A DNA stretch of 64,000 nucleotides. Origin: an uncultured delta proteobacterium. Lineage in GTDB: Bacteria > Myxococcota_A > Polyangia > Fen-1088. Positions 1 to 64,000 of the stretch are shown piece by piece. The stretch is from NCBI GenBank assembly GCA_963796685.1, contig CAWCMR010000021.1, positions 1-64,000 on the forward strand. Reading direction: 5' to 3'. Position 1 is the first letter of the stretch. Each line of letters opens with the position of its first letter. A model generated the notes under the pieces. The model was not told where the DNA came from and made no database searches. It saw nothing but the letters and a program-made list of their open reading frames with translations. Made by a program: the position numbers and the translations under genes.

Positions 1-480
1 ACACGCACCAGGATTCATGGTTGAGGTTGTTGAGCTGGAGCGTGCCGGTGAATTCGAGGCCCTTGAGGTGGAGCCAACTGGCGGTGACGCGCACCCCGGT
101 CTGGCGGCAGTTGTACTTGCTGGTGTCGCTGATGCCGGAAAAGTCGAAGACCGGCCTTTCGCCGGGGTAGGCCCAGTACTTGATTGGATTGCCCGACGTG
201 CCGCTCTTGCTGAGGATCACCGCATTAACCGTCGCCGAGGTGCTGGAGCAAGTCGAGGTGGCATCGGTGAACGCGTATCGGCCGCCGCGGAAATAGACGG
301 TGTCGCCCGGTGACGCGGCGGTTTGCGCGCTGATCCCGAGGTGGCGAACGGGGCGCTCTCGCTGCCCGCGGCGGTATCGCTGCCGTCCGTGGCCACATAG
401 TAGGACGCGGCGTGCGCCAAAAGCGGCACAAACAAGATCGCGATGGCCAGTCCGGCCTTTGACAACTTTCGTCCAGCCAT
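1..480 (-). CDS. Secreted right-handed beta-helix protein, PL9 pectate lyase-like; frameshift near 330, runs off window start
   Basis: Signal peptide then YYVATDGSD..GSESAPFAT; another frame continues AQTAASPGDTVYFRGGRY...SGTSGNPIKYWAYPGERPVFDFS, typical of PL9/DUF4990 N-termini. Confidence 0.7.
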
Positions 481-669
481 GTCAGATTCCTTTGCGTGCT
501 TCGAGGCGCCTACGATCGAGCCACCATTGTACTCGGATCACGGTCGCGGCGAGATGATGACGCGGGACGCTCGCCACATGTAGCACCATGGTTAGTGACG
601 TCAGCGGGCCAAGCGGCTCAGACCGCTGGCCATGGGTCGAGCCTCCGCCTCCAGGGTGAGCCGGGGGAC

Positions 670-2253
670 ATGCCCGGGTCACTGCCCCAACTGATGATTC
701 ACCCAGCTCGGAACCAAGATTTGCCCCGTGCAACTCTCTCCAGACGCGAATCCCAGCCAGCGTGCAGCATTCTGTTCGCAGCGGTCGCCTTGATGACCCT
801 CACCGCTGGATGTGGGGCCACGGGTGGCGGAAGCACGCCAAGAGGATCGAGCGGCGCGGGCGGCGGAACTGCCACCGGTGGGACGGCCGGCACAGGCGGC
901 GCTGCGGGCGGTTCGAGTGGCGCGGGCGCCACGGGTGGCAAATCGGGAACCGGGGGCACCACGGCGACAGGTGGTATGTCCGCGGCCGGCGGCACGGCCA
1001 CAACGGGCGGAACCATCGGGAATGGCGGTGCGCCGACGGGCGGTGGAATCGGCAGCGGCGGCGCCCCCGCGACGGGCGGAGCGGGAGGAAGTCCGCCCGA
1101 TGCGGGTGGACGCGACGCGATTCCCGCGACAGGTGGGTCGGATGGCGGCGCTCCGAAGGACGCTGCCCCGGATGGACCTCGTGCCGACGTGGCGATCGCC
1201 GATAGCGCGAAGCCGGCGGATACCCTGGATGGGGCCACGGTCTCCCCAAGCGACAGTGCCGCTCCGGTCGGTCCAGAGCCGACCGCCACGGCGCGGGCCA
1301 TTTGCACCACGGACGCCGCAACCGGGGAGATCTCATGCCACTTCGGGGGCTCGCCCGGGAACTACGACGTCACCTTCGTGCTCGGTGGCGCAAGCGCAGC
1401 CAAGACCGAAGTGCAAACTGAAACCCTGCGCGAAGTTTTGGCCGAAGTCGACACCGCCGCGGGCCAGACCTCGCGCTACGCCTTCACCATCAACGTCCGG
1501 CAGCCCGAGGGTCAGCCCATTCAGGCGGTATCGTCCGGAACCCCGGGATTAGACATGTACTTCCTCGGCCCGGCGCCGCTACTGGATGCCATCGGTTATG
1601 CGCCGGCCACCAACCCGATGGTTCTGTACATCGCCGGGGATTCCACCGTGTGCGATCAAACCGATCCCGAGTACGCCGGTTGGGGGCAGCTCTTACCTCC
1701 CTACTTCAATCTCGGGCTCTCGGTCGCCAACTATGCCGACTCGGGGGAAAGCTCTGCCAGCTTCCTGGGTAGTGGAAGTCTGTGGGGGGCCATCAAGACC
1801 GCGATGAAGGCGGGCGACTACGTGCTCGTCCAGTTCGGCCACAACGACAAGACCATCTCGGCGGCCGACTTCAAAACCAACATCACCGCGTACGTTACCC
1901 AGACCAAGGCCAAAAACGCCTTCCCCATCTTGGTCACCCCCATCGCCCGCGCCACGTTCAGCGGCAACACGGTCACTGCCCAGCACCAACACACGGATGC
2001 CGCGGGCAATCTCGTCGATCTGCCCGCCATCATCCGGGAGGTGGGCCTAGAGCAGAATGTGCCCGTCATCGATCTCACCGCGACGACGACCGCATGGCTG
2101 ACCCAAGTGGGCCCCAATGGCTGGCAGGCCTATCACGCGCTCGGCACGGACGCGACCCATACCAACCGGGCGGGCGCGGCGGTCAACGCCGGATTCGTGC
2201 GCGACGCCATCGTCAGCCTAGGTATCACGCCGCTGAAGAGCTTTCTGCGCTGA
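670..2253 (+). CDS. Lipoprotein SGNH hydrolase, rhamnogalacturonan acetylesterase (CE12)-like; start uncertain
   Basis: Lipobox LTAGC, Gly/Thr linker, SGNH blocks AGDSTV, GWGQ, VQFGHND, DATHTN. Confidence 0.8.
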   Translation: MPGSLPQLMIHPARNQDLPRATLSRRESQPACSILFAAVALMTLTAGCGATGGGSTPRGSSGAGGGTATGGTAGTGGAAGGSSGAGATGGKSGTGGTTATGGMSAAGGTATTGGTIGNGGAPTGGGIGSGGAPATGGAGGSPPDAGGRDAIPATGGSDGGAPKDAAPDGPRADVAIADSAKPADTLDGATVSPSDSAAPVGPEPTATARAICTTDAATGEISCHFGGSPGNYDVTFVLGGASAAKTEVQTETLREVLAEVDTAAGQTSRYAFTINVRQPEGQPIQAVSSGTPGLDMYFLGPAPLLDAIGYAPATNPMVLYIAGDSTVCDQTDPEYAGWGQLLPPYFNLGLSVANYADSGESSASFLGSGSLWGAIKTAMKAGDYVLVQFGHNDKTISAADFKTNITAYVTQTKAKNAFPILVTPIARATFSGNTVTAQHQHTDAAGNLVDLPAIIREVGLEQNVPVIDLTATTTAWLTQVGPNGWQAYHALGTDATHTNRAGAAVNAGFVRDAIVSLGITPLKSFLR

Positions 2254-2268
2254 CCATCGGGCGGTCGG

Positions 2269-4200
2269 CTAATTCTGCGACAGCACGAAGTCGTCGACGG
2301 TCACGGTTTGCCCGGAGGTCGTGATGCCGACCTGGCAGGTGCCGTTGCTGACCGCGATGCCTGGGATGGTTAGGTTCGTCCAAGCGGTCGAAGCCGCGAT
2401 CGCCGCGGTCTTGTCCGTACCGCCGAACCCCTTCGCGTAAAGCTGGCCCCCCGCCCCGCTGCCCTTCACCCAGGCCGAAAGCGTGTACGTCCCGTTGGGC
2501 AAGGTGATGGGCTGATCCAGGCTGGCCGTGCCGGTGAGTTGCCAGGACCAGTTCCCGGTGTGTCCCCCGGAGACGTTGCTGCCGTTGCTGGTCTTCCAGC
2601 CGGCCGGCTGGGTCACCGCCACGCGGTCCGCCTCGAAGGTCGGATTGAGGACGTAGTTGTTTCCGGGAGCGGCGCTCCACGTTCCCGTAACCGCGTCTAG
2701 GGACCACTGGCTCAAAGATTGGAAATGCGGGGTCGTGCCCGTGAACGTGAGCGGCATCCACTGGTTGTAGCCGAGGCCGTTGCCGGCGAAGTCGCTCCAG
2801 CGATCGCCGGCAAAGATGATGGTGGTCTGCGCGGTGCCCTTGACGGCGATGAAGAATCCGGTCTGGGTCACGTGGCTGAAGTCTGCACCGGTGCCATCGA
2901 GCACGAGCTTGGCCGACCACGGGCCCTTCAAGCTGGTGGCCGACACGCAGTAGCTCGGCGAGGCGTTCCAACCGTGCAGATCCGAGGAGCAAAAGACGTA
3001 TGTGCCGTTGTATTTGAACATGCAATTGCCCTCGCGGCCACCGCCGCTGTAGACGAGAACCGCTGTTTCCGCCGCCAGAAAGTCCGCCGCGCGCAGCGGA
3101 GAAACGTAGCGGTTGGCTCGACCACTGCTGCTGGAGCTGACCAGGTACGCCTTGCCGTCGTCGTCCTGGAACGTGGTCTGGTCGCCGGTGGAGCCGTTGA
3201 CGATACCCGGCAGATCGGTCTGGACATTGTCGAACGTGAAATTGCCGGTCGGCGTGTCGCTGGTGGCGAAAAAGAGTCCGCCAGCCCCTTGCGCGACCAT
3301 CACGTACTTCTTCGAGGTTGCATTGTAGACGACGCCCAGGCGGCCGAACCAGGAACCGGCGTTGCTGAAGTTGACGGTGTTTTCCAGCTTCCAGGTGGCC
3401 AGATCCTTCGAAGAGTAGATCGTGACGCCGGCGAACGACGTGTCGCTGTTCTGCTTGGTCGGAGTGGCGGCGTAGGTCACCGCACCCTGGTATTTCACGC
3501 CATACCAATAGAACGTGTCGCCCACCTGCAGAACCCCGCCTCCCTGCGAGTAAATCGGCGTCCCCGAGGTGTCTTTCCAGAAGCGGTCGTTGACGATAAG
3601 CGCCCCGGTGGAGGCCGTGCCACCCGTGCCACCCGTGGTGGCCGCGTCGGGCCCGGTGGTGCCGCCGGTTGCACCCGCGTCACGAGCCGTGGACGTGCCA
3701 CCTCCCGTGGCCGCGCCACCTGTTCCTGCGCCACTTTGACCGCCGGTGGCCTTCCCGGCTTGGCCGCCAGTTGCGCTTCCGCCGCTGCCCAAGGTGGTCT
3801 GACCACCCGTCCCGGCGCCACCGCTGCCCAGCGCGGCTTGGCCGCCGCTCCCGCGACCACCACTGCCCAGCGCGGTTTGGCCGCCTGCGGCTCCGCCACC
3901 GCCGGCGAGCGTCTGCCCGCCCGCCCCCCTCCCACCCGTAGCGGGAACCGAGCTTCCGCCCGAACCGGGTCCTCCTTGTCCACCTTGACCACCCATGCCG
4001 CCCAAAGATCCTCCGACGCCCACGACACCGCCGCTGGCCGTCGCACCTCCTGTGGCGTGATCCCCTCCGCCGCCAGAACTGCACCCATAGGCCAAGCCCG
4101 CCACCGCAACCAGGGCGAAGAAATGGCCATGAAAGCTCGGACTGCGACGTTGCGAGAACAGGCCGCGGGTCACCGTCAGGTCGCCATCGAGGAACGTCAT
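2269..4200 (-). CDS. Lipoprotein GH43 glycoside hydrolase (GH43_24-like) with C-terminal CBM-like domain; start uncertain
   Basis: Lipobox AYGC, Gly-rich linker, IYSQGGG...YWYG, GDQTTFQDDDGKAYL, REG, GDRWS motifs; C-terminal NPTFEAD beta-sandwich. Confidence 0.8.
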   Translation of the reverse strand: MTFLDGDLTVTRGLFSQRRSPSFHGHFFALVAVAGLAYGCSSGGGGDHATGGATASGGVVGVGGSLGGMGGQGGQGGPGSGGSSVPATGGRGAGGQTLAGGGGAAGGQTALGSGGRGSGGQAALGSGGAGTGGQTTLGSGGSATGGQAGKATGGQSGAGTGGAATGGGTSTARDAGATGGTTGPDAATTGGTGGTASTGALIVNDRFWKDTSGTPIYSQGGGVLQVGDTFYWYGVKYQGAVTYAATPTKQNSDTSFAGVTIYSSKDLATWKLENTVNFSNAGSWFGRLGVVYNATSKKYVMVAQGAGGLFFATSDTPTGNFTFDNVQTDLPGIVNGSTGDQTTFQDDDGKAYLVSSSSSGRANRYVSPLRAADFLAAETAVLVYSGGGREGNCMFKYNGTYVFCSSDLHGWNASPSYCVSATSLKGPWSAKLVLDGTGADFSHVTQTGFFIAVKGTAQTTIIFAGDRWSDFAGNGLGYNQWMPLTFTGTTPHFQSLSQWSLDAVTGTWSAAPGNNYVLNPTFEADRVAVTQPAGWKTSNGSNVSGGHTGNWSWQLTGTASLDQPITLPNGTYTLSAWVKGSGAGGQLYAKGFGGTDKTAAIAASTAWTNLTIPGIAVSNGTCQVGITTSGQTVTVDDFVLSQN

Positions 4201-4278
4201 AACCACAAGCAGTGGCAGAGCCCGTGACAATGGGCCATCCTTTTCTGCGCTCGGGTATTCTGACATACCCGGGGTGCC

Positions 4279-4722
4279 ATGAGCGACCAGCGCATCCCCT
4301 ACACGCCGAACATGAATCCAGCCGAGATCGCGGGGCCCAGCCGCGAAATCTACGCGCGCATGGGCCGCGAAAACCTCTACCGGATGTTCGCAGAATTCTA
4401 TCGCGAGCTGGGAGCGTCCCCGATACGCTCGCTGTTCCCCGAGGATCTCGTGGCCAGCTCACGCAAGTCCGCGGCGTTCTTCGCTCAGCTCACGGGCGGG
4501 CCGCAGGAGTACTCCGAGCGCTATGGACCGCCACGCATGCGCGCACGCCACCTCGCCTTTCGAATCACGCCGCAGGCGCGCGCCGAGTGGCTGGCATGCT
4601 TCGAGAGGATCTTGACGCGCGCCGTGGACGACTTCGCCTTTCCCGCCGAGCACCTCGCTGGCTTCCGCCAGTTCTTGCAGAAGTTCTCGCTGTGGATGGT
4701 GAACGCGACCGATGACGCATAG
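4279..4722 (+). CDS. Truncated hemoglobin (2/2 globin, group II-like)
   Basis: IYARMG..FY, FFAQLTGGPQEYSERYGPPRMRARHLAFRIT...WL.CF, C-terminal MVN. Confidence 0.85.
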   Translation: MSDQRIPYTPNMNPAEIAGPSREIYARMGRENLYRMFAEFYRELGASPIRSLFPEDLVASSRKSAAFFAQLTGGPQEYSERYGPPRMRARHLAFRITPQARAEWLACFERILTRAVDDFAFPAEHLAGFRQFLQKFSLWMVNATDDA

Positions 4723-4741
4723 ACCGCGTCGCGGTCGCGTT

Positions 4742-5614
4742 TCAGTTGACCGTCAGTCCAAGGAAGCAGAAATCGAAGGGGGTGGCGCTGACGTTGTTGC
4801 CCGGCACGTCAAGGCTCACCGACCGAATGGCCGTGCCCGAGGTGAAGGCGCTGCCCTGGCCGTCCCAGCACTGCGTGTTGAGACTCGAAAATGGAATCGT
4901 CGTCGTGGTTGGCGTAGACGATGGCGGAAGGATGTAACACCAGTAGTCGCTGCCATCGTAGAGCTGAAACTCCAGTTCCGAGCCACCAGGGTTGGCGTAG
5001 CTGATCGAGAGCGTGCTGCCCGTGAGCACGAGTGCCGAAGAGGAGCCACTCGCTCCCGATGGGTCCTGGTTCACGCTGAAACCCGCGTTGGCCCAGGACT
5101 GGTAAGTGCTGTTGGCGGCAACCGTCCCGGAGGCACAGAACTCCTGCGCTGCATAGGTCAAGGCAATCGAGGATCCGGAGCCGGCCGTCGCGGACGAGAT
5201 GAATCCGGCCAGCACCACGGTGCCGGCCGACACGGTCACGTAGCCGCTGTCACTGACGACGGGGGGTGCGGCCAAGCTGGCTCCACCCGTGCCGGCACCT
5301 CCCATGGCCAAGCCGCCGTCGAGCCCAGGGAAAGCGACGGTCGAGCTGCCCCCCGTATTGGCAGGCATGGTGTTGACGCCGGTGGCGCCGCCCGCACCGA
5401 TGGAGCCGCCCGCGCCGATCTTGCCGCCTACGCCGAGGATCCCACCCGCGGCGCTGATGGTCTGGCCGCCGCCTTCGCCGCCGCTCGCGACCGCCGCGGC
5501 ATCCTGGGTGGCCCGCAGACCCGAGTGCGACGAGTCGCAGCCTATGCCGGCAATACCCCATGCGAATGGCAGCGCCATCACGATCGATAGCTTTCCCAAG
5601 CGATTGTCAGTCAT
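4742..5614 (-). CDS. Secreted lipoprotein with Gly-rich linker and possible carbohydrate-binding beta-sandwich
   Basis: Lipobox GIGC, Gly-rich linker, C-terminal domain with IPFSSLNTQCWDG and FDFC; AGGA/GGAG-type RBS upstream. Confidence 0.6.
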   Translation of the reverse strand: MTDNRLGKLSIVMALPFAWGIAGIGCDSSHSGLRATQDAAAVASGGEGGGQTISAAGGILGVGGKIGAGGSIGAGGATGVNTMPANTGGSSTVAFPGLDGGLAMGGAGTGGASLAAPPVVSDSGYVTVSAGTVVLAGFISSATAGSGSSIALTYAAQEFCASGTVAANSTYQSWANAGFSVNQDPSGASGSSSALVLTGSTLSISYANPGGSELEFQLYDGSDYWCYILPPSSTPTTTTIPFSSLNTQCWDGQGSAFTSGTAIRSVSLDVPGNNVSATPFDFCFLGLTVN

Positions 5615-5698
5615 GAATTCCTCCTTGGAAAGCTAGGAGTCGCCAGCCGGCCGGGAAGGGTCAAAGGGTGAACGCTCTGCCATCGTCTCGGTGCCAGC

Positions 5699-7597
5699 TC
5701 ATAGCCCGAGGTCGCGTAGGGATATGCGCGGTAGGTACTCGCCGATGCGTTCGCGTTTCCACCACGCGCCGGACACGCGCCGTTCGGCAGGCGCGGTGAA
5801 GTCGTAGTCGTAAAGCTCGGCGCGGATGAACCGCGGTGGATGTTCGGGAAACGGGTTCTTGGCAAGCAAGGCCGTCACCTCGGGCGAACCTTGCAGAAGG
5901 CGGGCGCAGAAGCTGACGAACCAGCGCTGGCCACGAACGCTGCCCAAGGCCGCGAACCACATCTGCCAGTCGAGTCGTGGCTGGTGGGGCGCCACGAAAC
6001 GAGGCCGCCTGGTCACCTCGCCGGGCTTGTAGGGAAACTCGTAGGGGACAAAGGTGACGCCGTCGTTGCTGCCCTCGACGACGATCTCGCGCCGCTCGGT
6101 GGTCATCACGGCAAACAGGCCGTAGCCGCTGATGGTCCGCAACGGGTCGAGCCACGCGTCCACGCTTTCGAGGGGCGGCCAGGCAAGACGGGCGCCGGTG
6201 CTGTGGACGACCTGAGAGAAGGAAAGCGGCACGAAGACCATGGCCATGGCAAGAGTCAGCGCGCGATGCCAGCCACGCCAGCGCGGGCTCGTATTGTCGG
6301 CCTGCACCGACGACCAGGCCAAGAACCGGCGCGGCAGGATCCCGCGAAACGTGACATCGTCGACGAGCCACAGGCAAAGGGCCAGCGTCAGCCAATTGAA
6401 GAAGGTGTAATTCCCGGTGAGCAGAATCAGGACCTGAAGGAAGGCCACCAGCGCACCGCCAAGCAACCGTGGTCGGCGCGGCAGGAAGATGAGGACGGGC
6501 GCCCCAAGCTCGATGGCGAACATCAAGGCGCACGAGGTCTTGTGAAACCACATCGGGCACTGGTTGGCGTACCAGGCGAGCCAAGTGGGCAAGGGTTGGG
6601 TCTGGTAGTGGAACGAAAGCGCGGTCAGGTTGCGCCAACTCGGGTCGTGGCTGGCGAGTTTCACGCAGCCGGAAGAGAACATCAGCTTGAACAGCAAGAG
6701 CCGTGGCAGCCAGACGGCCAACCGCGATGGTGCCGCGGCCCGCGGCGGGCGTGGCCATAATCGCAGGGGCGCGACGACGATGGCCAGAAACCCGCTTTCG
6801 AGCAGCAGATTGTCCCATTGATAGCCGAGGAATTCGCGCCCCACCGTCGCCAACGAGAGGTAGAGCAGCCACAGCGGAATCAGGCAAAGGATCGGAGCGA
6901 GGTCGAGCAGCAGGGCGACGGCCAACGCCGCGCCTGCCGCGCACTGAAGGTGGAGAAAGGAATCCGACGACGACAGCCAACAAAGGGTCGGCACCAGGTG
7001 AAAACGGTCCCAGCCGATCCCGCTTGCCGCGTATTCCCGCCCCAAGGCCGACATCAATCGGTCGACAGGCAGGATGCCACCGTGCCCGATGAGCCCGTCG
7101 ATCTGACTCCACAGCGATAGAAAGGCGACAAGGTAGATCGCGCCGAGGGCTCGCAGGAAGAACCATTGCGCGAAAGCGTGCGTGGTGCGCTCGGTATGGC
7201 GGCCCCATAGCCAGTGGGTCAGCCGCGAAAAGAAGTCCCGGTGGTCGGCGACCAAGCGATAGGCGAGCTCGGTCGTTCTGGCGAAGACCGGCGAGGATCG
7301 GTAGGCGCGCAGTGCCCAACCTCGGCCGGGGGCGTGGGCTAGCGCACGAAACACCGCCTCGGCCGCCGAATACACGCAGCCGTCACTTTCGATCAAGTGC
7401 ACGGCGATGTCGTACCGTTCGCGCGGGATCTCTGGAAATCGCGATTGCAGGTCCGGCACCTGCGCGGGCAGATAGTCCACGGCCGTACCGGTCATCTGCT
7501 CCCAGCGGCCGATCCACAGGGAACAGAATCCGCAGTCGCCGTCGAAGATCATCAAGGGCTTGGCGGGCGGCTGGGCAACCCGGGCGCCGGGTGACAT
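5699..7597 (-). CDS. DCC1-like thiol-disulfide oxidoreductase (DUF393) fused to lipase maturation factor (LMF1) family membrane protein
   Basis: N-terminal IFDGDCGFC; LMF motifs FLGYQWDNLLLESGFL, HYQTQPLP, TGNYTFFN, APHQPRLDWQMWFAAL. Confidence 0.85.
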   Translation of the reverse strand: MSPGARVAQPPAKPLMIFDGDCGFCSLWIGRWEQMTGTAVDYLPAQVPDLQSRFPEIPRERYDIAVHLIESDGCVYSAAEAVFRALAHAPGRGWALRAYRSSPVFARTTELAYRLVADHRDFFSRLTHWLWGRHTERTTHAFAQWFFLRALGAIYLVAFLSLWSQIDGLIGHGGILPVDRLMSALGREYAASGIGWDRFHLVPTLCWLSSSDSFLHLQCAAGAALAVALLLDLAPILCLIPLWLLYLSLATVGREFLGYQWDNLLLESGFLAIVVAPLRLWPRPPRAAAPSRLAVWLPRLLLFKLMFSSGCVKLASHDPSWRNLTALSFHYQTQPLPTWLAWYANQCPMWFHKTSCALMFAIELGAPVLIFLPRRPRLLGGALVAFLQVLILLTGNYTFFNWLTLALCLWLVDDVTFRGILPRRFLAWSSVQADNTSPRWRGWHRALTLAMAMVFVPLSFSQVVHSTGARLAWPPLESVDAWLDPLRTISGYGLFAVMTTERREIVVEGSNDGVTFVPYEFPYKPGEVTRRPRFVAPHQPRLDWQMWFAALGSVRGQRWFVSFCARLLQGSPEVTALLAKNPFPEHPPRFIRAELYDYDFTAPAERRVSGAWWKRERIGEYLPRISLRDLGL

Positions 7598-7668
7598 CGT
7601 GCAGGTTTAACCAGCGAAGAGCGGGGCCGCAACTGCGCAGCCGGTCAGCGTCGCGAACAACGTCGTCT

Positions 7669-8784
7669 TTAGAGAATCTCTCGGATGCTCATGGGGCGTT
7701 TGTGTTGTCGGGCAAAGCGATGAGCACGCCCAAGCATGGCAGCAAGATCGAACCCGGTCACGTCGATGCCCGCGTTCGCGAAGGCCGCTCGCAGCGTGGC
7801 TTTGCTGGCGTGCTTGCCAAGCACGAATTCGCTGCCCGGCTGGCCCACCGCGCTTGGCTCGAATGGCTGATAGGCCAGGCGATTCTTCTCGAGGCCAGCG
7901 CAGTGAATCCCGGACTCGTGGCGAAATGCCGAGGCACCGAGGACCGGCTTGCCGGGCGGAATGTCGCGCCTGGCTGCGGCCATGACCAACTGGCCAAGCG
8001 GTGCGAGCATCGCCGTGGACACTCCACTTCTTCGCGGCGAAAGCCTATCGAGGGCCATCACCACCTCTTCGAGGGCAGCGTTGCCGGCGCGCTCGCCCAG
8101 ACCGGCCACCGTCACATCCACGGATGCCGCACCTGCCTCGATGGCGCACACGGCGTTCGCGGTCGCCATGCCGAAGTCGTTGTGGCCATGAAACCCGATG
8201 TCCATCGATCCGGCCCAGGCCACGCACCTGGCAATCAGGTCTTGGGTTCGGTTGGGGGTCAGGACACCCACCGTGTCCGCCAGCCGTACGCGATCTACGC
8301 CGCAACTCTTGGCCGTGGTCACGAATCTCTCGACAAAACCCAGCGACGCACGACTGGCGTCTTGTGCGCCGACGGATACGAACGGAAAAGATCCGCGTGC
8401 CCATTCGACGAGGGTCTGCAGGTCGGCAAGAACCCGCGCTTCGTCCTTGTCAAAGCACGCCATCAAGATGGGGGACACCGGAAACGACAGGTGCACCGCC
8501 GATAGCTCGCACTGCGCCGCAGCCTCGATATCGGCGCGGCGAGCGCGACACCAGGCCGTCAAGCGAACGCGCCCATCGAGCTCCAACAACGCTCGGATGT
8601 CCTCGATCTCCTCCTTCCCCATGGCCGGCGTTCCCACTTCCAGCTCTGGCACGCCGGCCTTCACCAAGGCCCGCGCGATGGCCAGTTTCTCCGAGCGCGA
8701 GAAGACCACACCAGGGGCTTGCTCGCCGTCGCGCAGGGTGGTGTCCACCAACCAGACGTCGCGACCGGCTGACGAGGCTTTCAT
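7669..8784 (-). CDS. nifV: Homocitrate synthase
   Basis: [39 protein letters not shown]; its ATG overlaps the nifB stop (ATGA). Confidence 0.9.
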
Positions 8785-10086
8785 CCGCAGCCCCCACCCC
8801 CGCCGGTGCAGCCAAGCCCGCAGCCCTTGAAGGCCCTGCGCAGGGAAGCCGGGATCGGCGTGCCGCCATACACGGCCGAAAGCCCTTCCTCGATGAGGCC
8901 CTCCATCTCGATGACTTCCAGGCCGCGCCCGGTGAGCACACGTCGGGGAGCCGCACCCACGCCGGTCGTGAGGACCGCCCGGCAGTCGTGCAAAAGATCC
9001 GCGAGGTCGAGCCAGCGTTTGATGCCGCTGCCGGAATCGGGAGCCTCGCGAACCTCGACGGGCGCGTAGACGCTGTCTTGCTCGGCGAAGACATGGAAGC
9101 AGGTGGCTTCGCCCACGTGTTGGTTGACCAACATCCCCTCGCGCGAGGCCACCGCGACGTAGGGCCGATCTTTCGACGGCTTGCTGGCAAGGAGAGCAAA
9201 TTCCTTCGGGTCGGGCATGCCCTCGGCGGCCTCCCCGACGAAGCCACAGGCATCGGCCCGGCAACGCGCGCAATGGGACATCTGCGGAAGCTCCTTGCCT
9301 GCGACAAGGCGCGCCCCCGCCATGACAATGGGCGACGGCTCGCCCAGCGGTTCGAACGGCGTGCCCGACACGGGCACCATGGCCATGGTGTTCATGATCT
9401 CGGCGCCAGCGGCTCGCACCTCGGCAGCGACCGCGGCGATCTCGCCGTCGTTGATACCCGGCAGAACGATGGTGTTGACCTTGACCAGGATAGGCGTCTG
9501 CGCCAAGTCGCGCCAGGGCCTCGCGCTGCCTGGCCAAGAGCAATTCGGCCCCCTGCACACCCCGGTGGACGTGGTCGCCCATGCGCACCCAGCGGTAGAT
9601 CTTCGCGCCAACGGCCGGGTTCACGGTGTTGATGGTCAAGGTCACGTGGCTGACTTTCAGTTCGACCAATTCGTCGATGTGCTCGACAAGACCGAGCCCA
9701 TTCGAGGCGACGCAAAGAAGAATATTGGGAAACTCCTCGCGCACGAGCCGAAGCGTCTCCATGGTTTCGACAGGATTGGCGAACGGATCGCCTGGGCCGG
9801 CAATCCCGACCACGGTCAGTTGCGGCATCTTCGCGTACACCGCCTTGAGGTAGGTCACGGCCTGGAAAGGCGACAGAAGCACGCTGGAAACACCGGGGCG
9901 GGTTTCATTGGCACAATCGAAGGAGCGATCGCAATAATTGCACTGCAAATTGCATTTCGGCGCCACCGGCAGGTGGATCCGCGCCGCTTTTCGATACACG
10001 TCCGGGTTGAAGCAGGGATGATTGGCAAGGTCCAATTTGGATTCGAGCGTGTGCAGCGAGCGTCGCCGCCTGGCTGGGTCTGGCAT
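8781..10086 (-). CDS. nifB: FeMo-co biosynthesis radical SAM protein NifB with C-terminal NifX-like domain; frameshift near 9500-9520
   Basis: [30 protein letters not shown] in one frame; [30 protein letters not shown] in the next. Confidence 0.9.
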
Positions 10087-10128
10087 CACGTCACCTCGAC
10101 CGAGAAGCACTGCAAGCCCGAGGCCAGG

Positions 10129-10933
10129 TTACAGCACGGTCTTCACCCGGTAGACGCCGCCAATGACCAGAAACTCGTCCTCGCCCTTCAGAATGCCGCG
10201 GGGAAAAGCTGGCTCCAGAAGAAAACCTTCACCGTCGGCACGCGCACCTCCCACACCGTGGAGCCGAACTCGAAGGCCCGCTCCGAATCGGGCGTGAACG
10301 AGCTCAAGTTGTTGAGCCGGACGATACGCTCGCATGGGGAAACGACTTCCAGCGTCTGGTAGTCGCCAGGATCGTGCGTTCCGCGGAAAAGGGAGAAGCA
10401 ACTTTCCTCGGGATGGCGACGGCCAAGCTCGTACTGGCAGAACGTGTAGACCAGATCGAGCTGCGAGTCGATGGCATTGCTGCCTGCCAGACCCTTCATG
10501 CGGTCGGTGGCAAAGGCGAGCTGTCCCTCGGGATCGTTCGCGGTGACCTTTCCGCGGTGAAACGTGGGGCGCAGCCCGATGCGACTTTCCACCCAGGCTT
10601 TGAGCACAGCCCCTTCGATGGAATTGGAATCCACACCCCAGCCACGCAAATAGCGCACATACGTGTTGCGCAGGCTCCGCCTGGCGCTGAGGGTATGCTC
10701 GCGGTCGAGCTCGTGGAGATGGAACTTCGCGCTGACATGCTCGTTGAACAGGCGGGTGCGCTCGTCGGGATCGTTGACGACGATCGAGGCGCTCGAAGAG
10801 CCGCCGGCTGCTTGCCCGCACGCCTTGGATCTCGAAGCGCTGCGGCCGTTCGTTGAAGGCCAAGCTGCCGATGTACCAAGCCGGCAAGATCGCACAAGTT
10901 CCACGTCAGGGTCCAGCTCTCGCCCATCGGCAC
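10129..10933 (-). CDS. draT: NAD+:dinitrogenase reductase ADP-ribosyltransferase; three apparent frameshifts (~10885, ~10785, ~10200)
   Basis: Pieces in successive frames: NLCDL / PAWYIGSLAFN...QGV / SIEGAVLKAWVESRIGLRPTFH, QLDLVYTFCQYEL, LNNLSSFT / ILKGEDEFLVIGG; adjacent to draG. Confidence 0.85.
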
Positions 10934-11874
10934 TAGGAATGCCCCTCCATGGCGACGCCGAGCGAAACCGGCTGTCCGTTGGCCAGCGGGGAACGATCGA
11001 CGAGCTGGTCGGCGAGCGACTGCATCTCGACGCGCACGACGGGATCGAGCTTACGCAGCCACTCACGCGGAATCGCCTCGAGACCATAGTAGGCACCTGC
11101 GATGGCGCCGACAATGGCGCCGGTGGTGTCGGCATCGCCGCCTTGGTTCACGGTCGCAATCAGGCACTCCTCGAAGGAGGAAGTGGCGAAGAGAAAGTGA
11201 AGCACTGTCTGCATGGTATCCACCACGTAAGCGGTTGACAGCGCATGGTACGGGTCGTAGTGAAACTTTGGGAATTGCGTGACCGTCGCGTCCGCCTGCC
11301 GCCGCAGGCGGTGCATGGCATGTCCGATCAGCGCAAGCTGGATGAGCCGTCCCACCAAGATGCACGCAGCGTCCGAGAGGGGATGGTGGTGGGTGATGTG
11401 CGCCTGCTCGATGGCCAGCACTCCCAGCAACTGCTCGTTGGCCAGCGCGGCCAGGGCAATCGGTGCCATGCGCATGACCGCGCCGTTGCCCGCATCGCCT
11501 TCGTTAAGCGGGCCATGAACGGTCCCGTGCGTGATGAAGCGCGCGATACCGCGCCGGCAGGTATTGCCGATGTCGGGCGGCCGCGAGCGATACCAGGCCA
11601 CGAAGCGCTGGGCGATATCCGTGGGCGAAAAGCCCACGTCGACAATCGAACGCGCGATACACAGCGACATCTGGGTGTCGTCGGTGACTTCGCCCGGCCG
11701 CAAGCGCAGCCAGCCGCCACCGGTGAGCTTGCGGTGAACGCCGTGCTTGGACCTGATCTCCGAGGCGGTCATGAGCTCCACCGTGGCGCCAAGAGCATCG
11801 CCTATGGCCAGCCCGAGCAGACTGGCCCGTGCACGCTGGCGCACGTCTGGAAGATGAGTCAGGTACGCAGTCAC
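10933..11874 (-). CDS. draG: ADP-ribosyl-[dinitrogenase reductase] glycohydrolase
   Basis: GDALGATVE, VTDDTQMS, DIGNTCRRGI, GNGAVMR, VNQGGDADTTGAI. Confidence 0.95.
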   Translation of the reverse strand: MTAYLTHLPDVRQRARASLLGLAIGDALGATVELMTASEIRSKHGVHRKLTGGGWLRLRPGEVTDDTQMSLCIARSIVDVGFSPTDIAQRFVAWYRSRPPDIGNTCRRGIARFITHGTVHGPLNEGDAGNGAVMRMAPIALAALANEQLLGVLAIEQAHITHHHPLSDAACILVGRLIQLALIGHAMHRLRRQADATVTQFPKFHYDPYHALSTAYVVDTMQTVLHFLFATSSFEECLIATVNQGGDADTTGAIVGAIAGAYYGLEAIPREWLRKLDPVVRVEMQSLADQLVDRSPLANGQPVSLGVAMEGHS

Positions 11875-11883
11875 GCAGCCATT

Positions 11884-13248
11884 TCACAGGTAGGAAAAGC
11901 CGATGGGGGAGCTGTTTTGCTTTGCTTCGAGCAGGGTGTTCACCACGCCGTCGAAAAGCTGCATCGTACCCCGGTAGCCCACGTGAAGCACACGGCCTGC
12001 TCCCAGCCGATCATGGATAGGAAAGCCTACCCGCATGAGCGGCACACCAAGGGCGCGCGCCACGCGATAGCCTTTACTGCTACCGATCAGCAGCTCGGGC
12101 TCGAGACGCTGGCAGGCCGCCTCGATGGCGCCGTAGTCCGTGTCTTCCAGCAATTCCTCGACGGCGCCTGCGGGCAGGTCTTCCACAGCGGCTCGCAATG
12201 CCCGATTGCGCGCTCCGGTAGCACACAGCACGGGCCGGGCGCCGATCTCGGCGAGAAATCGCGCCAGTCCGGCCACCAGCTCCGGATCGCCGTACAGCGC
12301 GACCCGCTTTCCGAACACGTATTTGTGACCATCGGCATACGCATCGAGCAGGCGTCCCCTTTCCTTGTGCAGCCATTCGGGGGTCTCGCGCCCCGAGAGC
12401 TCGGCCAGGGCATCGCAAAAGGCGTCGCTGGCGCGCACGCCGATGGGCAGGCCCAGCGTTCTCGCCTCGCAGCCTCGCTCGGCCAACAGCGCGCCGGCCC
12501 GCGGGGCCTTGCCGGTCAGGGTCAGATCCAGGGTCGCCAGCGCCCGCGGCATGGCGGCGATGTCCTCGATGCTCGAACCGCCATCCGGCAGCGGGCAGTA
12601 GTGGTCAAGAATGACTCCGTCGAGAGTGTCGGAGTAGTCCGGCAGGATGACCGGCGGCAGATCGTAGGCCTCCGCGATCTCGCGCAAGTGGCGCAAGTCC
12701 GCGGGCGAGAGGATGGGCGGCAGGAGGTTCACCGTCCGCGTCTTGGGTCCGCCTTGGGTGGCCAGCGCCTCCACCAGTGCGCGCACCATGGCGTGAAAGC
12801 CCTCCACGTGCCCATCCTTGAAGCTGGGGGTAGAGGCCGAGACCACCGGCAGGTGCGGGTGGGGCTTTTCATCGTAACTGCGCAGGAGCCGTCCGATGTC
12901 TTCGCCGATGGTCTCGGCCAAACAGGTCGTCGCCACGGTGACCAGCTTGGGCTGATACTGCCGGGCCACATTGTCGAGAGCGCGGTGCAAATTCGATTCG
13001 CCGCCAAAGACCGTCTGCGACTCGCCGAAGCTGGAGGAGGCCACATCCATGGGCTCTCGAAAATGACTGATGAGATAGCGGCGGATGTAGGTCGCGCAAC
13101 CTTGCGCGCCGTGGAGCAACGGTACGGTATCGCGCACGCCCACGCTGGCCAGGGCGGCCCCGAGCGGCGCGCACAGGGTGCAGGGATTCACGGTGGCTCC
13201 GCCAGACGTCGAGTGGGTGGGTTCCTCCTGCTCGACGACGCAACTCAT
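11884..13248 (-). CDS. nifN: Nitrogenase FeMo-co scaffold subunit NifN
   Basis: NPCTLCAPLGA, HGAQGCATYIRRYLISHFREP, GFPIHDRLG; ATG overlaps the nifE stop. Confidence 0.9.
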   Translation of the reverse strand: MSCVVEQEEPTHSTSGGATVNPCTLCAPLGAALASVGVRDTVPLLHGAQGCATYIRRYLISHFREPMDVASSSFGESQTVFGGESNLHRALDNVARQYQPKLVTVATTCLAETIGEDIGRLLRSYDEKPHPHLPVVSASTPSFKDGHVEGFHAMVRALVEALATQGGPKTRTVNLLPPILSPADLRHLREIAEAYDLPPVILPDYSDTLDGVILDHYCPLPDGGSSIEDIAAMPRALATLDLTLTGKAPRAGALLAERGCEARTLGLPIGVRASDAFCDALAELSGRETPEWLHKERGRLLDAYADGHKYVFGKRVALYGDPELVAGLARFLAEIGARPVLCATGARNRALRAAVEDLPAGAVEELLEDTDYGAIEAACQRLEPELLIGSSKGYRVARALGVPLMRVGFPIHDRLGAGRVLHVGYRGTMQLFDGVVNTLLEAKQNSSPIGFSYL

Positions 13249-14621
13249 GGCGCCACCGCCTTGCTCTTCACTGCCCGAGCCGCTTTGCGCGGCATCAGAG
13301 ACCAGATGGGGCTCGTGGCGGTGGCGTGGATCTCGCGCGCGAAGGAAACCGCACCCTCGAACCCGGCCAGTGGAATCTTGCGCTCGTGGTTGTGGTCGCA
13401 GAACCCCAGGCCGAGCTTGTAGGCGATGGGGCGCTCCTTGACCCCGCCGATGAACACGTCGATGTCCTGCTCGACGAGGAAATTCGCCAGCTCGAGCGCG
13501 TTGGTGTCGTCGACGATGATGGTGTTCTCGTCGCACACTGCCTGCAGCTCCTCGTATTCCTCGCGGCTGCCGGTCTGCGTGCCCGCCAGCGCCACGGTGA
13601 CGCCGAGCTGGCGCAAGGCCCGCACCAGCGAAAAAGCCTTGAAGGCGCCGCCCACGTACAGGCCGGCGCGCTTGCCCTGCAGAGCCTTCTTGAATTCCTT
13701 GAGGGCCGGCAACACCTTGCCGAGCTCGGTGCGCACCAGCTCTTGCGCCCGCTTCAACACAGCCGCGTCGCCGAGTTTTTCCGCCACCTCGTAAAGCGCA
13801 TGCGCCGTGTCCTCGATGCCGAAGAAGGACACGCGAATGAATGGGATGCCGTACTTCTCCTCCATCGCCTTCGCCAGCGGCGTCATCGAGCCCGCGCACT
13901 GGACCACGTTCAAACGCGCGCCGTGGGCCCGGCGGATCTCGTCCACACGGCCGTCGCCCGTCAGCACGGACACGACCTCCACACCCATGCGCGCGAAGTA
14001 CTCTTTGATGATCCAGCTCTCGCCGGCGACGTTGAAGTCGCCCATCAGATTGATCGACAGCGGCCCGACCTTGTCGACGTCCCCTGTTCCGATGAGCTCC
14101 AACAAAGCGCGCGTGGCCGCGCTGTAGCCGTCGCGCTTGGTACCGCGAAAGCCTTCCGCCATCACGGGGACGACCGGAATTCCAACCTCGGCCGCCACCC
14201 GCTTGCACACGGCGGCGACATCGTCGCCGATGACCCCGACCACGCAGGTCGCATAGACGAAGGCCGCCTTGGGCGAATAGCGCGCGACAAGAGCGCGCAA
14301 GGATTCCTCCAGGCGCTTCTCGCCGCCCAGCACGATTTCGCGCTCGCGCAGGTCCGTGGAACAACTGATGCGATGAAGCTCCGGGCCCGAGGACAAGGCG
14401 CCGCGAATGTCCCAGGTGTAGGCGGCGCATCCAACTGGCCCGTGCACCAGGTGCAACGCGTCGGCGATGGGATACAGCACCACGCGCGAGCCGCAAAAGG
14501 TACAGGCGCGCTGGCTGACCGAACCGGCCGCGCTGGCCTTGTTGCAAGTCACCTCGACGGTGGCGAGCTTGCTCGTGCGGATGACTTGGCCTGCCCTGTC
14601 GTCCAGCACCTTGAAGCTCAT
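13245..14621 (-). CDS. nifE: Nitrogenase FeMo-co scaffold subunit NifE
   Basis: QRACTFCGSRVVLYPIADALHLVHGPVGC, GDFNVAGE, VQC, DHNHER. Confidence 0.93.
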   Translation of the reverse strand: MSFKVLDDRAGQVIRTSKLATVEVTCNKASAAGSVSQRACTFCGSRVVLYPIADALHLVHGPVGCAAYTWDIRGALSSGPELHRISCSTDLREREIVLGGEKRLEESLRALVARYSPKAAFVYATCVVGVIGDDVAAVCKRVAAEVGIPVVPVMAEGFRGTKRDGYSAATRALLELIGTGDVDKVGPLSINLMGDFNVAGESWIIKEYFARMGVEVVSVLTGDGRVDEIRRAHGARLNVVQCAGSMTPLAKAMEEKYGIPFIRVSFFGIEDTAHALYEVAEKLGDAAVLKRAQELVRTELGKVLPALKEFKKALQGKRAGLYVGGAFKAFSLVRALRQLGVTVALAGTQTGSREEYEELQAVCDENTIIVDDTNALELANFLVEQDIDVFIGGVKERPIAYKLGLGFCDHNHERKIPLAGFEGAVSFAREIHATATSPIWSLMPRKAARAVKSKAVAP

Positions 14622-14642
14622 GACGTCCCTTTCCGATCCCTT

Positions 14643-14978
14643 TCAGGTTACTTCCGCCCGGGGGCCTACCCGCCGCAAGCGGTCCACCGCCACCACATCC
14701 TGGGAGCGACGCATTCTAATGATGGGATCGACCTCGCTGCCACCGCGCGCGTACAGCGCGTGCGTCCGTTCTAGGGCGGAGGCATACAGCGGTAGACGAT
14801 CCTCTTCGCAAAGCGGCGGATTGCGCCCTTCCAGGACCTCTACCTCCCGGCCGAAGCGCTTGAGGATGCCGATGCGATGCGCCGCCAGCAGCGCCGGATC
14901 GAAGGCCACATCGAGCAGCGCGAAGAGCTCCTCGGCGGCCTCGATGTGGTCAATCGCCTGGTAAAGGTCCGTGGCCAT
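14643..14978 (-). CDS. nifW: Nitrogenase-stabilising protein NifW-like
   Basis: AEELFALLDVAFDPALLAAHRIGILKRF resembles the NifW core; position inside the nif operon. Confidence 0.75.
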   Translation of the reverse strand: MATDLYQAIDHIEAAEELFALLDVAFDPALLAAHRIGILKRFGREVEVLEGRNPPLCEEDRLPLYASALERTHALYARGGSEVDPIIRMRRSQDVVAVDRLRRVGPRAEVT

Positions 14979-15250
14979 CAGGCGACCATCGGTTCGAAGC
15001 TGAAGGCCTTCTTGTTGCACGTGCGGCCGCACGCTTCGCAGCCGATGCAGCTCTCGGGGTTGACCACCGACGCGAACATCTTGGCCGATTCCTCTTCATC
15101 GACTTCCTTGGGTGCCAGGACCCCATGGGCGCAGATCTTCATGCAGCGTCCGCAGCCGATGCACTTGTTGTCATCCACCGCTTTGACATATTTCGGGGTC
15201 CATTCTTGCCGACCTCGGGTGAGTCCAGTGACGTATCCCATGCCTTGCAT
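14978..15250 (-). CDS. fdxB: Nif-specific 2[4Fe-4S] ferredoxin III
   Basis: WTPKYV, CIGCGRCMKIC and CIGCEACGRTC motifs. Confidence 0.9.
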   Translation of the reverse strand: MQGMGYVTGLTRGRQEWTPKYVKAVDDNKCIGCGRCMKICAHGVLAPKEVDEEESAKMFASVVNPESCIGCEACGRTCNKKAFSFEPMVA

Positions 15251-15256
15251 TCCTTT

Positions 15257-15665
15257 CTATTCCTCATCCATGTCTTCGATGTGTCTGCGGCGAGGAGCCG
15301 CACCCAGTGTCTTGGCCAACCACGGCGGAAGGTCGCCGCGCAGCACGTATTGAAGCTTTCCAACCATTTCGGAAACGGGGGTCTCGACCTGCGTCTTCAT
15401 GGGGTGAATGTGGCGCGCGACCAGCTTGGCTGCCGCGGGCCCACCGATCTGCAGCGTGCATACGATGGAGCAGCCGGCCAGAGCCGTCGCGCGCGCGGTG
15501 ATTCGACCCTCCCCCGCCTTGTCGTCGTCGACCTCGTCCGGCCAGTCCACCTTGCCCACGCACTCGGCGCGATCCGGTTCGATGTCCCACAGGTAAAAGG
15601 CGGTCGAGCTTCCCGAAGTGCTCGTTGATCCGCTCTCCATCGCTACTGGTGAATGCAACCTTCAT
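15257..15665 (-). CDS. nifX: NifX; frameshift near 15610
   Basis: MKVAFTSSDGERINEHFG continues in another frame as FYLWDI...QIGGPAAAKLVARHIHPMK...PPWLAK. Confidence 0.88.
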
Positions 15666-15683
15666 CTGCTTGTGCTCCGTCCA

Positions 15684-17153
15684 TCAGCGCATGATTTCGA
15701 AGTGACGGTCGTCGCACGTCTCGTCCACGATATCGATGAACTTGTTGCAGATCTCGGTCAGCATGTTGATGGCGCCCTGGTAGCCGATAATTGGCCGCCT
15801 GTGCAGGTTGACCCGATCGAAGATGGGGAACCCGAATCGGAAGAGCGGGATCTTGGCGTCATGGGCGATCTGTTTGCCATGCGTGTCGCCAATGATTCCA
15901 TCCACCATGTCGGTCATGATCAGGGAACGCAGGTGCCACAAGTCCTTGTTCATGTAGACTTTGCTCGTCTTGCCGAAGGGAGAGGCGTCGAGCAACGCGT
16001 GTAGCTCTCGTTCGAGCTTCTTCGAGCCCTTGGAACAAATAATGTGCTGCGGCGTGGCTCCCATCTCGAGCAGGAACGAGACATAGCCGAGCAGATAGTC
16101 GGAATCCCCGTAAACCGCGAACTTCTTGCCGTGCATGTACTGGTGGGCGTCCGTCATGGCATCCACCGCGCGTCCACGCTCGGCCTTGAGCTCCGGCGGC
16201 ACGGGCTTGCCGAAAAGCTCCGAGAGCTTCATCAGGAAGGCATCGGTCTTGGCGATGCCCATGGGCATGGGCATGGAAACGTTCTCGCCCGTGTATTGCT
16301 CCTTGAGCCACACAAAGGTCTTGGAGGTGGCAAAGGGTGCCACGGTGACGGTGGCCTTTCCGTTGATGGAATCCGCGGCCTCTTGCAGGGAGGTTCCCCC
16401 CGGATAGGGGCGGTAGGTGCCATCGTTGGGCGAGTCGAAGGTGTCGGAGATGTCGGCAAGGAAGGTGTAGGGGATTCCGAAGCTCTCGAAGATCTTCTTG
16501 TACTCGCGGTAGTTGCCGGTGTTGGCATCGAAGCCCGCGATGAAGTTGAGCTTGCCGGTGCAGCGCCCCTCGACGGCCTTGTCCTCGGTGAGGGTTTGCA
16601 GGATGCTCATCAGCATGACGTCGTAGCCATGCACGTGGCATCCGCTGAAAGACGGCGTGTTGGCAAAGGGCAAAAGAAAGTCCTTGGGAATGCAGCCCTT
16701 CTGCCGGGCATTCCCAATGAAGGACCTGAGGTCGTCGCCGATGACCTCGGGCATGCACGAGGTGAAAACCGCGATCATCTTCGGTTTGTAGAGGGTGTAG
16801 GCGTTCTCCAGACCCTCGTGCAGGTTGTTCTGGCCGCCGAACACCGCGCCGTCCTCGGTCATGGAACTGGAAACCGCGGGCGATGGCTCACGGAAATGCC
16901 GGTTGAAGGTCGAACGGTAATACGAGGTGCACCCCTGAGCGCCGTGCACGAAGGGCAAGGTTCCCTCGAAGCCGGCGGCCGCGAGATACGCGCCCAGCGG
17001 CTGGCAGGCGTGGGCGGGATTGACCACCAGGGCCGTGCGCGCAAAGTTTTTCTGCTTGTAGTCCTCGGTGCCGAGCCATTCGAAAACACGTTTCTCATCT
17101 TCGTGAGATATCTCGGTCACGGGCTTGACGGGCAGGTCTAGATCGTTGGACAT
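15684..17153 (-). CDS. nifK: Nitrogenase MoFe protein beta chain
   Basis: NPAHACQPLG, HGAQGC, SSSMTEDGAVFGG, CMPEVIGDD, GFPIFDR. Confidence 0.97.
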   Translation of the reverse strand: MSNDLDLPVKPVTEISHEDEKRVFEWLGTEDYKQKNFARTALVVNPAHACQPLGAYLAAAGFEGTLPFVHGAQGCTSYYRSTFNRHFREPSPAVSSSMTEDGAVFGGQNNLHEGLENAYTLYKPKMIAVFTSCMPEVIGDDLRSFIGNARQKGCIPKDFLLPFANTPSFSGCHVHGYDVMLMSILQTLTEDKAVEGRCTGKLNFIAGFDANTGNYREYKKIFESFGIPYTFLADISDTFDSPNDGTYRPYPGGTSLQEAADSINGKATVTVAPFATSKTFVWLKEQYTGENVSMPMPMGIAKTDAFLMKLSELFGKPVPPELKAERGRAVDAMTDAHQYMHGKKFAVYGDSDYLLGYVSFLLEMGATPQHIICSKGSKKLERELHALLDASPFGKTSKVYMNKDLWHLRSLIMTDMVDGIIGDTHGKQIAHDAKIPLFRFGFPIFDRVNLHRRPIIGYQGAINMLTEICNKFIDIVDETCDDRHFEIMR

Positions 17154-17182
17154 GATGAGCTCCGCAAATTCGGCAAATTCGG

Positions 17183-18631
17183 TTAGAAGGGCGCCTTGAC
17201 GAGTTTCCAGGTGGGGCTATTGACAGCCATGTCGATGTCCCGGGCAAAGGTGGGAAAGCCCTTGTAGGCGTGGTAGGGACCCGAATAGTCCCAGCTGTGC
17301 ATCTGACGAAATGGAATGCCCATTTTCTGCAACAGGTACTTTTCCTTGATACCGCTGCCCACCAGGTCGGGTTTCAGGGTGTGGACGAATTGCTCCAGCT
17401 CGTATTCGCTGACGTCGTCGTAGATCACGGTCGCTTCCGGCATTTCCGGGGCCGTCCGTTCATAGTCGTCGTTGTGCGCAAACTCATAGCCCGATCCCAC
17501 GACATGCATGCCCAGATCCTCGTAGGCGCTCACGGTGTGCCGCGGACGCAGGCCGCCGACGTAAAGCATCACCTTCTTGCCTTCAAGGCGTGGCCGATAC
17601 TCCTCGATCACCTTCTGCATCTCGGGATCGTACTTGGCGATGGCGGCCTCGACCTTTTCCTTGATGTTGTCGTCGAAGCGCTCGGCAAGCTTGCGGAGGC
17701 TTGCTTTGATCTTGGTAGGACCGAAGAAGTTCAGCTCCAACCATGGGATATGGTACTTCTCCTCCATCACGCGGGCCATGTAGTTCATGGAGCGGTAGCA
17801 GTGGATGACGTTCAGCTTCACCATGTGTGTGGCTGCGATGTGCTCGATCTGACCGTCGCCAGTCCAGACAGCCTTGACGTTGAAGCCGCACTCTTCCAGC
17901 AGCGGCTTGACCGACCATGCATCACCGCCGATGTTGTACTCACCGATGAGCGCGATGTCGTAGGGACCAACCGGCTCCGTGAACTCGCGCGTCCCGATGA
18001 CATAGTCGCGAATCGTGTCGTTCGAGATGTGGTGGCCGAGCGACTGGCTGACTCCGCGAAAGCCCTCGCAATTGCACGGGATGATAGGGAGGTCCAGTTC
18101 CTTCGACATCGTGCGCGCCACCGAGTTGATGTCGTCACCAATGAGCCCGACCGGGCATTCCGATAAAACGGAGATTGCCTTGGCCAGGGGAAAGAGCTCT
18201 TTGGTTTCCCGCAACAGTTGAGCAAGTTTCTTATCACCCCCGTAGACGATGTCCTTCTCCTGAAAGTCGGAGGTCAATTGCATGGCAAAGTTGGAAACGC
18301 CATTCACGCCGGACACGAGGTTTCGGCGCGTGCCCCAGGAGTACCAGCCGCAGCCCACGGGACCGTGCGAGATGTGGGCCATGTCGCCAATGGGTCCCCA
18401 CACCACGCCCTTGGCGCCGGCATAGGCGCAACCGCGTGCGCTCATCACACCGGGGATGGTCTTCCGATTGGATTTTACACACGCCGATGTGGCTTCGGGA
18501 TCATTGGGCGCCAGGTGGGGTTCCCGCTTTTTGCGAGCCTTCTCGGGATAGACCTCAAGCGCCTTGTCGATCATGGCCTGGGTCGACTCGCGGGTGATGC
18601 CTTCCACGGTTTTCTTCACATCGGCGGACAT
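17183..18631 (-). CDS. nifD: Nitrogenase MoFe protein alpha chain
   Basis: [52 protein letters not shown]; 482 aa, no large Group II insertion. Confidence 0.97.
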
Positions 18632-18656
18632 GGTTACTTCTCCTTCGTAGGAACAA

Positions 18657-19565
<909 letters not shown>

Positions 19566-19589
19566 CTAATCTCTTCAGCCCGGGACTAC

Positions 19590-19605
19590 TGCAACAGGAA
19601 TGCCA
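19590..19605 (-). promoter_or_regulatory. Sigma54 (-24/-12) promoter of nifH
   Basis: Minus strand TGGCATTCCTGTTGCA, GG and GC separated by exactly 10 nt, about 65 bp upstream of the nifH ATG. Confidence 0.85.
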
Positions 19606-19698
19606 GCTTCGAAATGGCGATATCTCGCCGGTCTGTCCCGGCGCCGCTCGACAAGATCCGCGAATGTCGACGTGATTCCGACGAGATTGTCGATGATT

Positions 19699-19727
19699 GT
19701 AGGGGCGGGTTTGAAACCCGCCCCTAC
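19699..19727. repeat. GTAG-family REP palindrome
   Basis: GTAGGGGCGGGTTTGAAACCCGCCCCTAC, a perfect inverted repeat bounded by GTAG/CTAC. Confidence 0.8.
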
Positions 19728-19787
19728 GAAGTCCCTTCACACCATTCCTTCGCTGCCTCCGGCCGCGCCCCTGCGCCGCGGGCCAGG

Positions 19788-21416
19788 TCAGCGCACTGTG
19801 GTGCGCGTTCGCCGGGTGGGCGCGATGAGCGCCATCTCGATGCCGAACTTGCGGATCTTGTAGCGCACGATGCGTTCTCCCACGCCCAGCTCCCGCCCTG
19901 CCGCACTCACGTTGCCGCCCGCACGCTTGAGCGCATCGACCAGCATGTCCCGTTCGAGCTGGGCCACGTTCGAGCGTAGGGTTCCGTCGCTGTTGGGACG
20001 CAGCGCCGCCGGCATCTGCAAGGTCGGCGGCAGATCTCGACCGTGGATGACTCCGTCCCGCGAGAGCAGCACCGCATGCTCGACGCAGTTTTCGAGCTCG
20101 CGAATATTCCCCGGCCAGTGGTACGCCATCAGCATGTTGATGGCGCTGGTGGTGATGCGGCGAATGGGCTTGCGCATCTTCTCGGAGAACTTCGCGCTGA
20201 AATGGTTGGCCAGCGCCAGAACGTCATCCTTGCGCTCGCGTAGCGGGGGCAAGAACACGGGAAACACGTTGATTCGATAGAACAGATCGGCGCGAAAGCG
20301 GCCGTCCTTCATCAACGCTTCGAGGTCGCGGTTGGTCGCGGCCACGATCCGCACGTCCACGTGCACGGTCTTGTTGCTACCCACGCGTTCGAATTCCCGT
20401 TCCTGAATCGTGCGCAGCAGCTTCACCTGCACGGTGGGCGAGAAGTCGCCGATCTCATCGAGAAACAAGGTACCGCCGTCGGCTTCCTCGATCCGCCCGG
20501 CGCGCGCGTGCAGCGCCGAGGTGAAGGCGCCCTTCTCGTGTCCGAATAGCTCGCTTTCCAGCAAGCCCTCGCTCAGTGCCGAGCAGTTGACTTTCACGAG
20601 GGACGCGCCAGAGCGCCCGCTGAGGTAGTGAATCGCGGCGGCCACCAGCTCCTTGCCGGTTCCGGATTCTCCGCGGATAAGCACGGTGGTATCCGCCTCC
20701 GCGACCTGCCGGATTCGCTCGTAGACAAGATGCATGGGCGCCGAATCGCCGACCATGTTTTCCGGCCGTGACGACAACTGCAACTCGGACAGCAATCGCT
20801 TGCGTTGGTCTTCGAGGGCGGCGGTCTCGGCACGCATCTCCCGTCGGCGCTTGATGTCGTTGGCGATCAGCCCCGCCACGATGCTCAGTACCTTTTCCGC
20901 GTCCTGCAACAGATCGAGGTCCTGCCTCGGCAGGTCGACCGACAACGTCCCCACGTTCTCCTGTCCGATGGTGACCGGCAAGGCGACGAAGCTCCACCCC
21001 TTGCCGTCGATGTTCGCGTCCTTGCGTTGGTGCACCCGGTCTTGAAACCGCGGCTCCTCCTCGATACTGGGAATGATGAGCGACTTCCCGGTTTCGATCA
21101 CCCTGCCGAGGATCCCTTCACCGCGACGGTAGCGCGCGTCATCGCTGGGATGGGTTTCCGAGGGCCGCAGTGCTTCGACGAAGAGCTCGGTCCCGTCGGG
21201 TGAGAGCAACATGACCGTGGCGCGCCGCATGTCCAGCCGCTCTTCCAGGACGCGCAGGATTTCGCGCAGGATGTCCTCCTGGGAGCCGGTTCGGGCCAAC
21301 GTGCGCGCCACCTCGGCCAGCGCGTTCAGCGACTGCACGTGGCGCCGGGAGCCCGCGCGGCAGATGTGGCAGGGGTCGTTTGAAGGGCGGAGCAAATCCT
21401 CTGAGAGAAGGGTCAT
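19788..21416 (-). CDS. nifA: NifA-type sigma54 activator (GAF-AAA+-HTH)
   Basis: N-terminal [42 protein letters not shown]-terminal HTH; directly upstream of nifH. Confidence 0.85.
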
Positions 21417-21562
21417 GCCAACGACAGTGCGAGTGCTCGCGCCCCGGTTGACTCGAAGCAGGCTTCACGCATGGGATCGACTGTATCCGGAAGCTTGTAA
21501 GCGGACTGTTTCGTTTGCGTGAATGCTTCGCGCCAGTGAACGGCGCGACGGCGACGCTTCGA

Positions 21563-22072
21563 TCATTGGCAGCGCTTGAGGACGGCCAGCGTGAATTCCT
21601 TTGCATACTCGAGCGCAGCGTCCGAACGGTCGTCGATGGAGACCTCGATGCAGTACCTTCCGACATACGCTTCGGCCGCGTACGCGTTCGGCAGACCCAG
21701 GTCGACGACGGCGGCGTCCGGAAGGCTGGCGATCTGCGCACGCGAAACCGGAAGGTCGAAATTGAAGAGCGACTGTGCGCCATCCGAATTCCCCATGTCG
21801 TGAATGGCGACCTGGACGCTGTCGTCATCGGTGTCGTGATGGTAGGAAGCGTATGCGCTGCCGACCCAACCACGATCGATGTATTTGGCGGCGCCACCGT
21901 CGATCTGATTGTAGAGCTTGGTGTCGGTGTCGACCACCACCGGGGACCCGTCAAGCATCCAGGTGTCGATCTCGTTGTTGGCCGGAAGTCGAGACGCCAA
22001 TGAAGGCGGGCCGCACCCCGGCGACAGCAAAAGCACGATGGTGGCTGCAGGCAAGAGCAGGATGGTGCGCAT
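21563..22072 (-). CDS. Lipoprotein, DUF6599-like
   Basis: MRTILLL...SPGC lipobox; LYNQIDGGAAKY and IHDMG motifs. Confidence 0.55.
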   Translation of the reverse strand: MRTILLLPAATIVLLLSPGCGPPSLASRLPANNEIDTWMLDGSPVVVDTDTKLYNQIDGGAAKYIDRGWVGSAYASYHHDTDDDSVQVAIHDMGNSDGAQSLFNFDLPVSRAQIASLPDAAVVDLGLPNAYAAEAYVGRYCIEVSIDDRSDAALEYAKEFTLAVLKRCQ

Positions 22073-22180
22073 GGCGGCCTCCTCGCAACAGTGGAGAGAA
22101 CAGCGACAGCTTGCTCCTTGTTGGGGGCCAACGCAACCGCCCAAACCCGGCCATGGAACAATGGCTTCCCTGCGGCCCTT

Positions 22181-22840
22181 CTACTGGATGACCTTTGCCA
22201 GGCGAAGGAGGTCGCTGCCGAATCGTGCGCCCTCTTCTCGGGACGCGGGCAGGTTGACCTCGACCACCAGTCTTCCGGCGGTGGAGAACACACCAAGCGC
22301 GAGGCCGTCCATGACCTGCTCCTCTCGGCTTGCGATCGTCCTCACCTTGCGTTTCCGACTGATGCGCTTGATGTTCGCGATCTGGTCTTCCATACCGGGA
22401 CAAACGTAAAGGGCCACGATGCCTTGACCACCGACCGCATCCTCCAACCTTCGGGCGTCGGTGAAGGCAAGCTTCACCGAACGAAACGGCAACCCAAGGA
22501 TGCTGTAGCTCTCCAGCTTGGCAAACAGAGTGAACGATTCCGCCGCTTCCTTCTCGGAAACGGGATTTCCGGCTTTGTACAGCACGGCCAACACCACGGT
22601 TCCACCAGCCCGGCTCGTGAGATTCTCGTCATAGGCCAAAGCCCTGGCGATGGTCTTGACCTGGCGCGCTCGCACGAGCAGCTCGCCCGTAGTTTCCGCC
22701 GATACCGGGGAGCAGAGGAGCGCCCCCAGAATGGGAACACACCAGAGCGCTCCGCTCCGTCCAAGCTGGCTGCTGCGCCACCTATGGCGTGTCACGGCGA
22801 TTGCATCGAGGTTGTCCCCGAAAGAGTCGGAAGGTTTCAT
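22181..22840 (-). CDS. YfiR/HmsC-family (DUF4154) periplasmic protein
   Basis: C-terminal VEVNLPASREEGARFGSDLLRLAKVI; ALAYD motif; signal-like hydrophobic segment. Confidence 0.75.
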   Translation of the reverse strand: MKPSDSFGDNLDAIAVTRHRWRSSQLGRSGALWCVPILGALLCSPVSAETTGELLVRARQVKTIARALAYDENLTSRAGGTVVLAVLYKAGNPVSEKEAAESFTLFAKLESYSILGLPFRSVKLAFTDARRLEDAVGGQGIVALYVCPGMEDQIANIKRISRKRKVRTIASREEQVMDGLALGVFSTAGRLVVEVNLPASREEGARFGSDLLRLAKVIQ

Positions 22841-22947
22841 GCCGGGGTTGAGGCTCTTCCTGTCGTGGCAGGCGGGCCGGCTGCCTCAACCTTGCTGCCG
22901 GAGTCGCCGATACAGGAAGGAGCCCACCTGCCGGCTCGACAGCACCG

Positions 22948-25108
22948 ATGGCGAATGCGTTGATGTTCCAAAAATCTTGTGTTGCGGTTGGCGTCCTGGT
23001 CCTTGGCATCCTGGGTTCCCGGTACGCTCGGGCGCAGATCCAGGACGAGGAGGAACTGTCGCCCCCGACGCCCATGGAGATTACGGATCTGGACCTGGGC
23101 GATCTCCTGAGGACACCCGTGGTCGAGTCCGCGACCCGACGAAAGCAGTCTCTCTACGAGGCTCCCGGGGCCATCGATGTCTTCGAGGGCGACGAGCTCG
23201 TCAATTCCGGGCTGACCTCGATTGCCGAGATCCTCCGACGCGTCCCCGGAGCCTACGTGATGCAGGTCAGCGCCGGTCGTTTCAACGTGGGGTTGCGCGG
23301 GGTGAACGGGCTCTCCAATAACCGCGTTCTGGTCTTGGTGAATGGCCGCCGACTCAGCGAGCTCGACCACGGCTCGCCCTCGTGGCAAAATTTTCCGGTC
23401 CACGTCGGAGAAATCGAACGCATCGAGGTGCTGCGCGGACCCGGAACGACGCTCTATGGTTCCGACGGAATCAACGGGGTCATCAACATCACGACCAAGC
23501 GCCCGCTCGACCACCCTGGAATCGAAGGACTCTTCGCCGCCGGCGAGACCTGGCTTCCCGACCAACCGAACGACCTGCGCGGCGCACGGGTGGAGAATCT
23601 CGGCAACGGCTACGCCAGCTACGGACTCACGAGCAAATCCGGCAAGCTCGGGATTGGCCTGGTTGCCGGCTGGAATCACACCCCCGATTGGGCCGGCAGC
23701 GGTCCGGACGCCATTCAGTTGCACGGCGATTTCGGCTACCATGTCGGGGCGACGCTCGACTGGCGGCCCGAACCAGACACGAGCCTTTTGGTGGACTTCA
23801 GGCATGTCGAATCCGAGGGCCTGCGGGGTGCGGACGACACGCTGACCACGGAGCACATCTTCGACTACAGCAGCGAGCAAGCCCTGACCGTGGCCTATCG
23901 AAAGGGCGCGCTCCTTCCCAACCTCTCGCTGTCGATCAACGGCGACGCGCGGCGTTTGGTGGAGGCCACGAAGCTTTACGCGCAACCTTCCGGCTTCGAC
24001 TGGGCGGGCGCCCCGCCGCCGCAGACGATAGTCGTCGCCGAAGATCCGGAAAACTATCGCGCCCATCTCGTGACCCAGGCGGATGCCGCCCTTTGGGGCG
24101 GGCGTGAGGTCCTGTCGCTGGCGGCGGAATCCTCGTATCAGCGCACATTGCGACTCTTTGGCGGCACGGCATCGGAGCTCTATTACGCGGGCGTTCTTCA
24201 AAGCGAAACGGTGATTCTCCCCAGTCCACGCCTGCTCTTGAACCTCGGGCTGCGCGCCGAGCAGGTCGATCTGGACCTCGCCGGCAAGGGCCAAGTCCGC
24301 TACGGCAACTACAGTCCGCGCGCCTCCTTGATCGTGCGCTTGCGCAACACCCATACGCTGCGCATGACCTGGGCAACGGCCTACCGAACCCCGTCGATCT
24401 GGGAGGTCAGCGACCTGGAGTCGAACGTCAACAATTATCCGCCGCCCGTGCCGCCCAACTACATGATGGTCAGCAATCTCTCTCTCAAACCCGAGGAGGT
24501 ACAATCCTTCGAAGTTGGCTACCGCGGGCGCCCGTTGCGTTGGCTGCGCTTGGATGTCGCCGCTTATTACCAAGAGCTCAAACATTCCATCGAGTACCTC
24601 CAAGCCAGGTTGCCACTCATCTACGAGAACGGTCCAACGCGGCACCAGACCGGCGTGGAGCTGGGACTGATGGTTCGTCCCCTGTCCACGCTGGGTGCGC
24701 ACGCGTCGTATTCGATCATTCGCACCACCGAAGCGGGGAGCAGCACCGTCTTGCACGACTACCCGACCCATCTCGCACAAATCGGCGGGGAATGGAGCAA
24801 ATGGGGCGGCCATTTCACGCTGGATTTCAACTATGTCTCGAGCGCCGAGGTGACGCTGATGCAGGCCGATTCCAGCAGCATCGTCGGCAACACCCTGTAT
24901 AAGCCCGCGCAGACCCTGCTGAACCTGCGAGTAGGCAAGGATATTCTCGACGGCGCCGCCGAGATATTCATGTCGGGAACCAATACCCTCGCCTTCTTTC
25001 GGCAGCGGCAAGACTTGATACAGTTTCCATCGGCCGGCGCGGATCCCATCGGTGCGGTCATTCTGGCCGGTATCCGAGTGCGACGGGCCGCGGGAGGTAC
25101 GCCGTGCA
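22948..25108 (+). CDS. TonB-dependent receptor
   Basis: Plug domain SATRRKQSLYEAPGAI, LRRVPG, VLVLVNGR, IERIEVLRGPGTTLYG, GVINITTK; barrel with LKPEEVQSFEVGY. End inferred by removing one base at 25107. Confidence 0.85.
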
Positions 25109-25620
25109 GCTCTCGATGGAAACCACTTTGGGCGGCGTTCTTCGCGCTTTGCCTTTGCAGCTGCACGGACATCCCTCCCCCAACGGAGGGCGGCCGCATT
25201 CTGGGCAAAATCTCCTATCAGGGAGCGGCCCACCTGACCATGAAACGCCCTGCGATCAGGGTGATGGTCGTGGTGGATTTTCCTCCCAGCTCCGGCCCGC
25301 TTGGATTCCAGATCATCGAGCAGGGCGAACAACCGGACTTCCCCGCACAGGTCTCCTATGAGCTGAAGGGCATTGTCCCCTACCAATACAAGGTCGTGGC
25401 CCAGCTCATCGACTTGGGCGAACCCGATGCCGCCGCGACCCAGCTGCCCCTTGGGGGCTACCCCAATTTTTGCGCGTTGCTCGCCCCGGATCAGGGCTGG
25501 ATCGTGGTCAGCAAGGATGCACCTGTCACCGGGGTTGATTTCTCCCTATACGACAACGCCGGGACGGCCGATCCTTGCAACACATCGACCAGCGTTTGTC
25601 CAACGGCCGGATGCCAGTAG
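25104..25620 (+). CDS. Cys-rich lipoprotein, read as fused to the receptor through a probable extra C at 25107
   Basis: GGAGG at 25093-25097; deleting C25107 gives a GTGA stop/start overlap and VSSRWKPLWAAFFALCLCSC lipobox. Confidence 0.6.
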
Positions 25621-25640
25621 TCCGAGGCCTAAACCAGGGG

Positions 25641-25840
25641 CGGGTTCCTCATTTCAAGATCACCGAGTTCCCGGGTGCAGGGTAGACCAGCCAACAGATC
25701 ATCGAGGCGTTCCCTGAAGACTCCGCGCCCAGGTGTTCCGCGACCGCAACGGCATCGCCGGCGACCGGGATCCGTACGCACCTGTCTTGGGAGAGGGACG
25801 CTCCTTTGCGGTGGTCCGGATCCTGCACCCCACGGCGCCG
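25641..25840 (+). pseudogene. Degraded, internally deleted integrase-core (rve) transposase remnant
   Basis: Translates to HFKITEFPGAG*TSQQIIEAFPEDSAPR / FRDRNGI / RTHLSWERDAP. Confidence 0.6.
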
Positions 25841-25862
25841 ATCCCCGACCCGACTGCTCCTG

Positions 25863-26462
25863 CTAATCAGCATAGGTGCACGTAAATGGCAACACCTGTC
25901 CAGCCATGCAGGGCCACCGATGATTCGCCATCTTGGAGAGCCAATACTGGCGAGTAGCCGCATCTGTTATCCAAGTGTTGTCGATAATCAGGCCGTCTCC
26001 ATCGAAGACAATCTCGCCACTCCAGGTGCCGCCATCCTGCAATGGGGTACAGTAGCCCAGCCCAACAAAGCCGTTGGCAATTTCATTCCATAGTAATGGC
26101 CCGTCACAATCACACGAGGAATCGACAGAGCATACGGTTCCGCCGTCGATCCCATCCTCCCAATGGCCATTGACTTCACCTTGGGAAACTGCGTCCCCGG
26201 TAGATCCCCCGCCAGCGCCTCCGACACCGCTCGGGGATGTGAATCCCCCCACTCCCAAGTAGAAGCCGCCCACCCCCGATGCCTGTCTTTCGGCACCACC
26301 GCTTCCTAGGCTAGTATCCGCAGGTGTGCCCGCGTCAACCGTCTTATGTGTCCGACTTGGCCCTCCGCAGCAAACCAAAGCAATCGTGATCGCCAGCGAG
26401 AAATGCGAATGCTTGTCCTCTGGCCTATCCACTTGAATGTAGGCGCGATTGACATCGTTCAT
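25863..26462 (-). CDS. Hypothetical lipoprotein-like protein with Gly-rich linker and Cys-rich C-terminus
   Basis: Hydrophobic stretch ending LVCC, Gly linker, paired cysteines; start uncertain. Confidence 0.5.
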   Translation of the reverse strand: MNDVNRAYIQVDRPEDKHSHFSLAITIALVCCGGPSRTHKTVDAGTPADTSLGSGGAERQASGVGGFYLGVGGFTSPSGVGGAGGGSTGDAVSQGEVNGHWEDGIDGGTVCSVDSSCDCDGPLLWNEIANGFVGLGYCTPLQDGGTWSGEIVFDGDGLIIDNTWITDAATRQYWLSKMANHRWPCMAGQVLPFTCTYAD

Positions 26463-26715
26463 GGCTCAACCTGTCTGTTGATAACGCATTGGGACCTCTG
26501 GTCTGGGCTACAAGCCCGTGACCACCATAAGTTTACCACCATCTCGTCCAGCGTACAGCTGTCCTATCTGGATTGGTCGGGATGCCTCACCTCTGACGGC
26601 TAGGAACATGGTCGAGTAGCTCGTAGTGCGGGCTCAGCACTCAAGGCACAGCCTGCTGCGCGAGCCGGTCCACAACGTCAGGGATACGATCAGCAGACTG
26701 CACCGCTCGCGCTAG

Positions 26716-28197
26716 TCAATAGTAGCTGTTATTTTCGAACCAATGCTTCACATCTGCCTCGAAGTTGTCACCGTCCCGCATGGTTACACTATGACCAGAC
26801 TCATAGGCGCTAGGCATCGTAACGTCGACAAACAGACCACTCACGCCATCCATCGCCTGGTATGCAATTTCTAGTATACCTGGTAGGGAATAGGGACCGT
26901 GCGCTGTACTCATGTAGTTGCCACCACAGATGGCGCCAATCGGCTTTGGCTGCGGACACAGTAGCACATTGGGTATATACCCGCTGTTGAGAGCGTCGGC
27001 AATTGCTGGCGACCTGATAATCGCATCGTGCTTCGCCACGGTAATCAGAGTCGCGACCAGGCGGAACACATTGACGACAAAATCCCCTCCGATCTCAGCC
27101 GCGGCGGCCGAATTAGTCCAGTCTCGGGCGAGTGGTCCGGCTCCTGTACAGAACGGCCTGATGGCAGTGTAATCCTTCATGCAACCGTACAGATCGGAAA
27201 CCCTGGGATTAAGACTCACGAAATAATTGTCTCCAGAAACCAATGGGCCACCAAAGGCAGTTGTCCAGTCTGGGGTCGTGGGTAAGACTATGTCACCTCG
27301 GTCTCGCCCGAATGCCTGCGTTCTTTCGACTGCCTTCATCCACTGAATCGTACTAGCATCGACACCGAGCATTACGTTGAGTCCTGTCAAGGTGGTCAGA
27401 TTTCCACCGGCAAGACGTTCTAGGGCGTTAGACCAACCGAGACCATTAATCGTCGGTTTGTCGCAGTTGTAAATGTCGCACGTCGCCGGTACATTGGTCT
27501 GCTTGCCAGTGTTGGGATCTATTGTTTGGGTTGTCCAGGCAGTCCAACAATTTCCAGGGTTTCCCTTATCGGGATTGGTCGACGGGGAAAGGCAGCCTTG
27601 GGGTGGCCAGTTGCCGTTGTTTTCTGACTGGTATATCCCTGCGACAAGGGGCTCAATCAGAACCTGATGTCCAAAGGTGCCCCTTATCTGAAGAGCACTA
27701 GGCGTCGAGGTATGGAGGGCCGCAGGAAAATAGCTCATCAAGTCGCTGTACAATTGCGGATCCTGATACGCACCACCGCCGCCACTGGCCAGGGACGGAT
27801 AATTGTAAAGGTAGTGAAGCATCAGGCTGGCTCGCGTACCACCATAGCTCTCCCCGACCAGGATGACCCGATTGCCAACCAAGGCGGGATGGCGATGAAG
27901 GAATTGCAAAATTGCGCGCAGAAAGATCCCGGCATCTCTGTCGATGTCAAGCCCAGCGTCATTCTGGGCGCCGTCATGTGGCAACGGATAGGAAAATCCA
28001 GTGGCCGGCGCGTCAATGTAGAGCAAATTGGCAAACTCAGTCCAGCTATGTGGATTTGCGACCAAGGCTAACGAGGTAGCTGCACCCGTCGGATCGACCT
28101 GCTTCACTGGTCCGGTACCGAAACTGAAGAGGCCAGCGGAGGTCGCCCCCCCGGGTCCGCCATTGAATAGGACAGCGAGCGGCTTGGTCTTAGGCAT
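26716..28197 (-). pseudogene. C-terminal fragment (S10 serine carboxypeptidase domain) of an IS-interrupted gene
   Basis: PLAVLFNGGPG, NPHSW, NLLYIDAP.TGFSY, GESYGG, HDAII, SGHSV; reading frame joins across the two IS insertions. Confidence 0.85.
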
Positions 28198-28204
28198 GAC
28201 GTCT

Positions 28205-29771
28205 CGGTGTAGCTCTCATGCTGGCGTGAAAATCCGTGGGTTTCAAAGGCGGGCCGAGCGAATTGAAACGACGTCATTGAGGACGGTAATCGCGACTCGG
28301 TAGGTGGCGGCGAGCAGAGCCCAGGCTTGGTCGAATCGTTCGCTTTGCGCCCAGCCCCGTAGATTCAAGATGGCTTGGCCACCTTGCTTGCCCCAGCGCA
28401 TTCCACTTTGTTTCATTCTCTGCGTTACCAAGGTCTTGCATGCGGCTTCCATGACCCCGGTCCCGATGGGCAGACCTTGTGCCTTCATTTCCGCGTAACG
28501 CATGCGCTTCTGGTATTTTCGGAAATACGCCAATTCGGTTGGAATGTGTTTGCTGTGCGGGTGCTTTTCCCGAAGGTAGATCAGTGACCGAATCACCTTC
28601 TTGACCCCGCCTTCCTCTTCCAGCAGCACGTGCCGTAGGTCGTTGAATCGCCGTTGCGTTTCGACCGTGCCATCGCCGTAGGCAGAGGCCAAGGCCGTGT
28701 TCAGGTGTTCCGCTGCGTGGAAGAAATCCACCACCTCCGACCCCTTGGGCAATTCCTTGTGCAAGTACGTCCAATTGTCGTTTGCCCCGTCGGCGGCCTT
28801 CATCAGTTGCAGGTCGGGACGCAGCGACAACGCCATGTCCAATTCCGCCTTCAAGGCTTCCTTGAGCGACGCCTTGTGTGGCTCGGGCATTTTTGCCATG
28901 CGCACCGCCGCCAGAAGTCTTCCATTTCGGTCGCAAAAACCAAGCGTCGCGCATCCAACCTCGCGATAGCCAGCGGGGCCCTTCGCGATATGCCCGCGTG
29001 CGGCGGTCTCCGCACGCTTATCCGCCGCGCCTCCATCCTTCATGGGCGCCAGCACTCCGTCGAGACTCGCCATCACCGTGACCGCCTCCTCGGGGATGGT
29101 CATCCCTTCGCGCAAAACCTTCTCGAACTCCTTCCGGTCGTCATTCCACCGCTCGGCCAATCGCTTCGGCAGCCGGTCCAAGCTGCTTTTCGAGGGCGTC
29201 ATGTTGCCCACCCTCTTGAAAAGCTCCTCGCCGGTCTGCGGAGTCATTTGCGATACCACCCAGGTCGCCTGCTGGGCCGCCATCGGCGTCCAGAAGCCAT
29301 CGACCACCCCCACCTTCAAGTCCAGCGGCACGATGCAGGGTTCGTGGTCGTTGCTTCGGTCCTTGAAGAGCGCTCGCTCGACGGTTACTGGCCCGGCGGC
29401 GGTCATGTACGTTTGAGCCGCGCGCAAGACTCGCCGGTATCCGGTCCCCTCGACCACGATGGCATCCGCGTCCACGTCGGCACGCTCCAACTCTTCGGCC
29501 AACAAATCGCGCTCGACCTCCTGTAGCTGCTGGTGGAGACGCTTCTCGAATGTCTCGAAGGTCTCCTTGGGCCCCTTCTTTCGCATCCCCGCATCTTCCA
29601 AGATCGCTCGCAGTTTGGCGACCGACATTGGGGCCTTCTGTCCTTGGGTGTGTGCTTCGTTCCTGGCAACAACATTCAGGTGCATGGTATGTCTAAAACC
29701 TCTTTCGTTTCGCGGACATTCCCTCCCTTTGTGTTTCTTCGAGTTTTCACGTCAGGGTAAGATCAACACCC
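28205..29771 (-). mobile_element. ISKra4/ISLre2-like insertion sequence with 8-bp TSD TGACGTCT
   Basis: Imperfect 28-bp IRs CGGTGTAGCTCTCATGCTGGCGTGAAAA / GGGTGTTGATCTTACCCTGACGTGAAAA; TGACGTCT at 28197-28204 and 29772-29779. Confidence 0.85.
28243..29685 (-). CDS. DDE transposase, ISKra4/UPF0236-like
   Basis: SLDGV, ADGANDNW, VDFFHAAEHL, GLPIGTGVMEAACK..RMKQSGMRW. Confidence 0.85.
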   Translation of the reverse strand: MHLNVVARNEAHTQGQKAPMSVAKLRAILEDAGMRKKGPKETFETFEKRLHQQLQEVERDLLAEELERADVDADAIVVEGTGYRRVLRAAQTYMTAAGPVTVERALFKDRSNDHEPCIVPLDLKVGVVDGFWTPMAAQQATWVVSQMTPQTGEELFKRVGNMTPSKSSLDRLPKRLAERWNDDRKEFEKVLREGMTIPEEAVTVMASLDGVLAPMKDGGAADKRAETAARGHIAKGPAGYREVGCATLGFCDRNGRLLAAVRMAKMPEPHKASLKEALKAELDMALSLRPDLQLMKAADGANDNWTYLHKELPKGSEVVDFFHAAEHLNTALASAYGDGTVETQRRFNDLRHVLLEEEGGVKKVIRSLIYLREKHPHSKHIPTELAYFRKYQKRMRYAEMKAQGLPIGTGVMEAACKTLVTQRMKQSGMRWGKQGGQAILNLRGWAQSERFDQAWALLAATYRVAITVLNDVVSIRSARL

Positions 29772-29870
29772 TGACGTCTGCTGGCCGGAAAGAATACCAG
29801 ATTCGGTTATCAGGTGCGTTTCGCTGAACATTTTCGGCAATGTAGGGGCCACCCGAGATGGACAAAAATC

Positions 29871-31194
29871 GGCTCCTCGCTATTTGGAATGGATTGAATT
29901 GGGAAATGCACAGGGAAGTCTGAAGTCCAGTTTTGACAGCAGCAGATAAATCACAGTCTTCATTTTGCGCGCGGAGCGAAAGCCACGCGCCCGCGCCTTG
30001 GCCGCCTGGATGAGGCTGTTGAGTCCTTCCAAGAGACCATTCGTCAGGCCTGACATGAACCATCTCATCACGCCTGCCTGGTGCGCCTTGAGGGTCTTGG
30101 CGGCCCTGATGACGGGTTCCAATCGGCTATGGGTGGCCCAGAAATACCAGCGCTGAAACCACGCCTCCGCTTCATCCGCACTCAGGCTATACAACTCCTG
30201 TAGCATGAGCTTGATGTGGTAGGCCCGCGCAGTGGCCAATTTGGAGGAGCGCAAGACCGCGAAGTGCTCCCTGTTCTCGGATTTGATGTTGGCCTCGTTC
30301 CTCAGCCAGTCGTGGCGCGTGCCCTTCAACTCCGGAGAGGACTTCTGCTCCTGCCTTCGCACCTCATCGATTGCGTCGTTCATGAGTTGGATGACATGGA
30401 ACCTGTCGAAGGTTAGGTGCGCCGCCGGAAACGTCTCCAAGATGCCCTTGATGAATGCCTGCGACATGTCGAGACTGAAGTCCGTCACCTTCTTCACGTC
30501 TCCACCGTGAGCGAGCAGATCGTCCTTGAAACAAGCCACCGTGCCGTGATCTTTCCCCTCCGTGACGAACAAGACTTTCGCCGCAACCATGTCGGCAAAG
30601 ACCGTGACATAGACGTGGTTCTTCTGCCGCGAAGTCTCGTCGACGCCAACCTCGGCGACCTGGCTGTAGTCGGCTCGCTCACGGGCCTCGTCCACGTAGT
30701 GTTCCAGGATGCGCCACAGGAGCGTGTCATGCTCGCCGACGATGCGACCGACCGCCGCCACCGTGAGGCCGTTGCGTGCCAGTTCCACCACCATCGCCTC
30801 GAAGAGAAGGGTGAAGTTCGACCCGCCACGAGCCCATGGCACATCGACCGTCAAGACGCCGTGCTTGTCACACTTGGTTCGAGGTTGTCTTGCCTCGACA
30901 TAGGTGAGGTACTGGAAGAAGTTCAGGTGTCGCCATGTCTGCGGCGAGGCATCGTGTACCTTGCAAGCATCGCCACACGTAGGGCAAGGGAAGGTGCTCC
31001 CCGGCTTGAAGTCGACTTTGATGTCGAGGCGCTTCTTCTCGGCGTCAAGGTTCAGCTCTACGACCTCCCATGGATTGACCATGCCGAGAGCCACTGTAAA
31101 AAGCGCATTGACGTCAAGACCAGAACTTGGATTTTGCACCACGGAAGATTAGCGGAACAACCAACCTCGCGTCCATTTTAGACAGCGAGGAGCC
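29871..31194 (-). mobile_element. ISL3-family insertion sequence with 8-bp TSD CAAAAATC
   Basis: IRs GGCTCCTCGCTATTTGGAATGGA / GGCTCCTCGCTGTCTAAAATGGA; CAAAAATC at 29863-29870 and 31195-31202. Confidence 0.92.
29880..31142 (-). CDS. ISL3-family transposase
   Basis: CPTCG zinc finger, WRHLNFFQY, GVDETS, DMS, FDRFHV, TNGLLEGLNS, ARARGFR. Confidence 0.95.
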   Translation of the reverse strand: MVQNPSSGLDVNALFTVALGMVNPWEVVELNLDAEKKRLDIKVDFKPGSTFPCPTCGDACKVHDASPQTWRHLNFFQYLTYVEARQPRTKCDKHGVLTVDVPWARGGSNFTLLFEAMVVELARNGLTVAAVGRIVGEHDTLLWRILEHYVDEARERADYSQVAEVGVDETSRQKNHVYVTVFADMVAAKVLFVTEGKDHGTVACFKDDLLAHGGDVKKVTDFSLDMSQAFIKGILETFPAAHLTFDRFHVIQLMNDAIDEVRRQEQKSSPELKGTRHDWLRNEANIKSENREHFAVLRSSKLATARAYHIKLMLQELYSLSADEAEAWFQRWYFWATHSRLEPVIRAAKTLKAHQAGVMRWFMSGLTNGLLEGLNSLIQAAKARARGFRSARKMKTVIYLLLSKLDFRLPCAFPNSIHSK

Positions 31195-32418
31195 CAAAAA
31201 TCCCGCCTCCGGCCCAAGTGTTTCCGCACTTCCGGTGTCATCCAAGGTTGTGTCATTCGAGCAGGACCAGTCTTGGTCGAGACATAGGCATCCGCCGCAG
31301 CCAGGCATCCGAAATGGGTACGCGTAGAGCTCAGCACTAATGTTTGCAGACAACGCGACCACAGTGCCTGCGACAGAGCCCCATTTAAGGGTGGTCGCGG
31401 CCCAAGGAGCCAGGATCGACGCCGGAAACCCGGTCGATTGTATGGTCAGGGTTTTCGTGCCGTAGAAGTTCCAAAGCATATTGCGCAACCCCAGTTTCGC
31501 AGTGGGGTCAGTGAAGCTCGCGTCCTGGATCACCGCCCCATCCGAACCAACGTTGACGATCACGGTGGATCCCCGAGGCACGTCGAACGAGTAGGTGGTG
31601 GTCCCAGACATAAGGTTGCCGACGATGGAGAAGACATTTAGGTCAGGGTCCGTGCTTTTGAAGACAACCTTGTGGTTGTTGTTGCTGTCCCTTTTCGCGG
31701 AAGAGCCCGGCGTCGTTGGGTACTGATAAAGTGCAGCAGACATGTCCTGAAGGTTTGTCTGTGCAGTACCGAAGTTTATGGGGAATGTGAGTGGGTTGGG
31801 GTTCTCCTGGTAGAGGCGACCATTGGTATACGTGACACCGCTGTTTTGGGGATTGTACGTTCCGCCGTAGATGGCATTCCCATACACGGTTGCGTTGGAA
31901 ATATTGAGATCGCCCTGCGTGATCAGCGCGAGACCCTCTTGTTGGGTAGAATTAACATTGAAGCTGCTTGCTGTTATGGCGCCCTGCCCTGCGACTGGCC
32001 CCTGTACGTGTGCCAGGTTGCTCACAGTGCCGGCGACAGCGAAAACATTGAAGTCGCGTGGGTAGTACTGGTCATGGTCAGAGGGGGTGTCCACGACCGG
32101 CCCCTGTGTCCAGGCATATCGTCCGCAGACGTCCTGCTTTAGAATGTTGAAGGCGTAGGCCGAGCCTTTCTGGATGCACGCGAGATCCCACCTCCCTTGC
32201 CCGCTGGTGCGGTCACAGCAATAGCCGAAGTTGGACAGGGAGCAGACGTACTGAACGACCTGATTCACCTGTTGGACTGACGAGCTACTCGGATCCTTCG
32301 GGTCGCCTGGAATGCACCAGGAATGAGTTTCGTTGGCCATCGCAACAAGTGGTGCTGCGGCAACGACCAAGGGTAGCAAGGACAACAACCATGGGCGAAG
32401 TCTGATCGATAAGCGCAT
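31195..32418 (-). pseudogene. N-terminal fragment of the IS-interrupted gene: signal peptide, Cys-rich module, choice-of-anchor A (ice-binding-like) domain
   Basis: FNVF, VQGPVAGQG, STVIVNV, MLWNFYG, ASILAPWA motifs; frame broken at the ISL3 end. Confidence 0.75.
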
Positions 32419-32659
32419 TTTGCCTCCCGATTAGTTGAGTTACTTTCCACACCGCGGCAATGATGCGGGGCGTTTGCGTCAGTGTCAAGTGCTATTTTTG
32501 CAGTTGCCGCACACATAGCAATCTCTGCATGCAGAGGCGACGTCACATCAGACCGCCCACGATGAACTGTCAGGCTGACGGTTGCGCCGTCTATGCCTCT
32601 TCGATTTCTGCCTTCTATGCGAGCATGGTTTGGTATCGTTGGTCGGAGATGGGTGGTCC

Positions 32660-33871
32660 ATGACGAGAGGCCGATCAGTCGTTGTCGTGTTGCTATTCTT
32701 GGTCAACGCGTGCGGGCGTTGGGGACTGATGTCTGGGAATTCTGGCGCGGATTCCGGTTTGGGTGGCAATGGCGCAGGGGGCACCCCAAATACATACGGT
32801 ACCCGTGACAGCGGTGGTGTCAGCGGTTATGGCGGAGGGATTGGCGGCATCGCGAATACCGGAGGAGTCATCCACACTGGCGGCATGGTTGGCGCGGGTG
32901 GAAGCTCCGGCGGAGGTGGAACCAATCCAATGGGCGACTCGGGGACCATCGACAGCGAATGCAGCGGCCCCTGCTTGGCCAATCCGCCGTCCACAGCCCG
33001 GTGTCAAGCTGGTCGCTGTCTGGTTACGCTAGCCGCCGGAATGTCTCGGCCCTTTCGTATCAGCGTCGATGCCACTGCGGTCTACTGGACAAACAACTAT
33101 GACGGAACCGTGATGAAGGTGCCCGTGGACGGGGGAACACCTACGGTGCTTGCTTCCGGTCAAGCCCACCCCGCTGGTATTGCCGTCGATGCCACGAACG
33201 TTTACTGGGCCACTGACAACGACGTGAAGAAGGTATCGGTGGGGGGTGGGGCATCCACTGTGCTGAGCAGTTGGCAGGGCCAGGTCGTTGGGATCGCGCT
33301 GCATGCCACAAGCGTCTACTCGGCTGCTTATGACAACTTTTCTGCCCAGGTGACGAGCGTCTCCCTGGATGGAAGCAAGATCACGACGATTGCCTCCGTA
33401 GCCTCAGCGAGCGTCTGGAGCATTGCGGTCGACGCCACAAATTTCTACTGGACAGACAACCTCTATGGCGTCGTGCGCCAGGTACCCCTGACCGGGGGCA
33501 TTCCCATCGCCCTGTCTTCTGGTCAGGGCTCACCGAGTGGTATCGGCGTCGACGGTACCAGTGTCTACTGGACCGCTTTGTTTACGGACCCTACCACCGG
33601 AAACGGCAGTCTGATGAAGATGTCTCTCAGCGGAGGCTCGCCCACAACACTCGCCACCGGTAAGTCCCCGTCCGAGCTCGCTCTGGACGACGCGAGCGTC
33701 TACTGGAACGATCAGTCTGCCGGCACTGTAAACAAGGTGCCTCTGACCGGAGGCACGTCGGTCACCCTTGTCTCCGGTCCCGCAGGCTTGGGTGGCATCG
33801 CCATCGACGCCAACAGCGTCTACTGGACCAACTACATCAACGGCACGGTGATGAAGGTGACTCCGAAGTAG
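32660..33871 (+). CDS. Lipoprotein with Gly-rich linker and a beta-propeller of (I)AVD..VYW repeats
   Basis: Lipobox VNAC; about seven repeats such as IAVDATNVYW, GTVMKVP..GG. Confidence 0.75.
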   Translation: MTRGRSVVVVLLFLVNACGRWGLMSGNSGADSGLGGNGAGGTPNTYGTRDSGGVSGYGGGIGGIANTGGVIHTGGMVGAGGSSGGGGTNPMGDSGTIDSECSGPCLANPPSTARCQAGRCLVTLAAGMSRPFRISVDATAVYWTNNYDGTVMKVPVDGGTPTVLASGQAHPAGIAVDATNVYWATDNDVKKVSVGGGASTVLSSWQGQVVGIALHATSVYSAAYDNFSAQVTSVSLDGSKITTIASVASASVWSIAVDATNFYWTDNLYGVVRQVPLTGGIPIALSSGQGSPSGIGVDGTSVYWTALFTDPTTGNGSLMKMSLSGGSPTTLATGKSPSELALDDASVYWNDQSAGTVNKVPLTGGTSVTLVSGPAGLGGIAIDANSVYWTNYINGTVMKVTPK

Positions 33872-33885
33872 CTGCCGACGCGTCG

Positions 33886-34989
33886 TCAGTACGCGAATCG
33901 CCGAACCGAGACGTTCATCACCAGGCCAAGCGCCAGCATCACGGTGAGCGCGCTCGAGCCGCCGTAACTGATGAGCGGCAGGGTGACACCGACCACGGGC
34001 AGCACGCCGGTCACCATACCGATATTGACCGCGACCTGCCAGAAGAGCATCGACGCCACGCCCACGCACACGGTGATGCCGAACCGGTCGCGTGCCTCGC
34101 GGCCGATCTTCAGCACCCACAGCACCAGCAGGGCGTAGGCGAGCAGAACCGCGGTGCAGCCGATGAAGCCCCACTCCTCGGCCCACACGGCGAAGGGAAA
34201 GTCCGTCCACAAGGCGGGCAGCGAGCGCAGGCGAATCTGCGTTCCTTGCAAGAACCCCTTGCCGATGAAACGACCCGAGCCGACGGCGTTCATCGCCTGA
34301 CGCGGCTGCCAGGCCGTGGCCGGATCGAGCGCGGGATTGATGAAGGCCAGCACGCGGTTGCGCTGGTAGTCGTGAAGCGCATATTCCCACAGAGGCGCGA
34401 TGGCCAGCGCCCCCGCAACCACGATGCCGGCCAGGGTCTTCATGCGCAGACGTGCAATGACCACGACAGTCGCGGAAATGAGCCCGATGATGAGGGCGGT
34501 GCCGAGGTCGGGTTGGGCCGCGACGAGCAGCACGGGCAAGCCGGCCAAGAACAGCGGTACCAGGATGTGGCGCAAAGTGCGACCGTCAAGCGAAGGGGTG
34601 TCGTGAATGTATTTGGCGAGGGCGATGATGGTCAGCACCTTCATCAGCTCCGATGGCTGAAAGTGGAAAGCGCCCAGGTCGAACCAGCGGCGGGAGCCGC
34701 TGACCACTTTGCCGTGCACGAGCACCGCCACGAGCAGCACGATGCCGAAGCCGTAAAGGATGTAGCCGATGCGCGAAATGATCCGGTAGTCGAAACTGGC
34801 CACCGCGAGGAAAAGGAGAATTCCGCCAGCCAGCCACGAGAGCTGCTGCGCGAAGAGATTGAACTGCCGCTCGCGAACGGCGCTCCACAGATTGAGCAGA
34901 CCGAGGCTGAAGCACGCGGTCAGCGCAAAGGACAGGGTCCAGTCGAAGCGGAAGCGCAGCTTTCGCCACGACACGGATTTCGGCATCAC
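33886..34989 (-). CDS. rodA: Rod shape-determining protein RodA (SEDS)
   Basis: GSRRW, FQPSELMK, QPDLGTA, TDFPFAVWAEEWGF, LPLISYGGSS. Confidence 0.95.
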   Translation of the reverse strand: MMPKSVSWRKLRFRFDWTLSFALTACFSLGLLNLWSAVRERQFNLFAQQLSWLAGGILLFLAVASFDYRIISRIGYILYGFGIVLLVAVLVHGKVVSGSRRWFDLGAFHFQPSELMKVLTIIALAKYIHDTPSLDGRTLRHILVPLFLAGLPVLLVAAQPDLGTALIIGLISATVVVIARLRMKTLAGIVVAGALAIAPLWEYALHDYQRNRVLAFINPALDPATAWQPRQAMNAVGSGRFIGKGFLQGTQIRLRSLPALWTDFPFAVWAEEWGFIGCTAVLLAYALLVLWVLKIGREARDRFGITVCVGVASMLFWQVAVNIGMVTGVLPVVGVTLPLISYGGSSALTVMLALGLVMNVSVRRFAY

Positions 34990-37013
34990 TCGCCTCCGCC
35001 GGGCGTTGTCGAGGAAGACTGCTCGTCGCTGCCGACGCTGGCCGGCGCGGGCTTGGCGACCGGGCGCGCCTCGGCCACGGGCTTGTCCGCGGTGGCACTC
35101 AGGCGGCGCTCACCGCGGTGCGACACGTGCGGCGGGTTGCGCTCGTCGGGCGGAACCACGGTATCGAAGTAGTTCTCGACGATCTCCGCCGCGACAGGCG
35201 CCGCGACCGAGCCGCCGTGCCCGCCGTGCTCGACCAGGACCGCGAAGGCGATGCGCGGCTTGGCCGCTGGCGCGAATCCGGCGAACCAGGCATGGTCCAC
35301 GCGCTCGTAGGGAAGGGGCGGTTCGTCGCCGCCGCGCCGCCCCCCTTGGAACACCTGGGCCGTGCCGGTCTTGCCCGCGATCTCGATGCGCTTGGGCCGC
35401 GTCTTGTAGGCCGTGCCCTTCGAGTCGAAGACGACGCCGTAGAGCGCCCGGCGCAGAAAGGCCAACGATTCCTGCGACGCCGAGACCTCGCGCCGTACGC
35501 GTGGTGGGAACTCCTCGATGATTCGGCCCGAGGGCGATTCCACGCGCTCGACAATCTGGGGCAGCCACAGCTTCCCGTCGGAAGCGATGGCGGCGTAGAG
35601 CAGGGCCATCTGCAGCACGGTGACGCGCACCTCGCCCTCTCCGATGGCCGTGTTGAGCGCGTGCCCGATCACGAACCCTTCGTTTTTCTTGTCGATCAAG
35701 GCGCGGGCGCGGTGCCACTCCTCGGTGGGGATGAATCCGGCCTGCTCACCGTTGAGCCCGAGACCCGTCGGGGCGCCCAGGCCGAAGTCCGCGGCGTACT
35801 TGGCCATGCGGTCCATCATTCCGGGCCGGCCACCGAGGTCGTAGAAGAACACGTTGCAGCTCTGCACGATGGCGTCGTAGAGATTCACCGTCTTGTGCGC
35901 CTTGGTGCAATGGAAACGACGGCGTCCGACTTGAAGGTAGCCCCCGCACTTGACCTTGTCCTCGGGCACGATCACCTTTTCCTCCAACCCCGCCATGGCG
36001 GTGATGACCTTGAAGGTCGAGCCCGGGTTGAAGGTATCGGAGAGCGACTTGTCGAGAAACGGGTGCAAGCGATCGCTGAGCACGCGGGCAATGTTTTCCG
36101 CCGAAGCCCCACCGGACATCATGTTGAGGTCGAACGTGGGTTTGGAGGCGATAGCCAGAATGCGCCCGGTTTCCACGTCGATGACGACCACCGCGGCCGA
36201 GCGTACCGGGCGCAGGGCTCGTTCGACGATGCGCTGAAGATCGAGGTCGAGGGTCAAGATGACATTGTTGCCGGGCGAAGGCGACTGGCTGACGGGGCCA
36301 TCGGTGACCAGGTCGGAGATACGCACGTCGGTGCGGCGCAAGCCGCGCCGGTTGACCACGACCTTCTCGAATCCCTTCTGTCCACGCAGGTAAGGCTCCC
36401 ACTGCCGCTCGATGCCGGTGCGTCCGATGAGATCGCCGGCCTGGTAGCCTTCGTCCTTGCGGGTCTTGAGCTCTTCCCCCGAGATCTCGTTGAGGTAGCC
36501 GATGGCGTGCGCGGCGAGGCTGGTATAGGGGTAGTGGCGGCGCTGAACCGCCGCCACGTGGATGCCAGGCTTGTCGAGCGAGGTTTCGAGCTGGGCCATC
36601 ACGTCGCGGCTCACGTTCTCGGCCACCACCAACGTACGGTCCTTGCCTTTGGTGGCTTCGTCCTCGATGGCCTCCCAGGTCACCATCCGCTCCATGTCGG
36701 GCCCGAGCAGGGCGCGCAAATGATCGTACGACTCGCGCGTGATTTGCGAGGGTAGCACCTCGATGTCGTAAGACGGAACCATGGTGGCGAGCACCCGGCC
36801 CTTGCGGTCGCGGATCTGGCCTCGCGTCGCCGGCAAGGCGATGGTGCGGATGATGTTCTCCGCCGTCATGCGGTAAAAGTTGTCGCCCTCGACGACCTGC
36901 AGATAGAACAGGCGCACGCCGAGAGCCAGGAAAACCCCGGTTACGACCAGGGACAGCACCTGGCTGCGATGCCGTATCTCGGGGAGCTCTGCGTCCTGCC
37001 CTGCGATTTCCAT
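34986..37013 (-). CDS. mrdA: Penicillin-binding protein 2
   Basis: RGQIRDR, PGSTFK (SxxK), SCN, KTGTAQ, HAWF; between mreD and rodA. Confidence 0.93.
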   Translation of the reverse strand: MEIAGQDAELPEIRHRSQVLSLVVTGVFLALGVRLFYLQVVEGDNFYRMTAENIIRTIALPATRGQIRDRKGRVLATMVPSYDIEVLPSQITRESYDHLRALLGPDMERMVTWEAIEDEATKGKDRTLVVAENVSRDVMAQLETSLDKPGIHVAAVQRRHYPYTSLAAHAIGYLNEISGEELKTRKDEGYQAGDLIGRTGIERQWEPYLRGQKGFEKVVVNRRGLRRTDVRISDLVTDGPVSQSPSPGNNVILTLDLDLQRIVERALRPVRSAAVVVIDVETGRILAIASKPTFDLNMMSGGASAENIARVLSDRLHPFLDKSLSDTFNPGSTFKVITAMAGLEEKVIVPEDKVKCGGYLQVGRRRFHCTKAHKTVNLYDAIVQSCNVFFYDLGGRPGMMDRMAKYAADFGLGAPTGLGLNGEQAGFIPTEEWHRARALIDKKNEGFVIGHALNTAIGEGEVRVTVLQMALLYAAIASDGKLWLPQIVERVESPSGRIIEEFPPRVRREVSASQESLAFLRRALYGVVFDSKGTAYKTRPKRIEIAGKTGTAQVFQGGRRGGDEPPLPYERVDHAWFAGFAPAAKPRIAFAVLVEHGGHGGSVAAPVAAEIVENYFDTVVPPDERNPPHVSHRGERRLSATADKPVAEARPVAKPAPASVGSDEQSSSTTPGGGE

Positions 37014-37033
37014 CGGCGATAGAACCAGTGGGA

Positions 37034-37588
37034 TCAGCGATGGGGCATTCCTTGGCCGAGGGCACGCGCACGACGGCGAGCAAGCCCGACCCGCAGCAAG
37101 GCGGGATCGAGCCGTCCATCGAGCCTGGCCAAGAGCCACAACACCGGAGGGCCGGCCACGGCAGTCAGCAAGGCTTCGAGCGGCGCTTGGGAGAGACCGC
37201 CGTAGCCGCTCTCGGGACTGATCTGGGCGCGTACGACGACGATGAGAACGGCCGCGATGATGCTGGCCACGAACGACGTGGCGGCCTTGAGCACGATCCC
37301 GCGCACGGCCAGGCGCCAGGCCAGCACGCGCGCGATGAGGGCCAAGGTCACGAACACGAACGCGTGTACGCCGCGGGGCGCGCCCGAGACGAGATCGAAG
37401 AGGTAACCCATGCAGAACCCGACGACGACGGCCGAACCGGGCGACCACTTGAGTGGCGCCATGCCGACGTAGAGCACGACCAGGAGCCCGAGGCTTGGCG
37501 TCACCAGGTGCATGGGCGCGAATTCCATGACAGTGGACTGCAAGAGTAGAAGCAGGAGCCCGACGGCCAGCGTCGCCACGGAGCGCAT
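37034..37588 (-). CDS. mreD: Rod shape-determining protein MreD
   Basis: Hydrophobic 184-aa protein with GYLFDLVSGAPRG; between mreC and mrdA. Confidence 0.8.
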   Translation of the reverse strand: MRSVATLAVGLLLLLLQSTVMEFAPMHLVTPSLGLLVVLYVGMAPLKWSPGSAVVVGFCMGYLFDLVSGAPRGVHAFVFVTLALIARVLAWRLAVRGIVLKAATSFVASIIAAVLIVVVRAQISPESGYGGLSQAPLEALLTAVAGPPVLWLLARLDGRLDPALLRVGLARRRARALGQGMPHR

Positions 37589-38490
37589 CAGCGGTACACC
37601 GCGAGCCCGTGCGCGGGCGCCAGGGGTTTCTTGGAACCGGCTTCCGGATCGGCGGACGGCGCGGGCGCCACCACCACCAGGACCTCGGACAAGCGGGCGA
37701 AGTCCACGTCGGGCGTGATTTCGATGTCCTGGGTGAGGCCCGCGGCATTTCTCACGATCTTGCTGACCTTGCCGACGGGCAAATCGCGCGGAAAGCCGCC
37801 CAGCCCGCTGGTGACGGCAACGTCGCCTTCCTTGGCCTGCTCGCCTTGCATCAGGTATTCGATGGCGCAACGGTAGCCGTTTTCGCCAGGCTTGCCCTTG
37901 AGAATGCCGCGGCCTCCGGTGCGCGGCAGCACCACGTCGATGGCCGAGCGCGGATCCACGGACAGCATGATGTCCGAGGTTTCGCCGGACGTCCGGTTGA
38001 TCCGCCCGACCACGCCCTCGGGCGTAATCACGGGCATCCCGCGCTGAACCAAGCCCTCGCCGCGATCGAGCTGAATGCGAGCCACGCGGAAATACGGCGA
38101 GACGTCGATGGCAATCACGCGCGCCACCAGGGTCTCGGCGGCGACCGCATTGCGCAGGCCGAGGAGGTGCTGAAAGCGCACGCTCTCGGCCGCGCCGCGC
38201 TTGGCTTCCAGCAGCTCGGCACGCAGGTGCGCGTTGTCGTTGCGCAGCTTTTCGTTCTCCGCGCGGACGTGCACCAAATCCACGTAGCGGCCCGCCGCGT
38301 GTCCAATGCTGCGTGCGAGGGTGGCGAAGGTCGATTGCACGGGAGAAACCAGGGTCAGGATGCCGCGATCGAGCGGCGACAGGTATTCCGGCGAGTGCAC
38401 GCTCTCCCGAAGCAGGAAGAGCGACAACACGAAGGCGGCCGTGACAATCACGACCTCGCGGACTTTTTGCCTGTGGCCGGTGGAAAACAT
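37588..38490 (-). CDS. mreC: Rod shape-determining protein MreC
   Basis: ENEKLR coiled coil, GMPVITPEGVVGRI, VTSGLGG.P. Confidence 0.92.
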   Translation of the reverse strand: MFSTGHRQKVREVVIVTAAFVLSLFLLRESVHSPEYLSPLDRGILTLVSPVQSTFATLARSIGHAAGRYVDLVHVRAENEKLRNDNAHLRAELLEAKRGAAESVRFQHLLGLRNAVAAETLVARVIAIDVSPYFRVARIQLDRGEGLVQRGMPVITPEGVVGRINRTSGETSDIMLSVDPRSAIDVVLPRTGGRGILKGKPGENGYRCAIEYLMQGEQAKEGDVAVTSGLGGFPRDLPVGKVSKIVRNAAGLTQDIEITPDVDFARLSEVLVVVAPAPSADPEAGSKKPLAPAHGLAVYR

Positions 38491-38546
38491 CCTTCGTGAA
38501 TGGCGAATCTACGGCCCGCAAAGCGGGCGATCCACTGGAAACGCCG

Positions 38547-39635
<1,089 letters not shown>

Positions 39636-39714
39636 CTATTAGCACACCCTGGTCAGAATCGCTACGCTCCTGTCTCGGACATGCGAGAGTCGCCGGTACG
39701 CCCCGCGGCCAAGA

Positions 39715-41383
39715 CTATGGTCCACCGTGCGAAGAGGGCTGCGGCCGGGGCCGCTCCAGAGCGCGGGCCCTGGTCGCGGCGATGACCAGCATCTGCGCCA
39801 CGCTGACGGCGATGAGGCAACTCGAGAAGTAGTAGGTGGGGAAGGTCTGGTGCCAACCCCGCAAGGGGATCCAGGCATCGCGCAGGGGCTGCCAGCCCGT
39901 GAAAAGAAGGTAGCCGAAAAGCCCGGTCAGAAACATGAAGGCCGCGCCGAGCGCGCGCTGGGGCTTGCCGAGATCGGAGGCGAAGAACAGCAGGGGCACG
40001 CACAGGATCAAGTAGTAGTAGTAGGCCGCGCGGGTGAGCAGGAACACGAACACGAAGCCGAAGGCCACCACCTCGTGGTGTTCGAGCGCGCGAAGAAAGG
40101 CCAGGGCGGGCACGACAAGCAGGGCGAGCACGACGAGCTCCACCCCCTTGGTCAGCAAACCCACCGATTGTCCGGCGGCGAGCGCGGCGCCGGTCGCACG
40201 GACCGGGACGCCGTGAAGAAAGCGCGCCTCCGCGATGGTTCGGTAACCGAGATCCCAGTCGCTGCCGCCAGCGTAGTGCAGGGCGATCTTCGAGCTCCAT
40301 TCGTGCCAGATGGCGGTGCCGCCGAAGTAGGCGCACGAGGCCAGCACGACCACCGCCATGGTGACGGCACTCGCGACCAGCATGCTCAAGAGCCGGCGGT
40401 CGAGGTGACGGTCGCGAACCAGCTCAACCAGGAGCAGAGCCGCGGGCCCAAGCAAGAGAAGCCCCGGAAACACACGTGAAAGAGTCGCCCAGCCGAGCAG
40501 CGCGCCGGCGATTTTGTAGCGGCCCTTCTTGACCATGCACACGGCAAGGACCGAGCACATGGCGAAGTCGGTGCGCAGGAGCGCGCCTTTCAAGTGCCCC
40601 CACGACAGCAGGTAGTGCGTTCCGACGAACACGACCATCAACAGCGCGGCACGCACCCCGAAGGCCCACCCCACCGCCACCACCGTCCCCAAGAGCAGCA
40701 GCGGATCGAGCAAGAGCATCAGCCAGCGTCCGACCGGCTCGCGCACGGGGAGGTGCCGCGTAAGAAGCCCGCCCACCACGAACGACCACGCGGGCGTGCC
40801 GTTGTAGCCGTGGTCCATGAGGATCAGGCTCCAGCGTTTTTCGGGCAGGCTGCATCTTGAACCAGGCAATGTCCGCCACGAGCTCGCGCCAGCGTGCCTC
40901 GCTGAAGCGCTGCCGGTAGCGATTGGCCTCGGCCGCGACGGAAGCCACGTCGCGAACCTGTGCCGTCCCGAGGTCGCGAATCTCGCCGCGCGGATTGTGG
41001 TAGCGCAGCCCCGTTTCGGCGTCGGCCACGAGGGTCGCGCCGTAGAGGTCGGTGTAGCCCAGCTCGGGGGCGTACTTGGTGCCGACGTAGTAGTGGTAGA
41101 AGTCCCATTCGTTCAGGTAGGTGCCGTAACGAAAAACGCCGAAGTCGACGTAGGTCGCCACGGCGAGGACCGCCGCAGCGGCCAGCACGCCGATCAGGAT
41201 GAAGCGACCGAGCCGCTGCGCGTTTGCCGACAGGCGTCGCACGGCCGCGGGACTTTCGAGCGCGGCGACGGCGAGGACAGCCAGGATCGCAAGGACCGCC
41301 AGCACGCGCGTCGTGCCCCAGCCGTGGGTGGGAGCCCAAGAGCCGGGAAGCTCCGTCGGCCTCCAAGAGGCAAAGGGGTTCAA
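39715..41383 (-). CDS. Polytopic membrane protein, probable GT-C fold glycosyltransferase (GT87-like); frameshift near 40845; start uncertain
   Basis: EWDFYHYYVGTKY..ELGY loop and DHGYNGTP, then many TM helices and a YYY motif, across two overlapping ORFs. Confidence 0.55.
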
Positions 41384-41729
41384 TCGATCACTCCGCTGCT
41401 CGTCCTACGCACGGACCTTGTGCCAAGCATCGCTCATCCGACGCGCACAAGGCCAGCGTTTTCGCCGGGCAGCGCCGGCGCGAGCGCAAAAAACGGACCT
41501 TCCGCCTCGGCCGTTCGGATGAGTCCTGACCCCTACCATGGTAGGGGGGAGCCACATGAATTGGCCGCATCGGGCTTCCCGACTTTAGCGGGCGTGCTCA
41601 TTCCATCGGCCAGAGGCGGCTCCCAGTTCAATGCTTGTAGGGAAAAGAAACTTCGTCCGGGTCTCGAACCGCGCAGAAGATCCAAGGAAAAGCATGAACC
41701 CGGGAGCCAAGGCGGTCAAGGCCATGATG

Positions 41730-41807
41730 CGCGTGCGGAGCCTGCCGGGCTTGGCCGGCAGCGAGGCATCGCGGGAGGGTTTGGGAACCCTCCCAGGGTT
41801 CCCATTA
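41730..41807 (+). repeat. Modular intergenic repeat, copy 1 (no insert)
   Basis: CGCGTGCGGAGCC-hairpin-CATCGCGGGAGGGTTTGGGAACCCTCCCAGGGTTCCCAT, shared with 56611-56799. Confidence 0.65.
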
Positions 41808-41902
41808 CAGTCAATCTAGCCCGCCGCTCTCCCCGCAAAAGCCACTCGGACTGCTCGCGAAAGCTCGCAGGAGACGAAAGCTTGGTAAATAATGCGGGCT
41901 AA

Positions 41903-43012
41903 ATGCAAACCGGCATGCAAGCGAGCAGTCGCCTGGAAATCCGTCTGGCCGAGTTGGTTGCATTCGATACGCGCAATCCCGGCGGCGACGAGCGCGCCAT
42001 GGCCGAGTACCTCGCCCGCCGCTTGACCGCGCTCGGCGCGCGTACCACCGAGGTCTTCTCCAGCACCGGCCACTACTCGACTTTCGCGTGCTTCGGCGAG
42101 CGGGCACCGTCGCTCGTCCTCAACGCGCACCTCGACACCGTGCCGGCCAACGCCGGCTACAGCGCCAATCCGCTCGCGCTCGTCCGGCGCGGCGGCAGGC
42201 TGCACGGCCTGGGCAGCGCGGATACCAAGGGCGCCATCGCGGCCATCCTCGAGGCCCTCGACCAAACCAAAGCATCGGGAGCGACGCCGAATGGATTGGC
42301 CGTCTTGTTCTCCGGCGACGAGGAGCTTGGCGGGGGCTCCATCCGCGACTTCCTGGCCAGCGAGCGCAGCCGCGGTCTCGACCGCGCCATCGTGTGCGAG
42401 CCCACCGGCTGCCGCGTGGGGATCAGACATCGCGGGGTGTATGCGGCACGCATCGCAGCCACCTCGCCGGGTGGGCACTCCTCGCTGTCCGACAGCGTCC
42501 CAAATCCCCTCACCGCTCTCGCCCGCGCCGCCATCGCTCTCGACAATCTGGGGGTGCGCCACCGCGAGCTCGGCCCCGAGGGCTTGCGCGGAGTGTGCAT
42601 GAACATCGCCGCGCTCGACGGAGGCATGGCCTTCAACATCATTCCCGCGCGCACCACCCTGACCTTCTCCATGCGGCCGCCTCCCGGCGTCGAGCTCGAC
42701 GGCATCCTCGACGAGGCACGGGACGCGGTCCGCATCGCCGCGGCGCCGCTCGCCACCGCATGGGCGTTGGTGGCGAGCAATCCCGCGTTCGAGACGCGCG
42801 ACGTAGCGGGGTTCGCGCCGCTCTTGGGCGACCGAACGCTCAGCCCGGTGGCGCTGCCCTTCGGCACCGAGGCCGGTCAATTCGTGGAACAGGGCATCGA
42901 CGCCGTCGTGCTGGGGCCGGGGCGTGTCGAGCAGGCCCACAAGGCGGACGAGTACGTCGATCTCGACGAACTGGAGGAAGCTGTGCGAATCTTTCTTCAG
43001 GTCATTCGCTGA
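41903..43012 (+). CDS. argE: Acetylornithine deacetylase (M20 family)
   Basis: NAHLDTVP, GLGSADTKG, SGDEE, CEPT, GTEA, QAHKADE. Confidence 0.85.
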   Translation: MQTGMQASSRLEIRLAELVAFDTRNPGGDERAMAEYLARRLTALGARTTEVFSSTGHYSTFACFGERAPSLVLNAHLDTVPANAGYSANPLALVRRGGRLHGLGSADTKGAIAAILEALDQTKASGATPNGLAVLFSGDEELGGGSIRDFLASERSRGLDRAIVCEPTGCRVGIRHRGVYAARIAATSPGGHSSLSDSVPNPLTALARAAIALDNLGVRHRELGPEGLRGVCMNIAALDGGMAFNIIPARTTLTFSMRPPPGVELDGILDEARDAVRIAAAPLATAWALVASNPAFETRDVAGFAPLLGDRTLSPVALPFGTEAGQFVEQGIDAVVLGPGRVEQAHKADEYVDLDELEEAVRIFLQVIR

Positions 43013-44181
43013 TGGACCCCGACATCCTTCACCGCTTCCTCGAAAGCGTCGGCCAGAAGGCCGACGTCGATCTCTACCTCAAGCTCTTCCGCTCGCAACG
43101 CAAGGAAAGCTTCGCCATCATCGCCGCGGACGCGCAGATCGTTCGCGCCGCGCTGGACCCTTTCCACTTCGATCTGCGCATCCTGGCCGGTCTCGGGCTG
43201 TACCCTGTGGTCCTGGTCGGATTGCTCGACGCGCGCGACGCCGACAAGCAATCGCAGCGCATTCTCGAATGGCTGCTCGAAGATGAGGTCCCGGCCAGGG
43301 TCATCGGCTCGGGAACGGATCTGGCGCAGGAGATCCAGGCCAGCGTACGGCGGACCCTGGAAGAAAACACCATCCCCATCGTGTCGCTCGACGCCGCCAA
43401 GGAGCTGGCCATCGACGACCGCTTTCGCTTGCTGCGCACCCTGGCCGCCGGCCTCGAAACGCGCAAGATCATCTTCCTTTCCACCAGCTCGGGCATCGAA
43501 CGCGAAGGAGCGCCGCGCATCTCCCTGGTCAACCTGTCGGCCGACTACGAGCGCCTGCTCACCACCGGCGATCTTCCGCGCCGCCACGAATCGCTCCTTC
43601 GCCACGTCAAGACGCTGCTCGATCAGCTCCCGCAGCGCATGAGCGTCGCCGTGGCCAATCCCCTGCACCTGCTGCGCGAGCTGTTCACGGTCAGCGGCGC
43701 CGGCACCATGATTCGCAAGGGCTCGCGCATCGAGAAACACAGCGGTCTCGCGGCCGTGGATCGCGGCCGGTTGACCGAGCTGCTCGAGTCCGCGTTCGGC
43801 CGCGCGCTCGTTCCCGGTGCCATGGAGGACGGCGGGCTGCTGGTCGCGCAGTCCGAGCACGTGTACCTGGAAGAAAACTACCTCGGCGCCGCGCTCCTCG
43901 GCAACACGGACGTCGCGCCCTATCTCAGCAAGTTTGCGGTCATGCGGCAGGCCCAAGGCGAGGGCATCGGGGGCGAGCTCTGGTCCATGCTCACGCGCGA
44001 CTTTCCGGTGTTCTTCTGGCGTGCCATCCCGACCAACCCCATCGTTCCCTTCTACGCCAAGCAGTGCGACGGGCTGGTGCGTTTCCCCGACTGGCACGTC
44101 TACTGGCGCGGGCTTGCGCCGGACCAGATCCGGCCCGCCATCGAGTACGCCCTGGCTCTGCCACGCGCCTTCGTCACGTAG
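43012..44181 (+). CDS. N-acetylglutamate synthase/kinase-like protein (AAK-like + DUF619 NAT domain)
   Basis: LLRELFTVSGAGTMIRKG, YLSKFAV..QAQGEGIG, FFWR; translationally coupled to argE (TGATG). Confidence 0.8.
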   Translation: MDPDILHRFLESVGQKADVDLYLKLFRSQRKESFAIIAADAQIVRAALDPFHFDLRILAGLGLYPVVLVGLLDARDADKQSQRILEWLLEDEVPARVIGSGTDLAQEIQASVRRTLEENTIPIVSLDAAKELAIDDRFRLLRTLAAGLETRKIIFLSTSSGIEREGAPRISLVNLSADYERLLTTGDLPRRHESLLRHVKTLLDQLPQRMSVAVANPLHLLRELFTVSGAGTMIRKGSRIEKHSGLAAVDRGRLTELLESAFGRALVPGAMEDGGLLVAQSEHVYLEENYLGAALLGNTDVAPYLSKFAVMRQAQGEGIGGELWSMLTRDFPVFFWRAIPTNPIVPFYAKQCDGLVRFPDWHVYWRGLAPDQIRPAIEYALALPRAFVT

Positions 44182-47100
44182 GGCGCGATCGCCGTCTGCG
44201 TGTCAGCCAAAGCCCGGCCGCGACCGCGAGGAAACCAAGCCACCCCGGCCCACCTCTCGGCGCCGCGCTGGCCAGCGTACAACTGCACGCGAAGGCGCCG
44301 CTGCCCTTGCTCTGCGTCTGCGCCGCGACCCCGGAGACGGCTGCGATCGCGCAATCGGCCGAGCCGTCGTCGCCCACCACGCAGACCTGACCTTGACGAC
44401 AATGGACCAGCTCGCAAGGATCGTCCGTGCACAACCCGGTCGTGTTCAAGCAAACCCTGCCGGCCGAACACGAAACGGCGGAGCAAGGCGAAGGACGGCA
44501 GTTGCCGGTCGTAACATCGCAGAACGAGTCGCTATCGCAGGTCTGCGAGCACGGCGCCTTGATGCAGGTGCCGTGCGAGCACGCCTGTCCCGTGCCACAC
44601 GACACGCCGGCGCAACTCGGCTCGCAAGCACCCGCGCTGCACAGCTGACCGGCCGCGCAGGTTTTGCCGGCGCACGGATCCACCACGCACTGGCGGCCGA
44701 TACACGATAGCCCGGGCGCGCAGCCCCTGGAGTAACAGTCGACGCAGACGCCGTTCACGCAACTGGCACCGGACAGGCAGTTGACGCCCGCACACGGATC
44801 CACGCAGGTGCCGTCGTTGCGGCAAATCATGCCAATCGCACAGGGCTTCTGCGCGCAGGCCTTGACGATGCACGCCCCGTTCTTGCAGATGCGATCGACC
44901 GGGCACGGATACTGCTCGCCGCCCTCGACGCAAGTCGGAACGCACTGGCCGCCCACGCAGGTGTAACCGGCGGCACAGCTGGCGTTGTTGTCGATCTGCC
45001 CGTCGCAGTCGTTGTCCTTGCCATCGCAGATCTCGGGCGCCGGCCCGACCCCTCCGCGACACTTCCAGCCCCCGCTGCCGCTGCACACGAAGGTCCCAGG
45101 CCGGCACTCGCCGGCCATGGATTGCCCGGGCATCATGCCCTCGGGATTGCAGCTCGTCGCCGGGCAAAACCACCCCGTCGTCGATGCTGCCATTGCAATC
45201 GTTGTCCTTGCCGTCGCAGATCTCGGGGGTTGGCCCGACCGAGTTGCACACAATCTTGCCGCCCGTGCAAACGGACGTGCCCGTCTTGCATTCGCCGACG
45301 TTGCTGCCGCACACCACACCGACGCCGGGCATGGCGGGCTCGCCCGGCCCCGGTGGCTCGTCCACCAGCCCGTCGCAGTCGTTGTCGCGGCCGTCGCACA
45401 CCTCGGGCGAGGGACCGGTGGCGGTCACGGTGCATTCGACATCGGTTCCCGCCGCGTTGCACACGAGCTGGCCCGCACCCTGGCAAGACTGCTCGTTGCA
45501 GGGCTGGCCCAGGGTCGGAAAGTCCTCGTCGATTTGGCCGTCGCAATCGTCGTCCTTGCCGTTGCACGATTCGGCGACGGGAACGCGCGATCCGGCGCAG
45601 GTCAGGCCCATCTTGTTCCCGGCACAGGCGTAGTGCCCGAAGGCGCACTGCCCGACGCACTTGCCGCTGGCCACGTCGCAACCGACGGTGCCGGCGGGAT
45701 AGCAGATGTCCGTGGCAAGCGGATTGTTCTCGTCGACGCGGCCATCGCAGTTGTTGTCGAGCCCGTCGCACGCGATCTCGGACGTCGGCGTGACCGCGCC
45801 GACACAGGGTTGCCACGCGCCGGCGGAACAAACCTGCATGCCCGTCGCACAGGCCCCGACACAAGACCAAGCCTTGCCGGCGTCATCGTAGGTGCAGCCG
45901 GTGGCACCCGCCGGATAGCAGGAACGTGCGAACTGGTCGACGACGCCGTCGCAGTCGTTGTCGATCCCGTCGCAAACCTCGGCCGTCGGTCCGACCGCGC
46001 CTTGGCAAGTCACCTGCTGGCCCCCTGCCCCGTCGGAGACGCACGCCGTGATGCCCGGCTTGCACGCCCCGAGATTGAGCCCGCAAGGAACGGGGGCGAT
46101 ATCGTCCACGATGCCATTGCAGTTGTCGTCGAGGCCGTTGCACACCTCCGGCTTGGAGCTGCAGGCACACGACAAGCCCTCGTCGATGTTGCCGTCGCAG
46201 TTCTCGTCGGCGCAGTCGGCGGCGGTCGGGGCCTGACAGCCGGCCAGGGTTCCGCATTGTTCGGGCACGGGCGTTCCCGCCACCAAGGGCGTGGCGCCGC
46301 AGGTGGCTGCGGTCGCGCACATGACGCCGTCGCCGGCGGGGTTGCAAGCGTACACACCCTGCCGCGTGCAACGGCCGACGCCCACCTGGCAGGGCTGCCC
46401 CTTGAGCGGAAATGCGGCGGCCTCGTCGTAGCAGGTGGCGTCGCAGTTGCACTTGGGCTTGGGAATGGCGTTGAGCAGGATGTCGCCGAGGTTGGCGGTC
46501 AAATCCGCTCGATTCGACGGGAAGTAAGCCGACCGGGTCTGCCCCGACCCGGCCATCGCCATGCCGTTCAAGGTTGTGGAGAAGCCGGTGCCGAAGCCGA
46601 CCACGTACACGCCGATACCCGCGGAATAGGCGGCGCCCGCGGCGGTCACCGGATCGCCGGTGGAGTTGGGGCTGCACGTGTCTTCACCGTCGGTGATCAG
46701 GATGATGCTGTAGGGCCGGCAGGCTGCGCGAGGGTCGCGGGCGCCAGCCGAGCTCGAAAGCAGCCCTGCGCCCGCGCCGATGTTGGTGGTGCTGGCGTCG
46801 GTCAGCCAGGCGCGCACGGAATCGAGGGCCGATGCCAGCGGTGTCATGGTGACCGCGCGGAGCTCGCGATTCGACGTGGGCGAGAACGGCGGCAGGTCTT
46901 CCTTGCCGTCGATCCAATGATAGATATCGAGAAGGTTCGAGGTGCCCGCCGTGGGAAAACCGACGATGACCTGACCACCGATGCAGCCCTGGGCGAAGCT
47001 GCACTTGGCGTACAGACAATCGAACGCGCCCCAATCGAACACCAGGTCGTTGGCGTCCGACGCGTTCGCACAACCTACGCAGCCAGCGCCCGAAGCACAC

Positions 47101-47600
47101 TCCAGGTAGCTATCGCCGCCATGGTATGCGCAATACTTCTGCGTCGAGGTGTCTCCCGGGACGTCGACGCAGACCGCGCCTGCCACCTGGGAAGTACAAT
47201 CGCTGTTCGTGCTGCACGCCTGACCAAGCTGCGTTCGGCTATAGGTGGCCAGGGCGAATTCCGCAGCTCCGAACGCCGAGATGGTGTCGATGACGGCGGC
47301 CTTGGCCAGGTAGAGCTTGCTGTCGTCGTAGGGCCAGCCCGCGGTCGACTTGCCGTCGAGGTTGCAGCCAGGTTGGGACTCGGAACCGTCACCATGGGTC
47401 TGCGTGCCCGCCAGGTTCTGCGTCATCGAGGTCGAGTTGTCGAGCAGGATGACGAAGCGAGGTTTGTCCGTTTGTGCCCACCCTCGCCCGGCCGCAAAAA
47501 GCGTCGCAAGCGCCACGAGTGCCGCACTCTTCCCAGGTCTACATGCCACTGTTGGATATCTCCGTCGGCGACCGGCCGCAGGACATTTTACTCCCATCCA
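44174..47600 (-). CDS. Secreted VWA-domain protein with MopE-like/Cys-rich repeats and MYXO-CTERM anchor; frameshift near 45170
   Basis: ILLDNSTSM (MIDAS), TPLA, LITDGEDTC, many E.CDG.DNDCDG repeats; C-terminus ACSCTL...GWLGFLAVAAGLWLTRRRR. Confidence 0.8.
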
Positions 47601-47694
47601 CCGATCTCCGCGAGATTCGGCGCGACACCGCAATCCCGCGATAGCCGCAGAAGGTCGTGGCCGTGGGCGTGGCCGTGGCCGTGGCCGGTTGTAC

Positions 47695-48631
47695 TATTGA
47701 GCAGCGTCGACAGCGAATCATCCCGACCAAGTATTTCCACGTCGTCTTCACGCTGCCGCAGGAGTTGCGCTCTGTGGCGCGCAAGAACCCCAAGAAGATG
47801 TACGACCTTTTGCTCGCCTCCGCCGCGCGCACCTTGCTCGATTTCGGCCGCAGCCGCCTGCACGCCGAGGTGGGTGTCACCTGCGTCCTGCATACCTGGA
47901 CCCGCGAGTTGCGCTTCCATCCTCACGCGCATTGCATCGTGACTGCCGGTGGGCTCGACGACGACGGCCATTGGATCCCGACCCGCAGCCGCTTCCTCTT
48001 CCCGGTCAAGGCCATGTCCAAGGTGTTTCGCGGCAAGCTCCTCGAAGGCCTCGCCGAGCTCTACAAGAAGCAGAAACTCACGCTGGAAGGCAATTGTGCC
48101 GACCTTGCCCACCCTGCGACCTTCGCCGAGCTCTTGACCCGCCTGTGCCGGAAGGACTGGGTCGTCTACGCCAAGCAGCCCTTCGGCGGGCCCGCGCAAG
48201 TCTTCGCCTATCTCGGTCGCTACACCCACCGCGTGGGTCTCTCGAATCAGCGCCTCGTCAGCTTCGATGGACATGAGGTCTGCTTCCGCACCAAGCATGG
48301 CAAGACCACGACCATCGACGCCGTCGAGTTCGTGCGCAGGTTCCTTCTGCACGTCCTGCCCACCGCTTTCGTCAAGATCCGTCACTATGGCCTCCTTGCC
48401 GCGGCCAACGTCGCGACCAAGCTCGAAGTGGCTCGCCGTTGTCTTCAGGCTCCCGGCAATGTCGACGCTCCCAAAGCCATCCCCGACCAACCTCAACCGT
48501 CCTGGCGTGACCTGCTCCTCGCCCTCACCGGCCTCGATCTCCTGGTCTGTCCAGTCTGTGGCGCCCGAGCCATGGAGAGTCGCCCGCTGCCGCCCGTCCC
48601 CTTCAGCCTTGGCAGGCTCGATACCTCATGA
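47695..48631 (+). mobile_element. IS91-family (Y2/HUH) transposase, 5'-truncated (zinc-binding domain missing)
   Basis: YFHVVFTLP, LHTW..L.FHPHAHCIV..GG, YLGRYTHR, FVRRFLLHVLP..FVKIRHYGLLA, CPVCG. Confidence 0.9.
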
Positions 48632-48860
48632 CCATCGCCGTAGACGCTCGTCGCGCCCAAAGCGGCCTCGCCGCAGGGCCACGTCTGCCCTTCGCCCGTG
48701 GCCGCACCCATCTTCACCTCCTGGCCCTCTATTCCGCAGCCCTCCGCAGGCTCCACCCACAGCCTTCTCTCCTGCTTTCTCTCCCCTGCCCGCACCTCAT
48801 CCGCCCCCTGATCGACCATTCGGGAGATCACTTTCTGCATAGCCTCGAACCCGCGGCTTA

Positions 48861-48978
48861 GTCCAACTTGGGTTTGCTGGAAGGGTCCTCGGCCTGTGCA
48901 GCTCGCGCGCCAAGCCCTCGATGGACGGCCAAGCTATCTCGTGCGATCCTGCGTTCCAGCAAACCCTATTAGTTGGGC
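48861..48978 (+). other. attC-like site 1 (atypical)
   Basis: R'' GTCCAAC ... R' GTTGGGC, with a perfect 13-bp inner stem GGGTTTGCTGGAA/TTCCAGCAAACCC. Confidence 0.65.
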
Positions 48979-49000
48979 TGACTCTGAGGAGAACCTTCCT

Positions 49001-49465
49001 ATGTCGAACATCATAACGGCTACCATCTCGGCGTCGCTTGCCCCAGTGACTGTCGCGCCTGTCTCGACGGGGGATGCTCACCTCGTCACCGCGCAACAGC
49101 TCATGAACGGGGCAAGAGTGCTGGCTGGGGCTCCCCACTGCGAGTTGACGCTTGCGTTCGTGTGTGCCCACGTGACGGAGTGCCTGCTCAAGGCGTTCCT
49201 ATTCTGGAAAGGTGTTGCGGACAAAGATCTCCAAGATCATAACCTTCGGCATGATCTATGCGGACTCCGTGCGTTGGCTGTGACCAAAGGACTTGCCGTG
49301 GATCCGACACCACCCGTTTGGCTGTCGGTGCTCAGTGCTCTCCACAATCGTCCCTTCCATCTCCGCTATCCGGTTGGTCTCCACGCTCATCAACTGCCCG
49401 GTCCTCAACCAATGCTGAGTGAGTTGGAACTTCTTGAACAGTTGGCAGCGTCTTCTAAATCATGA
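49001..49465 (+). CDS. HEPN-like domain protein (gene cassette 1)
   Basis: ECLLKAFL, HDL..L and LRYP motifs; GAGGAGA RBS; bounded by attC sites. Confidence 0.6.
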   Translation: MSNIITATISASLAPVTVAPVSTGDAHLVTAQQLMNGARVLAGAPHCELTLAFVCAHVTECLLKAFLFWKGVADKDLQDHNLRHDLCGLRALAVTKGLAVDPTPPVWLSVLSALHNRPFHLRYPVGLHAHQLPGPQPMLSELELLEQLAASSKS

Positions 49466-49515
49466 ATCTCGCTGCCCCTCGCATGTCTCCTTATGCCTCG
49501 CTCAATTCAGGAGCA

Positions 49516-49586
49516 GCCCAACAAGGCGTTGCACCCGACGATCGGCCGCGGACGGCCGCTCGCGGGTGAACGCCAAGGCGTTATGC
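49516..49586 (+). other. attC site 2
   Basis: GCCCAAC-N5-GTTGCACC ... GGTGAAC-N8-GTTATGC, with an extra G in L''. Confidence 0.88.
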
Positions 49587-49590
49587 CGAT

Positions 49591-49930
49591 TCACTCCGCG
49601 ATGATCTCGTTCAGCCCGTGGGTGACTCGGGTGAGCTTCCTCCCCAGAAACCCTGGCTAGCCGCTTTCCTATCCTTTCCACCGAGAGCGTTCGCACCTGA
49701 CTGATCTTGATCCACGAGCGTTTCTCGAGACCAGGCGCCTTGCATTCCAGGGTCAAGGGGAAGCCGGCACGTGGCTCCTGGCTGGTCATGGCCATGGCGA
49801 TCACGGTGCCCGATCGCTCGTTGAACACGTCGTGGCTGAGGATCAGGACCGGGCGAGTCCCTGCCTGCTCATGGCCACGGACGGGATTCAACTCCGCCCA
49901 GCGGACGTCGCCCCTCAGTATTCTGGCCAC
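49591..49930 (-). CDS. PemK/MazF-family toxin (cassette 2); one extra base near 49636
   Basis: RGDVRWAELNPVRGHEQAGTRPVLILS..FN, ISQVRTLSVERIG; tail LTRVTHGLNEIIAE* in a shifted frame. Confidence 0.88.
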
Positions 49931-50157
49931 GTCGCCACATCCATCGCGAGACCTTCGTCTGCTTCCGCCCTTTCCTGTCTCGGATCCAGCTTGGCTACCT
50001 CGCGAGCTAGTCGAGTATGTTTGAGTCGATCGATCTTGTCGGCTAGGGCTGCTTCGATCGCCTGGCTCCGATTCGGGAACCGGTGTGTGGCAATCAGGGT
50101 ATCCAGCTCTCCAAGGATCTTGGAGTCGATAGTTACTGCGACCTTTGCCTTTGCCAT
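49915..50157 (-). CDS. Ribbon-helix-helix (CopG-like) antitoxin (cassette 2)
   Basis: MAKAKVAVTID...FPNRSQAIEAAL...AKLDP..E...EGL...WPEY; overlaps the toxin start. Confidence 0.88.
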   Translation of the reverse strand: MAKAKVAVTIDSKILGELDTLIATHRFPNRSQAIEAALADKIDRLKHTRLAREVAKLDPRQERAEADEGLAMDVATWPEY

Positions 50158-50194
50158 GGTATGACAATATATCATACCAGCGTCCTGGTTGCAA
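50158..50194 (-). promoter_or_regulatory. Sigma70-type promoter and palindromic operator of the TA pair
   Basis: Minus strand TTGCAA-17 nt-TATATT, 8 nt before the ATG; inverted repeat GGTATGA-N7-TCATACC (50158-50178) overlaps the -10. Confidence 0.65.
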
Positions 50195-50200
50195 TGAACG

Positions 50201-50304
50201 GCATAACAGGCCGTTGCGGCTGGCAGGGTCGCCGCAGTGAAATCGTGTAGAACCGAGACGCCGACTCGGCGGCGGGCTTGCAGCTGAACGGCAAAGCGTT
50301 CGAC
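50201..50304 (+). other. attC site 3
   Basis: GCATAAC-N5-GTTGCGGCTG ... CAGCTGAAC-N8-GTTCGAC. Confidence 0.8.
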
Positions 50305-50324
50305 AGACGGCCCTAGGTGCTTTG

Positions 50325-50489
50325 GACGGTTAACGGAAAAGGCTCGGCGAAACATCGCCAAACATGGTCTTACCTTCGAAGCGGCGGCGACCGCATTCAG
50401 TGATCCGTTGTCGATCACCAGGTTCGATCCAGTCTCAACGAGCACATCCGGCGGGAACGTGTTCGTCCGTAGCGTCGCAGGTTCCTGAT
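50325..50489 (+). pseudogene. BrnT-family toxin remnant (degraded cassette 3)
   Basis: KARRNIAKHGLTFEAAATAFSDPLSITRFDP from 50339; no intact start or C-terminus. Confidence 0.7.
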
Positions 50490-50506
50490 GCGGACCGAAT
50501 CGATCC

Positions 50507-51283
50507 CTACGCGCGGATGGTCCAGAAGTCGTCGGACAGATCGCGGTTGGCGACGTAGTCGTAGGGCATGGTGAAGTACCCCGACATGCCCCAGTCCGGA
50601 CCCCAGGAATTGCGCACGAACAGGCGTTTGGCCTTGTCGTCGTAGCCCACGGCGCACACGGCGTGGCCGCCCACTTGGCGCTCCTGCGGCTTCGGCATGT
50701 CGACCACGCCGGTGCGTGCCACCGCCTGCGATTCGAAGCTTTCGTAGACCGAGAAGCCGAATACGAAGGGGTAGCCCTCGGCCAGGCACGCGCGCATCTC
50801 GGCAAGAGAGGCGATGCGGTGGTAGCTCGAAATCGTGTGCTGCTTGGCGGCCGTGTAGCAAGCGGCCGAGGGCTTCTTGGCGAAGGCCGAGATGATGTAG
50901 GGCCACTTCTTCTCCGGGCACACGCCCAGCGCGGCCAGAGTCTTGATGCCGTCACGGAGCATTGCGCCCGAATCGCTCGCGACCGTGTGCTCGAGGGCGC
51001 GTTCGTTGTAGTAGATGAAAAGACGGCTCAGATCCACGAGGGTCTGGCCGCTCCTGATTTCGAGAAATTCCAGGGCGCCGGCCAGGGCGTTGGCGGTGCA
51101 GCTGCCAAGTTGGCCCTGGTTTTCCACCGGGGACATGTCTGGCCGAAGATCGACCGATTTGGGAACGCGCACGCCCTTCGGACGAAGGACCGCGTACGGG
51201 TAGTCGCGCTGATCGGGAAGATCCGGGATCCAGCCCCGGAGGTGTTTGGGTGACCTCACCGGTTTGGCTCGCTTGGCCTTCAT
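50507..51283 (-). CDS. Papain-family (C1A) cysteine peptidase, xylellain-like
   Basis: GWIPDLPDQRD, QGQLGSCTANA, SRLFIYYNER, GGHAV, RNSWG..WG..GYF. Confidence 0.92.
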   Translation of the reverse strand: MKAKRAKPVRSPKHLRGWIPDLPDQRDYPYAVLRPKGVRVPKSVDLRPDMSPVENQGQLGSCTANALAGALEFLEIRSGQTLVDLSRLFIYYNERALEHTVASDSGAMLRDGIKTLAALGVCPEKKWPYIISAFAKKPSAACYTAAKQHTISSYHRIASLAEMRACLAEGYPFVFGFSVYESFESQAVARTGVVDMPKPQERQVGGHAVCAVGYDDKAKRLFVRNSWGPDWGMSGYFTMPYDYVANRDLSDDFWTIRA

Positions 51284-51407
51284 GGTTCCTCCTGGTTTCA
51301 CGGGTTGAAAGGAACAACAGCGCGCAAGGCTAACACGTCGGCCTCAGATTGGGCTTGCCTCGTCAGCCCACCGATCGCATGGTGAGCGCCTTCGCCGGGC
51401 CCCCATC

Positions 51408-52550
51408 GTGAACCTCAGCAACTGTCAATTCTTCGTCACCTGCGCCAAGGGAACCGAAGGTGCGCTACGGCGCGAGCTCGTGGCCTTGCGCATCCATGGC
51501 CCGCGCGGCGCGACCGGCGGGGTTTCCTTCGCCGGAACGCTCATGGACGGCATGAAGGTTTGCCTGCACGCCCGCGTCGCCATGCGCGTGCTGCTGGAAG
51601 TCGCAGCGTTTCAGGCGCACGACGCCGACCAGCTCTATGCGGAGACGCGCCAGGTGGACTGGACAGACTTCGTCGGGCGCGACATGACCATCGCGGTGAG
51701 CGCGACCACGCAGGACAATCCCAACCTGCGCCACTCGGGATTTTCCGCGCTCAAGGTCAAGGACGCCATCGTGGACATGCTGCGCGACCGCAACGGGCGC
51801 CGGCCCGACGTGAACCCGCGCGATCCGGATGTGTCGGTGGTGCTGCACATTCGTGGCGGCGAGGCGCATCTCTTCGTGGACCTGGCCGGCGAGCCCCTGC
51901 ACCGCCGCGGCTACCGCGTGGCCATGGTGGAAGCCCCACTCAAGGAATCCTTGGCCGCCGCCGTGCTCAGCCTGGGCGGCGTGGCGGCCGACCGGCCCTT
52001 CGTGGATCCCATGGCCGGATCGGGGACCCTGGCCATCGAGCACGCCATGGCGGCGCGAAACATCGCCCCGGGCCTGCACCGCCACTTCAGCTTCGAGCGC
52101 TGGCTCACCGCCGAACAGCGCAGGATTTGGGAGACGCTGCTCAAGAGCGCACGCGAAGGCATCCTCGCCAACGCGCCTTGTCCGATCCTGGCCCGCGACG
52201 TGGACAAGACCGCCATCGCGGCCGCGCGCAAGAACGCCGAGGCGGCCGGCGTCCTGGCTGACATCACCTTCGAGGTGGCCGACGTGGCAGGGCTGACGCG
52301 GCGGGATCCACCGGGCACGCTCTGCACGAATCCTCCCTACGGCGAACGCCTGGAAACCCCGGCTTCCGGCGCGGATGTGGAACGCCTCTACGCGGCCATG
52401 GCCCGCGCCTTCGATGCCATGGCGGGCTGGCGCGCCGTCTGCCTCTCGGGCAACCCGGCCTTCGCCAAGGTGCTGAAGCGCCGGCCCAGCATCTCGCACC
52501 GGCTCTACAACGGCCCCCTCGAAACCCGACTACTCGTCTTTGAACTGTAG
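51408..52550 (+). CDS. rlmL: THUMP-domain rRNA methyltransferase (RlmL-like)
   Basis: KDAIVD, LHRRGYR, APLKESLAAA, DPMAGSGT, NPPYGERL. Confidence 0.85.
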   Translation: MNLSNCQFFVTCAKGTEGALRRELVALRIHGPRGATGGVSFAGTLMDGMKVCLHARVAMRVLLEVAAFQAHDADQLYAETRQVDWTDFVGRDMTIAVSATTQDNPNLRHSGFSALKVKDAIVDMLRDRNGRRPDVNPRDPDVSVVLHIRGGEAHLFVDLAGEPLHRRGYRVAMVEAPLKESLAAAVLSLGGVAADRPFVDPMAGSGTLAIEHAMAARNIAPGLHRHFSFERWLTAEQRRIWETLLKSAREGILANAPCPILARDVDKTAIAAARKNAEAAGVLADITFEVADVAGLTRRDPPGTLCTNPPYGERLETPASGADVERLYAAMARAFDAMAGWRAVCLSGNPAFAKVLKRRPSISHRLYNGPLETRLLVFEL

Positions 52551-52562
52551 CTCGGTATTTCC

Positions 52563-53093
52563 TTACATCCCCGAGAGGAACTTCCACTTTGCCGACCCGC
52601 CGTTGGTGGAGCGCTCGAGCACGAAGCGGTGGTAGTCGTTGATCCTGCGGTAGCGCTCGCCCGCCTCGCCTTGCAGCTCGAAGGCACCGCTCAAAAACGC
52701 CTCGACCACGGCGTGTCCGCTGCTGTCGATCTTGATGCTCTTGTACTGAATCTCGTAGCGGATGGATTCCACGCGCTGCAAGCGCCCGGTGAGGATGGCC
52801 TCCAAACCGGAGTATCCGTAGTCGTCGTTGGACTCGGGCGTGCCGCCGTCCTCGAAGTACTTGTGCGACGCGAGCAGCAGAAGCCCGTTGACGTTCTTCT
52901 CGATGAGCAACAATCGATATTGTTCGATGGTATCGATGATTTCCCGGTTGGTTTCGGTGGCGAGAATCGTCGTTCCCGGCAGATAGCGCCCATGGGCGCA
53001 GCCCGTGCTCGCGCCCACCAGAGCCAGCAGCAGCGTCGCGATCGCGAGAATCGGGGTAGAGCGCCCCTTTCTTGACACACTTTCCGTCTTCAT
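52563..53093 (-). CDS. Conserved lipoprotein (NTF2-like fold suspected)
   Basis: Lipobox STGC; YFEDGGTP..DDY; C-terminal WKFLSGM. Confidence 0.6.
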   Translation of the reverse strand: MKTESVSRKGRSTPILAIATLLLALVGASTGCAHGRYLPGTTILATETNREIIDTIEQYRLLLIEKNVNGLLLLASHKYFEDGGTPESNDDYGYSGLEAILTGRLQRVESIRYEIQYKSIKIDSSGHAVVEAFLSGAFELQGEAGERYRRINDYHRFVLERSTNGGSAKWKFLSGM

Positions 53094-53224
53094 CGTCGAG
53101 AGGGACCTAGCATCAATCATTCCACGTGGGAAGCCCTTTGCCTGCCGGGAAAATCGCGGCACGCACGGGCCGTTGCGCGTTCCTGGCGCAAATCCGGGGC
53201 GGTTCTTGCCAAGTTGGCAGGCAC

Positions 53225-53262
53225 GGGGGCGGGTTTGAAGCTGGTTTGAAAACCGACCCTAC
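53225..53262 (-). repeat. Degenerate GTAG-family REP
   Basis: Minus strand GTAGGGTCGGTTTTCAAACCAGCTTCAAACCCGCCCCC; its TAG is the stop of the upstream gene. Confidence 0.6.
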
Positions 53263-54146
53263 GGGGCGCCCAGCAAGCAGTCCATGTTGGCTTTTTCCCA
53301 TAGCCGCGCGCGACCGTAGCCCGGGAATAGGCGTTCCTCGCGAGAAAACTCCGGTGGGTGAAAACACCGGCGACCGCCCACGTCACGAATCGCGTGTTTG
53401 CCGTGCAGCATTTCATGAAAGACGATCCATTCGAGGAAATAGGCAGGCACCATTTCCTGATCGAGCGCCGGATGGACCCGAATCAGGCGGTCTTCCAGCG
53501 AATAGCTGCCAACCTTGATGGAACGCTGGTTCCTGCGCTTGCGTAGGGGCCCCCAGGTGATACGCGCCTCGTGCTTGCCCTCGAAATAGCGTCGGTTGAG
53601 CCGGTCGAAGATGGCCGCCAAGTCATGAACCTGGCCGGCCGTTCGCAGCACCGTCTCGCGCGTCCGCGGCGGCTGCTTCCGGATGAGGTGCTGGTTGCTT
53701 TGGATGAACTCGCTGAGCTGGGCCGACGCGCGTGCATCGTTGTGAACCACGTAGCGAGCCAGCGCCCGTACCAAGCGCGGTTCGGCGCCGGCAAACATGC
53801 GGTGGACACGAACCCGATAGAAGTCGCGACCGCGCTGAACCGAGACGATGGTATGCCGGTTCTCGGTCAGCTTCAGCCCCAGCATCTTTCCCGGCGGCAT
53901 GTGGCCGAGCACCCCGAGCTCGAGCTGCAGCTCTTCGAGCGGCCGATCCACCCGCGGCGCCAGCAGGTTGCGGCCGGGGTTCCTGGAGCGAAGCTCCTGG
54001 CGCGAGCGGTCGGGGACAACGCGAGAGTCGACTTCGCACACGCGGTGTGTCGCGAAGGCAAACTCGAGTTGGTTGTCCGGCACTGGCGGCTGAGCTTCGT
54101 GCTCGCCAAGGCTGGCTGGCGGCAGCCTGGATTCGTATTCGGCCAT
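53259..54146 (-). CDS. SprT/YgjP-like zinc metallopeptidase-domain protein
   Basis: FDRLNRRYF, KVGSY, IRVHPALD, FHEMLH (HExxH), HPPEF. Confidence 0.75.
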   Translation of the reverse strand: MAEYESRLPPASLGEHEAQPPVPDNQLEFAFATHRVCEVDSRVVPDRSRQELRSRNPGRNLLAPRVDRPLEELQLELGVLGHMPPGKMLGLKLTENRHTIVSVQRGRDFYRVRVHRMFAGAEPRLVRALARYVVHNDARASAQLSEFIQSNQHLIRKQPPRTRETVLRTAGQVHDLAAIFDRLNRRYFEGKHEARITWGPLRKRRNQRSIKVGSYSLEDRLIRVHPALDQEMVPAYFLEWIVFHEMLHGKHAIRDVGGRRCFHPPEFSREERLFPGYGRARLWEKANMDCLLGAP

Positions 54147-54342
54147 CCTATGAAAATCGCCCGTTGCGGCGTTCCTTTTCCAGAAATGCTATCAGCCGCC
54201 GAGCTGTGGATCAAAATTCTATCACTTTGTAGTTACTTGATTTTTCCTGTTGATAGTTTTTCAGCACGAATGTCCGTGAATATTACATATACCCACATAA
54301 GCACACCCAAGGAGCCCCATGCGTGGGTGGGCGGGAGCGAGG

Positions 54343-56239
<1,897 letters not shown>

Positions 56240-56610
56240 CTAGCCCTGCAGATTTCTGCGGTCCAACCCCAGAGACCCTGACAGGTGTGTCATGGGCGAC
56301 GGGTCGAAGGACCGCGGTTGTGGTTCTGGGATTTTCAAGAAATCCCCAAAATTTCGATACGATAGCTGACTTGAATGGAGGCCCATGGCCTCCGGCACGG
56401 GACTTGCTGACACAGGCGACAGGCAACAAGGCTTCAACTCCATTGTTGCTTATCCTCCCACGCACCGGCGCGAGCCGGTGTGCCTAAAATCGCGAATGTC
56501 AATGACATTCGCTTAACATAGATAGACAAACTTAACCAGCATGGCCTATGTAGCCCCGCAGCCCTCGTGGACGAGATCCACGGGGGCTGTGCAGTATCAG
56601 GGGCGCTGGT

Positions 56611-56799
56611 CGCGTGGGCGAGGCCGCGCGCAGCGCGGGGGTGGCAGGGCGGGTGGTGGGTGCCGAGGGTGAAGCGAGCCGGCGAGCTTTGCTCGCAGCG
56701 GACCATCGCGGGAGGGTTTGGCGAGGCCGCGCGCAGCGCGGGGGTGGCAGGGCGGGTGGTGGGTGCCGAGGGTGAAGCGAACTCTTTCAGGGTTCCCAT
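56611..56799 (+). repeat. Modular intergenic repeat, copy 2, with two identical 57-bp G-rich inserts
   Basis: Exact 61-bp direct repeats at 56617-56677 and 56720-56780; backbone matches 41730-41807. Confidence 0.85.
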
Positions 56800-56800
56800 G

Positions 56801-57610
56801 TCAGCGCAGCTCCGTTGCATAGAGACAGACATAGGCACCTACGAAGAGAAGAGCGTCGATTCGATCCAGAATCCCGCCATGACCGGGCAGCAGTCGGCCC
56901 GAGTCCTTGGCCCCCGCCGCCCGCTTGAGCAAAGACTCGACCAGGTCCCCGGCCGGACCGACGATGGCCGCTGGCACGCCGATCATCACGCAATCGCGCA
57001 GGGTGAGCGTGGGCATGAACAGCGCGCGCGCCGCCAAGGCAACGGCGAAGCTGGCCGCCAAACCACCCACGGCCCCCTCGACGGTCTTGCCCGGCGAAAT
57101 GGCAGGTGCCAGCTTGTGGCGGCCCAAGGCACGGCCGGTGAAGTAGGCGCCGGTGTCGTTGCCGAAGGTGACCGCGATGGCCAGCGCCACCCATGCCGAT
57201 CCCATGCGCGCATGCAGAAGGGGTAGCGCGGCGAGGAGCCCGCCGACGTAGAAGACGCCGAAGCCCGCCGACGCCAGCCGCGTCCAGGCCGCGGGAAGAT
57301 CGGTGGCTCGCGGCAGCAGCAGAAGCCCGCTGGCCATCACCGCGGCGAAGGTCCAGGTCAGGCCCATCTCCGGACGCAAGGCCAGACCCAGGAAAAGCCC
57401 GCAGCCGAGAAGCACGATGCCTGCACGCTCGGCCCAGGGACGCCTCGGCATGGTCAGCCCGGTGTACTCGACCAAAGCCAAGAGCGCGGCGAGGAAACAA
57501 AGCGCGGTGAAGCCGCGCGAGTCACGCCAAAACACGAAAGCGCCGACGATCGGCAGGCCCACCACCGCGGTGGCCACGCGAACCAGCAGATTTCTCCGCC
57601 CCATCGTCAC
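56801..57610 (-). CDS. cdsA: Phosphatidate cytidylyltransferase
   Basis: DTGAYFTGR..G.HKLAPAISPGKTVEG, GDLVESLLKR..GAKDSG.LLPGHGGILDRID. Confidence 0.96.
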   Translation of the reverse strand: MTMGRRNLLVRVATAVVGLPIVGAFVFWRDSRGFTALCFLAALLALVEYTGLTMPRRPWAERAGIVLLGCGLFLGLALRPEMGLTWTFAAVMASGLLLLPRATDLPAAWTRLASAGFGVFYVGGLLAALPLLHARMGSAWVALAIAVTFGNDTGAYFTGRALGRHKLAPAISPGKTVEGAVGGLAASFAVALAARALFMPTLTLRDCVMIGVPAAIVGPAGDLVESLLKRAAGAKDSGRLLPGHGGILDRIDALLFVGAYVCLYATELR

Positions 57611-57632
57611 CGACCGCGCTCCCCTTCCATTT

Positions 57633-57772
57633 TAATGGGACCCCTGCGAGGGCGCGTGAAAAGTGCCTGAGCTTTCTGTCGCAGGAGGACAGCGATGCGA
57701 CTGCCAGCTTCCCCTCTCCCGGCCCACCACCCACGCGGGCGCCACCGCGCTTCGCGCGGCCTCGCCCACGCG
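57633..57772 (-). repeat. Modular intergenic repeat, copy 3 (diverged, inverted)
   Basis: Minus strand CGCGTGGGCGAGGCCGCGCGAAGCGCGG...GGGTGGTGGG...GAAGC, ending CAGGGGTCCCATTA. Confidence 0.7.
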
Positions 57773-57778
57773 TATGGA

Positions 57779-58516
57779 CTATCCAATCTTGCGCAGCTGC
57801 TCGCCGGTTCGTCCGAACCTGCGCTCGCGCCCCCGGTAGGAGTCGAGCGCGCGTATGAATTCTGCCCGGCCGAAGTCCGGCCAGAAGGTTTCCGTGAAGT
57901 AGAGCTCAGCATAGGCGGATTCCCACAAAAGGAAGTTGGAAAGCCGCTCTTCGCCAGAGGTGCGAATCATCAGGTCGAGCTGCGGCAGTCCGTGGGTCTG
58001 CATCGCGGCCTGGAAGCGTTCTTCGTCGATGTCCTCGGAATTGAGGGCACCCGCTTTCACCATGTCGCACAGCGAGCGCGTGGTCGCAACGATCGACTCA
58101 CGGCCGCCATACGACAGCGCCAGGCACAGGGTCATTCTGCGATTGTTCGCCGAGTCTCGCTTGAGAGCCTCCAAGGGCTCGCGCACGTAGCTCGGCAGTC
58201 GATCGACATTGCCAATCGTGATGAGGCGAATGTCGTTGTCCATGATCTCGGGTCGTTCATCGATGACGTAGTCACGCAGAAGCTGCATCAGCATGGCCAC
58301 TTCGTCGGGTGGCCGCAGCCAGTTCTGCGCCGAGAAAGCGTACAGGGTCAGAGCCCGCACCCCGATCTCGCGGGCCGCGCGCACGACCTCGCGCACCGCC
58401 ACCGCCCCTCGCCGATGGCCTTCGATGCGCGGCAATCCGCGCAACTGCGCCCAGCGACCATTCCCGTCCATGATGATTGCGACGTGTCGCGGCAGGCTGC
58501 TTGGATCAGAAGACAT
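57779..58516 (-). CDS. uppS: Undecaprenyl diphosphate synthase
   Basis: HVAIIMDGNGRWA, YAFSAQNW.RP, ALSYGGR, IRTSGEERLSNFLLW, FWPDF. Confidence 0.97.
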   Translation of the reverse strand: MSSDPSSLPRHVAIIMDGNGRWAQLRGLPRIEGHRRGAVAVREVVRAAREIGVRALTLYAFSAQNWLRPPDEVAMLMQLLRDYVIDERPEIMDNDIRLITIGNVDRLPSYVREPLEALKRDSANNRRMTLCLALSYGGRESIVATTRSLCDMVKAGALNSEDIDEERFQAAMQTHGLPQLDLMIRTSGEERLSNFLLWESAYAELYFTETFWPDFGRAEFIRALDSYRGRERRFGRTGEQLRKIG

Positions 58517-58843
58517 ATGGCGTTCTCGGGTACCACATGAACAGACTTCCTTCAACTGGCGCAAGTACATCCTGCAAAGAACCGAGCTGTTCGGGCGAAC
58601 CCAAGGGGGAAGGTATACTCACGGTGGTGGACGTAGGTTACAACGAAATCCGAGATCAACGTGAGTCGCAACGTATTTTCCAGTCACCGAGCGCACAGAT
58701 TTCGATCGCTGGCCGTCCCTACTATGCCATGTGTCAACGGAACTCGGCAAACGAGTTTGTGGACCGTCCAGGAATCGTCTACGCTCGAAGTCCATCGTAC
58801 GACGTAGGTTGGGTCGGATCCCAAAGGAAAGGCGCATTCTCGC

Positions 58844-59227
58844 ATGAAAACGCGTGAGGACATCGAGTCGTATTTGCTCAAGACGGGCGTCGGGTACGAC
58901 GATCTGGGCGGTAACATCTGGCGTCTCCACTTCAACGGTATCGAGAGCCTGCTGGTTTCCCTGGCCGGACCGATCGTCGTGTTCCGACTCAAGATGATGG
59001 AGGTGCCGAGCGCCAAGCGCGAAGCGCTCTTCGAGACCCTGCTGCGCCTCAACACCACCGAGCTCTTCCACTGCGCTTTTGGCATCGAGGGCAACGCCAT
59101 CGTGCTGGGCAGCGCGCTCGCGCTCGAAAACATGGATCTCAACGAATTTCAGGCCGTCATCGACGACATGGGCATGGCCGTCAGCAAGCTGTATCCCGTG
59201 CTATCGAAATTCAGGACCGCAGCCTAG
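58844..59227 (+). CDS. CesT/YbjN-like chaperone-fold protein
   Basis: 127 aa; LFETLLRLN, AFGI, LENMDLNEF; upstream of pspA. Confidence 0.7.
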   Translation: MKTREDIESYLLKTGVGYDDLGGNIWRLHFNGIESLLVSLAGPIVVFRLKMMEVPSAKREALFETLLRLNTTELFHCAFGIEGNAIVLGSALALENMDLNEFQAVIDDMGMAVSKLYPVLSKFRTAA

Positions 59228-59256
59228 CTTCAGACCCGCAGCAGAGGAAAACCGTC

Positions 59257-60039
59257 ATGGGAATTTTTTCGCGCATCGGAACCCTGTTCAAGTCCAACAT
59301 CAACGACGTCATCTCCAAGGCGGAAGACCCGGAGAAGATGCTCAACCAGATCGTCCTCGACATGCAGAACCAGCTGATCGAGGCCAAGAAGCAGGTCGCG
59401 GTCTCGATAGCGGACCAGAAGCGTCTGGAAAAACAGCGCGACGAGCAAGGCGACCTGGCCCAAGAGTGGGAACGCAAGGCCATGCTGGCGGTGCGCGCGA
59501 ACGACGAAGGCCTGGCGCGCGAGGCGCTCAAGCGCAAGGCCGAGCACGACAGCCAGCTCGCCGAATTCGGCAAACAGGCCCAGCTGCAAAAGGACGCGGT
59601 CGACAAGCTCAAGGATCAGCTGCGCGCGCTCAACGACAAGATCGAGGAGGCCAGGCGCAAGAAGAACATCCTCATCGCGCGCCAGAAGCGGGCCGAGGCC
59701 CAGAAGACCATCCAGGGCACCATGAGCGGGCTGTCCGACACGGGCGCCTTCGACACCTTCGAACGCATGTCGCAGAAGGTGGATCAAATCGAGGCCGAGG
59801 CCGACGCGAACACCGAGCTCGGCAACGAGCTGACCGGGGACACCCTGGCGCAGAAATTCAAGGCCCTCGAGTCCGGACCGGTCAGCCAAGACGACGCCCT
59901 GGCCGAGCTCAAGGCCAAGATGGGCCTCGGACCCATGCCCGAGGCCAAGGGTGCCCTGCCCGCTGCGACGTCCGACCCGCTGGCGGAGCGCGAAGGCGCG
60001 AAGGCGAGCGCGGCCCCCGTGCCGACCCGCAACAAGTAG
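59257..60039 (+). CDS. pspA: PspA/IM30 family protein
   Basis: MGIFSRI...AEDPEKMLNQ..DM, LAREAL, FERM..KV, LAELKAKMG. Confidence 0.93.
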   Translation: MGIFSRIGTLFKSNINDVISKAEDPEKMLNQIVLDMQNQLIEAKKQVAVSIADQKRLEKQRDEQGDLAQEWERKAMLAVRANDEGLAREALKRKAEHDSQLAEFGKQAQLQKDAVDKLKDQLRALNDKIEEARRKKNILIARQKRAEAQKTIQGTMSGLSDTGAFDTFERMSQKVDQIEAEADANTELGNELTGDTLAQKFKALESGPVSQDDALAELKAKMGLGPMPEAKGALPAATSDPLAEREGAKASAAPVPTRNK

Positions 60040-60120
60040 GATGGACGTGATGGGAGCTTGCCGCCTCCGTGCCCTTCGCGGATCCGAGCACCATGCCATC
60101 CGCGGGACGCCGGCGGTGTA

Positions 60121-63100
60121 ATGGCAAAGACGATCCTGCTCGTTGAAGACGATCCCATCGCGCGCAAAGCGGTGGAACGTCTGATCTGCAGCGAGCCACG
60201 CCTGGCCGGCATCGAGCCACGCGTGGTCCAGGCCGCCAGCGGACAGCAGGGCCTGGCCGTGTTCGTCTCGGAACGACCCGACCTCATCATCACGGATCTC
60301 TACATGCCGGCGATGGATGGCTTTTCCCTCTGTCGTTCGATCCGCGAAGCCCCGTTCGGCCAAGAGGTTCCCATCATCGTGACCTCGGGGATCTACAAGG
60401 ATCCAGCGCTGGCCAGCAGCCTCAGCGACGAGGTACGGGCGTGCTTTCTGCCCAAGCCCCTGCAGCCCGACGACCTCGTGCGCACCATCCTGGAGTGCCT
60501 CGGCCAGCCGCTGCCGGCGCAAGAGAGCACCGGCGGGATGAAGCCACAGCCGCACCACCGGGCCGAGGACCAGGCCATGGCGCCCGATCCGGCGGCGAAA
60601 TTCCGGTCCACGGAAAAACGCGACATCGCCATCGACCTGGCCGGGCTCGAGCCGCCGCCGGCCCCGGCAGCGCCACCCCAGCCCGACAAGCCGGCCCCTG
60701 CGGTGGAAGTCGTCGCCGTTCCCCCCTCCGCGGGTAACCCCATCGGCGCGGGCTCGCTGGCGAAAACGCACGTGGCACGCCTGATCTTCGACCTGGCCGA
60801 AACCTCCATCGTGGGCACGCTCAGCTTCGCCCACGGCAAGGTTCGCAAGGATCTCTACGTTCGCGGCGGACAGGTGGTCGCCGCCGATTCCAACCTGCGC
60901 CAGGAGGCGCTGGGCACCCTCCTGTGCGCCAAGGGCATCATCGACGAGGGCCAGCTCGCCTTCGTCCTCGCCGAGACCAAGAAGCGCGGGCACAAGATGG
61001 GCGCGGTCCTCATCGAGCTCGGCTGGCTCACGCCCGAGGAGGTCTTGCAGTGCCTGGCCGCCCAGGCGCGCAAGCGCATCGTGGATTGCCTGCGCTGGGA
61101 CGAGGGCAGCTACAGCTTCACGCCGGGCGACAGCTTCGGCGAGCGGGTCATCGAGCACGATCTCGATGTCGCCAAATCGATCTTTCTCGGCCTCTATCGC
61201 AGCGCCACGCCCGAGGCCTTGGTGGACCGCTTCGATCAAAGCGGGGCCTGTCCGGTGCAGCTCACGCAACGCTTCGACCGCTACAGCGGTGCGTTCGAGG
61301 AGACCTTCGGGGGCGACATTTCGAGCATCATCGCCGACGCCCCCACCGTCGGCGCCCTGTCCTTGCGCGAGGACGCGCACGTGGTGATGGCGGAGATCGA
61401 GGCGCTGCTCGAAACCGGGCTGGCCGCGCTCGGAGACCCCATGGACGAAGAGGAGACCTCGACGACCGCCCTCGAATCCTCGTTCTCCCTGGAAAAGCTG
61501 GGGGCCGAGCTGAACAGGCGCTTCGAGGCCATCGTCGAGAGCCCGGCCAACGTGAGCTTTACCGAGATTCGCAAAGCCGAGGTCCTGCCGATGTCGGGCC
61601 CCGGCTACGCGCGCACGGCCGAGGAATCGAACTCGGGCGCGCTCGACATCGGCTACTCGACCAAGTCCGAGCGCCGCACGGGAACGCACCCCGTCGTGGT
61701 GCCGGCCTCGGACCTGCGCCAGCGCCTGCTGCACGAGTACCTGATGATTCACGGCAAGTCGCACTACGAGATCCTCGGTGTCACGCCGCAGACAGCGGTA
61801 AGCCGGATCGAAGAGGCCGTGCTGGCGAAGTTGGCCAGTTTCTCCGACGAGGAAGTGGCGGGCGCCGACCTGGCGCCGGCGGACCGGGCCAGGCTGGACG
61901 CCGTGCGCGCGGCCATCACCCAGGCCGGCCGGATCTTGTGCGCCCCGACCGAGCGCGAAGGCTACGACCGGCGCCTGGTCACGGCCAGCACCGCCGCCGT
62001 CGATCCCCTGGGGGCCGAGCTGGCCTTCGGCGAGGCCATGCAGCTCTTCCAGGCCGAACGCTTCGATGAGGCATTGGTGAAATTCGAGACCGCGGTGAGC
62101 GCGCGGCCTGACCAGGCGCTTTACCACGCCTATCTCGGCTGGGCCGGCTTCGTGGCGAGCGGTCCGGACAAGGCCAGCGAGGCCCGCGATCGCCTGCACC
62201 ACGCCCTGGCCCTCGATCCCGATCTGGCCGAGGCCCACGCCATGCTCGGGCGACTGGCCGCCACCGAGGACGACGCGCGGACCGCGCGCCGCCACCTGGA
62301 GCAAAGCCTGACCATCGAGCCCGAGCAGGCGGAGGCCGTGGCCCTGCTGCTCGAAGCCTATGCCCGCTTGCCCGAGCCCGATCCGCGAGGGGCCGAGCGC
62401 TTCCTGCGCAAGCTGGTTTCCGCCCTGGGCGAGCGGGCGGAGCCCCTGCGCCAGCGCATCTGGCTTGCCCTGGGCGCGCTCTACGAGGACGAGCTCGCCG
62501 ATCGAAGCTCGGCCCGCATCGCCTACGACACCGCCGCGCGCCTGGCGCCGAGACACATCGACAGCGTGCGCAAGTCGCTCGAGCTCAACTCGGAGGATCC
62601 CGCGCGCTGGCGCGAAACCGCCCACGCCCTGGCGTCGGAGTGGCATCTCCACCCCCACGACAGCGCACCCGCCGCCCGGTTGCTGTCCCTGTTCCGCAGC
62701 CAAGGACAGCAAGGCGCGGCAGCGACGACCGCCGCGGCCATGGTCCTGCGCGGCCTTGCCGACGAGCCGACGCGCACGCTGGCCGACCAAGGACGGCCCC
62801 TCTCCCTGCGCCGGATCTCCGGACCGCTGCCCGCCAACCTTCTGGCCCGCGCAGGCTACCGCGCCGAAGAAAGCGACCTCGAAGAGCTCGCAGCCTTGCT
62901 GGTCGAAACCTCGGTGCTCAAACCCTTCACCCGCGACGAGCTGGGACTGCTGGATACCGACACCCCGTTGTCCGCCGCAGCCGAGCCCGCGCCCTTTCGA
63001 GACGTTCTGCACTACGTGTGCGGCCTCTTCCAAACCCAGGTGCCCGAAACAATCATCAGGGTGCCGGTCCTGGGCGGGGACGCCCGGCTTGCCGACCTAC

Positions 63101-63594
63101 GCCCGCCCGCGCTCCTGTGCGGCCAGCTCCTGCTCGATACCGAAGATACCGTCGAGCTCGCGTTTCGGCTCGGCCGGGCCATGGCCCTTTGCGCGCCGGG
63201 GCGCCTCGCGGGCTCGGCGCGTTCGGGCGGACAGATGCGACCCTACTTCGTCGCGGCGCTGGCCCTGGCCAACGCCGCCGGACCGGTGAAGGGACCGGCG
63301 GCGCTCGAGGCCAGCAAGTCCATCGCCGAGCTGGATGGCGCCGCGCAGGCCCGCATCCTGGAAGCTGCCCAGGCCATCAAACGCAAGTACGACAACCTGA
63401 ACCTCAGCGTGTGGGGGCGTGGTCTGGCTCGCGTGGCGACGCGTCTGGCGTTGCTCATCTCCGGCGATCTCCTGCGCATGGGCCGGGCCGTGGTGGAGGA
63501 AGACGGCCCCGCGGCCCTCGACGACCTGCTGACCTTTGCCCTGTCGCTCGACTATCTCGACCTGCGCCAGGAGCTAGGCCTCACAACAGCATGA
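60121..63594 (+). CDS. Multidomain response regulator: REC + DUF4388-like + degenerate J-like + TPR
   Basis: ILLVEDD, IITDLYMPAMDG, LPKP; LGTLL..G.I and W.EGSYSF; HYEILGV...YD; TPR repeats. Confidence 0.8.
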   Translation: MAKTILLVEDDPIARKAVERLICSEPRLAGIEPRVVQAASGQQGLAVFVSERPDLIITDLYMPAMDGFSLCRSIREAPFGQEVPIIVTSGIYKDPALASSLSDEVRACFLPKPLQPDDLVRTILECLGQPLPAQESTGGMKPQPHHRAEDQAMAPDPAAKFRSTEKRDIAIDLAGLEPPPAPAAPPQPDKPAPAVEVVAVPPSAGNPIGAGSLAKTHVARLIFDLAETSIVGTLSFAHGKVRKDLYVRGGQVVAADSNLRQEALGTLLCAKGIIDEGQLAFVLAETKKRGHKMGAVLIELGWLTPEEVLQCLAAQARKRIVDCLRWDEGSYSFTPGDSFGERVIEHDLDVAKSIFLGLYRSATPEALVDRFDQSGACPVQLTQRFDRYSGAFEETFGGDISSIIADAPTVGALSLREDAHVVMAEIEALLETGLAALGDPMDEEETSTTALESSFSLEKLGAELNRRFEAIVESPANVSFTEIRKAEVLPMSGPGYARTAEESNSGALDIGYSTKSERRTGTHPVVVPASDLRQRLLHEYLMIHGKSHYEILGVTPQTAVSRIEEAVLAKLASFSDEEVAGADLAPADRARLDAVRAAITQAGRILCAPTEREGYDRRLVTASTAAVDPLGAELAFGEAMQLFQAERFDEALVKFETAVSARPDQALYHAYLGWAGFVASGPDKASEARDRLHHALALDPDLAEAHAMLGRLAATEDDARTARRHLEQSLTIEPEQAEAVALLLEAYARLPEPDPRGAERFLRKLVSALGERAEPLRQRIWLALGALYEDELADRSSARIAYDTAARLAPRHIDSVRKSLELNSEDPARWRETAHALASEWHLHPHDSAPAARLLSLFRSQGQQGAAATTAAAMVLRGLADEPTRTLADQGRPLSLRRISGPLPANLLARAGYRAEESDLEELAALLVETSVLKPFTRDELGLLDTDTPLSAAAEPAPFRDVLHYVCGLFQTQVPETIIRVPVLGGDARLADLRPPALLCGQLLLDTEDTVELAFRLGRAMALCAPGRLAGSARSGGQMRPYFVAALALANAAGPVKGPAALEASKSIAELDGAAQARILEAAQAIKRKYDNLNLSVWGRGLARVATRLALLISGDLLRMGRAVVEEDGPAALDDLLTFALSLDYLDLRQELGLTTA

Positions 63595-63798
63595 CCTGCC
63601 TCACGCCGCGCCGTTGCTCTGAAGCTTTTCCGGTGGTAGGGATTGTGGAAAGGGTGATAGGGCTGCTATACGGCATGGGACGATCGGTTGGTCAGGGCAA
63701 ACGCGGGGCGCTCCGGCACCGCGCGAGCAAGGGGGAGGGTTGGTTTTCGTTCCGATGAGCAGTTCGAGCATGAAGTCCGGAGAGGAAGAACCAAACCG

Positions 63799-64000
63799 AT
63801 GGCCCAAAGTCAGACGCACACGACGGCACGCTTCAATGGAGTGAAGATCTTCTCCGCCACCATGGCCCAAGAGCGCGAGAACCTGGGTGAGAAGGTGACG
63901 CTTTGGATTCGCGAGCATCCCCAGTGCCAGGTAGTGGACACCATCGTGACCCAGTCGTCGGACGAGGCCTTCCACTGCCTCGCCATCACCGTCTTCTACC
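63799..64000 (+). CDS. Small conserved myxobacterial-type protein (partial, runs off window end)
   Basis: MAQSQ...FNGVKIFSATMAQERENLGEKVT.W...IVTQSSDEAFHCLAITVFY; absent from the ORF track because no stop lies in the window. Confidence 0.7.
   Translation, partial: MAQSQTHTTARFNGVKIFSATMAQERENLGEKVTLWIREHPQCQVVDTIVTQSSDEAFHCLAITVFY

Follow-up and report, generated by a model that had tools for sequence, protein, structure and literature searches.

A Molybdenum Nitrogenase Gene Cluster, Almost Certainly Resident and Intact, in an Uncultured Soil Myxobacterial Genus outside Anaeromyxobacter

The DNA analyzed here (the window) is a stretch of 64,000 nucleotides from the genome of an uncultured bacterium. 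It carries nifA, a sigma-54 promoter, and nifH-D-K-X-fdxN-W-E-N-draG-draT-B-V, in this order, on the minus strand at 7669–21416. The nif genes were called from NCBIfam profile scores relative to the curated cut-offs, with Pfam as a supplement. The features are listed below, with score and cut-off (in bits) separated by a slash.

19788..21416, minus strand: nifA-like sigma-54 enhancer-binding activator, 542 aa (TIGR01817, 509.1/528.85)
19701..19725, minus strand: perfect hairpin AGGGGCGGGTTTCAAACCCGCCCCT directly 3' of nifA, one copy of a palindrome repeated across the genome
19682..19693, minus strand: further repeat TCGACAATCTCG, near the following inverted repeat
19648..19670, minus strand: inverted repeat TCGACA-N11-TGTCGA, where the NifA-like protein may bind (candidate upstream activator site)
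19590..19605, minus strand: TGGCATTCCTGTTGCA, a -24/-12 promoter element of the sigma-54 type; the nifH ATG follows 64 nt downstream
18657..19526, minus strand: nifH, nitrogenase Fe protein, 289 aa (TIGR01287, 468.4/394.35)
17183..18631, minus strand: nifD, MoFe protein alpha chain, 482 aa (TIGR01282, 774.5/653.55)
15684..17153, minus strand: nifK, MoFe protein beta chain, 489 aa (TIGR01286, 655/427.3)
15257..15665, minus strand: nifX, frame split in the window (TIGR02663, 87.2/112, on the downstream frame)
14978..15250, minus strand: nif-specific ferredoxin III (fdxN type), 90 aa (TIGR02936, 91.3/80.55)
14643..14978, minus strand: nifW, 111 aa (NF010702, 35.7/115; Pfam NifW, 38.1/23)
13245..14621, minus strand: nifE, 458 aa (TIGR01283, 587.5/505.1)
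11884..13248, minus strand: nifN, 454 aa (TIGR01285, 322.6/326.8)
10933..11874, minus strand: draG, ADP-ribosyl-[dinitrogen reductase] hydrolase, 313 aa (TIGR02662, 416.8/337.05)
10129..10927, minus strand: draT, dinitrogenase reductase ADP-ribosyltransferase, over three frames in the window (Pfam DRAT, 236.7/25)
10111..10126, minus strand: TGGCCTCGGGCTTGCA, a second element resembling a sigma-54 promoter, after the draT stop and ahead of the nifB ATG (10086)
8781..10086, minus strand: nifB, radical SAM and NifX-like C-terminal domain, split in the window (TIGR01290)
7669..8784, minus strand: nifV, homocitrate synthase, 371 aa (TIGR02660, 423.9/462.9; Pfam HMGL-like and HCS_D2)

The cluster extends from the nifA ATG (21416) to the end of the nifV stop codon (7669), and both ends were given exactly in a first-pass annotation of this DNA. 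Every gene named in that annotation is present in the order proposed, on the minus strand, but the ferredoxin is of the fdxN type and not fdxB. The "many overlapping stop/start codons" were a generous description: of the 11 junctions between neighboring genes, nifH through nifV, 3 overlap (fdxN/nifW as TGATG, nifE/nifN and nifB/nifV each as ATGA), and the others are spaced by 5–42 nt.

The scores for NifA, NifN, and NifV fall narrowly under the NCBIfam cut-offs, and those for NifX and NifW by a wide margin. The NifA-like protein contains Pfam GAF, Sigma54_activat, AAA_lid_14, and HTH_8 domains; it is 79–98% identical to its counterparts in genus members and 37–48% identical to the activators adjoining nif in Anaeromyxobacter and other named loci. 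NifH retains what are taken to be the Walker motif, the cluster cysteines, and GDVVCGGF, together with the GCAGRG arginine that is presumably the residue targeted by DraT. The nifD gene starts at ATG 18631, preceded by a GAAGGAG ribosome-binding site, and its product carries the motifs CYRS and HSWDY, which presumably provide the Cys and His ligands of FeMo-co. NifB carries the radical-SAM motif CNLQCNYC, and its gene matches TIGR01290 at profile positions 8–183 in one frame (230.6 bits) and 181–279 in the next (98.9 bits). Similarly, draT matches Pfam DRAT positions 6–48 in one frame and 43–236 in another.

NifE and NifN are each 33% identical to the NifD and NifK, respectively, of the same window. 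NifE is 77–99% identical to its counterparts in genus members and in locus L017, and 34–42% identical to those of all other named loci with a match. NifN also matches the nifK profile (TIGR01286, 306.2/427.3), and among solved structures it scores highest against short NifK chains (9p1x_B, 294.2 bits; 1mio_B, 293.9 bits), above the NifN chain 3pdi_B (232.7 bits). Judged by these scores, the NifN of the window is unusually NifK-like.

The minimal set of six genes (H, D, K, E, N, and B) is complete, and V, X, W, the ferredoxin gene, and draT/draG lie with it in a single co-oriented unit. The NCBIfam and Pfam profiles detected no nifS, nifU, nifQ, or nifZ within the cluster. A search of the genome for a second nifD, vnfD, or anfD gave none, the four profile matches being nifD, nifE, nifN, and nifK. 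Genes for rpoN (C8:340298-341767), modA, and amtB are found elsewhere in the genome. The cluster is a complete, ordinary-looking molybdenum nitrogenase gene set.

The sigma-54 promoter reported in the first-pass annotation corresponds to TGGCATTCCTGTTGCA. With 5 matches and 3.46 expected, the window shows no enrichment for the bare sigma-54 pattern, and the weight for the nifH promoter is therefore carried by its position and by its conservation in the genus. The GG-N10-GC core is kept in 5 of 6 genus sequences (G012 reads CGGC) and in the Anaeromyxobacter loci. In the alignment of nifH upstream regions, the TCGACA-N11-TGTCGA region is conserved in the genome of the window (G000), G002, G010, and L002 and is degenerate in G004 and G012. 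The 274 nt upstream of nifH contain no canonical NifA site (TGT-N10-ACA). The palindrome AGGGGCGGGTTTCAAACCCGCCCCT is found in 19 copies on 10 contigs of G000. Among 10 aligned relatives, only G002 has it at the same spot between nifA and nifH, and loose ends of short-read contigs accumulate there (19697–19727). This hairpin possibly also serves as the nifA terminator. Element TGGCCTCGGGCTTGCA is a possible internal promoter for nifB-nifV.

The host was placed using RpoB. The RpoB of the host is 71.4% identical to that of Anaeromyxobacter oryzae, compared with 95–97% within its own genus. In the RpoB tree, A. oryzae and seven relatives form one clade (SH-aLRT 99), and the genome of the window falls in a sister clade of 23 rows (SH-aLRT 98) that includes a MAG labeled Polyangiaceae by its submitter. 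The host thus lies outside Anaeromyxobacter, which addresses the earlier concern that it might belong to a known diazotrophic genus. Myxococcota is the commonest phylum of the Atlas MreB clusters matched by the window, and the phylum was assigned from these clusters and the RpoB tree. By this tree, the host genus is placed in a class-level clade holding Polyangiaceae-labeled genomes; placement in Polyangia would follow indirectly, from one submitter label and from the "same class" kinship given in the collection. The "myxobacterial hallmark genes" noted previously are present in the window (mreB-mreC-PBP2-rodA, RNase G, a MopE-motif protein, and a DUF4388 response regulator), but they are suggestive and not diagnostic.

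In the genus, nifD scored above the cut-off in 8 of 13 species. Outside it, the counts were 0 of 24 genomes from the rest of the family, 0 of 24 from the class beyond that family, and 2 of 401 genomes of the phylum sample. Four of the five genus members without nifD are 74–94% complete, and the strongest case for absence is G001 (90% complete, 9 contigs). The trait is therefore not fixed in the genus. The 13.9-kb cluster was found in about two-thirds of the searched species of the genus, in differing chromosomal neighborhoods, and behaves as a unit. NifH, NifD, and NifK are 89–100% identical among G002, G004, G010, and G012 while the intergenic DNA diverges, which points to purifying selection. 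In G012 there is no adjacent nifA.

NifHDK are of the Anaeromyxobacter/Geobacter type (75–92% identity), whereas NifE, NifN, NifB, NifA, and NifV are only 36–48% identical to the counterparts from these organisms. These values indicate a mosaic cluster, in which the latter proteins would belong to lineages other than that of NifHDK. In the NifD tree, the clade of the window is nested among Anaeromyxobacter sequences, with Geobacteraceae as the sister clade.

The documented diazotrophs of Myxococcota are Anaeromyxobacter. The nif loci of A. oryzae Red232 (L011) and A. soli SG29 (L004) resemble the window in encoding a Mo-only nitrogenase and in having a sigma-54 type promoter before nifH; A. 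soli also has a sigma-54 activator and draG/draT nearby. The identities to Anaeromyxobacter are 85–88% for NifH, 84–87% for NifD, 75–79% for NifK, 72–75% for ferredoxin III, and 58% for NifX, but 42% for NifE, 35–36% for NifN, 37–40% for NifA, and 37–47% for NifB, where 47% applies only to a 257-residue partial match in L004. The Anaeromyxobacter order is (draG, draT inverted,) nifA, HDK, EN, X, fdxN, B, compared with nifA, HDK, X, fdxN, W, EN, draG, draT, B, V in the window, and the repeats upstream of nifH differ. The locus of Geobacter argillaceus (L015) is similar in NifH (84%), NifD (83%), and NifK (76%) and has draT/draG and nifV nearby, but it belongs to another phylum and differs in gene order, NifE (37%), and NifN (36%). 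Regulation of nif in Geobacter depends on GnfK/GnfM/GnfR systems rather than NifA.

Two loci from Polyangiaceae-type MAGs have hosts in the class-level clade of the window but in a different family (RpoB about 71%): L005, from G063 (labeled uncultured Polyangiaceae), and L017, from G491 (labeled delta proteobacterium). G063 lies inside group f7 of the RpoB tree, and the RpoB of G491 is 84% identical to that of G063. The NifD of L005 falls in the same NifD-tree clade as that of the window, and L017 shares the NifE/NifN type (77% and 67%) and the HDK-X-fdxN-EN block. Unlike the window, these loci have nifA-nifB-nifV-draT before nifH, and the identities are 41–43% for NifA, 47–48% for NifB, and 46–48% for NifV.

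The first-pass annotation had flagged frameshifts in nifB and nifX and allowed that they might be real. Both were seen, and three more indel sites were found in draT. The five sites (9509, 10203, 10782, 10886, and 15610) were compared with short-read contigs from four soil runs. These runs belong to a single study and could represent the source samples of the genome itself, so that their independence is one of sequencing chemistry and not of source. The window version appears in 0 of 9 site-by-run observations, and all 9 differ from it by one base. The extra base of the window near 9509 (nifB) is omitted in runs X1, X2, and X4, and the one near 15610 (nifX) by the sole covering contig (X2). 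In draT, an A is added behind 10203 in X1 and X2, one base near 10782 is omitted in X1 and X2, and one near 10886 is omitted in X1. Apart from the omitted base, the contigs spanning 9509 in X2 (382 nt) and X4 (239 nt) match the window exactly. Over draT, the X1 contig has 36 differences in 2897 bases and thus represents another strain. After the one-base changes, nifB is open for 448 codons (76.4% identity over 420 residues to L002, a short-read MAG of the same genus in which nifX, draT, and nifB are intact), and nifX is open for 141 codons and aligns to 4–135 of the 135 residues of the L002 ortholog. After three changes, draT forms a single frame of 306 codons (74.7% identity over 265 residues to the L002 ortholog). 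The frames of nifX, draT, and nifB are broken by assembly errors, in the form of indels.

A decaying cluster, in which these frameshifts are real in this strain and nitrogen is consequently not fixed, would account for five frame-breaking indels within 13.7 kb while the same genome has an rpoB uninterrupted for 4.2 kb, and the missing nifD in five species indicates that loss occurs in the group. Decay is nevertheless quite improbable given the short-read comparison and the end-to-end alignment of the three corrected genes with intact orthologs. No in-frame stops or large deletions occur in the frameshifted nif genes, rpoB is broken in other few-contig assemblies of the family, and the housekeeping gene for RNase G (rng) is likewise split within the window, which indicates indel noise across the contig. 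Assembly or binning error of another kind, bringing in the cluster from an organism such as Anaeromyxobacter or Geobacter, might be suspected from the NifHDK identities to Anaeromyxobacter and Geobacteraceae and from the 6.48% contamination of the bin, which is 88.6% complete. This origin is extremely unlikely. The mreB-mreC-PBP2-rodA and other housekeeping genes are on the same contig, and in the sister species G002 the same cluster adjoins the same TonB receptor and mreB-rodA genes, with nucleotide identities of 94–95% across the mre genes and nif cluster and 89% across the receptor. The cluster is found in seven other genomes of the genus. In all three that were fetched with contigs past both ends (G004, G010, and G012; 148–431 kb), the flanks match core regions on other contigs of G000. 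In tetranucleotide profile, the contig of the window (C21) correlates with the remainder of the genome at 0.9975 and the nif part at 0.981, compared with an average of 0.973 for random 13.9-kb pieces. A short-read contig extends from nifV across 7600 into the flank, the host palindrome sits between nifA and nifH, and the genome GC content is 64.6%, compared with roughly 74% for Anaeromyxobacter. The contig is not chimeric, as had been feared, and the nif cluster is resident in this host.

The locus is thus almost certainly an intact Mo-nitrogenase regulon resident in a genus of uncultured soil myxobacteria that is separate from Anaeromyxobacter and its relatives. A probability of about 0.8 is assigned to the reading as a whole, including assembly errors as the source of the frameshifts and the mosaic composition. 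The earlier suggestion that diazotrophy may extend to another lineage of Myxococcota is supported as genomic potential by the host placement, the sound contig, and the artifactual frameshifts, and the lineage is a credible candidate nitrogen fixer on this basis. The genes could instead be intact with no free-living diazotrophy, as a silent or conditionally useless acquired island, if the host lacked an accessory function or if its oxygen requirements were unsuitable. The patchy presence in the genus, the differing chromosomal locations, the missing adjacent nifA in G012, and the absence of nifS, nifU, nifQ, and nifZ from the cluster are compatible with such an island, and the cultured relatives in the class are mostly aerobes. 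It is unlikely in view of the full minimal set with its additional genes in one co-oriented unit, the purifying selection suggested for NifHDK, a cluster composition ameliorated to that of the host, and the presence of modA, rpoN, and amtB.

In the proposed working of the resident regulon, nitrogen limitation would lead the GAF-domain NifA-like activator to bind upstream of nifH, as predicted from the protein families, and to drive transcription that depends on RpoN, starting at the -24/-12 promoter and running through nifHDK-nifX-fdxN-nifW-nifEN-draGT-nifBV. The second sigma-54-like element may raise expression of nifBV. FeMo-co would be built by NifB, NifEN, NifX, and NifV, and N2 would be reduced by NifHDK with electrons from ferredoxin III. 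In response to ammonium, DraT and DraG would turn NifH off and on through ADP-ribosylation of the conserved arginine. The switch-off system of Rhodospirillum rubrum and Azospirillum is matched by the DraG equivalog over its cut-off, the DRAT domain, the retained GCAGRG arginine, and the amtB genes. Unlike in those organisms, draG precedes draT in the window, and both lie within the nif operon between nifN and nifB.

MAGs of the host lineage and of neighboring lineages that carry nif genes are already in public collections, and the supplementary table of a 2026 paper (PMC13479853) contains eggNOG-annotated "nifH" MAGs of Polyangiales.

The nif cluster occupies the minus strand of contig CAWCMR010000021.1 (C21) between positions 7669 and 21416, in a genome (G000) of 7.31 Mb in 26 contigs with a completeness of 88.6% and a contamination of 6.48%. 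The transcription order is nifA, a hairpin, upstream repeats, a sigma-54 element, and nifH-D-K-X-fdxN-W-E-N-draG-draT-B-V. The elements at the head of the cluster are as follows.

Features preceding nifH, in order of transcription
19788 to 21416, minus strand: nifA-like gene, just under the NCBIfam cut-off, with NifA-type domain architecture
19701 to 19725, minus strand: hairpin between nifA and nifH, a copy of the genome palindrome
19648 to 19693, minus strand: conserved upstream repeats before nifH
19590 to 19605, minus strand: sigma-54 -24/-12 element before nifH

The genes were recognized using NCBIfam equivalog models with curated cut-offs, together with Pfam. The NCBIfam cut-offs are exceeded by NifH (468.4 bits vs 394.35), NifD (774.5 vs 653.55), NifK (655 vs 427.3), NifE (587.5 vs 505.1), DraG (416.8 vs 337.05), and the ferredoxin, which matches nif-specific ferredoxin III of the fdxN type and not fdxB, as it had been labelled in the first-pass annotation. 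NifA, NifN, and NifV score from a few to about forty bits below their cut-offs, NifN being marginally under (322.6 vs 326.8), and NifX and NifW are family matches well below cut-off. NifB as it stands in the window gives 230.6 and 98.9 bits in two frames against a cut-off of 343.65, figures that precede the base correction described below. The minimal gene set for a Mo-nitrogenase comprises nifHDK together with nifE, nifN, and nifB. The three biosynthetic genes are present beside nifHDK, nifB as one frame only after a one-base correction, and with NifH, NifD, NifK, NifE, and DraG over their cut-offs the complete Mo-nitrogenase cluster claimed earlier is borne out. The "many overlapping stop/start codons" of that description hold in part: overlaps occur at 3 of the 11 junctions between nifH and nifV, and gaps of 5 to 42 nt separate the others.

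A motif scan located Walker A and both cluster cysteines (including GDVVCGGF) in NifH, and CYRS and HSWDY in NifD; the latter two presumably carry the Cys and His ligands of FeMo-co, the NifH and NifD motifs being those that we take from the A. vinelandii literature. CxxxCxxC is present in NifB. NifD falls far under the cut-offs of the VNFD (295 bits vs 823.1) and ANFD (287 bits vs 873.8) models. Because the nifD-family matches across the whole genome are confined to nifD, nifE, nifN, and nifK, the system is predicted to be Mo-only and not a V or Fe-only nitrogenase. Genes for rpoN, modA, and three amtB-type proteins are found elsewhere in the genome. The cluster is a canonical nitrogenase system in an unusual, apparently undescribed host genus.

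More than one frame is needed to read nifX, draT, or nifB in the window, and the first-pass annotation had allowed that the nifB and nifX frameshifts might be real. Contigs from four soil-metagenome runs of one study (X1 to X4) were aligned to window positions 7600 to 21500. Loose contig ends bear transposase-library adapter sequence, and the runs are therefore short-read data; they may be source samples of the genome. Two further runs, X5 and X6, contain only 0.06 of the sampled words and are given no weight for the habitat. No RNA run was listed for positions 8700 to 16000. One base is missing relative to the window at 9509 in nifB (contigs of X1, X2, and X4), at 10782 in draT (X1 and X2), at 10886 in draT (X1), and at 15610 in nifX (a single contig of X2), and an additional A follows 10203 in draT (X1 and X2). 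All of the depth at each site carries the difference, such that 9 of 9 observations are against the version in the window and 0 are for it. The X2 and X4 contigs over 9509 are otherwise identical to the window, and the X1 contig is another strain with 36 differences in 2897 bases. When the five base changes are applied, open frames of 141 (nifX), 306 (draT), and 448 codons (nifB) are obtained, and these match the intact genes of L002, a congeneric MAG from short reads, over essentially their full length. The RNase G gene (54343 to 56239, minus strand) is likewise split over two frames near 55000 to 55040, with the catalytic domain in one frame and a thioredoxin-like C-terminal domain in the other, probably by another assembly indel. 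In two few-contig assemblies of the family, rpoB is broken, with split matches and 2 in-frame TGA codons (L139 on G001:C8; L138 and L140 on G021:C8), which suggests similar indel noise in other long-contig MAGs of the family. Since every short-read contig over the five sites differs from the window there, the frames are restored, RNase G is split in the same manner, and rpoB is broken in two assemblies of the family, we conclude that the frameshifts in nifX, draT, and nifB are assembly indels. The case illustrates why frameshifts in long-contig MAGs need a short-read check before a pathway is called broken. Contig joints such as 11415 to 20168 were considered as rearrangements and rejected, each being carried by one contig with a shorter side of 20 to 22 letters; they were treated as cross-matches between paralogous nif genes or other organisms.

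A chimeric contig is the next alternative to be weighed. C21 also bears mreB-mreC-PBP2-rodA, uppS, cdsA, and rlmL-type genes. In the sister species G002, the nif cluster, a TonB-dependent receptor, and the mre genes are arranged on one contig as in the window, with a nucleotide identity of 94 to 95% over the mre genes and nif cluster and 89% over the receptor. The tetranucleotide correlation of C21 with the remaining genome is 0.9975; that of the nif part is 0.981, and random pieces of equal size average 0.973 (sd 0.02). The perfect palindrome GGGGCGGGTTT(C/G)AAACCCGCCCC appears in 19 copies on 10 contigs of the genome, namely at 19701 to 19725 in the window and at 18 other places (for example C25:1047586 and C8:293016), and the contigs that bear it include those with the 16S gene and rpoB. 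The copy between nifA and nifH is common to G002 only. By appearance, the palindrome is a REP-type repeat of the genome. The synteny with G002, the tetranucleotide profile, and a host palindrome inside the cluster contradict a chimeric origin.

The identity of the host was addressed using RpoB sequences extracted by tblastn. Relative to the RpoB of the window's genome, identities are 95 to 97% for G004 and G012 of the same genus, 92.5% for the nearest named MAG ("uncultured Myxococcales bacterium"), 84 to 89% for other genera of the family, and 63 to 82% for other families of the class. The values for A. oryzae, Geobacter argillaceus, and two proteobacteria are 71.4, 69.6, and 58%, respectively, and Anaeromyxobacter-type MAGs are 87 to 89% identical to A. 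oryzae. Pairwise RpoB identity does not discriminate among Anaeromyxobacter (71%), Polyangiaceae-type (68 to 71%), and Geobacter (70%) sequences, which the tree alone separates. The single-gene tree (34 rows, 1399 columns) was built using IQ-TREE in "quick" mode with SH-aLRT support only and a proteobacterial root. A. oryzae and 7 relatives form one clade (99) with the window's genome outside it. The window's genome belongs to its sister clade (98; 23 rows) together with all genomes of the same family and class, and a Polyangiaceae-labelled MAG is nested within this sister clade in family f7 (100); the label is the submitter's and applies to one uncultured MAG. RpoB identity and the RpoB tree thus place the genome outside Anaeromyxobacter and Anaeromyxobacteraceae. 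By this marker the host is a myxobacterium outside the Anaeromyxobacter lineage, on a branch with Polyangiaceae-labelled genomes, and we infer the class name Polyangia. The Atlas MreB clusters give a phylum-level hint, Myxococcota being their commonest phylum. A known diazotrophic genus as host is contradicted by the 71.4% identity to A. oryzae and the separate clades (SH-aLRT 99 and 98).

The ancestry of the cluster differs among its parts. In a NifD tree of 54 rows, one clade (95) contains the members of the genus, L002, the Polyangiaceae-labelled L005, and L003, an unplaced MAG in which rpoB was not found. Anaeromyxobacter sequences surround this clade in the tree, and its neighbour clade is Geobacteraceae (95). 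No donor is named because the branches that order these groups have a support of 84 to 90. Relative to the named Anaeromyxobacter and Geobacter loci, identities are 73 to 89% for NifH, NifD, and NifK (other named MAGs reach 92%), 59 to 78% for ferredoxin III, 46 to 61% for NifX, DraG, and DraT, 42 to 46% for NifV, 37 to 47% for NifB, 37 to 41% for NifA, and 35 to 42% for NifE and NifN. Relative to these loci the cluster is a mosaic. The NifE/NifN type is shared by L017 alone (77% and 67%, respectively), a MAG locus whose host RpoB is 84% identical to that of the Polyangiaceae-labelled MAG. The NifN of the window resembles NifK to an unusual degree: it shares 33% identity with the NifK of the same cluster, reaches 306 bits with the nifK model, keeps the NifK-like HGAQGC and TTC motifs, and has short NifK chains as its closest solved relatives in the PDB, ahead of solved NifN. 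With 35 to 42% identity, the NifE/NifN pair (11884 to 14621) is of another lineage than that of Anaeromyxobacter and Geobacter.

The distribution was determined by a nifD-model search over cut-off. Matches were obtained in 8 of 13 genomes of the genus (G000 included), 0 of 24 other genomes of the family (18 genera), 0 of 24 genomes from 15 other families of the class, 2 of 401 genomes in a phylum sample, and 10 of 31 genomes comprising A. oryzae and its relatives. The second match in the phylum sample, L106 (G447:C10:177575-181978), is from family f7 of the same class and encodes a Chromatiaceae/Gallionella-type NifD, which indicates a separate nif acquisition in the class. No Anaeromyxobacter-type nifD was detected in the 400-genome sample of the phylum, from which the 30 relatives of A. 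oryzae were all missing; this gap may come from sampling or from a differing assignment to phyla in the collection. In G004, G010, and G012 of the same genus, contigs of 148 to 431 kb carry the block equivalent to window positions 7688 to about 21530. The DNA on either side of it corresponds to other G000 contigs (C22, C8, C2, and C1), and the block is therefore at different chromosomal places. In G012, nifA is not beside nifH. The nif-less G001 has a 69% ortholog of the LMF1-like gene adjoining nifV in another neighbourhood, and no clean insertion site for the nif block could be defined from this genome. The distribution within the genus appears patchy and the block movable.

PMC11127431 and PMC10359436 tie myxobacterial diazotrophy to Anaeromyxobacteraceae and report Anaeromyxobacteraceae and Geobacteraceae as the dominant soil carriers of nifD and nifK. 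Table S10 of PMC13479853 assigns 8 of 36 "nifH" MAGs, annotated by eggNOG only, to Polyangiales; the table likely also includes taxa with NifH-like paralogs. The preprint bioRxiv 10.64898/2026.07.10.737566 (2026) calls nitrogen fixation "infrequent" in its MAGs of Myxococcota. Full-text literature searches returned no paper on a verified nifHDK cluster in Polyangia, and nif-bearing MAGs of the window's genus are already in public collections.

The most far-reaching interpretation, with a probability of about 0.45, is that a species-rich genus of uncultured soil bacteria, placed on the Polyangia side of Myxococcota, may be a genuine, so far unrecognised diazotroph group. Its self-contained 13.9-kb nif cassette would have been gained, lost, and relocated within the genus and would combine parts of different ancestry, with NifHDK of the Anaeromyxobacter/Geobacter type and a separate, NifDK-like NifEN common to other Polyangiaceae-type MAGs. 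Best-hit soil surveys of nifD and nifK would book the genus under Anaeromyxobacteraceae because its NifD is 84 to 87% identical to those of Anaeromyxobacter isolates, and some survey reads recorded as "Anaeromyxobacteraceae" or "possibly Geobacteraceae or Anaeromyxobacteraceae" may belong elsewhere. The candidate host range is widened by this second myxobacterial genus, which is phylogenetically distant and keeps a complete cluster in 8 of 13 species; the presumed class of the host is known mainly for aerobic, predatory, or cellulolytic life styles. The understanding of how nitrogenase works is unchanged by this cluster. The observation in the first-pass annotation is confirmed and its interpretation supported: with the host outside Anaeromyxobacter and the cluster resident, an extension to another Myxococcota lineage stands as genomic potential, and the genus is a candidate, predicted nitrogen fixer.

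Regulatory elements were also identified. The NifA-like protein has the GAF, sigma-54 AAA+, and HTH architecture and scores 509.1 bits on TIGR01817 (cut-off 528.85). The canonical NifA site TGT-N10-ACA is absent both from the 274 nt before nifH and from the 317 nt before nifB (0 matches each). An inverted repeat, TCGACA-N11-TGTCGA, has its centre about 55 nt ahead of the -24 element of nifH, and a further TCGACA half-site is also found upstream of this gene. G000, G002, G010, and L002 all retain the TCGACA repeats, which are degenerate in G004 and G012. Conservation of the -24/-12 element ahead of nifH extends across the genus, and a second sigma-54-like element is located between draT and nifB. 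From these elements we infer the regulation scheme of the cluster. DraT matches the Pfam DRAT family (236.7 vs 25), its gene being intact only after three short-read-supported single-base changes. NifH has the Arg in GCAGRG that we take to be the target of DraT. Both enzymes and the target arginine are present, as predicted for post-translational control by DraT and DraG.

Outside the cluster, window positions 25600 to 33900 have a low GC content of 0.55 to 0.60 and a tetranucleotide correlation of 0.84 with the genome. This stretch contains an ISL3 transposase (29880 to 31148), a UPF0236-like ORF, a peptidase S10 fragment, and an adhesin-like ORF. Its absence from the otherwise collinear contig of G002 makes a recent insertion probable. 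Two large proteins of myxobacterial style are encoded at 44532 to 47693 (1053 aa, with MopE-type metal-binding repeats and a VWA domain) and at 60040 to 63594 (a response regulator of 1184 aa with DUF4388 and TPR repeats), and these are probably the myxobacterial hallmarks mentioned earlier. A putative transposase ORF of the Y2 type (PF04986) adjoins the MopE-repeat gene at 47645 to 48631.
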